The translations under genes were made by a program, and so were the position numbers. A stretch of 62,322 nt of DNA. Origin: an uncultured Ruminococcus sp. (GTDB taxonomy: Bacteria > Bacillota > Clostridia > Oscillospirales > CAG-272). Numbering within the stretch: position 1 is the first letter of the stretch; each line of letters opens with the position of its first letter. This document shows positions 1-62,322 of this stretch, one piece after another. Location: the NCBI GenBank assembly GCA_902785485.1, contig CACZZA010000004.1:1-62322 (forward strand). Direction: 5' to 3'. A model generated the notes under the pieces. That model saw only the letters and a program-made list of their open reading frames with translations. It was not told the DNA's origin and ran no database searches.

Positions 1-885
1 TTTGAGCTTTTCGTAAGCGGTGACGGTCTTGTCCTTGTCCGCCATCAGGGTAACTTCGGGATAGCCTTCCGCGTTGTTCGTCGTCGCGCGGATGCCGAAG
101 CCGTAGAGGAACATTCTCGGGTTGTGGTTTTCGGAGAGGGTGCCGTACTGGTCGAACTCGGTCATGCGTCCGTCGCCGTCCATATCCTTCGATACGCTCT
201 TGACCATCTTCGCCCAGTTGTCGACCGTCCATTCGTTGTTTTCGATCAGCTCGTAGGGAGAGGTCAGACCGTAGTCCGAGACTATCTTTTTGTTGAAGAA
301 TACGACGAACCCTATCGTGTGGATATTGAGCGCGCAGTTCGTGAAGTAGAGCTTGTCGCCGATGAGCAGTTCTTTGTTCGCGTTCTGGTCCCAGTAAGGC
401 TTCGAGAGGTCGAACTGAGGCACGCTCTTGAGGTCGTAGAGCAGGTTTTCCTGAGCCATTGTCGCGAGACGCGCGCAGGACGCCAGAATAACGTCGAAGT
501 CGGTCGAGCCGGACATTATCTGAGCGCGGGCGGAAGACAGGATATCGGAGACCTTCAACTGAGTTATAATGATGTTATACTTTTCTTCGAGGATCTGATT
601 GCGTTTGGTGACCGCGACGGGGAGAGGCTCCTCCGCCTCGTCTTCTTCCGCCACGATATAATGCGTATTGTAAGAACTTCCCTCGTTCGTGATGAACGTG
701 AACTCGTACCCACCGTAGTCGACGGCTTCGATCTTGGGATCGTCCTCGCTGTTGAGGTTTATCGTCTCGGCGTCCGGGTTCGTTTTGGGTCCTTCTTCGG
801 TATCGCCTCCGCAGGCGACGAGGACCGGCAGGATCATCAATCCCGCGAGGAGTAAGGTCAAAAGCTTTTTCACAGTGTTTTTCAT
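1..885 (-). CDS. extracellular solute-binding lipoprotein (CUT1/LplA-like), paralog 1; C-terminal part cut by the window edge
   Basis: Reverse-strand ATG at 885 gives MKNTVKKLLTLLLAGLMILPVLVAC (signal peptide plus lipobox Cys). The DNA is collinear with paralog 2 at an offset of 1489 bp; positions 1-60 versus 1490-1549 differ at 1 base. Confidence 0.8.
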   Translation of the reverse strand, partial: MKNTVKKLLTLLLAGLMILPVLVACGGDTEEGPKTNPDAETINLNSEDDPKIEAVDYGGYEFTFITNEGSSYNTHYIVAEEDEAEEPLPVAVTKRNQILEEKYNIIITQLKVSDILSSARAQIMSGSTDFDVILASCARLATMAQENLLYDLKSVPQFDLSKPYWDQNANKELLIGDKLYFTNCALNIHTIGFVVFFNKKIVSDYGLTSPYELIENNEWTVDNWAKMVKSVSKDMDGDGRMTEFDQYGTLSENHNPRMFLYGFGIRATTNNAEGYPEVTLMADKDKTVTAYEKLK

Positions 886-907
886 TGATTGTACCCCATA
901 GACAGAA

Positions 908-2374
908 TCAGTTGTTTTTAAAGTTTGAATACGTTTTTTCTATGCTTGCTTTGATGGCTTTTTCGTGTCTCGCGAAGTTTCTCGAGATCTCGTTCGTCGC
1001 GATGTCCACATCAAGCACTTCGGAGCGGATGTTGCCGAAGTTATAATACATTCCGACGTCGTAAACGCAGTTGTCGCGCAGGATGTAGAGGTATTTCCTC
1101 GACTCCTCGTCGCGGGTGTAGCGGCGCGCGAGCAGGGTGTCGAACCAGGTCGGGACGGTGATGAGAGACGAATAGTAGTTCATATCCTCGATGATGCGTC
1201 CGGTACGGTCGAGGTCTTCGACGACTGACGGCAGAGCAAACAGATTGCATTGGAACTGATACATCGTCTTGAACTCTTTTTGGTTAGAGTCGTACTTCGG
1301 GAACGGGACGATACCGAATTCGCTCTCCATATCGGCGAATTGCTGGACGCTTCCCTCGCCGGTGTAGTGGAACATATAGAGATCCTGCATGAAGAGGGAG
1401 CGCAGATAATTCCATTTGTGGGTGAATCCGTGCGGATCGACCGTGCTGTTCGTCATATCGTAGCAGACCGTGTTGTCGGAGAAGACGGCTTTGAGCTTTT
1501 CGTAAGCGGTGACGGTCTTGTCCTTGTCCGCCATCAGGGTGACTTCGGGATATCCGTCTTCGTTGTTCGTCGTCGCGCGGATCCCGAACGCGTAGAGGAA
1601 CATCCTCGGGTTGTGCCGTTCGGAGAGGGTGCCGTACTGATCCCATTCGGTCATACGTCCGTCTCCGTCCATATCCTTCGATACGCTCTTGACCATCTTC
1701 GCCCAGTTGTCGACCGTCCATTCATTGTTTTCGATCAGCTCGTAGGGAGAGGTCAGTCCGTAGTCGGAGACTATCTTTTTGTTGAAGAATACGACGAACC
1801 CTATCGTGTGGATATTGAGCGCGCAGTTCGTGAAGTAGAGCTTGTCGCCGATAAGCAGTTCTTTGTTCGCGTTCTGGTCCCAGTAGGATTTCGACAGATC
1901 GAACTGAGGCACGCTCTTGAGGTCGTAGAGCAGGTTTTCCTGCGCCATCGTCGCAAGACGGTTGCAGGATGCCAGGATCACGTCGAAGTCTGTCGATCCG
2001 GACATGATCTGCGCGCGGGCGGTGGAAAGTATATCAGAGGTGTTGAGTTGCGTTATCACCACGTTGTATTTCTCTTCGATTATCTGATTGCGTTTCGTTA
2101 TCGCGACGGGGAGCGGATCGGATTCTTCTTCCTCTTCCGCCACGATATAGCCTGTGTTGTACGCGGTGCCTTCGTTCGTAAGAAATGTAAACTCGTACCC
2201 ATCGTAGTCGACAGCTTCGATCTTGGGATCTTCTTCGCTCTGTATCGCGACGGTTTCCGCGTCGGGATTGACGGACGGACCTTCGGCAGCGCCGTTCCCG
2301 CAGGCGACGAAAACGGGCAAGACGGTCAACCCCGCGAGGATAAAGGCGAAGAATTTTTTCGTACAGGTTTTCAT
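908..2374 (-). CDS. extracellular solute-binding lipoprotein (CUT1/LplA-like), paralog 2
   Basis: ORF 908..2416, trimmed to the ATG at 2374, which is preceded by GGAGGTG. N-terminus MKTCTKKFFAFILAGLTVLPVFVAC is a lipoprotein signal. About 490 aa, with the general look of sugar-ABC binding proteins. Confidence 0.8.
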   Translation of the reverse strand: MKTCTKKFFAFILAGLTVLPVFVACGNGAAEGPSVNPDAETVAIQSEEDPKIEAVDYDGYEFTFLTNEGTAYNTGYIVAEEEEESDPLPVAITKRNQIIEEKYNVVITQLNTSDILSTARAQIMSGSTDFDVILASCNRLATMAQENLLYDLKSVPQFDLSKSYWDQNANKELLIGDKLYFTNCALNIHTIGFVVFFNKKIVSDYGLTSPYELIENNEWTVDNWAKMVKSVSKDMDGDGRMTEWDQYGTLSERHNPRMFLYAFGIRATTNNEDGYPEVTLMADKDKTVTAYEKLKAVFSDNTVCYDMTNSTVDPHGFTHKWNYLRSLFMQDLYMFHYTGEGSVQQFADMESEFGIVPFPKYDSNQKEFKTMYQFQCNLFALPSVVEDLDRTGRIIEDMNYYSSLITVPTWFDTLLARRYTRDEESRKYLYILRDNCVYDVGMYYNFGNIRSEVLDVDIATNEISRNFARHEKAIKASIEKTYSNFKNN

Positions 2375-2530
2375 ATCGCACCTCCGAATCTTGATTATGT
2401 GTAAACATTTTATCATAAATGTGTTAACATTTCAAGTCTTTTTATATAAAATACACAAATATTTCCGGAAAGAAACCGGCGCCGGACCGCAAAATGCACC
2501 GAGCCGGTCTCTTTGCGTGCGGGACGGACC

Positions 2531-2566
2531 GAAAAAAGGGGTCTTCGGCGCGGAAGATCCCTTTTT
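2531..2566 (-). terminator. intrinsic terminator downstream of paralog 3
   Basis: GC hairpin GGGGTCTTC/GAAGATCCCC flanked by an A-run and a T-run, so it has a U-tract on the minus strand. Confidence 0.6.
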
Positions 2567-2584
2567 GTCACTGTTATGCGTCCG

Positions 2585-4075
2585 TCAGTTGAGTTCGAAC
2601 GATTTGTAGGTCTTGTCTATATCGGCTTTTGTGGCTTTCTCCACTCTTGCGTAACTGCGCGAAATATTCGCTGTCGTGATGTCGACGTCAAGCACGCTCG
2701 TGCGGATGCTGCCGAAGTCGTAGTAGAGACCTATGTCGTACACGCAGTTGTCGCGCAGCAGGCGCAGATACCTTTCGGATTCCTCGTCGCGGGTGTAGCG
2801 GCGGGTCAGCAGAGTCTCGAACCACGTGGGAAGCGTGATCGTCGAGGAGTAGAAGTTCATATCCTCGATGATGCGTCCGGTGCGGTCGACGTCCTCGATG
2901 ACGGACGGAAGGGCGAACAGGTTGGTGTTGACCTGGTACATCGTAAGATAGTCTTTCTGGTTGGAATCGTATTTCGGGAACGGGATGACTCCGAATTCGC
3001 TCTCCATATCGGCGAACTGCGTGATGCAGTCGTCGCTCGTGTAGTGGAACATATACAGATCCTGCGTGAACAGCGAACGCAGATAGTCCCACTTGTGGGG
3101 GAAGCCGTGCGGGTCGACTGAGCTTGAAGTCATATTGTAGCAGACGTTGGCGTCGGAGAACACCGCTTTGAGTTTTTCGTAGGCGGTGACGGTCTTGTCC
3201 TTGTCCGCCATCAGAGTAGGCTCGGGATAGCCGTTTTCGTTGTTGGTCGTCGCGCGGATGCCGAACGCGTAGAGGAACATCCTCGGGTTATGATTTTCGG
3301 TCAGCGTGCCGTACTGGTCGATCTCGGTCATACGTCCGTCGCCGTTCATATCTTTGGAAACGCTCTTTACCATTTCCGCCCATTTGTCGACGGTCCACTC
3401 GTTGTTCTCGATGAGGTCGTACGGGGATTCAAGTCCGTAATCGGAGACGATCTTTTTGTTGAAGAATACGACGAATCCGAGCGCGTGGATGTTGAGCGCG
3501 TTGTTGGTGAAATAAAGCTTGTCGCCGATCAGCAGTTCGGAATTCGCGTTCTGGTCCCAGTAGGGCTTCGAGAGGTCGAACCTCGGTACGTCGCGCAGAT
3601 TGTACAGCAGGTTTTCTTTCGCCATCGTCGCGAGAGTCGAGCACGACGCCAGTATGACGTCGAAGTCGGTCGAGCCGGACATTATCTGGGCGCGCGCGGT
3701 CGAAAGCAGGTCTGACGTGCGGAACTGCGTTATGGTTATGTTGTATTTTTCTTCGAGTATGTTGTTTCGTCTGATCAACGCCGACGGAAGAGGAGCTTCT
3801 TCCTGCCCTTCCTCCGCTACGATATAACGGGTGTTGTAGTCGTTGCCCTCTCTCGTGAGGAAGGTGAATTCGTATCCGCCGTAATCGACAGCTTCGATAT
3901 GCGGATCGTCGTCGAGCAGCGCCGGGTCGAACGCCGTTTCTCCGTCTTCGAGAGTTTCGATCCCGGTAACGCCCTTCGTCTCTTCCGCGTCCGATCCTCC
4001 GCACGAAGCGAGAGTGAACGCGAACGCTGTCAGAACGAAACAGAACGCCAGGATAAGTGACAGGGTCTTTCTCAT
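2585..4075 (-). CDS. extracellular solute-binding lipoprotein (CUT1/LplA-like), paralog 3 (more divergent)
   Basis: ORF 2585..4201, trimmed to the ATG at 4075 (RBS AAAGGAG). MRKTLSLILAFCFVLTAFAFTLASC is a lipoprotein signal. Collinear at the protein level with paralogs 1 and 2. Confidence 0.8.
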   Translation of the reverse strand: MRKTLSLILAFCFVLTAFAFTLASCGGSDAEETKGVTGIETLEDGETAFDPALLDDDPHIEAVDYGGYEFTFLTREGNDYNTRYIVAEEGQEEAPLPSALIRRNNILEEKYNITITQFRTSDLLSTARAQIMSGSTDFDVILASCSTLATMAKENLLYNLRDVPRFDLSKPYWDQNANSELLIGDKLYFTNNALNIHALGFVVFFNKKIVSDYGLESPYDLIENNEWTVDKWAEMVKSVSKDMNGDGRMTEIDQYGTLTENHNPRMFLYAFGIRATTNNENGYPEPTLMADKDKTVTAYEKLKAVFSDANVCYNMTSSSVDPHGFPHKWDYLRSLFTQDLYMFHYTSDDCITQFADMESEFGVIPFPKYDSNQKDYLTMYQVNTNLFALPSVIEDVDRTGRIIEDMNFYSSTITLPTWFETLLTRRYTRDEESERYLRLLRDNCVYDIGLYYDFGSIRTSVLDVDITTANISRSYARVEKATKADIDKTYKSFELN

Positions 4076-4348
4076 GTTTTCTCCTTTGATGCGCGTAACG
4101 CGCGGCAGGGTGTGGTCTTTCGGTATTGAAATATTACCATCAAGACGCGCTTTTGTCAAGGAAGAGAGTGCGGTTCCGTGATAAAAAAGCGGTTTTTGCA
4201 TTTTTTCAATGTAAATTGCTCCGTTTTTCTTGACAAAGCGGGAAAAATGATTTATTATTATTTTAATATGGGTTAGTATCGTTGATAATAATTCATCAAT
4301 AAGTTTTTCTCAGATATGACATCGCAATAATTGATAAGGAGGTGCTGT

Positions 4349-5890
4349 ATGGAATATTTGATTTACGTATTCTGCGCTTTGGCCGGGATCCTCATCGGCT
4401 TCTTCGTAGGTTTTCTGATCCGCAAGAAGATCGCCGAGGCTAAGATCGGAAGCGCCGAAGAAGAAGCAAAGAAACTGGTCGAAGAGGCAAAGACTCAGGC
4501 TGAGACTCAGAAAAAAGAAGTCCTGCTTGAGGCAAAAGAAGAAAGCCTTCGTCTTAAAAACGAGCTTGAACGTGAGATAAAAGACAGACGCAACGAGGTT
4601 TCGAGACTCGAGCGGCGCGCCGCGTCGAGAGAAGAAGCGCTCGAACGCAAGATGGATCAGCTTGAAAAGAAGGACGAGACCTTAAACCGCAAGATCAAAG
4701 AAAACGACGAACTGAAAGTCAAACTCGAAGAGATACGCGAGCAGGAGTTCAAAAAACTCGAAGAGATCGCCGGGATCACCGCGGCGGAAGCCAAGAAGGA
4801 GCTTGTCCAGCGCATTGAGGACGAGGTCAAACACGAAGCCGCCCAGAAGATCATGGAGATCGAGGCTCAGCTCAAGGAAGAAGCCGACGAGAAAGCGAAA
4901 AACATCATCTCGCTCGCTATCCAGCGCTGCGCCGCGGACCACGTTTTCGAGACCACCGTATCCGTTGTTCCTCTGCCTAACGACGACATGAAGGGACGCA
5001 TCATCGGCCGCGAGGGCCGCAACATCCGCGCTATTGAAACGCTGACGGGCGTCGATCTCATCATCGACGACACTCCCGAGGCGATCACCCTTTCGGGATT
5101 CGATCCCATACGCCGCGAGGTCGCCCGCATAGCGCTTGAAAAGCTCATTTCCGACGGACGCATACATCCCGCCCGCATCGAAGAAATGGTCGAAAAGGCG
5201 CGCAAGGAAGTCGACAACTCCATCAAACAGGCGGGCGAAAAGGCGATATTCGAGACCGGCGTACACGGGATCAACAACGAACTCGTCAAGCTGCTCGGAC
5301 GTCTTAAATACCGCACGAGCTACGGTCAGAACGTACTCCGTCATTCCATCGAGGTCTCTCTCCTCTCCGGCATGATCGCCGATGAGATCGGCGCCGACGC
5401 GACTCTCGCGAAGAGAGCGGGCCTGCTCCACGACATCGGTAAGGTGCTGACTCAGGAGGTCGAGGGATCGCACGTACAGATAGGCGTCGACCTTGCGAAG
5501 AAATATAAGGAGAGCAAGGACGTTATCCACGCTATCGAGGCTCACCACAACGACGTGGAGCCGAGAACGGTCGTCGCTATGATAGTCCAGGCGGCTGACG
5601 CCATTTCGGCAGCCCGTCCCGGCGCAAGGCGCGAAGATCTCGAGAACTACATCAAGCGTCTGCAGAAGCTCGAAGAGATCGCAAACTCGTTCCCAGGAGT
5701 CGAAAAATCCTATGCTATCCAGGCGGGACGCGAAGTCCGCATCATGGTCAAACCGAACGAAGTCAACGACGAGCAGATGGTGCTTATCGCCCGCGACATC
5801 GTCAAGAAGATCGAGGAAAACCTCGAATATCCCGGTCAGATCAAGATAAACGTTATACGCGAAAGCCGCGCGACCGATTACGCGAAGTGA
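4349..5890 (+). CDS. rny: ribonuclease Y
   Basis: N-terminal TM helix and a Lys/Glu-rich coiled coil. KH motif [15 protein letters not shown] domain (LLHDIGK, EAHH). AAGGAGG RBS 6 nt before the ATG at 4349. Confidence 0.95.
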
Positions 5891-5982
5891 TCGGCTGACG
5901 GTTTACATATAAATATTTATATAGAACTCTAACCGAAACAAGGACGAAACGTCTTGATATATATTTATATGAAGCAAAACCG

Positions 5983-6026
5983 CACGGTCCGTTTAAGAAA
6001 CAAAAAACGGACCGTGTATCTTTTTT
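5983..6026 (+). terminator. intrinsic terminator/attenuator between rny and ymdB
   Basis: CACGGTCCG...CGGACCGTG stem followed by TCTTTTTT. Confidence 0.6.
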
Positions 6027-6039
6027 CCGGAGGCAGAAA

Positions 6040-6816
6040 ATGAAAATACTCGCTTTGGGCGATATTGTAGGAAAGAGCGGAGTCGACGCTCTGTGCGCGA
6101 CGCTGTGGGAAATTCGCAGGGAAAACGGGATAGACTTCGTTACAGCCAACTGCGAAAACGCGGCGGAGGGCAACGGGGTCGACAAGGCGTCCGCCGAACG
6201 CCTGCTCGCGTCGGGATGCGACGTATTGACCTCGGGCAACCACGTATGGAAACGAAACGATATATATTCGTTCCTCGACGACTCTCCGTATATCGTCCGT
6301 CCGATGAACTATCCTTCCGACGCGCCCGGCAAGGGATGGACGGTGGTCGACGCGCGCGGGATACGCGTCCTTGTTATGAACGTACAGGGGACTGTGTATA
6401 TGGAAAGCCTCGACGACCCGTTCCGCGCAGTCGAGAGGACGCTCGAACGCGAAAAGGGCGGATACGACGTCGCCGTTCTCGACGTCCACGCGGAGGCTAC
6501 GTCCGAAAAAGCGGCGCTGGCTCGGTGCTTCGACGGAAAAATAACATTCGTCTTCGGCACGCATACACACGTGCAGACTGCCGACGAGCGGATACTCCCA
6601 AACGGGAGCGCGTTTATCACCGATCTCGGTATGTGCGGTCCCGACGACTCGATACTCGGAGTAAAGTGCGACAACGTGATACGCAAGCTCAGAAGCAAGC
6701 TCCCCGTGAGATTTGAACCCGCCCCGGGCAAGGTCACTCTGCACGGAGCCGTGGTGACGCTCGGGCACAAAGGCGGTGTTTACCCGGTCGAAAAGATCGA
6801 AAGATTTGTAAAATAA
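6040..6816 (+). CDS. ymdB: YmdB-like metallophosphoesterase (2',3'-cyclic-nucleotide phosphodiesterase family)
   Basis: MKILALGDIVG...NCENAAEGNG...GNH...GTHTHVQT metallophosphoesterase motifs. Conserved position directly after rny. Confidence 0.9.
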   Translation: MKILALGDIVGKSGVDALCATLWEIRRENGIDFVTANCENAAEGNGVDKASAERLLASGCDVLTSGNHVWKRNDIYSFLDDSPYIVRPMNYPSDAPGKGWTVVDARGIRVLVMNVQGTVYMESLDDPFRAVERTLEREKGGYDVAVLDVHAEATSEKAALARCFDGKITFVFGTHTHVQTADERILPNGSAFITDLGMCGPDDSILGVKCDNVIRKLRSKLPVRFEPAPGKVTLHGAVVTLGHKGGVYPVEKIERFVK

Positions 6817-6821
6817 AAAAG

Positions 6822-6871
6822 CAGACCGTTCTTCGCGTTGCATCCCGCCGCGAAAAGAACGGTCTGTTTTT
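6822..6871 (+). terminator. intrinsic terminator after ymdB
   Basis: CAGACCGTTCTTCGCG...CGCGAAAAGAACGGTCTG stem followed by TTTTT. Confidence 0.7.
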
Positions 6872-6990
6872 ATCAGTCGTTCATATCCGGTCTGACCTCG
6901 TAAAGTATGAAATAATCAGAAGATCGCAGTTTTCGATATAGTAAAAAAACACGCTTTGCAACATTTTTTTAAGAAAATCGCAAAAAAGTA

Positions 6991-7019
6991 TTGCAAAATG
7001 ATCCGGGATAGGGTATAAT
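6991..7019 (+). promoter_or_regulatory. sigma-70-type promoter upstream of spoVS
   Basis: TTGCAA, 17 nt spacer, TATAAT. Confidence 0.5.
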
Positions 7020-7081
7020 ACAAAGCGTATTGTCGGCAAAAACGCTTCGCCGACCGAATCTTCTCGGAAGGAATTACTGTT

Positions 7082-7342
7082 ATGGAAATACTCAAAGTAT
7101 CGTCAAAATCGAGTCCGAGCCTTGTCGCCGGCGCTCTTGCCGGTGTTATCACCGATAAGGGACAGGCGGAGCTTCAGGCGGTCGGAGCCGGAGCGGTCAA
7201 TCAGGCTGTCAAGGCGATAGCGATCTCGCGCGGTTTTCTCGCTCCCTCGGGAGTCGAATTGTACTGCGTCCCGTCTTTTTCCGAAGTCGAGATCGACGGA
7301 GAGACACGTACCGCGATAAAACTGCTCGTACAGACGAAATGA
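7082..7342 (+). CDS. spoVS: stage V sporulation protein S
   Basis: 86 aa. MEILKVSSKSSPSLVAGALAGV...AVGAGAVNQAVKAIAISRGF matches the highly conserved SpoVS sequence. Confidence 0.95.
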   Translation: MEILKVSSKSSPSLVAGALAGVITDKGQAELQAVGAGAVNQAVKAIAISRGFLAPSGVELYCVPSFSEVEIDGETRTAIKLLVQTK

Positions 7343-7353
7343 TAATTAAATAA

Positions 7354-7401
7354 AGACGCCGCGGGAGGGCTTTTACAAAAGTCCTCCCGCGGTCTTTTTT
7401 T
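7354..7401. terminator. bidirectional terminator between spoVS and spoIIE
   Basis: GC-rich hairpin CGCGGGAGG.../...CCTCCCGCG with an A-run on one side and a T-run on the other. It lies between convergent genes. Confidence 0.7.
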
Positions 7402-9808
7402 ATGCTTCTTTTTCCAACTCCTCCTCGCTTTTCAGTTCCGGTCTGCGTATGAGGGAGGCGCGGATGACTCCGACCGATACGTCGTCGTCGCGTCCGCTCC
7501 TTTCCTTAGCGCAGGTAAGTATGTCGTCCGCCAGAGTCTGAAGGTCGCGCGAGCGGTATGACGCCAAAATTTCACACAGCTTTGCGCTGTCGGCTTGCGT
7601 CTGGACCGCTCCGTCGCTGACCATGACTATAACGTCGCCGTCCTTTATTTCAAACTTCACCTCCTCCGCGTTTACTTTTTTTACGATGCCGAACGGGGTC
7701 GTGTTCGAGGTTATCTTGAAGATGCGGTCGCCCCTCAGAACGTAGGACGACGCGGCTCCGCCCTTGATGAACGACGCTTTGCCGTTCATGAGGTCGAACT
7801 CGAACAGGTCGACCGTCGCGAAGCATTCCGTGTTTTTGCTCCGCAAAAAGTTGTTCAGCATCTCGAGCGCGACCGGTTTTGAGTTGCCCGCCTCGAGCAT
7901 CCTGCGTAAGAACACTCCGCAGAGACGCGAGGTCAGCGCCGCCTCGCTTCCGCTCCCCATCCCGTCGCTTATCAGCGAATAAAAGTAGTTTTCTCCGGTG
8001 TCGAACATACAGATACAGTCTCCGCTGAACTTCTCGCCGTCTTTTTCTTTGTTTGCGGAGGCGTATTCCGCGCAGAAGCGCTTCGCTCTTGTCAGGGACA
8101 TACTGACTTCGTCTCCGTCGACCTCGAATTCCGGCGGATCAAGCTCGATCCCGAGCAGTTTTTCATAAGCGGAGCGCACCTCGTTCGCCGACGCTCTGAC
8201 TTTGCCGAGGTCTATCCCTCCGACGATGACCGATGTTCTTCTTTTTCCGTAGACCGATACGCTTTTAGCGTACAGACCGAGATAACGCGACGCCTCGGTC
8301 AGTTTTTTCGTTTTCGCCTCGTCTACTGTGTATTCGGAGGAGTGGCGCAGGGTCGCTTCTTTGAGCAGATGTCCCATCGCCTCGTAGTCGAGAGCGACGG
8401 TCTCCGCCTTGTTTTGTTTGATAAGGTCTTCGAGCAGCCGTCCGTGCAGCTCGTTTATCCTTTCTATCAGCTTGTCCATTTTCCGACAGCGGTTTTTCAT
8501 GTATCCCGCGACGTCGTCTAAGGACGCAGAGCCGTTTTCGACGACTCCCCGCGCGATCTTGCGGAAAACGTCCGAGGTCGACGAGTATTCTTTTTTCCAG
8601 CAGACCGAATGAAGAGCGCATTTGGGGCAGAACTCGTCGCAGACCTTGTCGCAAAGCTCGGACGCGTCGACCGAGTTCACGCGCGATTGCTTGTCGGAGA
8701 GGGTAAAAAAGGTCTTTGACAGCTCACCGAACGCCTCCGAAAGGGTTTCGAGCCGCCGTTTTGCCGCCTCTTCCCGCTTTTCGGCTACGACGTCGCGCCT
8801 CGCCTCTTCGGGATCCGCGGTCTTGAATATCTTTATCTTTTCCGGAAGTGAAGTCGCGCATATCGACGAATAGACGACGATCCCGCCGATCAGCTCGGGA
8901 AGGAATTCCCTCGCGGCGGAAACGCCTCCGACGTAGAACGAACAGACCGTTCCGAACAGCGCGGCGACCGAGAAGGCGGCGGCGTTGCCCGCTCTTTTGA
9001 AAATCGCGTAGGCTATCCCGATCAGAGCGACGGCGGGAGAATAAGCTATCCCCGACGCCATCCCGCAGACGATCCCGTAGACTCCTCCGCGCAGGACCCC
9101 GCCCTTGCCCGCCGCGAAAAGAGTTATGATCATCGCGGCAAATTTAGAAAGAGAGAAGCCGAATACCGTTATCCCGTCGAGGGCGAACACGCTGAGGAAT
9201 ATCACGCCGAGCAGCGCAAGCTCGCCCTTTTCGGTAAGCGCGTTACGCTTGTCGAAAGCGTATGAAAAAAGCAAAAGAGAAAGGGGAGCTATCATTATTT
9301 CAGCCGCCGCTCCGAGCGTGTCGTACAGCAGAAATCCCGTGACGGACGCGCGGTAAGCCGCTATGAGGAGCGCGGAGGCAAAGACCTCGATCGCCCTTAT
9401 CTTCAACGGCTCCGAGAAAAGAGCGAACGTCTTTTTTTCCATTCCGAACGTCCGGTAGACGAGGATCCTGCCTAAGAAAAGGGCGGTATAGATAAGCGTC
9501 AGCGGGAGCGCCATACCGTAAGGATCCGTCACCGCTCCGAGCAGAAGTCCCGCGAACGACCACGGCGCGAAGCTTTTCAGCGAACACATGAACGCGTACC
9601 CGAGCGGTATCGACGAGAACGCGACGTTCGAGTGTGAATATATAAAGGTCAGGAGCGCGAGAGACGCGCCTTTTGCAAAGTAAACGAGCGTTTCGCGCAG
9701 TCGCTCGTCGGGGATCGCCGCCCGTCCCTCCTCTCTGACGAAATAATTGCCTAAGTATCTGCGGAAAATATCTCCCGCTTTTTCTTTTCCCGTCTTTTTG
9801 ACGTCCAT
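7400..9808 (-). CDS. spoIIE: stage II sporulation protein E (membrane PP2C phosphatase)
   Basis: 802 aa. Polytopic hydrophobic N-terminal third. C-terminal PP2C/SpoIIE motifs (GDCICMF...SDGMGSG...DGDVIVMVSDG). Confidence 0.9.
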   Translation of the reverse strand: MDVKKTGKEKAGDIFRRYLGNYFVREEGRAAIPDERLRETLVYFAKGASLALLTFIYSHSNVAFSSIPLGYAFMCSLKSFAPWSFAGLLLGAVTDPYGMALPLTLIYTALFLGRILVYRTFGMEKKTFALFSEPLKIRAIEVFASALLIAAYRASVTGFLLYDTLGAAAEIMIAPLSLLLFSYAFDKRNALTEKGELALLGVIFLSVFALDGITVFGFSLSKFAAMIITLFAAGKGGVLRGGVYGIVCGMASGIAYSPAVALIGIAYAIFKRAGNAAAFSVAALFGTVCSFYVGGVSAAREFLPELIGGIVVYSSICATSLPEKIKIFKTADPEEARRDVVAEKREEAAKRRLETLSEAFGELSKTFFTLSDKQSRVNSVDASELCDKVCDEFCPKCALHSVCWKKEYSSTSDVFRKIARGVVENGSASLDDVAGYMKNRCRKMDKLIERINELHGRLLEDLIKQNKAETVALDYEAMGHLLKEATLRHSSEYTVDEAKTKKLTEASRYLGLYAKSVSVYGKRRTSVIVGGIDLGKVRASANEVRSAYEKLLGIELDPPEFEVDGDEVSMSLTRAKRFCAEYASANKEKDGEKFSGDCICMFDTGENYFYSLISDGMGSGSEAALTSRLCGVFLRRMLEAGNSKPVALEMLNNFLRSKNTECFATVDLFEFDLMNGKASFIKGGAASSYVLRGDRIFKITSNTTPFGIVKKVNAEEVKFEIKDGDVIVMVSDGAVQTQADSAKLCEILASYRSRDLQTLADDILTCAKERSGRDDDVSVGVIRASLIRRPELKSEEELEKEA

Positions 9809-10169
9809 TTCATTCCTTTCCGCCGGAAAACCGCGTTTCCGGCTTTTTTTGTTGAAGTGACGCCATTATACCCCGGGTGATAAAAAAACTTTGTCTGCTT
9901 TTAGGGAGAAAAAATGTTCTTTTTTTGTTTGCTTATGCCGTAAAAGAAAAAACACCCTTTTTTCGCGCGAAAAAAACGGAGATATTTTTGTTTTGCCCGG
10001 ACCTTGCGTCGGTTTTTCACGTACGGTTTTTCCGATGGCGTACGTCTTTGCCGCGGAATAAACTGAGAAAGGGAAAATTTTTTTCGTCCCGGACGTTTAA
10101 GTTCCGCCCCCGAATGACAGAATAAGAGCGGAAGACAAAATGAAAACGAGAGAAAAGGGAGTTGAAAAA

Positions 10170-10547
10170 ATGCAGATAAAACGCGGAGATATATTTTACG
10201 CCGACCTCAGTCCGGTAGTAGGGAGCGAACAGGGCGGACTTCGTCCCGTACTTATAATACAGAACGACGTCGGCAACAGATACAGTCCTACGGTCATCGC
10301 CGCCGCCATCACGTCGCGCCTCGGAAAAACGCGGATGCCGACCCATATCGAGGTACGCTCGTCGCGCGACGGACTCGCGAAGGACTCAGTCATCCTGCTC
10401 GAGCAGATACGCACGCTCGACAAAAGACGGCTTCGCGAGAGGATCGGGCGCGCAGACGACGAAACGATGTCGCGCGTGGACGGAGCGCTGTCCGTGTCTT
10501 TCGGCCTTTCCACGCGAGGCGCGGACCGACCGGAAACGGTGGGTTGA
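10170..10547 (+). CDS. mazF: MazF/PemK-family endoribonuclease toxin (EndoA-like)
   Basis: [49 protein letters not shown]...[16 protein letters not shown] is a canonical EndoA/MazF sequence. AAGGGAG RBS lies upstream of the ATG at 10170. Confidence 0.9.
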
Positions 10548-10739
10548 CGTCCGGTTTTTTACTAAAACGTTTGACAACAGACCGGGGGGAGCGGCGTTAC
10601 GCGGGCTTTCCCCGGTCTGCGCGTCCCTTTTTGCAAAGAAAAAACCGTTCCACGTGTAAAAAGTGCAATTGACTTTCGCCGTCCGTTGGATTATTATATA
10701 ATCAAGAATATAATATTCCGAATAAAGGGGACGTTTATA

Positions 10740-12692
10740 ATGCTTGACGAACTTATAAAAATGTCGCGCAAATACGGGTCAGATCCCGACTACGTGCTTG
10801 CCGGGGGCGGAAACACCTCGTTCAAGGACGGAAGCACGCTCTGGATCAAAGGCTCGGGGACCTCGCTTTCGACAATAACCGAGGACGGTTTTGTCAAAAT
10901 GGACCGCGCCATGCTTAAAGAAATGATGAAAAAGACCTATCCCGCGTCTTCGGCTGAACGCGAGGCGGAGGTCCTTTACGATATGAGCCGGGCAAGGCTC
11001 CGCGGCGAAGAGGGCAAACGTCCGAGCGTCGAGACCCTGCTCCACGATCTGTTCGGGGAGTCTCTCGTTCTCCACGTCCATCCCGCGCTCGTCAACGGAC
11101 TGACCTGCGGCAGAGAAGGAGAAGCGGCGGCGAAAAAGCTCTTCCCGAACGCCGTCTGGGTCCCTGCTTCGGATCCCGGATTTACGCTTGCCTGCCTCTG
11201 CAAAAAGAAGATGGACGAGTATGAAAAGACTCATTCAAAGAGCGCAAACGTACTCTTTCTGCAAAACCACGGCATTTTCTTCGCGGCGGATACTCTCAAA
11301 GAGATGGATCTTCTCGTTTCGTCCGTTATGGATAAGCTGAAAAAGAAGGTCAGCCTGCCCGAACTGCCCGAAGAAAAGATCGACGGTGAAAAAGCGGTCG
11401 CCGTCCTCCCCGTTCTCCGCGCGCTCGCCGGAGAGGGAAAGGAAAAATGCGGCTTCGCCGTCATATCAAGCGACGCGGTATCTCTTTCGTTCGCAAAGGA
11501 TAAGGAGGCGTTCAAGGCGGTCGAACGCCCGTTCACTCCCGACCACATCGTCTACTGCAAGGCGAGATGGCTATATCTCGAAAAGACCGACCGCGAATAC
11601 GCGGTCAAAAAATGGAACGCCTTTACCGAAAAGAACGGATACGCTCCGCGCGTCGTTCTGATAAAGGATGTCGGCGCAGTCGGCTGCGGAGATACTTATA
11701 AGATCGCCTCGACCGCGATCACCGTAGCTAAGGACGCGATGAAGATAGCCCGCGCGTCTCTCTCGTTCGGCGGTCCTCTGCCTATGGCTCCCGCAAAAGA
11801 AAAATTCATCATAAACTGGGAGGTCGAGTCCTACCGCTCGAAGGTGTCGCTCGGCTCGGGGACCGGTCTCCGTCTCGGCGGTAAAGTCGCCGTCATCACC
11901 GGCTCCGCGCAGGGCTTCGGAAAGGGCATCGCGGAGGCTCTGCTTGAAAACGGAGCGTACGTCGTCATCGCCGATATGAACTACGAGGGAGCGAGGGAAG
12001 TCGCCGACGCGTTCTGCGAAAAATACGGCAAAGGGCGCGCCGTCGCCTGCTCGGTCAACGTCGCGGACGAGGAGTCGGTCAAAGCCATGCTCGACCTGAC
12101 CGTTACGACCTACGGCGGACTCGATCTGTTCGTGTCTAACGCGGGTATCGCGAAGGCGGGCGGACTTGAAGAAATGCAGAAAAAGACGTTCGAGCTTGTC
12201 GCCTCGGTCAACTACACGGGATTTTTCCTCGGAGCGAAATACGCGTCGCGGGTAATGAAGATACAGAGAGAAGTCAAGCCCGACTACACCGCGGATATAG
12301 TTCAGGTCAACTCCAAATCCGGACTCGAAGGCTCTAAAAACAACTTCGCGTACGCGGGAAGCAAGTTCGGCGGCATCGGACTCGTTCAGTCGTTCGCGCT
12401 CGAGCTTTGCCCGTACGGGATAAAGGTCAACGCCGTCTGCCCGGGAAATTACCTCGACGGACCGCTGTGGAGCGATCCCGAAAAGGGACTGTTCGTACAG
12501 TATCTCAAGGCGGGCAAGGTCCCCGGAGCGAAAAACGTCGGGGACGTGCGCGCGTACTATATGGCCAAAGTGCCGATGAACCGCGGATGCCTGCCCTCCG
12601 ACGTCGCCCGCGCGATCTGCTACCTTGTCGAACAGCAGTACGAGACCGGACAGGCGCTCCCCGTCACCGGCGGACAGGTCATGCTGTCGTGA
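10740..12692 (+). CDS. bifunctional class II aldolase / short-chain dehydrogenase (RhaEW/YuxG-like)
   Basis: N-terminal aldolase/adducin-like half. C-terminal SDR half (VAVITGSAQGFGKGIA Rossmann motif; YAGSK catalytic Y-x3-K). Size and architecture resemble B. subtilis YuxG. Confidence 0.8.
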   Translation: MLDELIKMSRKYGSDPDYVLAGGGNTSFKDGSTLWIKGSGTSLSTITEDGFVKMDRAMLKEMMKKTYPASSAEREAEVLYDMSRARLRGEEGKRPSVETLLHDLFGESLVLHVHPALVNGLTCGREGEAAAKKLFPNAVWVPASDPGFTLACLCKKKMDEYEKTHSKSANVLFLQNHGIFFAADTLKEMDLLVSSVMDKLKKKVSLPELPEEKIDGEKAVAVLPVLRALAGEGKEKCGFAVISSDAVSLSFAKDKEAFKAVERPFTPDHIVYCKARWLYLEKTDREYAVKKWNAFTEKNGYAPRVVLIKDVGAVGCGDTYKIASTAITVAKDAMKIARASLSFGGPLPMAPAKEKFIINWEVESYRSKVSLGSGTGLRLGGKVAVITGSAQGFGKGIAEALLENGAYVVIADMNYEGAREVADAFCEKYGKGRAVACSVNVADEESVKAMLDLTVTTYGGLDLFVSNAGIAKAGGLEEMQKKTFELVASVNYTGFFLGAKYASRVMKIQREVKPDYTADIVQVNSKSGLEGSKNNFAYAGSKFGGIGLVQSFALELCPYGIKVNAVCPGNYLDGPLWSDPEKGLFVQYLKAGKVPGAKNVGDVRAYYMAKVPMNRGCLPSDVARAICYLVEQQYETGQALPVTGGQVMLS

Positions 12693-12700
12693 GGTGACTT

Positions 12701-13984
12701 ATGAACGAAAAAGAACTCATCGAAAGGCTCAACGCCGATACGAAAGAAGAACGCCTCTCCGCGCTCCGCGGTCTGATGGCGCTCCATAAGTCGGGAGTCC
12801 TCCCGGCGCCCGAAAAAACGGGTTTCGTCAACAACCACATACATACGACCTACTCTTTTTCGCCGTATTCGCCGACCAAAGCGCTCTATACCGCGTGGAA
12901 AAGCGGACTCCGCACCGCGGGGATCATGGATCACGACTCGTCGTCCGGCGCCCGTGAATTCATCGAGGCCGGAGAAATAATAGGAATGCCGGTCACCTGC
13001 GGAGTCGAGCTTCGCGTCAGGGGTTTTGACGCGCCGCTTGACGGATACCGCATCAACAATCCCGATCAGAACGGCGTCGCGTACGTCGCTCTGCACGGCA
13101 TCCCTCACCAAAATATCGAAAAGGTCGGGGAATGGATGGCGCCTTACCGCCGCGCGAGAGACGAAAGGAACGAAAAAATGTGCGGACGTCTTTCGGAGAT
13201 TTTCGCCCCGTACGGCGTGACGCTCGACTATAAAGCCGACGTTCTCCCCGAGTCGAACCGCAAAGAGGGCGGCAGCGTCACCGAGAGGCATATCCTGTTC
13301 GCGCTCGCGAAAAAACTGATAGCGAAATATCCGTCGCCGGCGGACCTTCTCGAGCTGTTGAAACAAAAGCTCGGCATCGCGGTCTCGCAAAAGGCGGAAG
13401 GACTCATCCTCGCCGGAGAGAGCGACCCTTATCTCTATCCGTACGACCTGCTCGGAGTCCTCAAATCCTCGCTTGTCGAGAAGTTCTATATCAACGCGAC
13501 GGACGAATGTCCGGACGTACGCGAATATATCGCCAAAGCGAAAGAGTTCGGCGCGATCTCGGCTTACGCATACCTCGGAGACGTCGGAGACTCGGTCACC
13601 GGCGACAAAAAGGCGCAGAAGTTCGAGGACTCGTATCTGCCTCTCCTGTTCGACACACTGAAAAAGCTCGGCTTCAACGCCGTGACCTATATGCCGTCGC
13701 GCAACACCCGCGCCCAGCTCGACAGAGTTATGGAGATGTGCCGCTCGAACGCTCTGTTCGAGATCTCCGGAGAGGATATCAACTCTCCGCGCCAGTCGTT
13801 CGTCTGCAAGGCGATGGCGGACCCCGCGTTCGCGCATCTCACCGACTCGACCTACGCTCTGATCGGACACGAGATCGCGGCGACGAAGGACGGAAACGAC
13901 GGTATGTTCACCGAAAAAACGTGCAAAGAATATCCCGACCTCGCGTCGAGGATAAGCCGTTTTGCAAAGATCGCCGGAAAGTAA
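12701..13984 (+). CDS. PHP (polymerase/histidinol-phosphatase) domain metal-dependent phosphoesterase
   Basis: NNHIHTTYSFSP...GIMDHDS PHP signature. Starts 9 nt after the upstream stop. Confidence 0.7.
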   Translation: MNEKELIERLNADTKEERLSALRGLMALHKSGVLPAPEKTGFVNNHIHTTYSFSPYSPTKALYTAWKSGLRTAGIMDHDSSSGAREFIEAGEIIGMPVTCGVELRVRGFDAPLDGYRINNPDQNGVAYVALHGIPHQNIEKVGEWMAPYRRARDERNEKMCGRLSEIFAPYGVTLDYKADVLPESNRKEGGSVTERHILFALAKKLIAKYPSPADLLELLKQKLGIAVSQKAEGLILAGESDPYLYPYDLLGVLKSSLVEKFYINATDECPDVREYIAKAKEFGAISAYAYLGDVGDSVTGDKKAQKFEDSYLPLLFDTLKKLGFNAVTYMPSRNTRAQLDRVMEMCRSNALFEISGEDINSPRQSFVCKAMADPAFAHLTDSTYALIGHEIAATKDGNDGMFTEKTCKEYPDLASRISRFAKIAGK

Positions 13985-14060
13985 CGGGCGCTAAAACGCT
14001 ATTTTTGCAATCAAATCAATGCAAAAATGCTCGATTTTTCCGGGTGAAAAAAGACCGAAT

Positions 14061-14104
14061 ACGCCCGGAAGATCAGTTAGTCAAGCTGATGTCCGGGCGT
14101 TTTT
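14061..14104 (+). terminator. intrinsic terminator after the PHP gene
   Basis: ACGCCCGGA...TCCGGGCGT stem followed by TTTT. Confidence 0.6.
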
Positions 14105-14133
14105 CACACGCTTTTCAAGCGTCGGCTGACCTA

Positions 14134-14162
14134 TTGCTTTTATGCAGAAACGGTGCTATAAT
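14134..14162 (+). promoter_or_regulatory. sigma-70-type promoter for the larA-like/pfk/HAD/gnd unit
   Basis: TTGCTT, 17 nt spacer, TATAAT. Confidence 0.5.
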
Positions 14163-14211
14163 TTATTAAAATAAAAAATAAACTCTATATTTCCCGATCT
14201 GGAGAAAAAAT

Positions 14212-15468
14212 ATGATAAAATACAGCGAAAACGGACTTTCCGACGCCGAACTGCGCGGCTCGCTCATCGAGGCGGTCAAAGGCAAAAAACCGAAAAAAGT
14301 CCTGCTCCTTCCCCCGGACGCGACGCGGCTTTACTCGGGCGCAGGGAAGATCTGCAACATCTACTATCACTACTTCAGCGAATTCTGCCAAGTCGACGTT
14401 ATGCCCGCGCTCGGCACCCACGAAAAAATGAGCGAGGCGGAATGCCGGATGTTTTTCGGAGACGTTCCGTACGACAGGATCATAGCGCACGACTGGCGGC
14501 GTGACGTCGTCAAGCTCGGCGAAGTCCCCGCAAAATACGTTTCCGAGGTTTCCGAAGGACTCGTGAACGACAAGATCGACGTCGAGGTAAATAAACGCCT
14601 TGTTTCGGGCGAATACGATCTCATTATCTCGATGGGGCAGGTCGTCCCTCACGAGGTCGTCGGGATGGCGAACTACTCGAAAAACATTTTCGTCGGATGC
14701 GGCGGCTCGTCGATGATAAATTCGTCACACATGCTCGGCGCGTTCTACGGGATGGAACGCATCATGGGGCGCGATTTTTCGCCCGTACGCAAGGTGTTCG
14801 ACTACGCCGAGACGCACTTTATACAGAATATCCCCCTTCTCTACGTTCTGACTGTCACGACCAACACCGGGGACAAAACGAATATCCACGGTCTGTTCAT
14901 AGGACGCGAACGCTCGAATTTCGAGGCGGCGGTCAAGCTCAGCCAGGAAAAGAACCTTATCTATCTCGACAGGCCTCTGCGTAAAACGGTCGTCTACCTC
15001 GATCCGCGCGAGTTCAAGTCGACGTGGCTCGGAAACAAGGCGGTCTACCGTACCCGTATGGCGATAGCCGACGGAGGCGAGCTTATCATCATCGCTCCCG
15101 AGGTCTCGAAATTCGGCGAAGATCCCGAGAACGACAGACTCATACGCAAATACGGCTACGTCGGGCGTGAAAGAGTGCTTGAACTCGTAAAAGAAAACGA
15201 CGACCTGAAAGCAAATCTCTCGGTCGCGGCGCACCTCATCCACGGCTCGTCGGACGGACGTTTTTCGATCACCTACGCGGCGGGCAAGCTGACAAAGGAA
15301 GAGGTCGAGGGCGCGGCGTTCAAATATATGCCGGTCGAAGAGGCACTCGCAAAATACGATATAAAGACGCTGAAGGACGGTTACAATACCGTCGGAGGCG
15401 AGGAAATATTCTACATCTCCAACCCGGCGCTCGGACTCTGGGCGACGAAGGACAAGATAACGAAATAA
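14212..15468 (+). CDS. LarA-like (DUF2088) nickel-pincer-type hydroxyacid racemase/epimerase family protein
   Basis: 418 aa. GQVVPHEVVGMANYSK resembles the LarA PHxxxGxxGGxK segment with the cofactor-tethering Lys. Assigned from memory of the family only. Confidence 0.55.
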   Translation: MIKYSENGLSDAELRGSLIEAVKGKKPKKVLLLPPDATRLYSGAGKICNIYYHYFSEFCQVDVMPALGTHEKMSEAECRMFFGDVPYDRIIAHDWRRDVVKLGEVPAKYVSEVSEGLVNDKIDVEVNKRLVSGEYDLIISMGQVVPHEVVGMANYSKNIFVGCGGSSMINSSHMLGAFYGMERIMGRDFSPVRKVFDYAETHFIQNIPLLYVLTVTTNTGDKTNIHGLFIGRERSNFEAAVKLSQEKNLIYLDRPLRKTVVYLDPREFKSTWLGNKAVYRTRMAIADGGELIIIAPEVSKFGEDPENDRLIRKYGYVGRERVLELVKENDDLKANLSVAAHLIHGSSDGRFSITYAAGKLTKEEVEGAAFKYMPVEEALAKYDIKTLKDGYNTVGGEEIFYISNPALGLWATKDKITK

Positions 15469-15501
15469 AACCACTTTCATTATAAAGAGGAGTGTACTTA
15501 T

Positions 15502-16794
15502 ATGTCGCAGAAAAGAAACGTAGTCGTCTGCCAGTCCGGCGGACCTACTCCCGTCATCAACAACTCGCTGCGCGGAGTCATCGAAGCGTGCCGCGACTAT
15601 CCCGACGTGTTCGGGACAGTCTACGCGGGCTTTCACGGAGTCGAGGGGATCCTGAACGAAGAACTGCTCGACCTTTCGTCGCAGGCACCTGAGGAGATCG
15701 CGCTGCTGCGCACGACTCCGTCCGCAGGCTCGATCGGCTCGTGCAGATATAAGCTCAAGGCGAACAACCCCGAAGACACCGAACGCGTTATCGAAGTCCT
15801 CAAAGCGCACGACGTAGGCTATCTGTTCTATATCGGCGGAAACGACTCGATGGATACCGCGAACAAGCTCAGCATCGTCGCGCGGGAACGCGGACTCGAG
15901 CTTGTTTCTGTCGGCGTTCCGAAGACCATCGACAACGACGTCGGCGATTCCGAATTCAAACTCATCGACCATACGCCCGGCTACGGCAGCGTCGCAAAAT
16001 ACTGGGCGACGGCCGTGCAGAACGCGAACGAGGAGAACGCGGGAAGCTGCCCGTCCGACCCGGTGCTCGTGCTTCAGGCTATGGGAAGAAAGATAGGCTA
16101 CATCCCCGCGGCGGCAAGGCTTGCCGATCCGAAGCGCGAGATGCCGCTCCGTATCTATATGGCGGAGTCGGGCTTTACTCTCGACGCGCTCGCCGAGGAC
16201 GTCAACAGCCTGCTCAAGACCGCGGGACGCGCGATCGTCGTCGTCAGCGAAGGTCTTGACGTCGGCTCGATAGGCGAGACCAAAGACAACTTCGGTCACA
16301 CTCAGTTCGGCGCAAGTCAGACGACCGTCGAGCAGACCGTCGTAAATTACTTGAATTCCAAAGGACTCGCGGCAAGAGGCTCTGCGAGAGGCAACGTCTC
16401 CGGTACGGATCAGCGCTCCTGCATCAATCTCGCCTCGGCGACCGACCTTGACGAGGCTTACGCCCTCGGGCGCAAGGCGGTCGAGATCGCGGTCAAGGAC
16501 GGCAACGGCTATATGTCGACGATCTTACGCAACGAAGGCGACACGTATTCGGTGCGTTACGACAAGGTCCCGCTCGGACGCGTCGCGAACAGCGAACGCA
16601 CGTTCCCTTCGGAATGGCTGACCAAAGACAGGAACGACGTCACGGACGATTTTCTGCGCTACGCGCGTCCTCTCATCGGCAACGACTGGGTATCCGTACC
16701 GCTTGAAGACGGTATCATGCGTTTCTGCCGTTTCAAACCTCTGTTCGCCGAAAAGAAGCTCGCGAAATACGTTCCGCAGGGTTACAGAAAATAA
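15502..16794 (+). CDS. phosphofructokinase-family protein (PPi-type-like, atypical GGNDS motif)
   Basis: CQSGGPTPVINN, IGGNDS (15835-15849), PKTIDND and MGR motifs of PFK family A. 430 aa. Confidence 0.8.
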   Translation: MSQKRNVVVCQSGGPTPVINNSLRGVIEACRDYPDVFGTVYAGFHGVEGILNEELLDLSSQAPEEIALLRTTPSAGSIGSCRYKLKANNPEDTERVIEVLKAHDVGYLFYIGGNDSMDTANKLSIVARERGLELVSVGVPKTIDNDVGDSEFKLIDHTPGYGSVAKYWATAVQNANEENAGSCPSDPVLVLQAMGRKIGYIPAAARLADPKREMPLRIYMAESGFTLDALAEDVNSLLKTAGRAIVVVSEGLDVGSIGETKDNFGHTQFGASQTTVEQTVVNYLNSKGLAARGSARGNVSGTDQRSCINLASATDLDEAYALGRKAVEIAVKDGNGYMSTILRNEGDTYSVRYDKVPLGRVANSERTFPSEWLTKDRNDVTDDFLRYARPLIGNDWVSVPLEDGIMRFCRFKPLFAEKKLAKYVPQGYRK

Positions 16795-16818
16795 AGGTCA
16801 CGAAAGGAAGAGATAACT

Positions 16819-17715
16819 ATGGCAAATCCCGCTCAGGCTCTGCTTGATATGAAAAAAGAAAAGGATTTCCTCATCTGCATCGACTCGGACGGATGCGCGT
16901 TCGACACGATGGAGATCAAGCACAAGGAGTGCTTCATACCCAACATCATCCGCTGGTGGGACCTTCAGGCGGTCTCGAAATACGCCCGCGAGGCGGCGGA
17001 GTACGTCAATCTGTATTCCAAGCACCGCGGAATCAACCGTTTTCCCGCGCTGCTCGAGGTCTTCGACCTGCTCGCCGACAGACCGGAAGCCGTACGCCGC
17101 GGCTACAAGGCTCCCGAAGTCCCGACCTTACGCAAATGGGTGGAGACCGAGACCAAGCTCTCGAACAACACTCTCAAACAGTACGTCAAGGATCATCCCG
17201 AGGATGAGGTGATGGCTCACACGCTCGTCTGGTCGGAGGCGGTCAACAACACTGTTACCGACATAGTCAAGCACGTCCCGCCGTTCCCGTTCACCGTGGA
17301 TTCTCTCAAAGCGATGCAGGACAAAGCGGACGTCATCGTCGTTTCGGCGACTCCCTGCGAAGCGCTCGAGCGCGAATGGGCGGAGCATGACATCGCGAAA
17401 TACGTCAAGGTCATCGCCGGACAGGAGATGGGATCGAAAAAAGAAGTCATCGCCCAGGCTAAGACGAAGGGCTACGACGACGACAGGATCCTGATGATCG
17501 GCGACGCCCCCGGCGACCACAAGGCGGCGAAAGCCAACGGCGCTCTGTTCTACCCGATCAACCCGGGCAAGGAAGAGGACAGCTGGGAAGCGCTCTCAAA
17601 AACTTATCTCGAGGTCTTCTTCGGCGGACGCTACAAGGGCGAATGCGAAGAAAAGCTCCTCAAAGAATTCGACACCTACCTCCCCTCCACCCCCTGGTGG
17701 AAAAACGCAAAATAA
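16819..17715 (+). CDS. HAD-superfamily hydrolase
   Basis: ICIDSDGCAFDT (DxD motif I) and MIGDAPGDHKAA (motif IV). Confidence 0.75.
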   Translation: MANPAQALLDMKKEKDFLICIDSDGCAFDTMEIKHKECFIPNIIRWWDLQAVSKYAREAAEYVNLYSKHRGINRFPALLEVFDLLADRPEAVRRGYKAPEVPTLRKWVETETKLSNNTLKQYVKDHPEDEVMAHTLVWSEAVNNTVTDIVKHVPPFPFTVDSLKAMQDKADVIVVSATPCEALEREWAEHDIAKYVKVIAGQEMGSKKEVIAQAKTKGYDDDRILMIGDAPGDHKAAKANGALFYPINPGKEEDSWEALSKTYLEVFFGGRYKGECEEKLLKEFDTYLPSTPWWKNAK

Positions 17716-17741
17716 TCAGCAGTGAAAGGATGCGCAACGAT

Positions 17742-19193
17742 ATGAAAAAAGCTGACATAGGTCTTATCGGACTCGCCGTTATGGGCGAAAACTTAGTAAT
17801 GAATATGGTCAACCACGGCTTCACCGTCGCGGTGTTCAACCGCACCTCGGAGAAGGTCACCCGTTTCGTCGAGGGACGCGCCAAGGACAAAGCGGTCATC
17901 GGCACGTACTCGCTCGAAGAGCTTGTGGCGAACCTCGAAAGACCCCGCAAGGTGATGCTGATGGTCAAAGCCGGACAGCCGGTCGACGACTACATCGAAA
18001 AGATCATCCCCCTGCTTGAAGAGGGCGACATCATCATCGACGGCGGCAACTCGCACTTCGGCGACACCGCCCGCAGATGCGCGAACGTCGAGAGCCACGG
18101 ACTGCTCTACGTCGGCACCGGAGTTTCCGGCGGCGAAGAGGGCGCTCTCAACGGTCCGAGCATGATGCCCGGCGGCTCGCCCGCCGCGTGGCAGTACGTC
18201 AAGCCTATCTTCCAGGCGATCTGCGCCAAGGTGGAGAACGGAGCCGCCTGCTGTGAATGGATCGGCGAAGGCGGAGCCGGACATTTTGTCAAGATGGTAC
18301 ACAACGGCATCGAATACGGCGATATGCAGCTCATCTGCGAAGCCTACCAGATAATGCGCGACGTCCTCGGTATGAGCGACGACGAGATGCACGAGGTCTT
18401 CACCGAGTGGAACAAGGGCGAGCTTGACAGCTATCTTATCGAGATCACCCGCGACATACTCGGATACAAAGACACGGACGGTTCTCCGATAGTCGAAAAA
18501 ATACTCGACACCGCGGGACAGAAGGGCACCGGCAAATGGACCGGCATCGCCGCGCTCGACGAGGGCATCCCGCTCACTCTTATCGGCGAAGCGGTGTTCG
18601 CGCGCTGCCTGTCCGCGATGAAAGAGGAAAGAGTCAAGGCGTCGAAGCTCCTCACCGGACCGAAGGCGCAGTTCACCGGCGACAAAAAGGCGTTCGTCGA
18701 CGACCTCGGCAAGGCGCTCCTCTGCGCTAAGATCGTTTCCTACGCGCAGGGTTATACCCTTATGCGCGCGGCTTCCGAAAAATACGGCTGGAACCTCCAC
18801 TTCGGCAACATCGCCCTTACGTGGAGAGGCGGATGCATCATCAGAAGCGTATTTCTCGGCAAGATCAAAGAGGCGTTCGACGCGGAGCCCGGACTCGTCA
18901 ACCTCATGCTCGCTCCTTACTTCAAGGAGAGGATCGAAAACAACCAGGCGGCGTGGAGACGCGTCTGCGCCGCGGCGCTCGCTAACGGCATCCCCGCTCC
19001 TTCGATGACCTCGGCTCTGTCGTACTACGACGGATACAGATGCGAAAGACTCCCCGCAAACCTGCTCCAGGCTCAGCGCGACTACTTCGGCGCTCACACC
19101 TACGAGAGGATCGACCGTCCGCGCGGCGAGTTCTTCCACACCAACTGGACCGGACACGGCGGAGACACCGCGGCGTCTGTTTATAAAGCGTAA
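17742..19193 (+). CDS. gnd: 6-phosphogluconate dehydrogenase, decarboxylating
   Basis: MKKADIGLIGLAVMGENLVMNM..., GGNSHF, GTGVSGGEEGA, HFVKMVHNGIEYGDMQLI and a conserved C-terminus. The start was chosen at the ATG 11 nt after GAAAGGA. Confidence 0.95.
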   Translation: MKKADIGLIGLAVMGENLVMNMVNHGFTVAVFNRTSEKVTRFVEGRAKDKAVIGTYSLEELVANLERPRKVMLMVKAGQPVDDYIEKIIPLLEEGDIIIDGGNSHFGDTARRCANVESHGLLYVGTGVSGGEEGALNGPSMMPGGSPAAWQYVKPIFQAICAKVENGAACCEWIGEGGAGHFVKMVHNGIEYGDMQLICEAYQIMRDVLGMSDDEMHEVFTEWNKGELDSYLIEITRDILGYKDTDGSPIVEKILDTAGQKGTGKWTGIAALDEGIPLTLIGEAVFARCLSAMKEERVKASKLLTGPKAQFTGDKKAFVDDLGKALLCAKIVSYAQGYTLMRAASEKYGWNLHFGNIALTWRGGCIIRSVFLGKIKEAFDAEPGLVNLMLAPYFKERIENNQAAWRRVCAAALANGIPAPSMTSALSYYDGYRCERLPANLLQAQRDYFGAHTYERIDRPRGEFFHTNWTGHGGDTAASVYKA

Positions 19194-19213
19194 TTTCCAA
19201 GTAGGGTTATAAT

Positions 19214-19258
19214 AACACCGGGGAGAGACCGCGTACGGCTTCTCCCCGGTGTTGTTTG
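19214..19258 (+). terminator. intrinsic terminator after gnd
   Basis: AACACCGGGGAGA...TCTCCCCGGTGTT stem followed by GTTTG. Confidence 0.7.
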
Positions 19259-19318
19259 CCGAAAAAACGGGAAGGGCTTTTCGGTCCTTCCCGTATAGTT
19301 TTGTGTTTAGTTTTGCGC

Positions 19319-19626
19319 TTAGGCAGGCGGCGCGAATTTGAACACGGTTTTGGCGGGCATAGACCCGCCCATCCGTCAGAAAACATCTCGGAAATACACA
19401 AAGTATTCCCTTCACTGTTTTCTTCGGCTGAACAGCTCTCTGCTCCGTCAAAACTCTTCGACCCGAAAGCGATGGATTCAAAACTCTTCGACCCGAAAGC
19501 GATGGATTCTCGAGTCGTTTTTGGTGCGGAGGACGCCGCCTTACAAGCGTTTGGCAAGGACGACAAGCCGAAAACAGCCGAAAAGACGCGCTTTCAGGCG
19601 TGTTCAAATTCGCGCCGCCTGCCTAA
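19319..19626. repeat. R1-family structured repeat, divergent copy C, bounded by a perfect 28-bp inverted repeat
   Basis: TTAGGCAGGCGGCGCGAATTTGAACACG (19319-19346) is the exact reverse complement of 19599-19626. The interior carries the R1 hairpin AATAC-ACAAA-GTATT (19393-19407) inside helix AGAAAACA/TGTTTTCT. It also has a perfect 30-bp tandem duplication (19449-19478 and 19479-19508). Confidence 0.8.
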
Positions 19627-19643
19627 AAGGTCCCTCTTGCGTT

Positions 19644-19724
19644 CTCCGCGTCAAATTCTTATTTGCCTTCCTTTGTAAGTTTTTGAAAGAGCGCGAGAGG
19701 ACTTTTCTCAAAAAGTCCTCTCGC
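19644..19724 (+). repeat. R2-family repeat (AAATTCTTRTTT...TTTGTAAG...GCGAG-hairpin)
   Basis: Aligns with 47106-47189 (same orientation) and 46751-46837 (reverse complement). Hairpin GCGAGAGGAC/GTCCTCTCGC at 19693-19724. Confidence 0.7.
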
Positions 19725-19790
19725 ATTATTACTCGCATTATTACATTTTACGCCGCGCCGAAATACAGCCCCTTGCGTTTTTATATCGGA

Positions 19791-20861
19791 TCATCTCTTT
19801 TCCTTCATAACTTCCCGCGTAGAGGCGAGGAGTTTTTTTACGCTTGCGGTGAGGGTCTTGCGGGTCTGGGGAGGGAGCTTTGCCGCGGCTTTGAGAATGG
19901 CGGAATAGGACTCGCGTTTACGGGAATTCAGTTCGCGGATGGTGGAGGCTCCGGAGGCTTCGATGGAGTCGAAAACGGCGCTGCACAAAACCCGAAGTTC
20001 ATCGTCCGACATTTCGGAGAGCCACTTTTCGAGCGTCTCGTCGAGAAAAACGCTCCCTTCGGCGCGATCCGCCTCGACGAAAGAATTACCGATCACTTCC
20101 CAGGTCAGCGGAAAGTGCTGATGAAATCCGGTCGCTGACGAGCGGACTATCTTCTTTTCTTTTTTGGACGACATTATGATCCCGACGACCGAGCTTTCGG
20201 GAATGATGAGCCTGACGCGGTCGATCACGGAGAGATATTCTTGCGTTTCGGTGACTCCTTTTCTGAATCCCGGCCCGTCGTTTGAATAGATCTCGCGTAT
20301 TCGCGTTTTCGTATCTTCAGAGCAGAACGCCGCGCCGTAGACTGCGAGGTTGCCGCCTTTTGAATGACCGCCGACGATGAGCTTTGCTTTCGTTTTTCCG
20401 GCGACGTCGTCAAGATATTCCGCCGCTTCTTTTTGTCCCTCGGTCGAGTCGGGGAGCGCAAGCTCAAAGTCTTCTTTCCAGCCGACTATCGTGTTGTCCG
20501 TTCCCCGGAACGCGGCGTACGCGAGGTCTTTTTTTATGTTGAACAGGGTCGCGCTGAACTGCACGCCGCGTTTCCCGTCGGTGTCGCTGACGTGGTCGGA
20601 TACGCGGACGTTGCCGAAACGGTTCGACGCCGCGCATTTTTCAAGCAGAGGGTATGGGTCGTTGTTGCGCGAGACGCTTTTGAGTCCCTTTTCGGAGTAG
20701 ACGCGGCAGACGTCGCGCATGGCGAGGGAGCTTCCTTCCGGGATGACCCGGCTAAGGTCGAGATATGCGAGGGTCGAAAAGATGAGGTTGTCGACCTCGT
20801 TGAAGGGCGAGGCGGAAAACGAAAGATCGCCGCGCCAGTCGACGTAATCAAGTATGTTCAT
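19791..20861 (-). CDS. DUF2974 (Mbeg1-like) alpha/beta-hydrolase family protein
   Basis: MNILDYVDWRGDLSF...FNEVDNLIFSTLAYLD N-terminus and a GGHSKGGNLA nucleophile elbow, both typical of DUF2974. Confidence 0.7.
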   Translation of the reverse strand: MNILDYVDWRGDLSFSASPFNEVDNLIFSTLAYLDLSRVIPEGSSLAMRDVCRVYSEKGLKSVSRNNDPYPLLEKCAASNRFGNVRVSDHVSDTDGKRGVQFSATLFNIKKDLAYAAFRGTDNTIVGWKEDFELALPDSTEGQKEAAEYLDDVAGKTKAKLIVGGHSKGGNLAVYGAAFCSEDTKTRIREIYSNDGPGFRKGVTETQEYLSVIDRVRLIIPESSVVGIIMSSKKEKKIVRSSATGFHQHFPLTWEVIGNSFVEADRAEGSVFLDETLEKWLSEMSDDELRVLCSAVFDSIEASGASTIRELNSRKRESYSAILKAAAKLPPQTRKTLTASVKKLLASTREVMKEKR

Positions 20862-20877
20862 ATCGTGTCTCCGTATT

Positions 20878-21372
20878 TTATTCGATAAGGTCTTTGCTGT
20901 ACAGCTCGAAGAGCGCTTTCAGCTCCGCGATGAACGCGCCGTCGCAGGTAAGGAGCAGGATTCCGCTCTCGTAGCCGTTGTCGAATTCTATTCTCAGCGT
21001 TTCGCGTGTGAAAAGGGCGCCGCGGTAGTCGTACCGCCGGACTTTTCCGCGCTTGCTTTTTACGTCGGTCACAAGGGAGGTTATCTCGTTTACCCCGATC
21101 AGACAGACCCTTTTCGACGTTCTGCCGCTGATCCTGTCGACGGAGAGGTCGTCGCCGTCGACGGTGTAGACGTAATAAACGGGGTATGTTCCGCCCAAAA
21201 GGAGCGATATGAGGGCCGACAAGACCGCCGTCGCCAATACTGCTTTTGAACTTATCCCGTCGAGGACGAAGTAAAACGCGAGCAGGACGGCGGAAGAAAT
21301 AAGCGCCGCGGTTATAACGAGCAGGTCTTTTCGCTTGTCCGCGACCGAGCGGGACGAAAACGCGCCGGTCAT
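20878..21372 (-). CDS. hypothetical membrane protein
   Basis: 164 aa. Two N-terminal hydrophobic helices. 4-nt overlap with the upstream gene. Coding-like codon bias. Confidence 0.6.
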   Translation of the reverse strand: MTGAFSSRSVADKRKDLLVITAALISSAVLLAFYFVLDGISSKAVLATAVLSALISLLLGGTYPVYYVYTVDGDDLSVDRISGRTSKRVCLIGVNEITSLVTDVKSKRGKVRRYDYRGALFTRETLRIEFDNGYESGILLLTCDGAFIAELKALFELYSKDLIE

Positions 21373-21911
21373 TCTTTCGCTCCGATCAGCGCGTGTGAGG
21401 TGAGGACGGAGTCGCCGCGTATCTCGATGATCCCGTAGGACGGATAGGAGGAGTCGCGCGGACGCGAGATGCTGCCCGGATTGAACAGGTACAGGCCTTT
21501 TCCGGTGTCCGCGGGCAGTTCCTCGGGCGGGATATAGCGGTCGAGTTTACAGTGTGTATGCCCGAAAAGCGCGAAGTCGCACCCCTTGCTCGCCGCCTGA
21601 TTTATTATGGGGGACAGCGGATCCCCGAGCGAGTACGACGAGAGATGGCGGTGTCCGTGGCAGAGGTAGAACTTCTTTCCCGCGAACTGAACTATCTCGT
21701 AGCGGCTCTTTTCCGCGTCAGGCGTGAAGAAGTCCTCGAAATTGCCGTTGACGGTGAATACAGCCTTGTTCGCGGTCAACTCGGGAAGGGATCGGATGTC
21801 GGCGACGCCGTCCCCGAGGTGAAAGATCACTTCGGCGTCCGGGTGGTCGGAGAGCGCTTTGATAAGGTTTCTCGTCGACGAGTGACTGTCTGAAAAGACA
21901 AGGAGCTTCAT
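21369..21911 (-). CDS. YfcE/MJ0936-family metallophosphoesterase
   Basis: MKLLVFSDSHS...HLGDG...GNFE...CHGH...GHTH motifs. Confidence 0.85.
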   Translation of the reverse strand: MKLLVFSDSHSSTRNLIKALSDHPDAEVIFHLGDGVADIRSLPELTANKAVFTVNGNFEDFFTPDAEKSRYEIVQFAGKKFYLCHGHRHLSSYSLGDPLSPIINQAASKGCDFALFGHTHCKLDRYIPPEELPADTGKGLYLFNPGSISRPRDSSYPSYGIIEIRGDSVLTSHALIGAKE

Positions 21912-21992
21912 AGGTTTTTCCTTTCTTGCGGTGGAATGAAGCGAAAGATATGCATATACTGCGTATAGATAAAGCTATCGGGAGGTAGAGAA

Positions 21993-22235
21993 ATGGAAAT
22001 AGACAAGGGCAAAATACTCGAAAAGCTGAACGCGATGTCCGACGACGAGCTTCGCAATATAATAAAGACGATCGCGACGTCGGCGGGAGTAAGCGAAAGA
22101 AAGGCGGACGCGGTGCTGAAGGACGTCACCCGTCTGCGCCGCGGATTTGATAAAATGAGCGAAAAACAGATCTCTCACGCGCTCGACAAACTCGATCCCG
22201 GCACGGTCGAAAAGATCCGTTCCGCGCTCGATTAG
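21993..22235 (+). CDS. hypothetical small protein (80 aa)
   Basis: ORF with a GGGAGG-type RBS. Charged and helical. No family recognised. Confidence 0.5.
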   Translation: MEIDKGKILEKLNAMSDDELRNIIKTIATSAGVSERKADAVLKDVTRLRRGFDKMSEKQISHALDKLDPGTVEKIRSALD

Positions 22236-22246
22236 AGGGAAAAACG

Positions 22247-22582
22247 ATGGAAAACGCCGATTTCAATACGATACTGAACAGTTTGGCGCAAAACCCGGAG
22301 ACCCTGCGAAAGCTGGTGTCCGCGGTGAGCGATACGCCGTCCGCTCCCGCGTTTTCCACTCAGAGCGCGTCGCAGGAGCTTCGGACGGAGTCCGACAGTC
22401 TTGATAAACCCGCTTTGCCGGGGCAGAACCGCGATATTGAAAACCTGATAAGACTGCTTTCGGCGCTCAAACCCTATCTTGACGCCGATAAGAGGGGCAA
22501 GATAGACGGCGCGATACGGATACTGCGGATAGTCAGTCTCGCGTCGGGCGCGGGTCTTATGGGAAACGAAAGGAGGGGTTGA
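22247..22582 (+). CDS. hypothetical protein (111 aa)
   Basis: ORF 11 nt after the previous stop. No family recognised. Confidence 0.5.
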   Translation: MENADFNTILNSLAQNPETLRKLVSAVSDTPSAPAFSTQSASQELRTESDSLDKPALPGQNRDIENLIRLLSALKPYLDADKRGKIDGAIRILRIVSLASGAGLMGNERRG

Positions 22583-22802
22583 TCTGTACAGCAGAAATCT
22601 TTACGGCAGGGGGAGCGCGGATCGCTCCGTCATACCGCCGCCCAACTACGGAGGGACCGCCTGGACGGAAAAAGAGGATACCGAGCCGCCGCGCGCCGAA
22701 AAAGACGCCGCCGCGACTGAAAATAAACGCGGGGAACGCGCGGAAGTTCGCGCGGACTCGCGCGACGCGGCTTCTCTTACTACGGACTCGCGCGACGCTG
22801 GT

Positions 22803-23072
22803 ATGCTTACAACGGACGCCGCCCGTCCCGTGATGGGAGAAATGGCGGAAAACGACGGTTTTACGCGTGTCTTCGGCTCCGGAGACGGAGAGTCCGTCCG
22901 GCGCGGAAAGCGGCCGGAAGACGAAAACACGGGAGTAAAGGGGATAGCCGAGGGGTTGGGCAAACGGAAGTTCGACGCGGAGGATCTGATCCTCGTGTCC
23001 CTGCTGATGGCTTTGCTCGGCGAAGACGGGGACGGGATGACTCCGCTGCTTCTGGCTCTGCTCCTCGCGTAA
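22803..23072 (+). CDS. hypothetical protein with hydrophobic C-terminus; true start probably upstream (frame open from 22533)
   Basis: Minimal ATG ORF. The same frame upstream reads DLYSRNLYGRGSADRSVIPPPNYGGTAW..., which is coding-like. GGAGG at 22572-22576 is followed by CTG at 22584. There is no ATG/GTG/TTG in that stretch. Confidence 0.4.
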   Translation: MLTTDAARPVMGEMAENDGFTRVFGSGDGESVRRGKRPEDENTGVKGIAEGLGKRKFDAEDLILVSLLMALLGEDGDGMTPLLLALLLA

Positions 23073-23578
23073 AGCTTTCGTTTTGCCGCCTGCCTGCCAC
23101 TTTGATTTTACCACAAACGCGGTAAAAATACAATAGCGTATTGCGCGCCGGCGCGCCGAAACAAAATGTTACATACGAAAGAAAATCACATAAATCACTA
23201 AATGTTTACAAAAATATAATAAAAAATTCATAAAAACCGCGCCGAAAACAGATTTTGTGCATTTTGTACAGGTGTAGAAAAAACGGGGCGGTTTTTGTGT
23301 GTTTACCACAAAAATTGTTATATTTTTTTAACGATTTTCACAAAAGAGCGCTTTGTTTGAAAAACGCGGAAATTATCATTTTGAGACGAAAACCCGTCTT
23401 TTTTAAGCAAAATCAGCGCGATCTTGCCGCAAAAAAGCCGAAAAAAACGCAAAAAAAACCGCAAGTTTCTTTTTTCGGTCAGCCTGAGGCGTTTTTCCGG
23501 CTTGTGAAATTGTAAATTTTATCTTCATATCAGGCGCCGCGCGCCGCTTTGCGCCCGTTTTGATCCGGTCAAAATTTC

Positions 23579-23607
23579 TTGACTTTTTTAAGGTCATATT
23601 GTATAAT
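23579..23607 (+). promoter_or_regulatory. sigma-70-type promoter of the ABC locus
   Basis: TTGACT, 17 nt spacer, TATAAT. Confidence 0.6.
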
Positions 23608-23723
23608 ATTAAAGCACTTATTCTGTGGCTAATTATGTAAATACTCGAAAATGCGGCGTCCCGCCGCGAGTCTGTCAGGGCGTATCCGACGTCCGGCGGA
23701 TCCGTGCCGGGTCTGACGCTCCG

Positions 23724-23750
23724 GACCGTGAAAAACGGTCTCGTGTTTTT
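23724..23750 (+). terminator. terminator-like hairpin inside the roughly 200-nt leader of the ABC locus (possible attenuator)
   Basis: GACCGTG-AAAAA-CGGTC followed by TCGTGTTTTT, 59 nt before the ATG at 23809. Confidence 0.45.
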
Positions 23751-23808
23751 CCGTACCGCCCGGATCGAGTGGTGTTAAGTTTTCCAATTTCACAAGGGAG
23801 GAAAGACC

Positions 23809-26796
23809 ATGAGAAAAGACCTTTTCAGAAGACTTCTCAGCGGACTTCTCGCTTTTGTCATGATCTTCGGCACGTTCTCCGTCACCGTATTCGCGGATGA
23901 CGGCGATACCGCGTCTCAGACGACGGGAGTCAAAGAAGTGTCGAAGCTCGACGAGATCAAGGAGCTTCTGAATACCGCTTCTTACGCGGACTACCGAGCA
24001 GGCTTGTCCGATAAGAAGAACGCGCCCGGTGAGTTCACCGTCAATATGGCGGACGCGTACGCGCCGGACGATCCCGATTCCACAGCGAAGGGAGTCGAGA
24101 TAAAGACGAATTACGAGGGAAGGGACGGTAAGTCGGTATATCTTCCCGAGGAAGGCCGCGTCGCTTTCAAGATCAACGTTCCCGCCGACGGATTTTACGC
24201 TCTCGAGATAGAGTATTATTCCGAGAAGGCGAAGGCGACTTCGATAGAGCGTATGCTGTATCTCGACGGCGCGATCCCGTTCTCCGAGGCAAGATACGTC
24301 AAAATGACGAAGACCTGGATCGACAACGTTCAGGAGGACGGCACCTTCAAGGTCGACATCACCGGCAATGAGATCCGTCCTACAAAGTCGCAGCAGCCCG
24401 TATGGAACACCTATACGGTCTACGATTCGTCCGGACTCGTGCTTGAACCTCTGCAGTTCTACCTTACCAAGGGCGAACACGTCATCGCGCTCGACGCGGT
24501 GAGAGAGCCGTTCACGCTCGGTTCTTTCAGATTTTTCCCGTACGAGGCGCCTAAGAGCTACGAGGATCAGCTCGCCGAGTGGAGGAACAACGGATACAGG
24601 AACATCGAAGGTGACGTCAGGCTCTATACCGCCGCCGAAAAACCGGTAGCGACCTCCGACCAGACGATATATCCTCTCAACGACAGATCATCCCCGATCT
24701 CCGAACCGCAGGACGCGAATCTCGTAAAACTTAACACTATCGGAAGCGATAAATGGGAAAACGCGGGACAGTGGATAAAATACGAAGTCCAAGCCGAAAA
24801 GGCGGGACTCTACGAGCTGGTGTTGCGCTATAAGCAGGACACGCTCGAGGGTATGTATTCCACGCGCCGTATATATATAAATGGAAAGGTTCCTTTTGAA
24901 GAGGCGGACCACGTAGAGTTCACCTACTCCGACAAATGGAACGTTTCGGCTATCGGCACCAAAGTAGGAAGCGAGGACAACAAGCCCTACCTGTTCTACC
25001 TCAACGAAGGAAAGAACGAGGTGACGTTCGAGGTCGCGCTCGGAACGATGAGCGAGGTCCTGACGAGAGTCAACGAGTGCCTGACCAAGATGAACAATTC
25101 CTACCTTAAAATACTGATGATAACGGGATCCACTCCCGACTCTTACAGAGACTATCAGTTCGACCGTCTGATCCCGCAGGAGATAAGAGACCTCAAGACG
25201 GCGGCGTCCGAACTGACGGCGGTCTCCGATCTGCTCACCCGCATCACGGGCAACAAGGGCGCGCACGTCGCAACCCTCGACAAGGTGGTCGTCCTTCTCG
25301 AAAGGATGACGAGCAGCGAGGACGAGATCGCAAAGAACCTCACGAACCTCAAGAGCTACATAGGCACGCTCGGTACGTGGGTGCTTGAATCGAGAGCGCA
25401 GCCGCTCGAACTCGACTACTTCACGTTCCAGGCGCAGGGACTCGAGCTTCCCGAAGCCGACGCGGGATTTTTCAAATCCTTCGCGTTCGAGTTCCGTTCG
25501 TTCTTACTCAGCTTCTTCACCGACTACTCGACGCTCGGCGCGACGAGAGAACTCGACACGGACAAGACCGTTTCGATCTGGACCTCGACCGGACGTGAGA
25601 AGTCGAACATACTCCGTCAGCTCATAGATACCGAGTTCATGCCGACCAGTGATTTCGCGGTCGAGCTCAAGCTCGTATCCGGCGGCGTGCTCCAGTCGAC
25701 GCTCGCGGGCATAGGCCCCGACATCTCGTCGCTGGCAAGCCAGGACTGCATGAACTACGCCATCCGTGACGCGGTCCTTCCGATAACCGATATGGAAGGC
25801 TTCGACGAAGTCATCAAGCGCTTCCCGTCGTCCGCGCTGACTCCTCTGACGCTCGAGATCAACGGCAAGGAAGAGACGTTCGCTCTGCCGAACACGATGA
25901 CCTTCCTGATGATGTTCTACCGTATGGACATCCTCTCCCAGCTCGGAGTTGAAGTGCCGAAGACCTGGGACGAACTCAAGCGCATAATCCCGACCTTGCA
26001 GAACAACAATATGACGCTGGGCTTCCCGTCCAAGCTGAACGGACTCAAGCTGTTCCTCTACCAGATGGGCGGCGAGATGTACGCCGAGAACGGCAAGCGC
26101 AGCAACCTCAGCTCCAACGTGGCGCTGTCGGCGTTCACCGAGCTTACGGACCTCTTCCAGTCCTACCGTTTCCCGCTGACCTACGACGCGGCGAACCGCT
26201 TCAGGACCGGCGAGATGCCGATAATCATTGCGGATTACATTTCGCTTTACAACCAGCTCACCGTTTTCGCTCCCGAGATCGAGGGAATGTGGGAATTCTC
26301 CCCGCTGCCCGGCTTTGAGGACTCGAACGGAAACATCAACAACTGCGCGGTCGTCACCGTGACCGGACTTGCTCTGCTGCGCGGGGCGATGGACAACAAG
26401 GACGACGCGTGGACCTTCCTTAAATGGTACACCTCCGGCGAGACCCAGTCGAGCTACTCCAACGAGCTCGTTGCGATCGTCGGTCAGTCCTCCAAGAACG
26501 CCACCGCGAACAGAGACGCTCTGATGCAGCTCCCGTGGACGGCGCGCGAGCTCGGGAACCTCACTTCTCAGTTTGAAAAGACCGTTGGCATCACCGAATA
26601 TCCCGGCGGATACATCATCGCCCGTTATGTTGACTTCGCGTTTATGAACGTGTACAAGAACAACGCGTCGCCTGTCGAATCGCTGCTCGATTACGTGACG
26701 GAGATAAACAAAGAGATCACCCGTAAACGCAAAGAATTCGGCTTTGACTACATCGAGATCTCGTATTCCGAACAGTTTATCGAGGAAGTCGACTGA
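23809..26796 (+). CDS. giant extracellular solute-binding protein (995 aa) with N-terminal duplicated CBM-like modules
   Basis: Signal peptide. Two internally similar segments (...GFYALEIEYYSE...RMLYLDGAIPFSEARYV... and ...GLYELVLRYKQD...RRIYINGKVPFEEADHV...). The C-terminal half resembles family-1 SBPs. Confidence 0.75.
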   Translation: MRKDLFRRLLSGLLAFVMIFGTFSVTVFADDGDTASQTTGVKEVSKLDEIKELLNTASYADYRAGLSDKKNAPGEFTVNMADAYAPDDPDSTAKGVEIKTNYEGRDGKSVYLPEEGRVAFKINVPADGFYALEIEYYSEKAKATSIERMLYLDGAIPFSEARYVKMTKTWIDNVQEDGTFKVDITGNEIRPTKSQQPVWNTYTVYDSSGLVLEPLQFYLTKGEHVIALDAVREPFTLGSFRFFPYEAPKSYEDQLAEWRNNGYRNIEGDVRLYTAAEKPVATSDQTIYPLNDRSSPISEPQDANLVKLNTIGSDKWENAGQWIKYEVQAEKAGLYELVLRYKQDTLEGMYSTRRIYINGKVPFEEADHVEFTYSDKWNVSAIGTKVGSEDNKPYLFYLNEGKNEVTFEVALGTMSEVLTRVNECLTKMNNSYLKILMITGSTPDSYRDYQFDRLIPQEIRDLKTAASELTAVSDLLTRITGNKGAHVATLDKVVVLLERMTSSEDEIAKNLTNLKSYIGTLGTWVLESRAQPLELDYFTFQAQGLELPEADAGFFKSFAFEFRSFLLSFFTDYSTLGATRELDTDKTVSIWTSTGREKSNILRQLIDTEFMPTSDFAVELKLVSGGVLQSTLAGIGPDISSLASQDCMNYAIRDAVLPITDMEGFDEVIKRFPSSALTPLTLEINGKEETFALPNTMTFLMMFYRMDILSQLGVEVPKTWDELKRIIPTLQNNNMTLGFPSKLNGLKLFLYQMGGEMYAENGKRSNLSSNVALSAFTELTDLFQSYRFPLTYDAANRFRTGEMPIIIADYISLYNQLTVFAPEIEGMWEFSPLPGFEDSNGNINNCAVVTVTGLALLRGAMDNKDDAWTFLKWYTSGETQSSYSNELVAIVGQSSKNATANRDALMQLPWTARELGNLTSQFEKTVGITEYPGGYIIARYVDFAFMNVYKNNASPVESLLDYVTEINKEITRKRKEFGFDYIEISYSEQFIEEVD

Positions 26797-26816
26797 TCCG
26801 TCGCTCCCGACGGATC
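26795..26816 (+). promoter_or_regulatory. intra-operon stem-loop straddling the SBP stop codon (no U-tract)
   Basis: GATCCGTCG-CTCC-CGACGGATC, a 9-bp perfect stem whose first two bases are the last two bases of the TGA stop at 26794-26796. Its position is typical of mRNA-stabilising hairpins after binding-protein genes. Confidence 0.4.
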
Positions 26817-26887
26817 CCGACCGTTCAACAAGCGCTGCTCACAAAACGCAGATGCTCAACACATTCTGAAAAAGGAGTTGATAACAA

Positions 26888-27844
26888 ATGTCCGCAAATT
26901 CGGCTGCTGCTAAACCGAAAAAAGCCGTATCCCGACATGAAATGTCGAAATTCAAGTGGACTTTGAAGGAGATAAAGCGCAATCGCGCGGCGTACGCGAT
27001 GATCGCGCCCTTCGTGCTGATCTTCTTTATATTTACAGTCTTACCCGTTATCGTCTCGATCGTATTGAGCTTTACCGACTTCAATATGCTCCAGACGCCT
27101 CACATAGTCGGAGTCGACAACTACATTACCCTGTTCCTCGACGACGACGTGTTCCTTATCGCGGTCAAAAACACGTTCATCTTCGCGGCGATCGTCGGAC
27201 CCGCTTCCTACCTTATATCTTTTATAAGCGCGTGGTTCATCAACGAGCTGCCGCCTAAGATCAGAGCGCTCGTAACGCTGATCTTCTACTCGCCCTCCAT
27301 TTCGGGCGGCGCGTACCTTATGTGGAAGATAGTCTTCTCGGGCGACTCCTACGGCTACGCCAACGCGATACTGATCGACCTCGGGATAATCTCGATGCCG
27401 ATCCAGTGGTTCGAGAACGCCGACTACGTCATGCCTCTGTGTATCGTGGTCGCCCTCTGGACCTCGCTCGGCACCGCGTTCCTGTCCTTCATCGCAGGCT
27501 TCCAGGGCGTTGACCACAGCCTGTACGAAGCGGGCGCCGTCGACGGCATCAAGAACCGCTGGCAGGAGCTTTGGTACGTCACTCTGCCGACGATGCGTCC
27601 TCAGCTGATGTTCGGCGCTATCATGTCGATAACCCAGTCCTTCGGTTTCGGCGCGGTCGTTACCGCGCTCGCGGGATTTCCGTCCGTCGACTACGCGGCG
27701 CATACGATAATGCACCACCTGGACGACTACGGCTCGACGCGCTGGGAGGTCGGTTACGCCTCAGCCATCGCGACGGTGCTGTTCGTCATAATGTACGGAG
27801 CGAACGCGCTGGTCAAGAAGTTCCTCTCGAAGGTAGGTAGTTGA
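26888..27844 (+). CDS. ABC transporter permease (MalF/CUT1 type)
   Basis: Six-TM profile. EAGAVDGIKNRWQELWYVTLP EAA-loop motif. Confidence 0.9.
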   Translation: MSANSAAAKPKKAVSRHEMSKFKWTLKEIKRNRAAYAMIAPFVLIFFIFTVLPVIVSIVLSFTDFNMLQTPHIVGVDNYITLFLDDDVFLIAVKNTFIFAAIVGPASYLISFISAWFINELPPKIRALVTLIFYSPSISGGAYLMWKIVFSGDSYGYANAILIDLGIISMPIQWFENADYVMPLCIVVALWTSLGTAFLSFIAGFQGVDHSLYEAGAVDGIKNRWQELWYVTLPTMRPQLMFGAIMSITQSFGFGAVVTALAGFPSVDYAAHTIMHHLDDYGSTRWEVGYASAIATVLFVIMYGANALVKKFLSKVGS

Positions 27845-27845
27845 T

Positions 27846-28721
27846 ATGGCAAGAAAGTTAAGAACAAGAAAGCATCGCGTCGTTCTCAACCGCTCGCGCG
27901 GAGGAGACGTCGGGATAGCGATATTCCTTATCCTCATGGGAGCGTTCCTGTTCCTGCCTATGCTTTACACTATCCTTCAGTCACTGAAGCCTCTTGACGA
28001 GCTATGGATGTTCCCGCCCCGGTTCTACGTTATCAGCCCCACGCTCAAAAACTTCAAAGACCTCTATATGCTGATGAGCGACTCGTGGGTCCCGTTCTCG
28101 AGATACATCTTCAACACGGTGTTCATCTCGGTCGCGGGCACCGTCGGAAACCTGCTCTTCTCGTCCATGTGCGCGTACGCTCTGGCGAAGATCAAGTTCC
28201 CCGGCTCGAAAGGCATATTCAAGCTCATAGTCGCGTCCCTTATGTTCCATACCACGGTCTCGGCTATCGCTAACTACATAACGCTTTCGACTCTGCGCTG
28301 GATCGACACTTATCTCGCGATAATCATTCCCGCGTGGGGGTCGACCCTCGGACTCTACCTGATGAAACAGTTCATGGAGAGCAGCGTCAACAACGCGGTC
28401 CTCGAATCCGCGAGAATAGACGGCGCGGGCGAGTGGAGAACGTTCTGGACGATAGCGATGCCCATGGTCAAGCCGGCGTGGCTGACCCTGATCGTTTACT
28501 CGTTCCAGCACCTGTGGAACGCAGGAACGTCGATCTACATCCAATCCGAACAGCTCAAGAGTTTCAACTACGCGGTCACACAGCTCGTCAACGACGGTAT
28601 CTCCCGTCAGGGAGCGTCCGCGGCATCGACGGTCATCATGATGATGGTCCCGATCCTCGTATTCGTGATCACGCAGAGCAACATCATCGAAACGATGGGC
28701 TCCTCCGGTATGAAAGACTGA
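27846..28721 (+). CDS. ABC transporter permease (MalG/CUT1 type)
   Basis: ESARIDGAGEWRTFWTIAMPMVKP EAA-loop motif. Starts 2 nt after the previous stop. Confidence 0.9.
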   Translation: MARKLRTRKHRVVLNRSRGGDVGIAIFLILMGAFLFLPMLYTILQSLKPLDELWMFPPRFYVISPTLKNFKDLYMLMSDSWVPFSRYIFNTVFISVAGTVGNLLFSSMCAYALAKIKFPGSKGIFKLIVASLMFHTTVSAIANYITLSTLRWIDTYLAIIIPAWGSTLGLYLMKQFMESSVNNAVLESARIDGAGEWRTFWTIAMPMVKPAWLTLIVYSFQHLWNAGTSIYIQSEQLKSFNYAVTQLVNDGISRQGASAASTVIMMMVPILVFVITQSNIIETMGSSGMKD

Positions 28722-28731
28722 GGAGGGCGGC

Positions 28732-30864
28732 ATGAAAAACAAATTTATCAGAATAACGGCGATCGCCTTTATCCTTATGATGCTGCTCGGAGCAACTCCG
28801 GTATTTGCGGCAAACTCTTACAAGACTTACACTTATTCAAAAGACGCGTTTCCGATGGATTCGCCCGACGCCTATACCCCGGTCCGCATAGTCGACTATA
28901 AGGCGATGGGCATCAGCAAGGCGATAAAGGATCCCGCGGACATCGAGACCGACGAAGACGGCAACGTCTACATCGCGGACGCGGGCAACAACCGAATCCT
29001 CGTGCTCGACAGATATTATAAATATAAAAGAAGTCTTTCGAGCTTCACGAACGGAAACGGCATCCCGGACAGTCTTACCAACCCGAACGGCGTGTTCGTC
29101 AACTCAAAATACATCTACGTTGCGGACACCGACAACAAACGTATCGTCATCTTCAACAGAGAGACCGGCAAGTTCGATCACCTCATCGAAGAGCCTCAGG
29201 CGGACGTCTTCCCGGCTGACTCGGTATACAGACCGATAGCGGTGGCGGCGGACGAAGCGGGCACGATGTACGTCGTCTCGTCCTCGACCTACATGGGCGT
29301 CATCGCTCTCAAGCCCGACGGCAACTTCCAGTCGTTCATCGGCGCTCAGAAGGTCACGATCAGCGCTTGGGACAGGATCTGGAGATTCTTCCAGACCGAT
29401 GAACAGCGCGCGCAGAGCGATCAGTACATCAGTACCGAATTCAACAACATCACGATAGACTCGCGCGGATTTATATACGTCACGACGTCGTCTATCGACC
29501 CCAACAGCCAGCAGGCGGCGGTCACGAGCCGCGGCTCCGATTACTCCCCCGTCAAGAAGCTCAACGTACAGGGCGACGACATCATGAAGCGCACCGGCTT
29601 CTTCGGATTCGGTGAAGTCAACGTGCAGAAGTTCAGCACAGACGCCGCTGTTCCCGTCGGGGCTTCCAAGATCGTCGACGTAGCGCTCGGACCGGAGAAC
29701 ACCTGGTCGATCATCGACGAGAAGCGTTCAAAGATCTACACCTACGACGAATACGGCAACCTGCTGTTCATCTTCGGCGACAAGGGCATCCAGCTCGGCA
29801 ATATCACGACCGCGAAAGCGATCGCCTACCAGGGCGACGATATGCTCGTACTCGACTCGGCAAAGGCGGCGTTCACCGTTTACAGCCGCACCGAATACGG
29901 CGACATCCTGATAGGAGCGCTCAAAAACCAGAACGACCGTAAGTACGACAAGGCGAAGGAAGACTGGGAGAACATCCTCCAGAGAAACAACAACTTCGAC
30001 TCCGCCTACGTCGGCATCGGTAAAGCGCTCTACCGCGAAGGCAAGTGGAGCGAGTCGCTGACCTACTTCAAGGCGGCGTACAACACCGAGGATTACTCCG
30101 CCGCGTTCAAGATGGAACGCAAGGAATGGGTCAGCAAGTACATCTACGTCATCCCGATCGTCATAATCGTCGTTGTTATCGCGGTGGTCAAGTTCTTCTC
30201 TTACGCCGCCAAGGTCAACAAGAAGGTCGCGGTCAGTACCGAAAAGCGCACGCTGTGGCAGGAGATACTGTTCGCGTTCCACCTGATCTTCCATCCGTTC
30301 GACGGTTTCTGGGACCTCAAGCACGAAAAGCGCGGCTCACTGCGCGCGGCGCTTATAATCGACGCGGCGGTGATACTGACGTTCACCTATCAGTCGGCGG
30401 GTACCGCGTACGTGTTCAACCCGTCGCAGACATATCCGAGCATCCTCGCGCAGATCATTTCGGTCGTCGTTCCGCTGATGCTCTGGGTCACCTCGAACTG
30501 GTGCTTCACGACGCTGTTTGAAGGCGAGGGCGGATATAAGGACATCTTCATAGCGACGTCCTACTGCCTCGTCCCGATCATCCTGCTGTTCATCCCCGCG
30601 ACCCTGCTCACCCACGTTCTGACCTCCACAGAGGGCGCCGTGGTGTCGCTGCTCCAGTCGTTCGCGTGGATCTGGGCGGCTCTGCTGCTCTTCGTCGCTA
30701 CGATGGTCACACACGACTACTCGCTCGGCAAGAACCTGCTGACGATCATCGTTACGGTAGCCGGTATGGCGATCATAATGTTCATCATGCTGCTCTTCAC
30801 GCACATGCTGACCAACGTTATCAGCTTCATCACGCAGCTCGTTACCGAGATATCTTACAGATAG
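28732..30864 (+). CDS. secreted NHL-repeat / TPR-like / C-terminal Yip1-domain polytopic membrane fusion protein
   Basis: Signal peptide. NHL-like repeats (GNVYIADAGNNRILVLD, YIYVADTDNKRIVIFN). TPR-like segment (KYDKAKEDWENILQ...GKALYREGKWSESLTYFKAA). Then 5-6 TM helices typical of Yip1 proteins. Confidence 0.7.
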   Translation: MKNKFIRITAIAFILMMLLGATPVFAANSYKTYTYSKDAFPMDSPDAYTPVRIVDYKAMGISKAIKDPADIETDEDGNVYIADAGNNRILVLDRYYKYKRSLSSFTNGNGIPDSLTNPNGVFVNSKYIYVADTDNKRIVIFNRETGKFDHLIEEPQADVFPADSVYRPIAVAADEAGTMYVVSSSTYMGVIALKPDGNFQSFIGAQKVTISAWDRIWRFFQTDEQRAQSDQYISTEFNNITIDSRGFIYVTTSSIDPNSQQAAVTSRGSDYSPVKKLNVQGDDIMKRTGFFGFGEVNVQKFSTDAAVPVGASKIVDVALGPENTWSIIDEKRSKIYTYDEYGNLLFIFGDKGIQLGNITTAKAIAYQGDDMLVLDSAKAAFTVYSRTEYGDILIGALKNQNDRKYDKAKEDWENILQRNNNFDSAYVGIGKALYREGKWSESLTYFKAAYNTEDYSAAFKMERKEWVSKYIYVIPIVIIVVVIAVVKFFSYAAKVNKKVAVSTEKRTLWQEILFAFHLIFHPFDGFWDLKHEKRGSLRAALIIDAAVILTFTYQSAGTAYVFNPSQTYPSILAQIISVVVPLMLWVTSNWCFTTLFEGEGGYKDIFIATSYCLVPIILLFIPATLLTHVLTSTEGAVVSLLQSFAWIWAALLLFVATMVTHDYSLGKNLLTIIVTVAGMAIIMFIMLLFTHMLTNVISFITQLVTEISYR

Positions 30865-30880
30865 AAAGGAGAGATTTGAT

Positions 30881-33874
30881 ATGAAAAGAATTTTTTCCGC
30901 GATCCTTGCGCTCATCCTGACGCTCGGACTTTTTGCAAATCTCTCTCTCGGCGCCTCCGCCACTACGACGGCGAGCGACTTTGACTATCTGACGTCCTCC
31001 TTCCGCAACGCGGACGCGAAGATCGCCACGATGGAAAAGTACATAGAAAACGACAAATACGAATTCTACGTAGAGAATACCTCCGGCGAGTTTGCGGTCA
31101 AAAACAAACTCACGGGACAAACGTTCTTATCCAACCCCTACGACGTCGCCAAATCCGGCGCGAGCGACGAGATGAAGCAGGAGCTTCTTTCTCAGGTCCT
31201 CATCAAATACACCGATTCCGGCGTGGATAAGGCGTACAACAGCTTCAAAGACTGTGTCAAACTCAATCAGATAAAGGTCAAACACCTGAAGAACGGCGTT
31301 CGCGTCGAGTATACGATAGGCAACGAGGAAACGAGAAAGCTCGTCCCGATGCAGATCTCGCAGGAGCGTTTCGAGTCCGTTATTTACCAATACGTCGAAG
31401 AGGGAAGCACCTTTGCGGCGGACCGACTCAAAGTTCTGTACGACCTTAAAGACATCAACGACCCGACCCTCACGGTCAAGGGCAAGCAGGAGCTTGTAAA
31501 CAAGTATCCGATAGTCGAACAGTTCCCGATCTACGTCTTCGCGACCGACGCGAAGGATCAGGAGATCATCCGCGCGGAGACCTGGATCAAGACCTACTGT
31601 CCGCAGTACTCCTTCGAGGACCTCGAATACGACTACGAGATCGTCGGCTACGAGGCTCAGAACAAAGCTCCCGCGGTATTCAAGCTCGCTCTTGAATACA
31701 CCCTCGACGAGAACGGATTTTCGATGAGATTCGGCGCGAACGGTCTCCGTTTCGACGAATCGAACTTCACCCTCAAAGAGATCGCGGTCCTGCCGTACGC
31801 GGGCGCCGGCACCTCGTCCAACTCCGGCTACCTCTTCGTTCCGGACGGCTCCGGTACGATAATGAGATTTGAAGACATCACGTCTTCGGTCGTCGTCAGC
31901 GGCAAGATGTACGGTCAGGATTACGCGTATCACAAGATCACCGGTACGACCGAAAAACAGGTGACGATGCCCGTTTACGGTCTTGCTCAGGCGATCAACG
32001 AGACCACGATGGATCCCGAGACCGGAAACGTCGTGTCTAAACCGGTATGGGGCGGCTACTTCGCGATAATCGAGGAAGGCGACACGCTCGTCAACGTGCG
32101 CGCGGAGACCGGCGGCACCGTACACCCGTACAACACCATTTACACGGTATTCAATCCGAGACCGAGCGACACTTACAGCATCAACGACGCCGTTTCATCC
32201 GGCACCGCGGAGTGGACGGTCGTTTCGGACAGAAAATACACCGGCAATTTCAAGCTGAAATACTATCTGCTCGAAGACAGTGAAAAAGCGGCGAACGGCG
32301 GAAGCGAAAAGACCTACGAAGCGTCTTACGTCGGAATGGCGAAAGCCTACCGCGACTACCTCACCGAAAAAGGCGTCCTCACTCCCCTCGCGAACGTAAA
32401 GGACGACGTTCCGCTCTACCTCGAGTCCTTCGGCACGGTAGACACTCAGGAAAAGGTCCTGTCCTTCCCGGTCACCGAGGAAACCCCGCTTACGACCTTT
32501 GAAGATCTGAAAACGATGACGGGCGAGCTTCGCGAAGGCGGCGTACGCAACATCAACCTCAGACTCACGGGATTCGTGAACGGCGGACTTTACTCCCTGC
32601 CTCCCACCAAAGCCGATTTCCAGAGCGAGGTCGGCGGCGACTCGGGCTTCAAGGAATTCACTCAGTACGCCAAGGACAACAATATCGGCGTTTACACCGA
32701 TTTCGATTTCGTGTTCCTGCACAACACCGGATGGTTCGACGGATTCAGCTATTCAAATAACGCCGTCAAGACCATCGACGGACGTTACACGCAGAGACAG
32801 CAGTATTATTCCGACATCCAGTCGCTCGGCGCGAACGGCGAAGTCGTAATGTCGGTATCTTCTCTCAAAGATTTTTACCTGAAGGTCAAAGAAGACCTTG
32901 AAGAACTCGGAGCCACCGGCATCTCGGCGGCAACGCTCGGCAAGTACCTCAACTCCGACTTCAATACCGACGCCCCGTACAACCGCGAAGACGCGAGATA
33001 CGAGACGGCGAAGGTACTCGGACTTATGAAACAGGACTTCGGCGGAGTCATGACGGACGCGGGCAACGCGTACACCTGGCAGTACGCCGACCACATCCTG
33101 AACGTAGCGCTCGATTCGAGCCGCTTCATCAACACGAGCCAGGCGATCCCGTTCGTGGGAATGGTCCTCCACGGCTCGGTAGAATTCGCGGGCGAGCCGC
33201 TCAACACCGCGGGCGACATCGACTACGAGATCCTCAAGATGATCGAAAACGGCGCGTCGCCGTACTTCAAGCTCTCCTACCGCAACGCGGAGAAGCTGAA
33301 GGAGGATATGGCGCTCTCGCAGTATTACTCGGTAAGATACGACATCTGGAAGGAAGACCTTATCAAGTATTACAATGAGATCAACGAAGCGCTGAAGGAC
33401 GTACAGACCGCCACGATCGAAAACCACGAATTCGTCGAAGCGTCGCGTATCCCCGGCGAACTGGAAAAGAAAGAAGACGAGGAAGCGCTCGCCGAAGCGA
33501 CCGAAAAGAACGAGACCGAGAAGCGCCGCACCGAAGAAAAGGAACGCCGCGCGGCTCTGCTCGAAGAAAAACTCGCCGCAAGGGAACTCCTGAACAATCC
33601 TCCGGAAACGAACGCGGACGGAGAGGAGACCACCCAAGCGACCGAGACCACTCAAACGACTGAAACCACAGAAACGGCAGAAGAACCCACCGAGGAAACT
33701 CCCGCCGAGGAGGAAGAGCTGATCGACCTCACCACAAAGTATCTCACCCAGACCGGAACGGTCGTCAAGGTGACCTACTCGAACGGTAAGACCTTCATCC
33801 TCAACTACAACAACTTCGACATAACTTGCGACGGAGTTGAAGTTCCCTCACTCGGGTTCAAGGTCGTAAAGTAA
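30881..33874 (+). CDS. large secreted protein (997 aa), DUF5696-like, with an acidic low-complexity region near the C-terminus
   Basis: Signal peptide MKRIFSAILALILTLGLFANLSLGASA. Long globular body. Glu/Lys- then Thr/Glu-rich stretch (...EETTQATETTQTTETTETAEEPTEETPAEEEE...). The DUF5696 assignment is from memory of similar loci and was not verified. Confidence 0.6.
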   Translation: MKRIFSAILALILTLGLFANLSLGASATTTASDFDYLTSSFRNADAKIATMEKYIENDKYEFYVENTSGEFAVKNKLTGQTFLSNPYDVAKSGASDEMKQELLSQVLIKYTDSGVDKAYNSFKDCVKLNQIKVKHLKNGVRVEYTIGNEETRKLVPMQISQERFESVIYQYVEEGSTFAADRLKVLYDLKDINDPTLTVKGKQELVNKYPIVEQFPIYVFATDAKDQEIIRAETWIKTYCPQYSFEDLEYDYEIVGYEAQNKAPAVFKLALEYTLDENGFSMRFGANGLRFDESNFTLKEIAVLPYAGAGTSSNSGYLFVPDGSGTIMRFEDITSSVVVSGKMYGQDYAYHKITGTTEKQVTMPVYGLAQAINETTMDPETGNVVSKPVWGGYFAIIEEGDTLVNVRAETGGTVHPYNTIYTVFNPRPSDTYSINDAVSSGTAEWTVVSDRKYTGNFKLKYYLLEDSEKAANGGSEKTYEASYVGMAKAYRDYLTEKGVLTPLANVKDDVPLYLESFGTVDTQEKVLSFPVTEETPLTTFEDLKTMTGELREGGVRNINLRLTGFVNGGLYSLPPTKADFQSEVGGDSGFKEFTQYAKDNNIGVYTDFDFVFLHNTGWFDGFSYSNNAVKTIDGRYTQRQQYYSDIQSLGANGEVVMSVSSLKDFYLKVKEDLEELGATGISAATLGKYLNSDFNTDAPYNREDARYETAKVLGLMKQDFGGVMTDAGNAYTWQYADHILNVALDSSRFINTSQAIPFVGMVLHGSVEFAGEPLNTAGDIDYEILKMIENGASPYFKLSYRNAEKLKEDMALSQYYSVRYDIWKEDLIKYYNEINEALKDVQTATIENHEFVEASRIPGELEKKEDEEALAEATEKNETEKRRTEEKERRAALLEEKLAARELLNNPPETNADGEETTQATETTQTTETTETAEEPTEETPAEEEELIDLTTKYLTQTGTVVKVTYSNGKTFILNYNNFDITCDGVEVPSLGFKVVK

Positions 33875-33886
33875 GGAGGGCGTGAA

Positions 33887-34858
33887 ATGAATAGACAGGC
33901 GCAACTCAGCCCTAACCTTTCAAAGAGAAGAGGCGGAGCCTCCCTCGACAAAAGAAAAGCGCGCGCGGGATGGTGGTTCATCATGCCTTTCCTGCTCGTG
34001 TTCCTGCTGGTCTATCTCCCCATCGTCATCGACTCGATCTGGGTCAGCCTTTGCGAACTCAAGATTCTGCAGGGCGGCGGCTTCAAGACCAACTTTGTGG
34101 GACTCCAGAATTACAGGGATGCGCTTTTCAGCGACGCCAACTTCGTCAAGACGTTGACGACGGGCTTGAAACAGCTCGTGCTTGACATCCCCGCCATTGT
34201 AATATTCTCGCTGTTCATGGCGGTACTCCTCAATCAGAAGATGATGGGGCGCGCCGTGTTCCGCGCGATATTCTTCATCCCGGTCATAATCAGCACCGGT
34301 ATCGTCGCGTACGTTGACCAGTCGAACGCGATGCTCAGCCACATGGTCGACAGCAGCTCGGGTATCGACACCGGTACCGGAGCGGAGTCGGCGTCGGAGG
34401 CGATGGCAAACGCCGCAAGCCTCGACTGGCTGTTCGGAAATATGAAGATCGGTTCCGAACTGACCGAGTACGTTATGGGTATCATCAGGGACGTTTACAG
34501 CATCATCAGCCGTTCCGGCGTTCAGATGCTTATATTCCTCGCGGGTCTGCAGTCCATCTCTCCCGCCATCTACGAGTCCTGCTCGATAGACGGCGCGGCG
34601 GCGTGGGAGACCTTCTGGAAGATCACCTTCCCGATGATCAGCCCGATGATACTCGTCAACACGGTCTACACGGTCATTGACAGCTTTACGTCATCCACAA
34701 ACTCGGTAATGAGGTATATAGACACGATCTATGAAAAAGTCGGCGGCAACGTCACTTCATCGGCGATGAGCTGGCTGTACTTCCTTATCGTACTTGCATT
34801 GATAGGAATTGTCGGAGGCATAGTTTCTTCCTTCATCTTCTATCAACGCAGAGATTGA
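33887..34858 (+). CDS. ABC transporter permease (second pair, MalF type)
   Basis: Polytopic membrane protein. ESCSIDGAAAWETFWKITFPMISP EAA-loop motif. Confidence 0.85.
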   Translation: MNRQAQLSPNLSKRRGGASLDKRKARAGWWFIMPFLLVFLLVYLPIVIDSIWVSLCELKILQGGGFKTNFVGLQNYRDALFSDANFVKTLTTGLKQLVLDIPAIVIFSLFMAVLLNQKMMGRAVFRAIFFIPVIISTGIVAYVDQSNAMLSHMVDSSSGIDTGTGAESASEAMANAASLDWLFGNMKIGSELTEYVMGIIRDVYSIISRSGVQMLIFLAGLQSISPAIYESCSIDGAAAWETFWKITFPMISPMILVNTVYTVIDSFTSSTNSVMRYIDTIYEKVGGNVTSSAMSWLYFLIVLALIGIVGGIVSSFIFYQRRD

Positions 34859-34874
34859 GAAGGGAGGCTCGGAT

Positions 34875-35957
34875 ATGAACAATCAGGCAACCAATCCCAA
34901 TGCTCCCAAGATCACAAAAGAGACCAAGAACAAGATCAGAGTCGAATTTGAACGCACGGACGCGTGGACGCGCTTCAAGCTCAAATATCTGACGACGAAG
35001 TTCTTAAAGCAGGTACTGTGGGTAATATTCCGTCTGGTACTGCTCGTAGGTATCTCGTTCGTGATACTCTCGCCTCTGCTCTCGAAGATCTTCAGCTCGT
35101 TCATGGGCAAGGAAGACTTCGTCGACGTAACGGTCAAGTACATAGCGAAATATCCCACCCTCGAGATGTACAGGGCGCTCATCACCGAGAACCACTACGC
35201 CCAGGCGGTACTGAATACGGCGCTTCTGTCCGTCTTCTGCGCTCTGGTGCAGACGTTCATCTGTACGCTCGTCGGTTACGGATTTGCTAAGTTCAAATTC
35301 AAATTCAACAAGCTGCTCTTCTTCCTCGTCATCTTCACGATGGTCATTCCGCAGAGAACTCTCAAGCTCTCGATGTTCCTCAACTTCAAGAACTTCGACT
35401 TCTTCGCGCTCATAACCGCTTTCCTGAAGATGTTCGGTTACGAAGGCAACCTTACGCAGAGCATCTTCGGCATAAACGCGAACACGCTCAACCTGCTCAA
35501 TACGTTCTGGCCCGTCGCGATCCTTTCGCTCGGCGGTCTGGCGTTTAAGAACGGTCTGTACATCTTTATGATGCGTCAGTACTTCAAGGGCGTCCCGGAT
35601 GAGCTGGAAGAGTCCGCCTACCTCGACGGCTCGGGCGTGTTCAGAACGTTCATGACCATCATCATCCCGCTCTCCGTGCCGATGATGATAACGATCTTCC
35701 TCTTCGCGTTCTCGTGGCAGTGGACGGATATGTTCTATACGGAACTGTTCTTCACGAAGTCCTCGATAACGATGATGCCGGATATCGTCAAGGTCATACC
35801 GAAGTCTCTCATCGATCCCTACCCCGGACAGAGTATGCGTGAAGCGGCGATCAAAAACACCGGTACGCTGCTGATAATCGCGCCTCTGGTCGTGATCTAC
35901 CTCTTCTGTCAGAGATATTTGATAGCAGGAATAGAGCGCTCCGGTATCGTGGGTTAA
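34875..35957 (+). CDS. ABC transporter permease (second pair, MalG type, extended)
   Basis: ESAYLDGSGVFRTFMTIIIPLSVP EAA-loop motif. 360 aa. Confidence 0.85.
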   Translation: MNNQATNPNAPKITKETKNKIRVEFERTDAWTRFKLKYLTTKFLKQVLWVIFRLVLLVGISFVILSPLLSKIFSSFMGKEDFVDVTVKYIAKYPTLEMYRALITENHYAQAVLNTALLSVFCALVQTFICTLVGYGFAKFKFKFNKLLFFLVIFTMVIPQRTLKLSMFLNFKNFDFFALITAFLKMFGYEGNLTQSIFGINANTLNLLNTFWPVAILSLGGLAFKNGLYIFMMRQYFKGVPDELEESAYLDGSGVFRTFMTIIIPLSVPMMITIFLFAFSWQWTDMFYTELFFTKSSITMMPDIVKVIPKSLIDPYPGQSMREAAIKNTGTLLIIAPLVVIYLFCQRYLIAGIERSGIVG

Positions 35958-35965
35958 TAAGCGAG

Positions 35966-36000
35966 AAAAATGGCTGTGTGGTGACACACAGCCATTTTTG
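35966..36000 (+). terminator. intrinsic terminator of the ABC locus
   Basis: AAAAATGGCTGTGTG-GTGA-CACACAGCCATTTTT perfect hairpin with a T-run. Confidence 0.85.
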
Positions 36001-36012
36001 GGTTTGGCGCTT

Positions 36013-36200
36013 GGTCTCGCGGCGATGACCACTGGAGAGAGGAAGAACAAAGTTCAGTTGCAATTTGCGCTTCGTCCGACTGCAAACGCTCGACGTACAC
36101 AAAGTACGCCTTCGGTTTGCACTCGAACGATCCTCATCCACGATACCGAAGCGCGTGGCGATCCTTCGCGGGTCGGGTTACCCGCCGTTGGTGAACGAAA
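36013..36200. repeat. R1-family structured intergenic repeat, copy A (candidate ncRNA or structured DNA element)
   Basis: Shares conserved blocks with 62036-62230: GGTCTCGCGGCGATGACC; GTTCAGTNGCAATTTGCGCTTCGTCCG; CTCGACGTACA-AAAGTACGCCTTCGG; CGAACGATCCTCATCCACGATACC; GGCGATCC. Two helices differ in sequence between the copies but stay complementary. Confidence 0.8.
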
Positions 36201-36314
36201 GTTTTCTTACAAAAACAAGGCGTATACTTTTATGCCGTGTTATTGCTGCAAAGGAGTGAAACAATTATTAGCGTGTATTTGAAACCTATGCGAGAGATAT
36301 TTAACTCACGATGA

Positions 36315-37070
36315 TTATTTCAGAACCGTATCCTTATACGGATTTTGTGCAAAGCCAAAATCAGTCATATTTAGCGGGATATTTTTATACTTGAAAAAGG
36401 CGTCAAAGAATATGGTCAGTTGCTGAGCAAAGTTACAAGCGTCTTTACAATGCTCATCCAAGAAAAAACTTATACTCTTTCCAGTGTCGGAATAATTAGA
36501 GTAACTGAAAGAAGATGTTGAATACAGGTTTTTTGTGTTAAAGGTTCCATATACCTTATGAGTGGCCGGAGCAAGGTAATTAGTATAAATGTAAACGTAT
36601 GAATAGTTATTAAGTATTACTCCGTCTTCTACTGAAAATCCGAAACTTTTTGTTGCTCCATCGACGGTGTGAATGACAAGAAAGGCGATCGTTCCGCTTG
36701 TCGAAGTGAAAGTTGGACAGATACTCCACTCTCCGTTTTTTACAGAATCCTTATAACTATACAAAAATTCATCGGGAGGCAGATGACAGCTTTCTATAAA
36801 ATCCTTAACATTATATGTTGCCGAATATACGCCGCTTTCATAATAATCTGCGTTTTTTCTGATTTCTTCAGCAAATGCGATCAGTTTTGCAGGAATGGGT
36901 TGAGTTTCGGTTTCACCGCAGGAGCATTTTCTTATTGAGCTTCCCCCTTCCGTAAGCGTGGGTTCTTTTTGAGTTTTCCATTCGGAAAAACTGTGTACGT
37001 GTTCCGATCCGCAAGCTGAAAAAGAAAGCAGCAAGCTTAATAGAATAATAATTGAGACAAAACGTTTCAT
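36315..37070 (-). CDS. hypothetical lipoprotein (AT-rich islet)
   Basis: MKRFVSIIILLSLLLSFSAC lipoprotein signal. Codon usage is much more AT-rich than in the flanking genes. Confidence 0.65.
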   Translation of the reverse strand: MKRFVSIIILLSLLLSFSACGSEHVHSFSEWKTQKEPTLTEGGSSIRKCSCGETETQPIPAKLIAFAEEIRKNADYYESGVYSATYNVKDFIESCHLPPDEFLYSYKDSVKNGEWSICPTFTSTSGTIAFLVIHTVDGATKSFGFSVEDGVILNNYSYVYIYTNYLAPATHKVYGTFNTKNLYSTSSFSYSNYSDTGKSISFFLDEHCKDACNFAQQLTIFFDAFFKYKNIPLNMTDFGFAQNPYKDTVLK

Positions 37071-37120
37071 TGGATATTTCTCCTTTTTGTTTTTGTGCTT
37101 CTTGAAAGAACCAATAGTTG

Positions 37121-37447
37121 TTATTGAGTAGTAACAAAACTGCTTGTCAAAGAAACGGCGGCTGATACAAGCGGAACAACGATTTGATTTATTTTGTTGT
37201 AAAAGTCGCCTCTACTCCATTCTTCGAACTTGACAACATCTATTATGATGTATTCGTCTGTCGGCTTATCTTTTTTAACGTCATCGCCGACGATACCGCA
37301 GCTCATAAGAGCTGAAATAAGACAAATGTATCTGTTTTTGTCGATCTTATAGTTCGTCCAATCGGTTTTACATCTGTTATTGATGTTTTTAATTATAGCA
37401 CGAATATTGTTGGTATCGGTGTTCTTTCTCGGAATACAAGGTTTCAT
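37121..37447 (-). CDS. hypothetical small protein with C-terminal TM helix (AT-rich islet)
   Basis: ORF 37121..37621, trimmed to the ATG at 37447, which follows GGGAGGG. No family recognised. Confidence 0.45.
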   Translation of the reverse strand: MKPCIPRKNTDTNNIRAIIKNINNRCKTDWTNYKIDKNRYICLISALMSCGIVGDDVKKDKPTDEYIIIDVVKFEEWSRGDFYNKINQIVVPLVSAAVSLTSSFVTTQ

Positions 37448-37783
37448 TAACATCCCTCCCTTCCCGAAAAATAAAAAAGTGCGCCAACCGAAGTCAACGC
37501 ACCGAAAAACGCAAACCCCGATTGTCGCCAAACAAATTTCAAGCAATAGACGTGGGATGTCCACACTAAAACCAGCGGAATTTGCGTTTTTACCGTATTC
37601 AACTGATTTCAGCGTGCGCAAAAAAGGGCAAAAATATCCCTTAAAGACAAAAATACCCCACTCTACGCTCTATGAAATTTGTTTGGCATAGTTAGAATAA
37701 CATATTTTATTGTTTTTGTCAACTGAACATAGAATAAAGATTTTTTTTATTGTTTTTTTAATCGTAAAACGGAAGAAAAAATA

Positions 37784-37813
37784 TTGACACGGGGGTTATT
37801 GTTGTGTTATAAT
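37784..37813 (+). promoter_or_regulatory. promoter of the pyr operon
   Basis: TTGACA, 18 nt spacer, TATAAT, with a TG at the extended -10 position. Confidence 0.65.
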
Positions 37814-37820
37814 CATAAAA

Positions 37821-37880
37821 ATAGATCGAGAGAGCTTTTGCCGACATTCTGACCTTGTTTGAAACAAGGTCGGTTTTTTG
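37821..37880 (+). promoter_or_regulatory. PyrR-type transcription attenuator (binding-loop-like motif plus terminator)
   Basis: GAUCGAGAGAGCUU resembles the PyrR binding-loop consensus ARUCCAGAGAGGCU. It is followed by the GACCTTGTTT-G-AAACAAGGTC hairpin (37851-37871) and a T6 run, 38 nt before the pyrC ATG. Confidence 0.6.
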
Positions 37881-37917
37881 AGAGGGCAAAGGTTTTATCC
37901 TGCGGAAAGGTAAACAG

Positions 37918-39183
37918 ATGAAAAGTTCGTTCACTCTGAAAAACGGATACGTATTCGACGCCGGAAAGGTCAAAAAGGGCGACGTATTTATCGACGGCGA
38001 GGTGTTCGCCGCGGGTGATATTTCCCCCGAGTTTTCCTCCGCCGATCATTCCGATATTTCCGGTCTTTATATATTACCCGGTTTTACTGACGTGCACGTC
38101 CACTTCAGAGAGCCGGGTTTTTCTTATAAAGAGACGATAAAAACGGGGAGCATGGCGGCGGCGCGCGGCGGATACCGGCGCGTCTGCACGATGCCGAACC
38201 TGGATCCCGTGCCTGACACGCTCGGGCATCTAAAAACGCAGCTCGACATAATAGAGCGCGACGGCGCGATAGAGGTCGTCCCGTTCGGCTCGATCACTCG
38301 GGGCGAAAAGGGAGACGCGCTCTCCGATATGGAGGCTATGGCTCCCTTCGTCGCGGGATTTTCGGACGACGGACGCGGAGTGCAGTCGCGCGATATGATG
38401 CGCGAAGCGATGCTCAAAGCCAAAGAGCTGGGCAAAGTGATCTCGGCGCACTGCGAGGTCAATTCACTGCTGAACGGCGGATACATCCACGACGGGATCT
38501 ACGCGAAAGAACACGGACACAGAGGAATACCGTCGGAGAGCGAGTGGCGCGAGATCGAACGGGATATAGAGCTCGCTTATGAAACGGGCGTGAAGTATCA
38601 CGTCTGCCACGTCTCGACAAAAGAGAGCATCAGCCTCATCCGCGACGCGAAGAAAAGCGGAGTCGACGTCACCTGCGAGACGGGACCTCACTATCTGCTG
38701 CTCGACGAAACGCATCTGCGCGAGGACGGGCGGTTCAAGATGAATCCGCCTTTACGCGGAGTACGCGACCGCGAGGCGATGATCGAGGCGATGATCGACG
38801 GCACGCTCGACATGATAGCGACCGACCACGCGCCCCACTCGGCGGAGGAAAAGTCGCGCGGGCTTGAAAAGAGCGCGATGGGCGTCGTCGGCATCGAAAC
38901 GGCGTTCCCTCTGATGTACACGGGTTTTGTAAAAAGCGGGATCATAACGCTCGGACGGCTGATGGAGCTTATGTGTTTCGCTCCCTGCCGCCGCTTCGGA
39001 TTTGAATGCGGGATCGGCGCGGGCAAGGACGCGAGCTTCTCGGTCTGGGATCTTGAAAGGGAATATACGGTCGACCCCGGCGAGTTCCTCTCGATGGGCA
39101 AAAGCACTCCTTTTGCGGGCGAGCGGGTCTTTGGTCGGTGCGTCGCAACGTATCATAAAGGCAAAAAAATCTATTCGGATTAA
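37918..39183 (+). CDS. pyrC: dihydroorotase
   Basis: PGFTDVHVHFREPG, ...HCE..., HVCHVST and ATDHAPH motifs. 421 aa. Confidence 0.95.
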   Translation: MKSSFTLKNGYVFDAGKVKKGDVFIDGEVFAAGDISPEFSSADHSDISGLYILPGFTDVHVHFREPGFSYKETIKTGSMAAARGGYRRVCTMPNLDPVPDTLGHLKTQLDIIERDGAIEVVPFGSITRGEKGDALSDMEAMAPFVAGFSDDGRGVQSRDMMREAMLKAKELGKVISAHCEVNSLLNGGYIHDGIYAKEHGHRGIPSESEWREIERDIELAYETGVKYHVCHVSTKESISLIRDAKKSGVDVTCETGPHYLLLDETHLREDGRFKMNPPLRGVRDREAMIEAMIDGTLDMIATDHAPHSAEEKSRGLEKSAMGVVGIETAFPLMYTGFVKSGIITLGRLMELMCFAPCRRFGFECGIGAGKDASFSVWDLEREYTVDPGEFLSMGKSTPFAGERVFGRCVATYHKGKKIYSD

Positions 39184-39200
39184 AAGTTAGGGTGATCAAA

Positions 39201-42200
39201 ATGGCAAAAAGAACGGATCTCAAAAAAATAATGATAATAGGCTCGGGTCCTATCGTCATCGGACAGGCGGCGGAGTTCGACTACGCCGGCACACAGGCGT
39301 GTCTCGCGCTCAAGGAGGAGGGATACGAGGTCCTGCTCGTAAACTCCAACCCCGCGACGATAATGACCGACACCTCGATCGCGGACAAGGTCTATATGGA
39401 GCCTCTGACGCTCGAATACGTGGCGAGGATACTCCGCAAGGAGCGTCCCGACGCGATCATCCCCGGCATCGGCGGACAGACGGGACTCAACCTCGCGATG
39501 CAGCTTGAAAAGAAGGGCATACTCCGCGAGTGCGGAGTCGAACTGCTCGGCACGAGCAGCAAGAGCATAGAAAAAGCCGAGGACAGAGAGCTGTTCAAGG
39601 AGCTTTGCCAGGAGATCGGCGAGCCGGTCATCGCCTCCCGCATCACCTACTCGGTCGACGAGGCGAAGGCGGCGGCGAAAGAGATAGGCTACCCGGTGGT
39701 CCTGCGCCCCGCGTTCACGCTCGGCGGCACGGGCGGCGGCTTTGCCGACGACGAGGAGGAGCTTGTTGAAGTTGCGGTCAACGCGTTCAGGCTTTCCCCC
39801 GTACATCAGGTGCTTATTGAGAAGAGCGTCCGCGGCTACAAGGAGATCGAATTTGAAGTAATGCGCGACGGCAACGACAAGGCAATCACGATCTGCGGTA
39901 TGGAAAACGTCGACCCCGTCGGCGTACACACCGGAGACTCCATCGTTGTCGCTCCGATAATGTCGCTGAACGATCACGACCTCAAAATGCTCAACGACAG
40001 CGCGATCAAGATCATCCGCGCGCTCGGCATCGAGGGCGGCTGCAACGTCCAGTTCGCGCTCCATCCCAAGACCTCGGAATACTACCTTATAGAAGTCAAT
40101 CCCCGAGTGTCACGCAGTTCGGCGCTCGCGTCCAAGGCGTCGGGCTATCCGATCGCCCGAGTCACCGCCAAGATAGCGGTCGGAATGGCGCTCGAGGACA
40201 TAAAGATCGCCAACACGAACGCGGCGTTCGAGCCGTCGCTCGACTACGTCGTCGCGAAGTTCCCGCGTTTCCCGTTCGATAAGTTCGCCGCCGCGAGCAA
40301 CAAGCTCGGTACGCAGATGAAAGCGACCGGCGAAGTCATGGCGATAGGAAGCACGCTTGAAGAATGTATGCTCAAAGCGGTCAGGAGCCTCGAGACCGGA
40401 GTCTGCCATCTGTTCAGTCCCAAGTTCGAGAGCTATACGGAAGACGAGCTTCTCTCCTACGTTTCGGAGTTCAAGGACGACGCAATTTACGCTGTCGCAC
40501 GTCTGCTCCGCCTCGGAACGCCGATAGATAAGATCTACGAAAAGACGCTCATCACCCCTCTGTTCCTTGAAAGCATAAAGAAGATAACCGACTGCGAAAA
40601 AGTCCTCTCGGCGCATAAGGGCGACGTCGAAACGCTCAAAAACGCCAAGAAGCTCGGCTTCTGCGACAAATATATCGCGAAGCTCTGGGATACGAAGGAG
40701 GAGGACGTCGCCGCTCTGCGTATCGAAAACAAGATCTTCCCGGTCTACCGTATGGTCGACACCTGCCACACCGGAGCGTATATACCGTACTTCTACTCGT
40801 CCTACTCGGGAGAGAACAAGTCGGTCGTCACCGACCGCAAGAAGATAATCGTCCTCGGCGCGGGACCCATCCGCATCGGACAGGGAGTCGAGTTCGACTA
40901 CTCGACCGTCCACGCCGTCACGACGATCAAAAAGAGCGGCTACGAAGCCATCATCATCAACAACAACCCCGAGACCGTCTCGACCGATTACACGACGGCG
41001 GATAAGCTCTATTTCGAGCCGCTGACTCCCGAGGACGTGATGAACATCGCGATCTTCGAGGGCGCGTACGACGCGATAGCCTCCCTCGGCGGACAGACCG
41101 CCATCAACCTCGCGGAGCCTCTGCTCCGCCGCGGAATGAACATCATCGGCACGGGAGTCGAGGCGATTGACCGCGCGGAGAACCGCGACCTGTTTGAAAA
41201 GATACTGCTCGAACTCAACATCCCTCAACCCGAGGGCAGAGCCGTCACCGACATTGAGGAAGGCGTGCGCGCGGCGGCGAAGATAGGCTACCCAGTGCTC
41301 GTCCGTCCCTCGTTCGTGCTGGGCGGACGCGCGATGCAGATAGTGACGTCGGAGACTCAGCTCCGCCACTACCTCAAGGACGCCGTCGAGATCGACGAGG
41401 ACAAGCCCGTGCTGGTAGATAAATACATCCGCGGCAAAGAGGTCGAGGTCGACGCGATCTGCGACGGCAAGGACGTTTTCGTTCCCGGAATAATGGAGCT
41501 TGTCGAACGCACCGGTATCCACTCCGGCGACAGTATGAGCGTATATCCTCCGTTCAGTATTTCCGACAAGGTCAAGGGAGTCATCCTCGACTACTCGAAG
41601 CGTCTCGGACTCGGACTCGGCATCGTCGGACTTTACAACATCCAGTTCATCGTCGACGAAAACGACTCCGTTTATATAATCGAAGTCAACCCGCGCTCCT
41701 CGCGTACCGTCCCGTTCCTGTCGAAATCGACCGGCTATTCGCTCGCGGACATCGCGACGAACGTCATCCTCGGCAAGTCGCTGAAGGAGCAGGGCATATT
41801 CGGGATCTATCCCGAGGAAAAGAAGCGCTGGTACGTCAAGGTCCCGGTGTTCAGCTTCTCGAAGATCCGCGGACTCGACACCTACCTCTCGCCCGAGATG
41901 AAGTCGACCGGCGAGGCGATAGGCTACGACGACCGCTTCGACCGCGCCATGTACAAGGCGCTCCAGGCGTCCGGTATGCAGCTCCAGAACTACGGCACCA
42001 TCCTCGTCACCGTCGCCGACGACGACAAGGAGGAGGCGCTCCCGCTCGTCAAACGCTTCTATGACATCGGCTTCAACATCGAGGCGACGCGCGGAACGGC
42101 GGAGTTCCTCAAAAAGAACGGCATACGCACCTCCGTACGCAAGAAGATAAGCGAGGACGAGAACGACATCCCCGACGCTCTGCGGCAGGGACACATCGCC

Positions 42201-42374
42201 TACGTCATCAACACGCGCGATATGAACACCGACTTCCACAACCGCGACGGCTTCCTGATACGCCGTATCTCGGTCGAGAACAACGTGACGGTCTTCACGT
42301 CCCTCGATACGGTCAAAATAGTTCTCGACGTGCTTGAACAGTCCACTATCGGCGTGTCGACGATAGATTCATAA
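39201..42374 (+). CDS. carB: carbamoyl-phosphate synthase large subunit
   Basis: MAKRTDLKKIMIIGSGPIVIGQAAEFDYAGTQA... Duplicated ATP-grasp halves and an MGS-like C-terminus. 1057 aa. Confidence 0.97.
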   Translation: MAKRTDLKKIMIIGSGPIVIGQAAEFDYAGTQACLALKEEGYEVLLVNSNPATIMTDTSIADKVYMEPLTLEYVARILRKERPDAIIPGIGGQTGLNLAMQLEKKGILRECGVELLGTSSKSIEKAEDRELFKELCQEIGEPVIASRITYSVDEAKAAAKEIGYPVVLRPAFTLGGTGGGFADDEEELVEVAVNAFRLSPVHQVLIEKSVRGYKEIEFEVMRDGNDKAITICGMENVDPVGVHTGDSIVVAPIMSLNDHDLKMLNDSAIKIIRALGIEGGCNVQFALHPKTSEYYLIEVNPRVSRSSALASKASGYPIARVTAKIAVGMALEDIKIANTNAAFEPSLDYVVAKFPRFPFDKFAAASNKLGTQMKATGEVMAIGSTLEECMLKAVRSLETGVCHLFSPKFESYTEDELLSYVSEFKDDAIYAVARLLRLGTPIDKIYEKTLITPLFLESIKKITDCEKVLSAHKGDVETLKNAKKLGFCDKYIAKLWDTKEEDVAALRIENKIFPVYRMVDTCHTGAYIPYFYSSYSGENKSVVTDRKKIIVLGAGPIRIGQGVEFDYSTVHAVTTIKKSGYEAIIINNNPETVSTDYTTADKLYFEPLTPEDVMNIAIFEGAYDAIASLGGQTAINLAEPLLRRGMNIIGTGVEAIDRAENRDLFEKILLELNIPQPEGRAVTDIEEGVRAAAKIGYPVLVRPSFVLGGRAMQIVTSETQLRHYLKDAVEIDEDKPVLVDKYIRGKEVEVDAICDGKDVFVPGIMELVERTGIHSGDSMSVYPPFSISDKVKGVILDYSKRLGLGLGIVGLYNIQFIVDENDSVYIIEVNPRSSRTVPFLSKSTGYSLADIATNVILGKSLKEQGIFGIYPEEKKRWYVKVPVFSFSKIRGLDTYLSPEMKSTGEAIGYDDRFDRAMYKALQASGMQLQNYGTILVTVADDDKEEALPLVKRFYDIGFNIEATRGTAEFLKKNGIRTSVRKKISEDENDIPDALRQGHIAYVINTRDMNTDFHNRDGFLIRRISVENNVTVFTSLDTVKIVLDVLEQSTIGVSTIDS

Positions 42375-42384
42375 GTGAGAAAAA

Positions 42385-43113
42385 ATGAAAAACACAACTT
42401 TTGAGATACTGACGAACGAGCCTCTGACAAAGGACGTTTACCGTATGACGCTTTCGGGCGACACGGAAGGGATCCGTCCCGGTCAGTTCGTCGATATTCG
42501 GCTTGACGTCGGGTATCTGCGCCGCCCGATCTCGGTCTGCGACGCGGAAGGGGACGTCCTCACGCTGATATACAAAACGGTCGGCAGGGGGACGGAGGAG
42601 ATGGCGTCCTATAAGGCGGGGAAACGGCTCGACCTGCTTACCTGCCTCGGCAACGGTTACGACCCTTCTCAAAGCGGAGACAGACCTCTGCTCATAGGCG
42701 GGGGAGTCGGCGTACCGCCGCTCTATATGCTCGCAAAAGCGCTGATAAAGCAGGGAAAGGACGTCGGTGTCATCCTCGGCTTCAATACGTCCGACGAGAT
42801 TTTTTACGAAAAAGAGTTCGCGTCCCTCGGCGCCCGTGTCGCTATAACGACCGTCGACGGTTCGCGCGGGACAAAGGGTTTCGTCACCGACGCGCTCGGA
42901 CTTTTCGACTATACCTACGTTTACTCCTGCGGACCCAAACCGATGCTGAAAGCGGTCTGCGATAAGATCCCGACGGGCGGACAGTTCAGCCTCGAAGAGC
43001 GTATGGGATGCGGCTTCGGCGCGTGTATGGGGTGTTCGGTCAAAACGGCGAACGGATATAAACGGCTGTGCAAGGACGGTCCCGTCCTGAATAAGGAGGA
43101 GATCCTATGGTGA
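42385..43113 (+). CDS. pyrK: dihydroorotate dehydrogenase B electron-transfer subunit
   Basis: FAD/NAD-binding fold. C-terminal CGFGACMGCSV...C 2Fe-2S motif. Confidence 0.9.
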   Translation: MKNTTFEILTNEPLTKDVYRMTLSGDTEGIRPGQFVDIRLDVGYLRRPISVCDAEGDVLTLIYKTVGRGTEEMASYKAGKRLDLLTCLGNGYDPSQSGDRPLLIGGGVGVPPLYMLAKALIKQGKDVGVILGFNTSDEIFYEKEFASLGARVAITTVDGSRGTKGFVTDALGLFDYTYVYSCGPKPMLKAVCDKIPTGGQFSLEERMGCGFGACMGCSVKTANGYKRLCKDGPVLNKEEILW

Positions 43114-44018
43114 ACACTGCGGTAGAGCTTTGCGGGATCGCGCTCGACAACCCGGTCATCCCCGCGTCGGGCACCTTCGGCTACGGAAAGGAATTCGCGG
43201 AGATCTACGATATAAATATCCTCGGCTCTTTCAGCTTCAAGGGGACGACGGGAGAGGAGCGTTTCGGCAATCCGACTCCCCGTATCGCGGAAACGCCGGG
43301 CGGTATGCTCAACGCGGTCGGACTCCAGAATCCGGGAGTCGAACACGTGATAAAAACGATACTCCCCGAAATGAAGTCGTATTTTCACAAAAAAGTGATG
43401 GCGAACGTCAGCGGCTTTTCGGTCGACGAGTACGTCAGAGTCTCGTCCCTTCTCGGCAAAGAGGAGCAGGTCGGCTGGATAGAGCTGAATATCAGCTGTC
43501 CCAACGTCCACGGCGGCGGGATGAGCTTCGGCACGGACGAGCGCTCGGCTTACGAAGTGACGAAAGCGGTCAAGGGCGCGACGGACAAACCGGTCATAGT
43601 CAAGCTCTCGCCCAACGTGACGGATATATGCTCGATAGCAAAAGCGTGCGAAAAGGGCGGCGCCGACGGCATCAGCCTTATAAATACGCTGATGGGTATG
43701 AGGATAGACCTCAAAAGAAAAAGACCCGTCCTCGCGAACGTGACGGGAGGCTATTCCGGCCCCGGGGTGTTCCCGGTGGCTCTGCGGATGGTCTATCAGG
43801 TGTATGAGGCGGTCAATATCCCGATAGTCGGGATGGGCGGCGTTTCTTCGGCGGAGGACGTTATCGAAATGATGCTCGCCGGAGCGACGGCTGTCGAAGT
43901 AGGGGCGGCGAACCTTATCGATCCATACGCCTCGAAAAAGATCGTCGAGGGACTCCCCCGGGCGATGGAAAAATACGGTATAACCACACTCAAAGATATT
44001 ATAGGAGGCGCTCACTGA
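43107..44018 (+). CDS. pyrD: dihydroorotate dehydrogenase B catalytic subunit
   Basis: [23 protein letters not shown] and GMGGV motifs. 303 aa. Confidence 0.95.
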
Positions 44019-44716
44019 TGGGAAAAGACGTCATAATAGCCTGCGACTTTCCGAGCAGAGAGGAAACGCTCGGATTTCTCGCAAAATTCAAGGATAACAA
44101 GCCGTTCGTCAAGATCGGTATGGAGCTGTTCTACGCGGAGGGACCGTCGATCGTGCGCGAGATAAAGGAGAGGGGACATAAGATCTTCCTCGATCTCAAG
44201 CTCCACGACATCCCGAACACCGTCAAAAAGGCGATGAACGTGCTTTCGCGACTTGACGTTGATATGACCAACCTTCACGCCGCGGGCGCGTCGGAAATGA
44301 TGAAATACGCGCTCGAGGGGCTTACCCGTCCCGACGGCACGAGACCTCTGCTCATCGCCGTGACTCAGCTCACGTCCACCGGAGAGGAACGGATGCGCGA
44401 CGAGCTGCTCATCTCTGCGTCGCTCCCCGAAACGGTGCTTTCCTACGCGAAAAACGCGCAGAGGAGCGGTCTTGACGGCGTCGTCTGCTCACCGCTCGAG
44501 TCGCCCGTCATCCACGAAAACTGCGGAAAGGACTTCATCACCGTCACTCCGGGCGTGCGCTTCGCCGACTCGGAAAAGGGGGACCAGGTCCGCGTTACGA
44601 CTCCCGAACGCGCGAAGGAACTCGGCTCCGACTATATCGTCGTCGGACGTCCGATAACCGCCGCCGAAGACCCCGTCGCGGCGTACGAAAAAGCAATGAA
44701 AGCCTTTGTCGGCTGA
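44018..44716 (+). CDS. pyrF: orotidine-5'-phosphate decarboxylase
   Basis: IIACDF..., [23 protein letters not shown] and IVVGRPIT motifs. Confidence 0.95.
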
Positions 44717-44735
44717 TAATAAAGGAGAAAAACCG

Positions 44736-45374
44736 ATGAAAAGACTTATAGCGAAAGACTTACTCAAGATCAAAGCGGTGTTCTTCAGACCCGACGAGCC
44801 GTTTATCTGGGCGAGCGGGATCAAAAGTCCGGTTTACTGCGACAACCGCCTTACGCTGACCGACGTCGACGTTCGTAACGACGTTGAAAACGGACTCGCC
44901 GAAAATATCAAAAAATACTACCCCGACGTCGAAGTGCTGATGGGCACGTCGACCGCGGGCATCGCGCACGCCGCGATCACGGGACATCTGCTCTCCCTGC
45001 CGATGGGATACGTCCGCTCGGGCGCGAAGGACCACGGACGCAAGAACGCGATAGAGGGCAAGCTCCTTCCCGGACAGAAGGTCGTCGTCGTCGAGGACCT
45101 TATCTCGACCGGCGGCTCGGTCATCGAAGTCGTCAATATTCTGCGCGAAGCGGGAGCGGACGTCCTCGGGATCGTTTCGATCTTCACATACGGAATGAAA
45201 AAAGGACTTGACCGCCTTGCGGAAGCAAAGGTACAAAACGTCAGCCTGACCGACTTCGACACTATCGCCGACGTCGCGGCGGAAGAGGGATATATCGCGA
45301 AGGAAGACGTCGAAAGACTGATCAAATTCCGCAACGATCCGTCCGACGAGAGCTGGATAGGAGCGGGCAAATGA
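44736..45374 (+). CDS. pyrE: orotate phosphoribosyltransferase
   Basis: [29 protein letters not shown]-binding motif. AAAGGAG RBS before the ATG at 44736. Confidence 0.93.
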
Positions 45375-46282
45375 GAAGCGTCATCGACATAATGGATCTG
45401 TCCGTAGGCGAGATAGACAGTCTCATAGAAACGGCAGAGTCCATAATAAAAGATCCCGCGGCGTACTCGGAGAAATGCCGCGGAAAGAAGCTCGCCACGC
45501 TGTTTTACGAGCCGTCGACCCGGACCCGTCTGTCTTTCGAGGCGGCGATGTACGAGCTTGGCGGACAGGTACTCGGCTTTTCCGAGGCGAGCAGCAGCTC
45601 GGTCTCGAAGGGCGAGAGCGTAGCCGACACCGTTCGCGTGGTCGGGTGCTACGCCGATATAATCGCGATGCGCCACCCCAAAGAGGGCGCGCCGCTCGTC
45701 GCGTCGAGATATTCTTCCGTTCCCGTCATCAACGCGGGCGACGGCGGACACAACCATCCCACGCAGACGCTCGCCGACCTGCTCACGATCAAACGCGAAA
45801 AGGGAAGGTTTGACGGACTGACCGTAGGTCTCTGCGGAGACCTTAAATTCGGGCGGACGGTACATTCGCTTATTTCCGCTATGTCGAGATACGAAAACGT
45901 CCGCTTCGTTATGATCTCGCCCGTGGAGCTTCGTATCCCCGACTACGTCAAGATCAATACTCTCGACAAAAACAAGATCCCGTACATCGAGGTCACCGAC
46001 CTCGAAAGCGTGATAGGCGAGCTTGACGTCCTCTATATGACAAGAGTGCAGAAAGAAAGATTTTTCAACGAGGCGGACTATATAAGGCTCAAGGACTCTT
46101 ATATCCTGACCTCTGAAAAGCTCGCGGGAGCCAAGGCTGATCTTTCGGTCATGCATCCGCTGCCGAGGGTAAACGAGATCTCGACCGACGTCGACTCCGA
46201 TCCCCGCGCGTGCTACTTCAAACAGGTGCTTTACGGCAAATATATGCGTATGGCGCTTATCCTGATGCTTCTGGGGGTGTGA
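45371..46282 (+). CDS. pyrB: aspartate carbamoyltransferase catalytic subunit
   Basis: [17 protein letters not shown], and HPLPRVNEI motifs. Confidence 0.95.
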
Positions 46283-46284
46283 AT

Positions 46285-46716
46285 ATGATAATAGGACAGA
46301 TAATCAACGGCATCGTGCTTGACCACATCACCGCCGGACGCGGAGTCGACATATACGAAACGCTCCGCCTCGGAGAGCTTGACTGCACCGTCGCGATGAT
46401 ATTCAACGCCGACTCGGTCAAGATGGGCAAAAAGGACATCATCAAGATCGGAACTCCGATAGATATAGACCTCGACGTGCTCGGTATCATCGATCCCGGC
46501 ATCACCGTAAACTATATCCGCAACGGAGAGGTCGCGAAACGCGAACGTATCTCGCTCCCGGCGACGATACGCGGCATCCTCAAATGCAAAAATCCGCGCT
46601 GCATCACGACGACCGAACAGGGACTTACGCAGGAGTTCCGCCTCTGCGACGAGGAAAACAAGGTCTACCGCTGCGTTTACTGCGAGACGAAAGCGGATAC
46701 GTCAAGTCTGAAATAA
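46285..46716 (+). CDS. pyrI: aspartate carbamoyltransferase regulatory subunit
   Basis: NGIVLDHI...IIKI...CKNPRCIT...YRCVYCE with a zinc-binding Cys4. The ATG lies 2 nt after the pyrB stop. Confidence 0.9.
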   Translation: MIIGQIINGIVLDHITAGRGVDIYETLRLGELDCTVAMIFNADSVKMGKKDIIKIGTPIDIDLDVLGIIDPGITVNYIRNGEVAKRERISLPATIRGILKCKNPRCITTTEQGLTQEFRLCDEENKVYRCVYCETKADTSSLK

Positions 46717-46753
46717 GAAACGCTAAGAAACGCTAAGAAACGCTAAGAAACGC
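46714..46753 (+). repeat. 4 x 10-bp perfect tandem repeat TAAGAAACGC starting at the pyrI stop codon
   Basis: Read directly: 46714-23, 46724-33, 46734-43 and 46744-53 are identical. Confidence 0.95.
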
Positions 46754-46837
46754 GAGGGGGACCTTTTAAGGAAAGGTCCCCCTCGCGCTCCCCTCTAAAC
46801 CTTACAAAGGGAAGGGAGATAAACAAGAATTTAGCGG
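46751..46837 (-). repeat. R2-family repeat, left inverted arm of the pyrI-downstream element
   Basis: Its reverse complement aligns with 47106-47189 and 19644-19724. Hairpin GCGAGGGGGACC/GGTCCCCCTCGC. Confidence 0.75.
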
Positions 46838-47105
46838 CGTATTTGAAAGACGAATGATAGTCGAAAACTTCACCTTAAATCGGTGAGTGAGCGGTTTTGT
46901 CAATAGCTCACCCCTATGGGGGAGCTGTCGACGAAGTCGACTGAGAGGGCACGCCTGCGGTTGGTTACTATTCGTAATACCCTCTCCGTCACGGCGGGAC
47001 GGACACCGCCGCGCCACCTCTCCCATGGTGAGAGGTACCCGTTAGTGTTCGCTCGCCGCCTCGAGGTGAAGTATGTGCCTATCGTTTGTAACGGCAATAG
47101 TTGCT
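46838..47105. other. 268-bp GC-rich, hairpin-dense core enclosed by the R2 inverted arms (unclassified structured element)
   Basis: Closing helix ACTTCACC/GGTGAAGT plus GATAG/CTATC. Internal perfect hairpins GTGAGC..GCTCAC, CCCC-TAT-GGGG, GTCGAC-GAA-GTCGAC, GAGAGGG..CCCTCTC, GGCGG..CCGCC and CCTCTC..GAGAGG. No credible ORF. Confidence 0.6.
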
Positions 47106-47189
47106 CCGCTAAATTCTTGTTTATATTTCTGTCCCTCTGAAAGGTTTAGAAAAGGGTGCGGGAAAAACCTTTCCTTAAAAGGTTTTTCC
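47106..47189 (+). repeat. R2-family repeat, right arm
   Basis: CCGCTAAATTCTTGTTTAT...GGTTTAGA...GCGGGAAAAACC/GGTTTTTCCTGC hairpin. A partial third copy (TATTCTTGTTTATATTTCT) lies at 47209-47232. Confidence 0.75.
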
Positions 47190-47236
47190 TGCGCTCCCGT
47201 TCTCTCCTATATTCTTGTTTATATTTCTATCCCGAT

Positions 47237-47276
47237 CAAAAAACGTGGGACCTTTGTTAGTAAGGTCCCACGTTTT
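47237..47276 (-). terminator. intrinsic terminator of the yitT-like gene
   Basis: AAAACGTGGGACC...GGTCCCACGTTTT stem, with a U-tract on the minus strand. Confidence 0.8.
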
Positions 47277-47281
47277 ATGTT

Positions 47282-48160
47282 TTATTTCAACACTTCCCGC
47301 TCTTCGGTAAAGCCTCTGCCTCTGACCTCTTTTATCTGCGTTACGGTGATGAACGCGTGCGGATCGGCGCCTTTGATGAGTTCGGTCGCGTCGTAGAGCT
47401 TACGCGGAGGGATGACGCAGATGATGCCCTTTTGATTTTCTCCGAGCTTTCCGGTCTCTATCATCGCCATCGTGACTCCGGCTTCAAGCGTGTTGAGCAG
47501 AAGCTCTCGGAGTTTTTCGTATTCCTTGGAGATTATGAACAGCTGTATCTGACTCTTGCCGACGAGCATAACGCGGTCGAGCAGGAGCGTTTCGAGGACG
47601 ACGACGATTATCGCGTAGAGGGTCGATTCGGCGGGAGCGAATATCGCCTGTCCGCCGACGACGATTATATCGCAGAGCCACACAAATATGGACACGGGCA
47701 GATGGAACACCTTTGCGAGAACGAGGTTGATTATATCCGAGCCGCCCGTAGACGAGCCTACTCTCATCACGAGTCCGAGCGAGATGCCGAGCAGACACCC
47801 GGCGAAGATCGACGCGGTGAGCGGGTCGGAGGTCATATTTCCGATCCCCGGGATGCGCTGGAACAGTTCGAGAAACAGAGGATATATGACCGACGACACG
47901 ATTGTCGTCATAACGAACGCTTTGCCGAGGACGATCAGTCCGAGTATGAGCATAAGGATATTCAGTATAAGGACGAACATGGGCACGTCGATCTGCGGTA
48001 TCAGCTTGCTCATGACTATACCGATACCGGTCGTACCGCCCATTATTATATCGTGCGGTATGACGAACGCCGCAACGAGAAACGCGAGCAGGGCGTTTCC
48101 GGCGACGATCGAAGCCGTCGTCAGAGCGGCGTTTTTCGCTTTCTTTTTTGTGATGGACAA
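47282..48160 (-). CDS. YitT-family membrane protein (DUF2179 C-terminal domain)
   Basis: Polytopic N-terminal part with GGTTGIG motifs. The soluble C-terminal segment is typical of YitT/DUF2179. Confidence 0.8.
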   Translation of the reverse strand: MSITKKKAKNAALTTASIVAGNALLAFLVAAFVIPHDIIMGGTTGIGIVMSKLIPQIDVPMFVLILNILMLILGLIVLGKAFVMTTIVSSVIYPLFLELFQRIPGIGNMTSDPLTASIFAGCLLGISLGLVMRVGSSTGGSDIINLVLAKVFHLPVSIFVWLCDIIVVGGQAIFAPAESTLYAIIVVVLETLLLDRVMLVGKSQIQLFIISKEYEKLRELLLNTLEAGVTMAMIETGKLGENQKGIICVIPPRKLYDATELIKGADPHAFITVTQIKEVRGRGFTEEREVLK

Positions 48161-48355
48161 GATGACACACCCCCCGATTTATCACTGTCTTATAAAGTCT
48201 ATATTAAAGTATATCCGCGAAAAAGTAAAAAGTCAACACCGCCCGACAAAAAAGGCGCGTAAATTTCCGGACTGACTTTCACCCAAAATCCTACTGTGGA
48301 ATTTACTTTGGGAATTTACTTAAAAAACGCCTCTCCTGTTTTTTGAAAAAAACTC

Positions 48356-48384
48356 TTGACAAATCACGATAGCTGTGATACAAT
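48356..48384 (+). promoter_or_regulatory. promoter of the tRNA pair
   Basis: TTGACA, 17 nt spacer, TACAAT, 15 nt before tRNA position 1. Confidence 0.7.
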
Positions 48385-48399
48385 TCAAAAGTGCCTTAT

Positions 48400-48476
48400 G
48401 GCGGAATAGCTCAGCTGGCTAGAGCATTCGGTTCATACCCGACAGGTCGTTGGTTCAAATCCGACTTCCGCTACCA
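48400..48476 (+). tRNA. tRNA with CAU anticodon (elongator Met, or Ile2 if lysidine-modified)
   Basis: The cloverleaf folds by hand: acceptor GGCGGAA/TTCCGCT, D arm GCTC..GAGC, anticodon loop TTCATAC, T arm GTTGG-TTCAAAT-CCGAC, encoded CCA. Confidence 0.9.
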
Positions 48477-48478
48477 AA

Positions 48479-48553
48479 GGCCCGGTGGTCAAGCGGTTAA
48501 GACACCGCCCTTTCACGGCAGTAACAGGGGTTCGATTCCCCTCCGGGTCACCA
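48479..48553 (+). tRNA. tRNA-Glu (UUC)
   Basis: GGCCCGGTGGTCAAGCGGTTAAGACACCGCCCTTTCACGGC... is nearly identical to canonical Firmicute tRNA-Glu. Anticodon loop CTTTCAC. Encoded CCA. Confidence 0.92.
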
Positions 48554-48562
48554 ACAAAAAAG

Positions 48563-48594
48563 CGCCTTTTGTCTACCGACAAAAGGTGTTTTTT
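48563..48594 (+). terminator. intrinsic terminator after the tRNA pair
   Basis: CCTTTTGTC-TACC-GACAAAAGG stem followed by TGTTTTTT. Confidence 0.8.
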
Positions 48595-48606
48595 GTTGAA
48601 CGACGT

Positions 48607-48778
48607 GTTCCGCTTGCGCGGAACGTGATGTTTCCTTCGGAAGTGATGTACGCTGACGCGAGTGATGTGTGCCTGCGGCACGTGAGCGGAACGCATCACA
48701 TCACTTTGCGGCATAGCCGCAATACATCACTGTTTGCGGAGCAAACTGCATCACTTGCGCCGACGGCGCATACATCAC
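48607..48778. repeat. array of GTGATGT / ACATCAC heptamers alternating with short GC hairpins
   Basis: GTGATGT at 48625, 48643 and 48662, plus GTGAGC at 48682. The complementary (A/G)CATCAC is at 48698, 48724, 48748 and 48772. Each gap holds a different self-complementary hairpin, for example GTTCCGC-TTGC-GCGGAAC, GTGCC-TGC-GGCAC, TTGCGGC-ATA-GCCGCAA, GTTTGC-GGA-GCAAAC and TGCGCC-GAC-GGCGCA. Confidence 0.8.
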
Positions 48779-48947
48779 TTTACGATCCCGATCTCATTTG
48801 GTATTATAAACAAGAAGGGGACGGTACCATGTCTGTATAGAACTGAGTATATCGACGAAATTGCCTATAAATCGTTAAGTGATCAATGCACGACGATCCG
48901 TGTAATGCTTATTGCTTCTTGCCGGACGGCGAAAGGAGCCGACACAA

Positions 48948-49064
48948 ATGAAGAATGACGTCATCAACCATTACGACGCGTTGATCGATGAAGGAAATGA
49001 TCCGTTTCGCGATCCGAAACCTTTAAAAGAATACATGGATCGTTGGGACGGAAAACAGTTGTAA
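48948..49064 (+). pseudogene. 38-codon remnant of a class I SAM-dependent methyltransferase N-terminus
   Basis: MKNDVINHYDALIDEGNDPFRDPKPLKEYMDRWDGKQL-stop resembles the N-terminal leader of about 250-aa methyltransferases. The SAM-binding body is absent. GAAAGGAG RBS is retained. Confidence 0.55.
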
Positions 49065-49078
49065 ACCGGACCGCTTCG

Positions 49079-49107
49079 TTGAATTGTTCACAATTATATG
49101 GTACAAT
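49079..49107 (+). promoter_or_regulatory. promoter upstream of the zinc-ribbon membrane protein gene
   Basis: TTGAAT, 17 nt spacer, TACAAT. Confidence 0.55.
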
Positions 49108-49208
49108 ATCCTAAAACAGTCGGCTGAAAGAGCCGATGAGGCGCGTTCGCGCCGTTGAAAAAAACTGCGTTTTCAGTTTATTTCACTGATTTTTCGGGAG
49201 GGACCGTT

Positions 49209-49982
49209 ATGATCTGCAGATCCTGCGGTATGGAATACGACGACTCTCTGTCGGTTTGTCCGACGTGCGGAGAAAAGGCGGGAGACGCCGAAAATACGCG
49301 CAAAGACAGACTGACTTGGGACGGAGCGGCGCGCGAGAGCGCTTCCGACGCGTTTTCCGAACAGAACGACGCGCGCTCTTTTGACTCGGAGGAAAATAAT
49401 TCCGGCTACCGCGAGGCTCCGCCGTACACAGAGGGACAGAGATACGTTTTCGGTCGACCGGCGTTCACGTCTGTCCTGCCTATGAAATGGCATATTTTTC
49501 TCGTTTATTTCGGTATCTGGGCGGTCTCGTTCGGCTCTTTTTCCGACGGACTTCTCAGCCTTGCCGGCTCGCTCGGCAATTTCACCTCCGACGTGTTCAG
49601 CGCGGCGTCGGCTCAACAGTTTCTGAACAACGGAGAACTCCTTTCTGCGGACGCATTCTACGCGCTCTATCCCGTGATGAAGACGTTTGACGCGGTCTAC
49701 GGGGCGCTTCTCATAGCGCTCGGTATATTCGGAACCGTTACGGGGTTCGCCCTGCTGAAAATGAAAAAGACTGCTCCCAAAATTTTCGTCGCCTTCTGCG
49801 GATGCTATTTCGGGATAAAAATGCTTTACACAGTCGTCGTAACGTACGTCATCCGTGACTCCGGCTCGCGTTTCGGCGCGGACACCGTCCTGTCTCTGGC
49901 TTTTTCCGCCCTTGCTTCGGCGGCTCTGGTCTACGCTAACTACGTTTATTACAAAAAGAGGAAGCATCTGTTCGTCAACTGA
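49209..49982 (+). CDS. zinc-ribbon domain membrane protein (hypothetical)
   Basis: MICRSCGMEYDDSLSVCPTCG (CxxC...CxxC), followed by a disordered linker and four hydrophobic helices. GGGAGGG RBS. Confidence 0.6.
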   Translation: MICRSCGMEYDDSLSVCPTCGEKAGDAENTRKDRLTWDGAARESASDAFSEQNDARSFDSEENNSGYREAPPYTEGQRYVFGRPAFTSVLPMKWHIFLVYFGIWAVSFGSFSDGLLSLAGSLGNFTSDVFSAASAQQFLNNGELLSADAFYALYPVMKTFDAVYGALLIALGIFGTVTGFALLKMKKTAPKIFVAFCGCYFGIKMLYTVVVTYVIRDSGSRFGADTVLSLAFSALASAALVYANYVYYKKRKHLFVN

Positions 49983-49986
49983 GCAT

Positions 49987-50040
49987 AAAAAACCGATCCG
50001 GGATAAAAGGGCTTTCGACTCCTTTATCCCGGATTTTTTT
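49987..50040. terminator. bidirectional terminator between convergent genes
   Basis: ATCCGGGATAAAAGG...CCTTTATCCCGGAT stem flanked by an A-run and a T-run. Confidence 0.8.
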
Positions 50041-50048
50041 GAGAATCT

Positions 50049-51110
50049 TTACAACAACGCGCATTCCGGTTGGAGTGTGCGGGAGGAAAAACCGTTATCT
50101 TCGGTCTTTCCGGGGAACGCGACTGAGTAGAGCGTCGTTCCGAAGCTGATGCTTTTCAGTTTGTCATATATGGGAAAAGCAAAATGGTTCGTCGGGAGTC
50201 CCGCCACGAGCATCCCGTATTTTTTCCCTGCCTCGCGTATCATATTTGCCAGAAAGACGCGGTAGATCTCCTCCGAATCGTCACGGCTGAGCATAAACGA
50301 CAGCATGGGGAACGAAAGCGGGACGTTTTCCTTCGGGAGCTTCACGTATCCGAGCGCTGACAGAAGGGGGTTGAAAACCCTTACCGCCTTCATCGGAGCG
50401 CTGTATCTTTTGACGACGTACTGTTTGTATCCGCTCTGATCCCAGAGCGCACCGGCCGCGGCTATACCGCTTTCGTCGGTGAGGAGCCTGAAATCGTCGA
50501 TTTTTAGCCCGGTGAACCCGTCGAGAGAGTCGATCGCGGGGAACAGATCCTTTTTTCTTCCCTCGGAATTCAGAAAATTCAGGAGCGCCGGCAGGTCTTC
50601 TTCTGTCGCGCCGCGGAATACAAGGCCGGACACAGGAGCCTTTAGCCTGACCTTGGGCGAGATTATGAAAGTCCTGTATTCCGCAAACGGCTTCATCGTC
50701 AGGACGCGGTCGATCCTGTCGAATATCCTTCTCGCCTGCGCGTTTTCCGACACGACCGAGCAGTAATAGAGATCGGCTCCCTCCTGCTTCAGCTCTCTGA
50801 TAAATCCGAGTCCGAGCCCGGAAAGTCCGGAATGCGACGCGTCTTTTTTGAGTCCGCAGATGTAGCAGGTCTTTCGCCGTTCTCCGCCGATATACGCGTC
50901 CCTTATCAGCTCAGCGCAGGTGCCGACGACCCTGCCGTCCGCCCTTGATACGAATACCTTCGCTTCCCCCGGCTCTTTCATATAGGATGCGTAAGCGTCG
51001 GGGCGCCGCGTATACAGGAGCTCGATCTTTCCCTTTGCCGCGGAGCTTTCCAATACTTCAAGGATCGCTTTGCCGTCGTCGGGCGAGGCGACGAATGAAA
51101 GCTCGCTCAT
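50049..51110 (-). CDS. tandem GNAT-fold-like acyl/acetyltransferase (hypothetical, 353 aa)
   Basis: The two halves each have GNAT-like beta-alpha patterning (...CYICGLKKDASHSGLSGLGLGFIRELKQ...). ATGA overlap with the upstream radical SAM gene. Family assignment is tentative. Confidence 0.45.
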   Translation of the reverse strand: MSELSFVASPDDGKAILEVLESSAAKGKIELLYTRRPDAYASYMKEPGEAKVFVSRADGRVVGTCAELIRDAYIGGERRKTCYICGLKKDASHSGLSGLGLGFIRELKQEGADLYYCSVVSENAQARRIFDRIDRVLTMKPFAEYRTFIISPKVRLKAPVSGLVFRGATEEDLPALLNFLNSEGRKKDLFPAIDSLDGFTGLKIDDFRLLTDESGIAAAGALWDQSGYKQYVVKRYSAPMKAVRVFNPLLSALGYVKLPKENVPLSFPMLSFMLSRDDSEEIYRVFLANMIREAGKKYGMLVAGLPTNHFAFPIYDKLKSISFGTTLYSVAFPGKTEDNGFSSRTLQPECALL

Positions 51111-52447
51111 TTCTTGATCTCCTCCAGATTTTCGCCGACGGGGATGCCCGAGCGCCGGTCGACCTCGAAGTGAAAGACGACGTTGACGAACCAGTAGGCA
51201 AAATTGATCAGCGGTCTGTGCGTGCGGCGGAGCAGGGTAAAGCCTCGCCGAAAGATCGAACCGAAGCTGAAATAGTATTTCCGGTACTTTTTGCAGTAGG
51301 CTCTGAGCTCTTCCGGAGTCATTTTTTTAGGCTCGAAGGTGATCTTTCCGAAGGTGTAGCCGTCTTCAAGCCACCATTTTTCGGATATCAGGCGATCCTG
51401 CGCCTTGAATGACGCGTAGGTCTCGGTCCCGGGGAAAATCAGCAGATGATTGAACGCCACGACGAAGAATTTATGCTTTTTGCAGAAATCGAGAGTCGTT
51501 TTGAAGGTCTCCTCGCTGTCGGAGTCAAAGCCGAACACGAAGCTCGCGTAGATGCTGATACCCGCTTTGTGGATCTTTTCTATGAGCTCGTCGCGCTCGC
51601 CGAGCCTTTCCGTCCAGCTCTTGTTCATCTGACGCAGATTGTCGCTTTCGACCGACTCGAAGCCGATCAGCACCATCTCACATCCGCTTTCCTTCATAAG
51701 CTTCAGCATTCTTTCGTCCTTCGCCACGTCGAGGGTGATCTGGGTGGTCCAGATTATGCGCAGTTTTTTCAGCTCGGTGAAAAGCTCTTCCGCGAAACGC
51801 CTGTCGGAAAAAATACTGTCGTCAACGAAGAAAAATATCTTGTGCTCGCAGGTCTTTATCTCGTCGATGATATCCGTGACATCTCTGTGCAGGTAATGCG
51901 AGTGATAGTAGCCCGCGATGGAGCAGAATTCGCAGTTGTGATAGCATCCGCGTCCCGTCTCTACGAGAGATACGGGCAGATATTTTTTCATTTTGCTTTT
52001 GTAGATGCTCCGGTCGGGTCTCTTATAGGCGATGCACGCGCCGCCGTCGTACCTCTTGCGCAGAGTCCCGTTTTCGAGGTCGGAGAGAACGTCTCCCATT
52101 ATCGCGTCCGCGTTGCCCACCATAACGGAGTCGGCGTGTTCTGTTGCCTCGTCGGGACAGAGGGTGACGTGATATCCGCCGAGGATGACCTTTTTACCGC
52201 TGAGCCTAAACCGCTCTGCGATCGCGTAAGCGCGTTTCGCGGTGTATGTTTCGACCGTGATGAACACGGCGTCCGAGTCGGTCCCGTAGTCGATCGGTTC
52301 GATCCTGTCGTCGAAAAATTCACGCTCGATGCTTCCGGGAAGCAGGGAATTAAGCACAGCCACGGTCAACGGCTCCATAAGCCAGGTCTTCAGATATTTC
52401 TGACCGGGCTTTTTCCCGATCGCTGGGAGTATGAACGTGATCTTCAT
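51107..52447 (-). CDS. B12-binding-domain radical SAM protein, paralog C
   Basis: N-terminal B12-binding-like Rossmann region. GRGCYHNCEFC (CxxxCxxC). C-terminal extension similar to DUF4070-type class B radical SAM enzymes. Confidence 0.8.
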   Translation of the reverse strand: MKITFILPAIGKKPGQKYLKTWLMEPLTVAVLNSLLPGSIEREFFDDRIEPIDYGTDSDAVFITVETYTAKRAYAIAERFRLSGKKVILGGYHVTLCPDEATEHADSVMVGNADAIMGDVLSDLENGTLRKRYDGGACIAYKRPDRSIYKSKMKKYLPVSLVETGRGCYHNCEFCSIAGYYHSHYLHRDVTDIIDEIKTCEHKIFFFVDDSIFSDRRFAEELFTELKKLRIIWTTQITLDVAKDERMLKLMKESGCEMVLIGFESVESDNLRQMNKSWTERLGERDELIEKIHKAGISIYASFVFGFDSDSEETFKTTLDFCKKHKFFVVAFNHLLIFPGTETYASFKAQDRLISEKWWLEDGYTFGKITFEPKKMTPEELRAYCKKYRKYYFSFGSIFRRGFTLLRRTHRPLINFAYWFVNVVFHFEVDRRSGIPVGENLEEIKK

Positions 52448-53766
52448 CGCTTTTTCGTACGCTCCTTTCGAAGTGTCTTTTCCGTCTTTTTGTTGTAGAT
52501 CCTGAAGCCTATGTTCACGGCGAGCTTGAGAATACCTCCGCGCCTGTTGCCGACAGTCCTTTTGAAAATGCGTTTAAGCGTGTAGCACTCGTTCGAAACT
52601 TGCGCGAGCAGGTCTTCAAGCTCCGTCCTGCCCATGTTTTTCGGCTCGAAAACTGCGTGAATACTGTCGTAGTCGTTCCAGTCCGTCGAGAATATGCGAC
52701 CTTCGGACTTCAGTTTTTCGAACACCGGGGTATTGGGATACGGCGTCAGTATCGCGAACCGCGGTATATCGACGCCGATCTCCTCTATCAGGTCCGGCAT
52801 CCCGAGGATGCTCTCCCTCGTATCTCCGTCAAAGCCGAGCATAAAGGTGCCGAGGACCGAGACCCCGTTCCCGTGGAATTTTTCCACGGCTTTTTTATAT
52901 TCTTCGACTTTGTTCTTTTTACTGCTTTCCCGCAGGCTTTCCTCGCTGAAGGTCTCGAATCCCATAAGGATCCCGATGCATCCGCTTTCTATCATCAGAC
53001 CGAACAGTTCTGCGTCCTCGCAGACGTCCGTCGTGCAGAGTCCCGCCCATTTTATCCCGAGCGGGATCAGGGCTTTATAGAATTCCGCGGCGTAGGCGCG
53101 GTTCGAGGTGGGCGAGGGATCGAGGAAGAGGATATGCTTCCTTTTCAGCGACTTTATCTCGTTTATAACGTCTTCGATCCTCCGCGCGGTGTGCCTTCCT
53201 CCGCCCCAGAAGGAGTTGATGACGCAGAACGAGCAGTTGTTCGTACATCCGAAGTTTGCGATCACGGTGGGAAAAGGGAGGTATTTGCGCTTTTGCATTA
53301 TCTCCCGCTTCGGTATGACGGGAAAACAGCCGATATCGCAGGGCTTCCCGTCGTATCGCGCCTTCGGCTCGCCTTTTGCGTAGTCGTCGATGAACTGTCG
53401 CCAGACGCGGTCGGCGGGACCCGTCAGCACGGTGTCCGCGTGCAGGGCGGCCTCGTCGGGCAAAAGTGTGACGTGGTGCCCTCCCATCACGGTATAGCTG
53501 CCTCTTTTGCGGAAAAAGTCGACGATCTCGTATCCGCGTTTGACGGATGAGGTGACCGAGGTCACGGCGACGACGTCGTAATGCTCAAAAGACTCATAGT
53601 CGGCTTCCGTAACGCCCTCGTCGACCGCTTTGAACTCCGCGCCGTATCTTTCGGGAGTCAAAGCGGCAAGATAGGGCATCGTGAGCGGCATATAACTCAG
53701 AGATCTCGTGAACGCGCTTCTGCACCGGTAATTGTTATCGTACGGAGTCACGAACAGTATCTTCAT
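52444..53766 (-). CDS. B12-binding-domain radical SAM protein, paralog B
   Basis: FGCTNNCSFC cluster motif. Same architecture as paralogs A and C. GGAGG RBS lies inside the 3' end of the upstream gene. Confidence 0.8.
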   Translation of the reverse strand: MKILFVTPYDNNYRCRSAFTRSLSYMPLTMPYLAALTPERYGAEFKAVDEGVTEADYESFEHYDVVAVTSVTSSVKRGYEIVDFFRKRGSYTVMGGHHVTLLPDEAALHADTVLTGPADRVWRQFIDDYAKGEPKARYDGKPCDIGCFPVIPKREIMQKRKYLPFPTVIANFGCTNNCSFCVINSFWGGGRHTARRIEDVINEIKSLKRKHILFLDPSPTSNRAYAAEFYKALIPLGIKWAGLCTTDVCEDAELFGLMIESGCIGILMGFETFSEESLRESSKKNKVEEYKKAVEKFHGNGVSVLGTFMLGFDGDTRESILGMPDLIEEIGVDIPRFAILTPYPNTPVFEKLKSEGRIFSTDWNDYDSIHAVFEPKNMGRTELEDLLAQVSNECYTLKRIFKRTVGNRRGGILKLAVNIGFRIYNKKTEKTLRKERTKKR

Positions 53767-55105
53767 TTTTGACCTCCGGGATGTCGGAGTTGTCGGACAT
53801 CACGTCGCTTCCGTATATTTCAAACGATCTCGCGTATTTTCTGTAGCCCGCGTTTACAAGCGCGTACACGCTTTTCAGCGTCCTGACCCTTTTAAGGTCG
53901 AGCCTCTTGAAGATGTTCTTTACCGTGTACGCTTCCTTCCACGCCCACGCGGTACCCTTTTCAAGCTCCTCCTTCGTCATCTGCTTCGGCTTGAACACGC
54001 AGTGCTCCACGTCGTACATCGCGAAATCTCTTTCGATTATTCGCCCTTCGCTCTCGAGCTCCCGGTAGAAGTCGGTGTTCGGGAAGGGAGTTATGATCGA
54101 AAAGCGCGGGAGGTCGATCTTCGCTTTTACGCATAGCTCGACGGTACGCCGGAAAACGTCCGGTCCGTCCCCGTCCGCGCCGAAGGCGAAGCATCCCATC
54201 ACCATTATCCCCTGCCTGTGGAGCTTGTCCATCAGAGCGACGTATGTGTCGACGCGGTTCACTCCTTTACGGATATCCTTTTGAGTTTCCTGATTCACCG
54301 ACTCGAAGCCTATCAGCAGACCCTTGCACCCGCTTTTTCTGAACAGCTCAAGCAGCTCGTCGCTTTTGCCGATCGCGGTGGTGGTAAGTCCGAACCACCA
54401 TTTTTTCAGCGGGATCATGGCGGTGAACAGTTCTTTCGCGTAATTCACGTCCGCGATGAGGTTCACGTCGGGGAAAATGACCTCCTTGCCCTTGAAGCTC
54501 TTTATCTCGGCAATAACGTCGCCGACGGGTCGCGTGATGACGCGCTTTCCGAACGCGGCGGGATAGGCGCAGAACGTGCAGGAATGGTTGCACCCGCGCA
54601 CTGCCTCGACGGTATTGAGCGTTATGTATTTCTTTTTGTTCAGCAGATCCTTCCTGGGCAGGGGTCTGTTGGCTATGTCGGCGCAACCGCCGCCGTCGTA
54701 CCTCTTTTTGAGACACCCGTCTCTTACGTCGAGAAGCGCCTGCGGAAAGCTCTTCTCTCCGAGCCCGGTCAGAACGGCGTCAGCGTGGGCGGCGGCTTCC
54801 TCCGGCATAAGCGAGGGATGTACCCCTCCGAGGAGTACGGTCTTTCCCTTTGAACGGAAGTAGTCCGCATAGCGGTAGCATCTCGACGAAGTTCCCGTGA
54901 TGCAGGTGATCGCGATGACGTCCGCGTCGCAGTCGAGCGGGATCGCCTCCGCGGTCTCGTCATAGATGACGACCTCGGCGTTCAGCTCCTTCGGAACGAG
55001 AGCGGCGAGCAGGGCGAGGGTTATCGGGGCGTAGTGAAGTCCCTTGTGGAACATACCGTTGTATCTGTGCATCGCGCCCGCCGGTGAGATCAGAGCTATT
55101 TTCAT
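53735..55105 (-). CDS. B12-binding-domain radical SAM protein, paralog A
   Basis: RGCNHSCTFC cluster motif. N-terminal B12-binding-like domain. 456 aa. Confidence 0.8.
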   Translation of the reverse strand: MKIALISPAGAMHRYNGMFHKGLHYAPITLALLAALVPKELNAEVVIYDETAEAIPLDCDADVIAITCITGTSSRCYRYADYFRSKGKTVLLGGVHPSLMPEEAAAHADAVLTGLGEKSFPQALLDVRDGCLKKRYDGGGCADIANRPLPRKDLLNKKKYITLNTVEAVRGCNHSCTFCAYPAAFGKRVITRPVGDVIAEIKSFKGKEVIFPDVNLIADVNYAKELFTAMIPLKKWWFGLTTTAIGKSDELLELFRKSGCKGLLIGFESVNQETQKDIRKGVNRVDTYVALMDKLHRQGIMVMGCFAFGADGDGPDVFRRTVELCVKAKIDLPRFSIITPFPNTDFYRELESEGRIIERDFAMYDVEHCVFKPKQMTKEELEKGTAWAWKEAYTVKNIFKRLDLKRVRTLKSVYALVNAGYRKYARSFEIYGSDVMSDNSDIPEVKNEDTVRDSVR

Positions 55106-55122
55106 CGGTTTTTCCCTTTCAT

Positions 55123-56271
55123 TCAGTCGATCGGTATAAATGAAGATACCGCCATAAGGATCATCCCAATTCCGACGGACAGCGCGATATAACGGGGTGT
55201 ATTACCCCTGCCCGTCAGCAGTTTTTCGGACGGGGAACGCGCGGCGTCGAGAAAGGCGGGAAGTACGGCGGACATCAGTATAAGAGACAGGACTCCCGCG
55301 CCGATCTGGAGCAGATCGGTGACGGATACAGGCAGGAACGCGGCGCAGACGACCGCCGGCAGAGTCGAGGCTAACCACGCGGCGTATCCCTTTACACGGA
55401 CGGTTTTGCGAATGACGTCCGAAAACGCGAACCCGCTTGAGAGGAAAGACGAAAACATCGCCGCGAGCACGAGAACGGTGCAGACGAGCTCCACCGCGCG
55501 GCTTCCCACCGAGAGGGCGAGCCCCGTAGTCGCTACCGGCGTCACGTTTTCGGAGCCTTTCAGAGCCGATAAAATGAAAACGACCGTCAGAACGGCGTTG
55601 AGACTCAGACCTCCCGCCACGGCTTTTCCGGTCTTTTCCCGGTCTTTGATATACACGCAGACCTGCATGACCGAAAAGATCGCGGAGAACGCGAACATGA
55701 ACAGCCCGTAAACGGCGAACACTTTTCCGGGATCACCGAACGAGAAAGATACGGCGCCTTTCGGACGGAAAAGCGACAGGACCGTAAGAAAGACTACCGC
55801 CGCTCCGATCAAAGAGACGGACAGCGTTTCTCCCGTCCCGAGTCCTCTTACGCCGAACGCGGCGGCAAGCGAACAGACGGTGAAGAAAACGGCGCACGCG
55901 AATGGGATCCCGACCGAAAACGTATCGGAGATCACCTGCGCGGCGCAGAGGGTGTATACGGCTAAATTTTCGACAAGGAGCAGACACATCAGAACGTAAA
56001 AAACGGTCCTCAGGACCCTCCTCTTTCCGGATTTGAAAAGGTGCTCGTCAAGTATCGCGGAGAGATCCTCGGATGATTCGGAGTTCCTGCACAGATCCGC
56101 TATGACGAAATACAGCCCGAGGCTCACGGTGTAAGCGAGCCCGAGAGCAACGAGCGTTCCGAACAATCCGATCTTCGACACGGCATAGGGCAGCGTGAGG
56201 AGTCCGGTCCCCATACCCGCTCCGGCGACAAGCAGGACGGATTCTGTCAAACTCAGTTTTTTGTTTTTCAT
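55123..56271 (-). CDS. amino-acid permease, hydroxy/aromatic amino acid permease (HAAAP, Trp/Tyr/Ser-type)-like
   Basis: The N-terminus SLTESVLLVAGAGMGTGLLTLPYAVSKIG matches the AGxxIGAGMLxxP pattern of TyrP/Mtr/TnaB/SdaC-type carriers. About 11 TM helices. Confidence 0.6.
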   Translation of the reverse strand: MKNKKLSLTESVLLVAGAGMGTGLLTLPYAVSKIGLFGTLVALGLAYTVSLGLYFVIADLCRNSESSEDLSAILDEHLFKSGKRRVLRTVFYVLMCLLLVENLAVYTLCAAQVISDTFSVGIPFACAVFFTVCSLAAAFGVRGLGTGETLSVSLIGAAVVFLTVLSLFRPKGAVSFSFGDPGKVFAVYGLFMFAFSAIFSVMQVCVYIKDREKTGKAVAGGLSLNAVLTVVFILSALKGSENVTPVATTGLALSVGSRAVELVCTVLVLAAMFSSFLSSGFAFSDVIRKTVRVKGYAAWLASTLPAVVCAAFLPVSVTDLLQIGAGVLSLILMSAVLPAFLDAARSPSEKLLTGRGNTPRYIALSVGIGMILMAVSSFIPID

Positions 56272-56340
56272 TGTTTTTTTAGATTTGTTTGCGTTTGTGA
56301 AGCTGCACGCGTAAAGGGACGGCGAAACGTATGATAAAAA

Positions 56341-56369
56341 ATTATATCATTAAAATATGAATAAATCAA
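56341..56369 (-). promoter_or_regulatory. promoter of the permease/radical SAM/GNAT operon
   Basis: Minus strand reads TTGATT, 17 nt spacer, TATAAT. The -10 lies within the palindrome ATGATA-N8-TATCAT (56331-56350), a possible operator. Confidence 0.55.
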
Positions 56370-56417
56370 GTCGGGTCAAAGCAGGAGGATTCTTCCGCTT
56401 TTTTAACAAAATACCAC

Positions 56418-56446
56418 TTGTTTTTTGCCGAGATATATTATATAAT
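56418..56446 (+). promoter_or_regulatory. promoter of the rnf operon
   Basis: TTGTTT, 17 nt spacer, TATAAT. Divergent from the radical SAM operon promoter. Confidence 0.5.
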
Positions 56447-56488
56447 ATGTTTAATTAGTTTGAAATTAACACGAAGGGAAAACCGGAA

Positions 56489-57889
56489 GTGAAAAGATAC
56501 TCGTTCAAAGGCGGCGTTCATCCGCCGCAAAACAAGAACACGGCGGGACTGCCGGTCGTGGACATGCCCCTTCCTGAGAAGGTCTATATACCGCTTTCGA
56601 TGCACATAGGCGCGCCCTGCGAGCCTCTTGTCAAGGTCGGGGACTCCGTTTTCAAAGGTCAGATCATCGGCGATGTCAAGTCGGGACTCGGAGCGCCGGT
56701 ACACGCGACGGTGTCGGGTAAAGTCGAGGCGATAAAAGTCTCGACCAACGCGGCGGGACAGAACACCGGATATATAGTTATACAGAACGACTTTGAGGAA
56801 AGGCTCTCGCCCGATATAACGCCTTCGGACAAGGCGCCCGAAGAATACACGATCGACGACGTCGTTTCCGCGGTCCGCAAAGCAGGCATCGCCGGAATGG
56901 GAGGCGCGACCTTCCCGACCTACGCGAAGCTGCAGTCGGCGTACGGAAAGATCAAATATCTGATAGTCAACTGCGCGGAATGTGAGCCGTATATCACGGT
57001 CAACCACCGGCTCATGCTCGAGCATCCGGAGCGCATAGTCAACGGACTTATGCTGCTTATGAAGGTCTTCGGTCTGTCTCGCGGATACATCGCCGTCGAG
57101 GACAACAAGCTCGACGCCGCCGAAGCGCTCGAGAGCGCGATAGAGGACCCGGACCTTATCGACGTCTGTGTTATGGAGACCAAATATCCGCAGGGGGACG
57201 AAAGACAGATCATATACGCGCTCACGGGACGCGAGCTGACGAGCGGACATCTGCCGTTCGAGGTCAAGTGTCTGGTCCTCAACGCGGAGACCGTCGCGGC
57301 GATCTATAACGCCGTTATTTACGGTATGCCCCTGATCGAACGCTACGTCACGGTCGACGGCGACTGCGTCGCGGAGCCGAAAAACCTCAACGTCCGCCTC
57401 GGGACTCCCATTTCCGAACTCATCGACTATTGCGGAGGACTCACCAGCGAGCCGCACAAGATAATATGCGGCGGTCCTATGATGGGCATAGCCCAGTGGG
57501 ACATCAACGCTCCCGTCATCAAGGGGACTTCCTCAGTCATCGTATTTTCAAAGAACAAGAGAAAAAGATTTTCGTTCAATCCGTCCTGCATCCACTGCGG
57601 ACGCTGTGTGGGACACTGCCCGATGCACCTTATGCCGAACTACCTCTACGCGTTCGCCAAGGACGGTCAGCTCGACCGCTGTGTGGAGTTCGACATCATG
57701 GGATGTGTCGAGTGCGGAAGCTGTTCCTACGACTGCCCGGCTGACGTGCCGATAGTACAGACCATCCGCGCGGCAAAGGGAAAGATAAACGAGGAGCAGA
57801 GGGCGCGCAAAGCGGCGCTCAACAAGACGTTCGTCGTTCCCGAAAAAGAGGACGAAAGCAAGAAGGAGGGCAGGAGAGTTGAACACTAA
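56489..57889 (+). CDS. rnfC: Rnf electron transport complex subunit C
   Basis: MKRYSFKGGVHPP... N-terminus. NAD/FMN-binding region. Two CxxCxxCxxxCP ferredoxin motifs. GTG start. Confidence 0.93.
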   Translation: MKRYSFKGGVHPPQNKNTAGLPVVDMPLPEKVYIPLSMHIGAPCEPLVKVGDSVFKGQIIGDVKSGLGAPVHATVSGKVEAIKVSTNAAGQNTGYIVIQNDFEERLSPDITPSDKAPEEYTIDDVVSAVRKAGIAGMGGATFPTYAKLQSAYGKIKYLIVNCAECEPYITVNHRLMLEHPERIVNGLMLLMKVFGLSRGYIAVEDNKLDAAEALESAIEDPDLIDVCVMETKYPQGDERQIIYALTGRELTSGHLPFEVKCLVLNAETVAAIYNAVIYGMPLIERYVTVDGDCVAEPKNLNVRLGTPISELIDYCGGLTSEPHKIICGGPMMGIAQWDINAPVIKGTSSVIVFSKNKRKRFSFNPSCIHCGRCVGHCPMHLMPNYLYAFAKDGQLDRCVEFDIMGCVECGSCSYDCPADVPIVQTIRAAKGKINEEQRARKAALNKTFVVPEKEDESKKEGRRVEH

Positions 57890-58880
57890 AGAATTCAACA
57901 AGGCGCTCACGGTGACCTCCCCTCCGCACCTTAAAAACCCCGAAACGACCCATACACTGATGTTCGACGTGCTTATCGCGCTCATACCCGCCTCGGCGTG
58001 GGGCGTGTACACGTTCGGCTTCCGCGCGCTCGTGCTGATACTGCTTTCGATGGCGGCGTCGGTCGCGTTCGAGGCGGCATATCAGTTCTTCATGAATATC
58101 CCCGTTACCGTCAAGGACGGGAGCGCGCTCGTCACGGGACTTCTGCTCGCGCTCTGCCTGCCGGTCTCCGTGCCGCTCTGGCTCCCCGTCGTAGGAGACT
58201 TTTTCGCGATAATCGTGGTAAAACAGATCTTCGGCGGAATAGGCAAAAACATCGTCAATCCCGCCATCGCGGCGAGGGTGTTCCTGTTCCTCGCCTGGCC
58301 GGATCATCTTTCGCGCTTTACTTCTCCCGGCGCGTCTCTGCCCCTGTTCGCCAACGTTCCGTTCCCGGACACCGTAGCGTCAGCGACCCCGCTCGCCGCT
58401 CTCAAAACGGGAGATATGCCGGCTGACGATCTGTTCGATATAGTCCTCGGAAACGTGGGAGGCACTATCGGCGAGGTCTCGTCGGTGATGCTGATAATAG
58501 GCGGTATATACCTGCTCGTCCGCAAGACCGTGCGCTGGCAGATACCGGTCTCGTATATAGGTACCGTGGCTCTGCTTTCGTTCGTTTTTCCGCGGATGGA
58601 ATACACGTTCAACTTCGTCGCGCTTGAATTGTTCTCGGGCGGGCTGCTGCTCGGCGCGATATTTATGGCGACGGACTACGTCACGTCCCCTGTCACCCGT
58701 TCCGGACGCCTGATATACGGCGCGGGATGCGGTATCATCACCGTCGTGATACGCTTTTTCGGCAACTATCCCGAGGGCGTTTCGTTCGCTATCATGATAA
58801 TGAACCTGCTCGTGTGGTATATCGATATGTTTACAAGACCGAAGAGATTCGGAGGTGTTGAGAAAAATGCCGGAAAATAA
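57879..58880 (+). CDS. rnfD: Rnf complex subunit D
   Basis: SPPH... motif and polytopic NqrB/RnfD profile. TDYVTSP includes the flavinylation-site threonine. Confidence 0.93.
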   Translation: MNTKEFNKALTVTSPPHLKNPETTHTLMFDVLIALIPASAWGVYTFGFRALVLILLSMAASVAFEAAYQFFMNIPVTVKDGSALVTGLLLALCLPVSVPLWLPVVGDFFAIIVVKQIFGGIGKNIVNPAIAARVFLFLAWPDHLSRFTSPGASLPLFANVPFPDTVASATPLAALKTGDMPADDLFDIVLGNVGGTIGEVSSVMLIIGGIYLLVRKTVRWQIPVSYIGTVALLSFVFPRMEYTFNFVALELFSGGLLLGAIFMATDYVTSPVTRSGRLIYGAGCGIITVVIRFFGNYPEGVSFAIMIMNLLVWYIDMFTRPKRFGGVEKNAGK

Positions 58881-59838
58881 GAAAAACCCCGGATATTTCC
58901 TCAAGACCGGGATAATACTCCTGCTGATCGCCTCGGTGATGGCGACGCTGATAGCCGTCGTCAACGCGCTTACCAAAGACAGGATCAGCGAAAACGAGTT
59001 CTCCGTCCTGCGTTCCGCGGTCGACCGTATATACGGCAAAGACTCCGAACTCGACGAGATAAGCGTATCCGGAAGCGCCGTAGATACGGTGTATGAAGTC
59101 ACGAATGCCGGAGAGATCGTCGGATATTGCGTCCGCGTGACCGAGAACGGCTTCAAGGACGAGATCAAGCTCGTCGTACTGACCGACAGAACGGGAAAAT
59201 GCCTCGCGGTAGAGATAACGTCGATCTCCGATACTCCCGGAGTCGGCACCAAAGTCACCGATCAGGGGTATCTGTCCGGATTTGCAGGCAGGACCAAGTC
59301 GAACATCGGAGATTACGATACGATAACCGGGGCAACGATCTCCTCGTCGGCGGTCAAACGCGCCGTCGCGGAGGCGCTGTCGCTCGGTATCTATTACCCC
59401 GACGATTATTTCGACGATCCGGTCGAGACGGATCCCGCGCCCGAGACCGAGCCGATAGATCCTACTATGGTAACGTCCGGCGAGACCGAGCCTCAGACCG
59501 AACCCGTGTTCGAGACCGACGAGAAGGGCGAGACCAAGGCGCTTTCCTATATCCGCGTCCTGGGCGAAGTCACCGTGACTATGCGCGAGACCACCGCTCC
59601 CGCGACGCCCGGCGAAAGCACGACCGCGGATCCGAACGCGACAACCGCGCCCGAGACTCCCGCTCCCGCGTCCGAGCCGGTAGACCCGACGACTTCGGAG
59701 CCGGAGAATACCGATACTCCGGACGGCACGACCGCTCCGCCCGAAACGAACTCGCCTGCGGAAAGTCAATCCGAGTCGGAAAGCGCGACCGAAAGCGCTC
59801 AGGGATCAAATAACGAAGGAGGAAACGGCAATGACTGA
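58867..59838 (+). CDS. rnfG: Rnf complex subunit G with a roughly 145-aa Thr/Glu/Pro-rich C-terminal extension
   Basis: N-terminal TM anchor. FMN_bind domain with the TGATISS flavinylation motif. The extension runs from about 59395. Confidence 0.88.
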   Translation: MPENKKNPGYFLKTGIILLLIASVMATLIAVVNALTKDRISENEFSVLRSAVDRIYGKDSELDEISVSGSAVDTVYEVTNAGEIVGYCVRVTENGFKDEIKLVVLTDRTGKCLAVEITSISDTPGVGTKVTDQGYLSGFAGRTKSNIGDYDTITGATISSSAVKRAVAEALSLGIYYPDDYFDDPVETDPAPETEPIDPTMVTSGETEPQTEPVFETDEKGETKALSYIRVLGEVTVTMRETTAPATPGESTTADPNATTAPETPAPASEPVDPTTSEPENTDTPDGTTAPPETNSPAESQSESESATESAQGSNNEGGNGND

Positions 59839-60493
59839 AAAACCGACCGTTAAAGAACAATTCCGTTCGGGTATAATCACGAACAACCCGACCTTCGTTC
59901 AGCTTCTCGGCACCTGCCCGGCGCTCGCCACGACGACGTCCGCTCAGAACGCCTTCGGAATGGGCATCTCGGTCACGTTGATACTGATTTTTTCAAACCT
60001 GTTTATTTCGCTTCTGCGTAAGCTGATCCCGAATCAGATACGCATAGCGTCGTATATCGTGATAATCTCCGGATTTGTCACGATGCTCGAAATGGCGATA
60101 AAGGCGTTCCTGCCGTCCCTGTCCAACTCGCTCGGACTGTTCATCCCGCTCATAGTCGTCAACTGTATCATACTCGCGCGCGCAGAGGCGTTCGCGTCGA
60201 AAAACAAACCGATCCCTTCCGTCATCGACGGACTGACGATGGGACTCGGATTTACAGTCGCGCTCGTCATCCTCGGATCGGTGCGCGAGATCATAGGCAA
60301 CGGCACGATCTTCGGCCTTTCGCTGTTCGGCTCGTGGTACGAGCCTGCCGTTCTGTTCATTCTGCCGCCCGGAGCATTCCTCACGCTCGGATTTATCATC
60401 GCCCTCGTGCAGAAGCTCCGCGCAAGGCGCGACGAGTATAAACGACAGCGCGAGATCGAAACGCGCAGACGCAAAAGGGAGGCGGGAATATGA
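59831..60493 (+). CDS. rnfE: Rnf complex subunit E
   Basis: NNPTFVQLLGTCPALATT and LIVVNCIILARAEAFA are typical RnfE/NqrD sequences. Confidence 0.93.
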   Translation: MTEKPTVKEQFRSGIITNNPTFVQLLGTCPALATTTSAQNAFGMGISVTLILIFSNLFISLLRKLIPNQIRIASYIVIISGFVTMLEMAIKAFLPSLSNSLGLFIPLIVVNCIILARAEAFASKNKPIPSVIDGLTMGLGFTVALVILGSVREIIGNGTIFGLSLFGSWYEPAVLFILPPGAFLTLGFIIALVQKLRARRDEYKRQREIETRRRKREAGI

Positions 60494-61074
60494 CTCTTTC
60501 CGGTATCCTTATGCTTTTCATCTCGGCGGTATTCATCGACAACTTCGTTTTGACGAAGTTCCTCGGCTGCTGTCCTTTTCTCGGCGTGTCGTCAAAACCA
60601 GACACCGCGCTCGGTATGGGCTGCGCCGTCACGTTCGTCATGACTCTGTCGTCCGCCGCGACGAACCTGCTTTACAACTATATCTTAGTCCCCGCGGAGC
60701 TTGAATATCTCAAGACCGTCGCGTTCATCCTCGTCATAGCGTCGCTCGTTCAGATGATCGAATTCTTCCTGAAGAACAAGCTCCCCGCGCTCTACGAGTC
60801 ACTCGGGATCTACCTGCCGCTCATCACGACGAACTGCGCCGTTCTCGGAGCCGCTCTGCTGAATATACAGGAGGGGTACAACTTCATTCAGTCGGTAGTG
60901 TTCGGTTTCGGCTCCGGAGTCGGATTTACGATGGCGATACTCATTCTCGCGGGAGTACGCTCGCGTCTCCATTTCTCGAACCCGCCGAGATCCTTCCGCG
61001 GGATCCCGATAGTCCTCATCACAGCCGGACTTATTTCGATGGCGTTCATGGGATTTTCCGGGATGAAGTTTTAA
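60490..61074 (+). CDS. rnfA: Rnf complex subunit A
   Basis: NFVLTKFLGCCPFLGVS...LPLITTNCAVLG are typical RnfA/NqrE sequences. Confidence 0.93.
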   Translation: MTLSGILMLFISAVFIDNFVLTKFLGCCPFLGVSSKPDTALGMGCAVTFVMTLSSAATNLLYNYILVPAELEYLKTVAFILVIASLVQMIEFFLKNKLPALYESLGIYLPLITTNCAVLGAALLNIQEGYNFIQSVVFGFGSGVGFTMAILILAGVRSRLHFSNPPRSFRGIPIVLITAGLISMAFMGFSGMKF

Positions 61075-61089
61075 GGAGGCGGAGGACTG

Positions 61090-61944
61090 ATGAGCAACAT
61101 TCTATACGCCTTTATTCTGTTTGCGTCGCTCGGACTCGTTCTCGGAGTCGTGCTCGCGGTCGTTTCAAAGGTGTTCGCCGTCAAGACTAACCCGAAGGTA
61201 GAAAAGATAGCGGAGCTTCTTCCGGGCGCGAACTGCTCCGGATGCGGATATACGAGCTGTCACGCGCTCGCCGAGGCGATCGAAAAGGGAGTCGCCAAGA
61301 CCAACGCCTGCCGCGTCTGCGACGCCGAAACGATCTCAGAGATAAGCGAGCTGATGGGCGTCGCTCCCGAAAAGACCGTACGTATGCGCGCACAGGTCAT
61401 GTGTACGGGAACGTTCGATAAGGCGAGATCAAAATACGTTTACGAAGGGCCGCGCGACTGCGCCGCCGCCGCTAAACTCGGGGGAGGAAACAAAGCCTGC
61501 CTCAACGGCTGTATCGGCTTCGGTACCTGCGTTTCAAAGTGCAATTTCGGCGCGATAAGCGTCATCGACGGCGTCGCGCAGATAGATTACGCCAAGTGTA
61601 TGGGCTGCGGTACCTGCGTCGCCGCCTGCCCAAAGCATATAATCAAACTCATACCCTACGACGCCGCGTACTGGGTCGGATGTATGTCCGTCGATAACGG
61701 ACGGACTACGATGCGTAACTGCGACGCGGGATGTATAGGCTGCCGTATCTGCGAAAAGAACTGTAAGACCGGCGCCATCACCATCCACGACGGAGTCGCC
61801 GCAATCGACTACGGTAAGTGCGTGGGGTGCGGAGTCTGCGTCATCAATTGCCCGCGTAAGATCATCCATACCGGAAACCTGCACCACCACGTAAGGGTGT
61901 TGACCGATATGGCGCTCGACGAACGCGAAAACGCAAAAAGATAA
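61090..61944 (+). CDS. rnfB: Rnf complex subunit B (polyferredoxin)
   Basis: N-terminal TM helix. CSGCGYTSC cluster. Several CxxCxxCxxxCP 4Fe-4S motifs. Confidence 0.92.
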   Translation: MSNILYAFILFASLGLVLGVVLAVVSKVFAVKTNPKVEKIAELLPGANCSGCGYTSCHALAEAIEKGVAKTNACRVCDAETISEISELMGVAPEKTVRMRAQVMCTGTFDKARSKYVYEGPRDCAAAAKLGGGNKACLNGCIGFGTCVSKCNFGAISVIDGVAQIDYAKCMGCGTCVAACPKHIIKLIPYDAAYWVGCMSVDNGRTTMRNCDAGCIGCRICEKNCKTGAITIHDGVAAIDYGKCVGCGVCVINCPRKIIHTGNLHHHVRVLTDMALDERENAKR

Positions 61945-61980
61945 CGAAAAAAGAAAAAACGCAAGAAGATAACTAACCAA

Positions 61981-62010
61981 GGGACTGAACAAAAACAGTC
62001 CCTTATTTTT
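61981..62010 (+). terminator. intrinsic terminator of the rnf operon
   Basis: GGGACTG-N8-CAGTCCC stem followed by TTATTTTT. Confidence 0.75.
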
Positions 62011-62035
62011 ATTAACAGGAAAATTTATCGCACTC

Positions 62036-62260
62036 GGTCTCGCGGCGATGACCGCTGACTAACTATAAAGCCTTGTTCAGTGGCAATTTGCGCTTCGTCC
62101 GTTCTCTCCCACTCGACGTACAGAAAGTACGCCTTCGGGGAGAGAACGAACGATCCTCATCCACGATACCTTCGCGCAGGGCGATCCATCGAAGGAAAAG
62201 TAACTTTCCGAAGGAAAGGAAACGCACAAACCCCACCTACGAAGCCGAGCCATTTGGCAG
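62036..62260. repeat. R1-family structured intergenic repeat, copy B
   Basis: Contains the same conserved blocks as copy A. Helix GTTCTCTCCC (62101-10) pairs with GGGAGAGAAC (62138-47). Inner hairpin CGTAC-AGAAA-GTACG (62117-31). Helix CCTTCG (62169-74) pairs with CGAAGG (62190-95). Confidence 0.8.
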
Positions 62261-62322
62261 TTATGTAAACGATTATTGCTGAATGGGCGATAGTGTTCCA
62301 AATGGCGATGCGAACGATAATT

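Follow-up and report, generated by a model that had tools for sequence, protein, structure and literature searches.

The window analyzed here is a stretch of 62,322 nt, in which five co-directional genes on the minus strand (56271-50049) encode an amino-acid-type permease, three radical SAM enzymes (rSAM-A, rSAM-B and rSAM-C) and a tandem-GNAT protein (Table 1).

Table 1. Genes and transcription signals of the operon
Feature	Coordinates	Strand	Description
APC-fold amino-acid-type permease	55123..56271	-	382 aa; operon gene 1; best family match HAAAP/Trp_Tyr_perm
rSAM-A (rA, orthogroup OG1)	53735..55105	-	456 aa; core B12-domain radical SAM; cluster motif CNHSCTFC
rSAM-B (rB, orthogroup OG2)	52444..53766	-	440 aa; accessory B12-domain radical SAM; cluster motif CTNNCSFC
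rSAM-C (rC, orthogroup OG4)	51107..52447	-	446 aa; core B12-domain radical SAM; cluster motif CYHNCEFC
Tandem-GNAT protein	50049..51110	-	353 aa; last operon gene; predicted N-acyltransferase
Sigma-70-type promoter	56341..56369	-	-35 TTGATT (56369-56364), 17-nt spacer, TG-extended -10 TATAAT (56346-56341)
Intrinsic terminator	49987..50034	-	14-bp-plus hairpin (50034-49996), then U-run (49995-49987)

Operon structure and transcription signals

A strong extended -10 promoter precedes the five genes and a hairpin terminator follows them. The open reading frames are packed as an earlier sequence-only reading had described, with 4-nt overlaps at 52444-52447 (rSAM-B/rSAM-C) and 51107-51110 (rSAM-C/353-aa protein), a 32-nt overlap between rSAM-A and rSAM-B at 53735-53766, and a 17-nt gap between the permease and rSAM-A (55106-55122). 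Start codons are kept in the orthologues, where the rA/rB overlap is similar. Promoter, terminator and overlaps agree that the five genes are one transcription unit, and the arrangement is not due to chance, because the same gene order was found again in more than 40 independent genomes.

The -10 box lies inside an inverted repeat (ATGATA/TATCAT, 56350-56331). Both the near-consensus promoter and the palindrome are present as first read. Most orthologous operons have similarly strong promoters with short leaders, but they do not share the palindrome. A search of Rfam found no riboswitch or T-box at the operon, and no riboswitch is conserved across the related loci. The terminator hairpin (dG -22.4 kcal/mol, z = -3.3) is preceded by an A-run, so that it probably works in both directions and is shared with the convergent gene at 49155-49982.

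Three diverged radical SAM enzymes

The translations of the three central genes carry the CxxxCxxC motif (RGCNHSCTFC in rSAM-A, FGCTNNCSFC in rSAM-B and GRGCYHNCEFC in rSAM-C), and all three match the Radical_SAM domain of Pfam (PF04055, 67 bits for rSAM-A). A cobalamin-binding-like N-terminal domain had been proposed for each of them. The class B architecture is indeed common to all, but only rSAM-A (36.6 bits) passes the gathering score of the B12-binding domain PF02310 (32.1), with rSAM-B and rSAM-C remaining below it (24.5 and 21.7, respectively). Their pairwise identity of 32-38% confirms that they are diverged paralogues and not recent duplicates.

No NCBIfam equivalog is reached by rSAM-A. 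The best NCBIfam matches of the three enzymes, all sub-threshold, are the hopanoid- and ladderane-lipid enzymes HpnJ, TIGR04072 and HpnR, together with the PhpK family, which all three match at 70-78 bits, far under its 600-bit cut-off. The closest solved homologue is AprD4 (PDB 6FD2; 62 bits over residues 67-381 of rSAM-A, 44 bits for rSAM-B), and the second-closest solved structure is MgmA (9CCB). AprD4, which acts in the C3' deoxygenation of apramycin, has the same order of an N-terminal Rossmann-like domain and a radical SAM core; however, the score against NF033070 is 72 bits with a cut-off of 500, and the operon holds neither an AprD3-type reductase nor an aminoglycoside gene. AprD4 is a diol dehydratase on an aminoglycoside and binds no cobalamin (PMC12931638). 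The class B methylation chemistry of the sequence-only reading, like cobalamin use, was assumed, and B12-dependent methylation may be wrong because this closest solved homologue is cobalamin-free.

rSAM-A is 82-86% identical to its gut orthologues and about 60% to those of the GH3-bearing cassettes described below (type II), and rSAM-B and rSAM-C share 73-74% and 75-77%, respectively, with their orthologues. Overall, OG1 and OG4 are conserved at 75-90%, compared to about 55% for the tandem GNAT and the permease. Such conservation is unusual for the tailoring of a secondary metabolite and could reflect a conserved macromolecular substrate.

A predicted tandem-GNAT acyltransferase

The AF2 model of the 353-aa protein (pLDDT 83, pTM 0.86) was compared to the PDB with Foldseek. 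The top matches were Eis-like acetyltransferases, the tandem GNAT MAB_4324, the GlcN N-acetyltransferase of C. acetobutylicum and N-myristoyltransferase (NMT), with E-values of 1e-9 to 1e-11, TM-scores of 0.5-0.64 and 10-14% identity. The predicted structure thus confirms the tandem-GNAT fold that had been suspected. The same two-domain fold is found in MshD; unlike Eis, however, the 353-aa protein has no third (SCP2-like) domain, and it differs from all these known tandem GNATs in its low identity, in its own KQYVVKxY motif and in its genetic coupling to radical SAM enzymes. A profile search returned no significant match among PDB sequences, and neither Pfam nor NCBIfam has a dedicated model for the family, which comprises 2107 clusters at 50% identity. 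PF13527 is weakly matched by 26 of 27 family members, and the window's protein weakly matches AAC(6') in NCBIfam.

The family has invariant residues, including those of the KQYVVKxY motif. The position of the C-terminal end is fixed in all members and is compatible with a buried C-terminal carboxylate, which Eis and NMT use in their mechanism. The canonical GNAT loop for CoA binding (Q/RxxGxG/A) can be recognized in the gut members, whereas some of the distant ones do not show it, and the use of acyl-CoA is therefore a prediction.

In all complete loci OG4 lies directly upstream of the tandem GNAT, with a start/stop overlap that indicates translational coupling. In some lineages the two are naturally fused (P0388, 817 aa), and in sediment loci the fusion is followed by a small GNAT and a GH3 acyl-acid amido synthetase. 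Adjacency, overlap and fusions show the tandem GNAT to be coupled to OG4 both physically and functionally. Members of another branch are fusions with an ATP-grasp ligase, so that the family repeatedly teams up with carboxylate-amine ligases. In two distant genomes these ATP-grasp fusions adjoin genes for a CDP-alcohol phosphatidyltransferase and for CarS-like, UbiA and PPDK-like proteins.

Permease or GH3 in the slot upstream of OG1

The permease had been read as HAAAP-type. It does pass PF03222 over its full length (28.4 bits, cut-off 22), but reaches only 25 bits against TIGR00837 (cut-off 350). The family assignment is weak (28 bits), and the direction of transport could also be export of the product. 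The permease occurs in 32 related loci, with about 55% identity to its orthologues.

What lies directly upstream of OG1 depends on the lineage. Clostridia of gut and rumen have this amino-acid-type permease there, whereas Fusobacterium, Alkaliphilus, Peptoclostridium and lineages from sediment have a small GNAT together with a GH3 acyl-acid amido synthetase (type II). The GH3 and small GNAT in other anaerobes are the most informative clue to the operon, and one that the sequence-only reading did not have. Structure comparison suggests an AAC/AANAT-like fold for the small GNAT, and the only NCBIfam match of the GH3 is the lyso-ornithine-lipid synthetase OlsH, at 54 bits (cut-off 620). Gene position suggests that import may replace synthesis. 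Since GH3, small GNAT and tandem GNAT coexist in type II cassettes, the tandem GNAT does not simply take over the role of GH3. At two loci (L034 and L036) the permease and the tandem GNAT occur as a pair, with no radical SAM gene, which implies that the GNAT can act on an imported compound without these enzymes. The pair at L034 adjoins nitroimidazole-reductase-like and FMN-reductase genes.

A modular cassette of strict anaerobes

We compared about 60 related loci. Their radical SAM enzymes fall into at least five ancient orthogroups, of which the window has OG1, OG2 and OG4, and number two to five per locus (none in two loci). The invariant core consists of OG1, OG4 and the tandem GNAT. OG2 belongs to the accessory enzymes, several of which are gained and lost between loci, with add-ons drawn from up to three or four orthogroups. 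Many cassettes that are the same in all other respects lack it; it is missing from the minimal cassettes (L026, L028, L031, L033, L039 and L041) and from those with OG3 and OG5. The three enzymes in a row are therefore real in the window, but are a lineage-specific sample of a larger set. The window's form of the cassette was seen only in uncultured Clostridia of the gut and rumen, and the GH3-bearing type II is the ancestral form.

The tandem GNAT has as co-occurring partners only radical SAM enzymes, the permease, GH3 and a 234-aa protein, and the genes flanking the cassette are different in each genome. A functional link to the neighboring rnf operon, also proposed at first, did not hold up: rnf genes are neighbors at only one other of about 47 loci, in a different arrangement. 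The cassette genes themselves are tightly co-inherited across genomes. The findings that the sequence-only reading had named as refuting it (scattered radical SAM genes, a known pathway or a non-acyltransferase fold) were not made. No curated family or paper fits the gene set in Pfam, NCBIfam 2026, PADLOC or the literature, in agreement with the sequence-only reading, which could not match it to a characterized pathway.

Comparison with known systems

In the phosphinothricin pathway, a Pat/Bar-type GNAT N-acylates an amino acid on which a radical SAM enzyme with a B12 domain (the P-methyltransferase PhpK/BcpD) then acts; PhpK, of class B, works on an N-acetylated amino acid. The cassette differs in having no phosphonate genes, PhpK scores far below threshold, a 353-aa tandem GNAT, two to five different radical SAM enzymes instead of one, and gut anaerobes rather than actinomycetes as hosts. 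Several diverged class B paralogues per pathway are also known from thienamycin (ThnK/ThnL/ThnP), bottromycin (BotRMT1-3), BchQ/BchR and HpnP/HpnR, where each paralogue modifies a distinct unactivated carbon and presence or absence shifts the decoration. However, none of these is matched at its curated HMM threshold, the genes that accompany them are wholly different, and the cassette is hosted by strict anaerobes of gut, rumen and sediment. AblA and AblB, which make N-epsilon-acetyl-beta-lysine in methanogens, likewise use a radical SAM enzyme and a GNAT to modify the skeleton of a free amino acid and N-acetylate it, but AblA is of the lysine 2,3-aminomutase type without a B12 domain, AblB is a single GNAT, and the systems are not homologous. 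The OlsH/OlsI ornithine-lipid pathway of Singulisphaera acidiphila shares a GH3 acyl-acid amido synthetase with type II cassettes, of which GH3 is an integral part, and OlsH is the precedent for a bacterial GH3 that makes an N-acyl amino acid (PMC12493201). Unlike that pathway, the window's operon has a permease in place of GH3, the cassette has neither an OlsI-type alpha/beta-hydrolase nor OlsG, and the Ols pathway has no radical SAM enzymes.

Proposed pathway and alternatives

That an imported amino acid is modified and N-acylated, or that a lipid head group is made, is still, we infer, the best reading. We give about an even chance to the operon being a self-contained pathway of small-molecule tailoring that yields a modified amide derived from an amino acid. 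The permease would bring in an amino acid, or an amide conjugate of one, that other lineages would produce by means of GH3 and the small GNAT. The tandem GNAT would N-acylate this substrate from acyl-CoA or acyl-ACP, and the radical SAM enzymes would afterwards alter unactivated carbons of the N-acylated product, an order of reactions that is a guess. OG4 would pair with the tandem GNAT, OG1 would perform the second core step and OG2 an optional decoration. C-methylation would be the most likely chemistry, with AprD4- or HpnJ-type dehydration or rearrangement also possible. The pathway may end in an N-acyl amino acid or small amide that has been modified. This product could be soluble or could be a lipoamino acid, and the extent of its decoration would vary with the accessory enzymes of each species.

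The tandem GNAT might instead be an aminoacyl-tRNA-dependent transferase that adds an amino acid to form a pseudo-dipeptide within the same pathway. Fem, MprF and L/F-transferases have the tandem-GNAT fold, the CoA-binding loop is not kept in all members, and the family teams up with other ligases of the peptide-bond type. We consider this improbable, as none of these transferases is among the top 50 Foldseek matches, all of them acyl-CoA-dependent enzymes, and the members match PF13527 rather than the FemAB or DUF2156 models. The lipid sub-case of the preferred reading, a membrane aminolipid or lipid head group, is unlikely, even though several observations point to it. The tandem GNAT, NMT-like or OlsB-like in function, would place a long-chain acyl group on the imported amino acid, and the radical SAM enzymes would methylate or rearrange tail or head group and so tune the membrane, the accessory ones adding species-specific decoration. 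Lipid tailoring typically involves accessory methylases in varying combinations, such as HpnP/HpnR, and N-myristoyltransferases are prominent among the structural neighbors of the tandem GNAT. The lipid-type genes beside the two ATP-grasp fusions also fit, but are confined to a remote branch of the family. Similarly, the best radical SAM matches are lipid enzymes, but these matches reflect generic class B similarity and lie far under the cut-offs, and the only NCBIfam match of the type II GH3 is OlsH (PMC12493201), far below threshold. There is no report of aminolipids from Bacillota (PMC12971839). Moreover, type I and type II cassettes contain no O-acyltransferase, ACP, fatty-acid or glycerolipid gene, and no membrane anchor is predicted for any of the enzymes.

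Modification of a peptide or protein encoded elsewhere, which the radical SAM enzymes would C-methylate or crosslink and the tandem GNAT would N-acylate at the N-terminus in the manner of NMT, would explain the conservation of OG1 and OG4 and the NMT-like fold. Peptide or protein substrates are indeed known for class B enzymes such as PoyB/C, the bottromycin methyltransferases, Mmp10 and MgmA. A gene for a rSAM-SPASM protein lies just downstream of the cassette at L002/L003, but is limited to that lineage. The sequence-only reading had seen no precursor peptide, peptidase or RiPP recognition protein, and this proved general: about 48 loci share no small ORF within the cassette or near it, all apparent matches being out-of-frame shadows of radical SAM genes, and RRE, peptidase and ABC exporter are absent. 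The conserved partners (amino-acid permease, GH3, AAC/AANAT-like small GNAT) are of the small-molecule type, and we regard this reading as very improbable. Least probable of all is detoxification or resistance, in which the permease would move a toxic amine or amino-acid analogue in or out, the GNAT would N-acetylate it and the radical SAM enzymes would degrade or neutralize it further. The similarity to Eis-type and aminoglycoside acetyltransferases, the weak AAC(6') match and the permease-GNAT pairs, one beside reductase genes, agree with it. However, detoxification is not known to employ two to five costly radical enzymes of the Fe-S/B12 type, the partnership with the ATP-dependent amide ligases GH3 and ATP-grasp points to synthesis and not to inactivation, and the cassette, with promoters that look constitutive, contains no sensor or regulator gene.

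No published description exists of the cassette product, and the operon represents an uncharacterized type of pathway. Going by comparative gene content, it descends in reduced, host-associated form from an ancient modular cassette that is widespread in strict anaerobes.

Results

Five overlapping genes form a single operon

An ORF and translation check of the window returned five minus-strand ORFs, all co-directional, that encode a permease, three radical SAM proteins (rSAM-A, rSAM-B and rSAM-C) and a 353-aa protein (see table). The start/stop overlaps of 4 nt at 52444-52447 and 51107-51110, the 32-nt overlap at 53735-53766 and the one 17-nt gap are exactly those that a sequence-only reading had described. 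The start codons are supported by the orthologues, which share the same N-termini and a similar overlap between rSAM-A and rSAM-B. With an extended promoter at one end and a strong terminator at the other, the five genes form a single operon.

Features of the window and of related loci (L, locus handle; empty cells, nothing reported)
Locus	Feature	Coordinates	Strand	Details
Window	Permease	55123-56271	-	382 aa
Window	rSAM-A (OG1)	53735-55105	-	radical SAM protein, ~450 aa
Window	rSAM-B (OG2)	52444-53766	-	radical SAM protein, ~450 aa
Window	rSAM-C (OG4)	51107-52447	-	radical SAM protein, ~450 aa
Window	Tandem GNAT	50049-51110	-	353 aa
Window	Promoter	56369-56341	-	TTGATT-17-TATAAT, TG-extended; -10 within ATGATA..TATCAT inverted repeat
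Window	Terminator	50034-49987	-	strong hairpin + U-run; dG -22.4 kcal/mol, z = -3.3
Window	Zinc-ribbon membrane protein	49155-49982		275 aa, no Pfam match
Window	tRNA-Met(CAT)/tRNA-Glu(TTC) pair	48400-48553
Window	Low-GC block	36000-38000		GC 0.39 vs ~0.55 elsewhere in the window
Window	Lipoprotein-like ORF of low-GC block	36315-37070	-	251 aa, no Pfam match
Window	ORF of low-GC block	37121-37621	-	166 aa, no Pfam match
Window	Region with large solute-binding and DUF5696 proteins	23809-33874
L002	Genes directly past cassette	11089-15461
L034	Permease and tandem GNAT, no rSAM	969-3322
L036	Permease and tandem GNAT, no rSAM	73-2594
L042	Group II intron after cassette	11825-13378
L047	c-di-GMP-I riboswitch	12134-12219
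L054	Lone 234-aa small GNAT	10001-10699
L056	ATP-grasp-tandem-GNAT fusion block	3078-12175
L058	ATP-grasp-tandem-GNAT fusion block	10001-18149
L059	OG4-tandem-GNAT fusion locus	72-5308
L060	OG4-tandem-GNAT fusion locus	19-3755

Strong sigma-A promoters with short leaders are found at most related loci. The palindrome around the -10 box, which had been noted earlier, is real in the window but particular to this locus; we therefore rejected it as a conserved operator, and a role in control is unsupported. A search of the operon's upstream region for a riboswitch or T-box that might reveal the substrate found none, either in the window or in 10 related loci. The window also holds an rnf operon, proposed earlier as a source of low-potential ferredoxin for the radical SAM enzymes. 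This functional link was rejected, since a single further locus has rnf genes next to the cassette, and these are oriented and arranged differently.

The cassette lies between this rnf operon and a tRNA-Met/tRNA-Glu pair located 1.5 kb past its 3' end, and the zinc-ribbon membrane protein gene is the only gene between the pair and the cassette. tRNA genes often serve as integration sites for mobile DNA. Elsewhere in the window, a low-GC block, perhaps inserted by horizontal transfer, separates an ABC sugar-transport region from a dihydroorotase-like gene. Another region looks like an unusual carbohydrate-uptake locus, in which ABC permease-like genes are flanked by two very large proteins, one of 995 aa that ends in an SBP_bac_1 solute-binding domain and one of 997 aa with DUF5696.

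A conserved core with a variable set of radical SAM enzymes

Homologues of the 353-aa protein with around 55% identity, each annotated as hypothetical, come from animal guts and the rumen, where their hosts are uncultured Clostridia and Oscillospiraceae. On all long contigs that we examined, this protein ends an operon that the permease opens, with B12-domain radical SAM enzymes in between, and the flanks of the cassette are unrelated from one genome to another. We scanned one genome per GTDB species, which returned 47 loci, and typed all ORFs of these loci against references. This identified five radical SAM orthogroups and a divergent OG2'. OG1 (rSAM-A) and OG4 (rSAM-C) are found in every complete cassette that has radical SAM enzymes and share 75-90% identity, as compared to around 55% for the permease and the GNAT in the same genomes, while OG2 (rSAM-B), OG2', OG3 and OG5 are accessory. 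Permease, OG1, OG4 and GNAT are the whole set in 6 loci; OG2 is added in 10, as in the window, OG2 and OG3 in 4, OG3 and OG5 in 4, and OG2', OG3 and OG5 in 3. Two loci of rumen Clostridia or Ruminococcus MAGs (L034 and L036) have zero radical SAM genes and the permease directly adjoins the tandem GNAT.

Unbiased clustering of all neighbouring ORFs returned as partners of the tandem GNAT only the radical SAM enzymes, the permease and, in a more distant set, a GH3 protein with a 234-aa protein. The core is a triad of OG1, OG4 and tandem GNAT, with OG4 coupled to the GNAT and further radical SAM enzymes optional, and permease and GNAT can occur alone. The three consecutive radical SAM genes emphasized by the sequence-only reading are indeed present in the window, but OG2 does not belong to this core.

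In L034, the next genes encode an ADP-ribosylglycohydrolase-like protein, a homologue of NimA-type nitroimidazole reductases and an FMN reductase. Directly past the cassette of L002, and also of L003, lie genes for a 458-aa rSAM-SPASM protein, an unannotated 334-aa protein, a 66-aa ORF and a large serine recombinase. They represent either additional maturase genes or the insertion of a mobile element beside the cassette.

The radical SAM enzymes have a class B domain order

The reactions of class B radical SAM enzymes, such as those that methylate or rearrange unactivated carbons, rank among the most difficult in biology, and most family members have no known function. All three enzymes of the operon bear the CxxxCxxC motif that binds the [4Fe-4S] cluster and match the radical SAM core PF04055 with 67-78 bits (cut-off 29.5). 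The B12-binding domain PF02310 (cut-off 32.1) is recognized above threshold in rSAM-A (36.6 bits) and below the gathering score in rSAM-B (24.5) and rSAM-C (21.7). The domain order of the three proteins agrees with a class B architecture. Since their pairwise identity is just 32-38%, they are old paralogues, in line with the original description.

No NCBIfam equivalog is approached by these enzymes, and none reaches the cut-off of a named class B family (HpnJ, BchE, PhpK, AprD4, the ladderane-type TIGR04072, HpnR, BzaD, TsrM, KedN5 or MgmA). HpnJ and BchE gave the best scores, with 92-103 bits, and TIGR04072 gave 86 bits; the cut-offs lie at 360-775. The solved structure closest to rSAM-A and rSAM-B is AprD4 (6FD2), followed by the MCR glutamine C-methyltransferase MgmA (9CCB), with CysS and TsrM more remote. 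AprD4 has the same domain layout as the enzymes of the window but is a diol dehydratase that binds no cobalamin (PMC12931638). Because of this nearest solved relative, we dropped the outright label of methyltransferase, and a role as cobalamin-dependent methyltransferases is only putative. The methylation chemistry proposed earlier is therefore unproven.

The last gene encodes a tandem GNAT

No significant Pfam match was found for the 353-aa protein itself, and PDB sequence-profile searches returned nothing significant for it or for the 234-aa protein; we consequently relied on AlphaFold2 models and Foldseek for both folds. The model of the 353-aa protein, built on 27 homologues (pLDDT 83, pTM 0.86), has two consecutive GNAT folds, a predicted tandem-GNAT architecture that agrees with the GNAT-like assignment made before. 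All top 50 Foldseek matches are tandem GNATs or GNATs (probability 1.00, TM 0.5-0.64), including the Eis-like acetyltransferases 3N7Z and 2I00, the tandem GNAT MAB_4324 of M. abscessus, a glucosamine N-acetyltransferase of C. acetobutylicum and N-myristoyltransferases (NMTs). PF13527 is weakly matched by 26 of the 27 family members, the window protein scoring 15 bits against a cut-off of 25. We did not file the protein under Eis because it scores below the family threshold and has no third domain: Eis proteins have three domains (GNAT-GNAT-SCP2) in around 400 aa, whereas the window protein has two in 353 aa.

Residues D12, Y33, R35, Y83, G86, N123, Y255 and P259 and the KQYVVKxY motif are invariant in near and distant members. 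Eis and NMT use a buried C-terminal carboxylate, and all members of the family stop at one alignment column, which is compatible by analogy with such a role for their own C-terminus. We also searched for the canonical acyl-CoA pyrophosphate-binding loop (Q/R-x-x-G-x-G/A after beta-4). Gut members have a glycine-rich loop of the GGVGFG type after beta-4 of the N-domain, which is not kept in several distant members, such as those of L047 and L048. Overall, an exhaustive profile search recovered 2,107 clusters at 50% identity, 1,325 of them with E <= 1e-10.

Among the cluster representatives, we found an 817-aa fusion between a B12-domain radical SAM half, which is OG4-like, and the tandem GNAT (P0388). 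Two sediment metagenome loci (L059 and L060) show a third layout, in which an OG4-tandem-GNAT fusion is directly followed by the small GNAT and the GH3 gene; in L059 an OG5 enzyme is convergent. Four other representatives are fusions of an ATP-grasp ligase and the tandem GNAT. Such fusions (~720 aa) lie within a conserved block in two distant genomes (L056 and L058), together with genes for a CDP-alcohol phosphatidyltransferase, a CarS-like CTP-transferase and a PPDK-like protein, and with a UbiA prenyltransferase in L056 only. The two fusion proteins share 37-39% identity, and one family member is labelled Candidatus Saccharibacteria. These surroundings suggest a lipid head-group role for the ATP-grasp branch. 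From both kinds of fusion and the fused loci, it follows that OG4 has a committed partner in the tandem GNAT, which is repeatedly tied to ATP-dependent carboxylate-amine ligases.

The permease sits where an ancestral cassette has GH3 and a small GNAT

The permease matches the HAAAP family PF03222 (Trp_Tyr_perm) with 28.4 bits against a cut-off of 22, over residues 6-344 of 382, and is thus a borderline HAAAP member by profile score. It stays below the characterised aromatic amino acid subfamily TIGR00837 (25 bits, cut-off 350) and matches the spore-germination permease TIGR00912 just as weakly.

The more distant cassettes, carried by Peptoclostridium litorale DSM 5388, Alkaliphilus serpentinus LacT, a Fusobacterium sp., several Firmicutes MAGs and termite-gut MAGs, have no permease. 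The slot directly upstream of OG1 is occupied there by a GH3 gene and the gene for the 234-aa protein, so that the slot holds either the permease or GH3 and the small GNAT, in a mutually exclusive manner. The tandem GNATs of these cassettes are 23-33% identical to that of the window. Their radical SAM enzymes belong to the same orthogroups at 50-70% identity, and the orthogroups therefore predate the split. What the window contains is a derived form, with a permease, of a far more widespread GH3-containing cassette.

The GH3 protein is an acyl-acid amido synthetase of the GH3 family (PF03321), and its sole NCBIfam match is OlsH (NF052613), a recently characterised GH3 enzyme that makes N-acyl-ornithine from fatty acid, ornithine and ATP (PMC12493201). 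Its scores of 51-54 bits, where the cut-off is 620, make it a relative of OlsH and not an orthologue. The AlphaFold2 model of the 234-aa protein (pLDDT 92) shows one GNAT domain, whose nearest relatives are AAC(2')-Ia, the Eis N-domain and arylalkylamine N-acetyltransferases, with an extension of around 100 aa. Its profile-profile comparison with the tandem GNAT was not significant.

Several further features were seen around these genes. A lone small GNAT in L054, from a cluster of 560 member sequences, has no radical SAM or GH3 gene nearby and neighbours genes of glycine/betaine reductase (GrdB, Gly_reductase, GrdX) and BCCT and SNF transporters. The cassette of P. litorale (L042) has a group II intron after it. 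About 1 kb past the cassette of A. serpentinus (L047) lies a GGDEF gene, with a c-di-GMP-I riboswitch ahead of it and a MatE efflux gene behind it; 4 loci have MatE homologues close to the cassette.

The cassette corresponds to no described system

Searches of Pfam, NCBIfam and PADLOC with the five proteins gave only generic domain matches in place of a curated family. An anti-phage defence reading was rejected, as PADLOC assigned 19-38 bits to two radical SAM enzymes for the candidate model PDC-M51A and nothing to the other proteins. A screen across loci, covering the cassette and 1.2 kb around it, found no conserved small ORF that could encode a RiPP precursor, and no RRE or peptidase domain was found. 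The precursor screen recovered just out-of-frame shadows of conserved radical SAM genes; we therefore demoted the RiPP reading, and a RiPP cluster with a local precursor is not what the loci examined contain. The GH3 aminolipid pathway of the OlsH type does not fit either: the window has no GH3 gene, and OlsI- or OlsA-type genes are in no cassette. Full-text literature searches found no description of the cassette, a 2026 review of B12-dependent radical SAM enzymes is silent on it, and a 2026 review of aminolipids reports them as undescribed in Bacillota (PMC12971839). The local evidence thus bears out the sequence-only reading in dismissing a RiPP cluster, and the unreached NCBIfam cut-offs and silent literature do so for its failure to match a known pathway. 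Its outline was largely right.

Discussion

In general terms, the operon may tailor a small molecule derived from an amino acid, a reading for which we judge the case evenly balanced. The organism of the window would import this substrate through the permease as an amino acid or amino-acid amide, while free-living and other anaerobes would assemble it by means of GH3 and the small GNAT. The tandem GNAT would then N-acylate the substrate, and OG4 and OG1, here with OG2, would functionalise unactivated carbons of the N-acylated molecule. PhpK, which acts on N-acetyl-demethylphosphinothricin, offers a precedent for N-acylation before radical SAM chemistry. The decoration pattern would be set by the accessory radical SAM enzymes present.

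How specific the product can be made is more doubtful. A lipoamino acid or lipid head-group, as a particular version of the tailoring reading, would fit the link of the cassette GH3 to OlsH, the lipid-flavoured sub-threshold NCBIfam matches of the radical SAM enzymes and the lipid genes around the ATP-grasp fusions. We nevertheless consider a lipid product unlikely because genes for fatty-acid synthesis, ACP and O-acyltransferases are missing from every cassette. The other rivals rank lower still: a GNAT that depends on aminoacyl-tRNA is improbable, modification of a macromolecular substrate is slightly more so, and a role in detoxification is the least probable.

A less likely, more far-reaching version of the tailoring reading is a class of metabolites not seen before, made by strict anaerobes that include Fusobacterium and the abundant uncultured Oscillospiraceae of gut and rumen. 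These would be N-acyl amino acids, small amino-acid amides or lipoamino acids, and as many as five different B12-type radical SAM enzymes would rebuild the carbon skeleton of a single small substrate, with the tandem GNAT as the obligate and sometimes fused partner of one of them. Gut lineages would have switched from making the precursor with GH3 and the small GNAT to taking it up from the gut environment, and the product would be cross-fed and community-dependent.

The cassette is built from known kinds of enzymes and has no described counterpart. It is compact, portable and widely distributed, combines five distinct class B orthogroups in various arrangements, includes a natural radical SAM-GNAT fusion and adds two partner families, the tandem GNAT and the 234-aa GNAT, that have no curated model. 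Since nature provides cassettes with 0, 2, 3, 4 and 5 radical SAM enzymes, and the ancestral form has cultured hosts in P. litorale, A. serpentinus and the Fusobacterium sp., the product and the step of each enzyme could be assigned by comparative metabolomics. If the exchange of GH3 for the permease means what it appears to, a gut lineage would have outsourced a biosynthetic precursor to its community.
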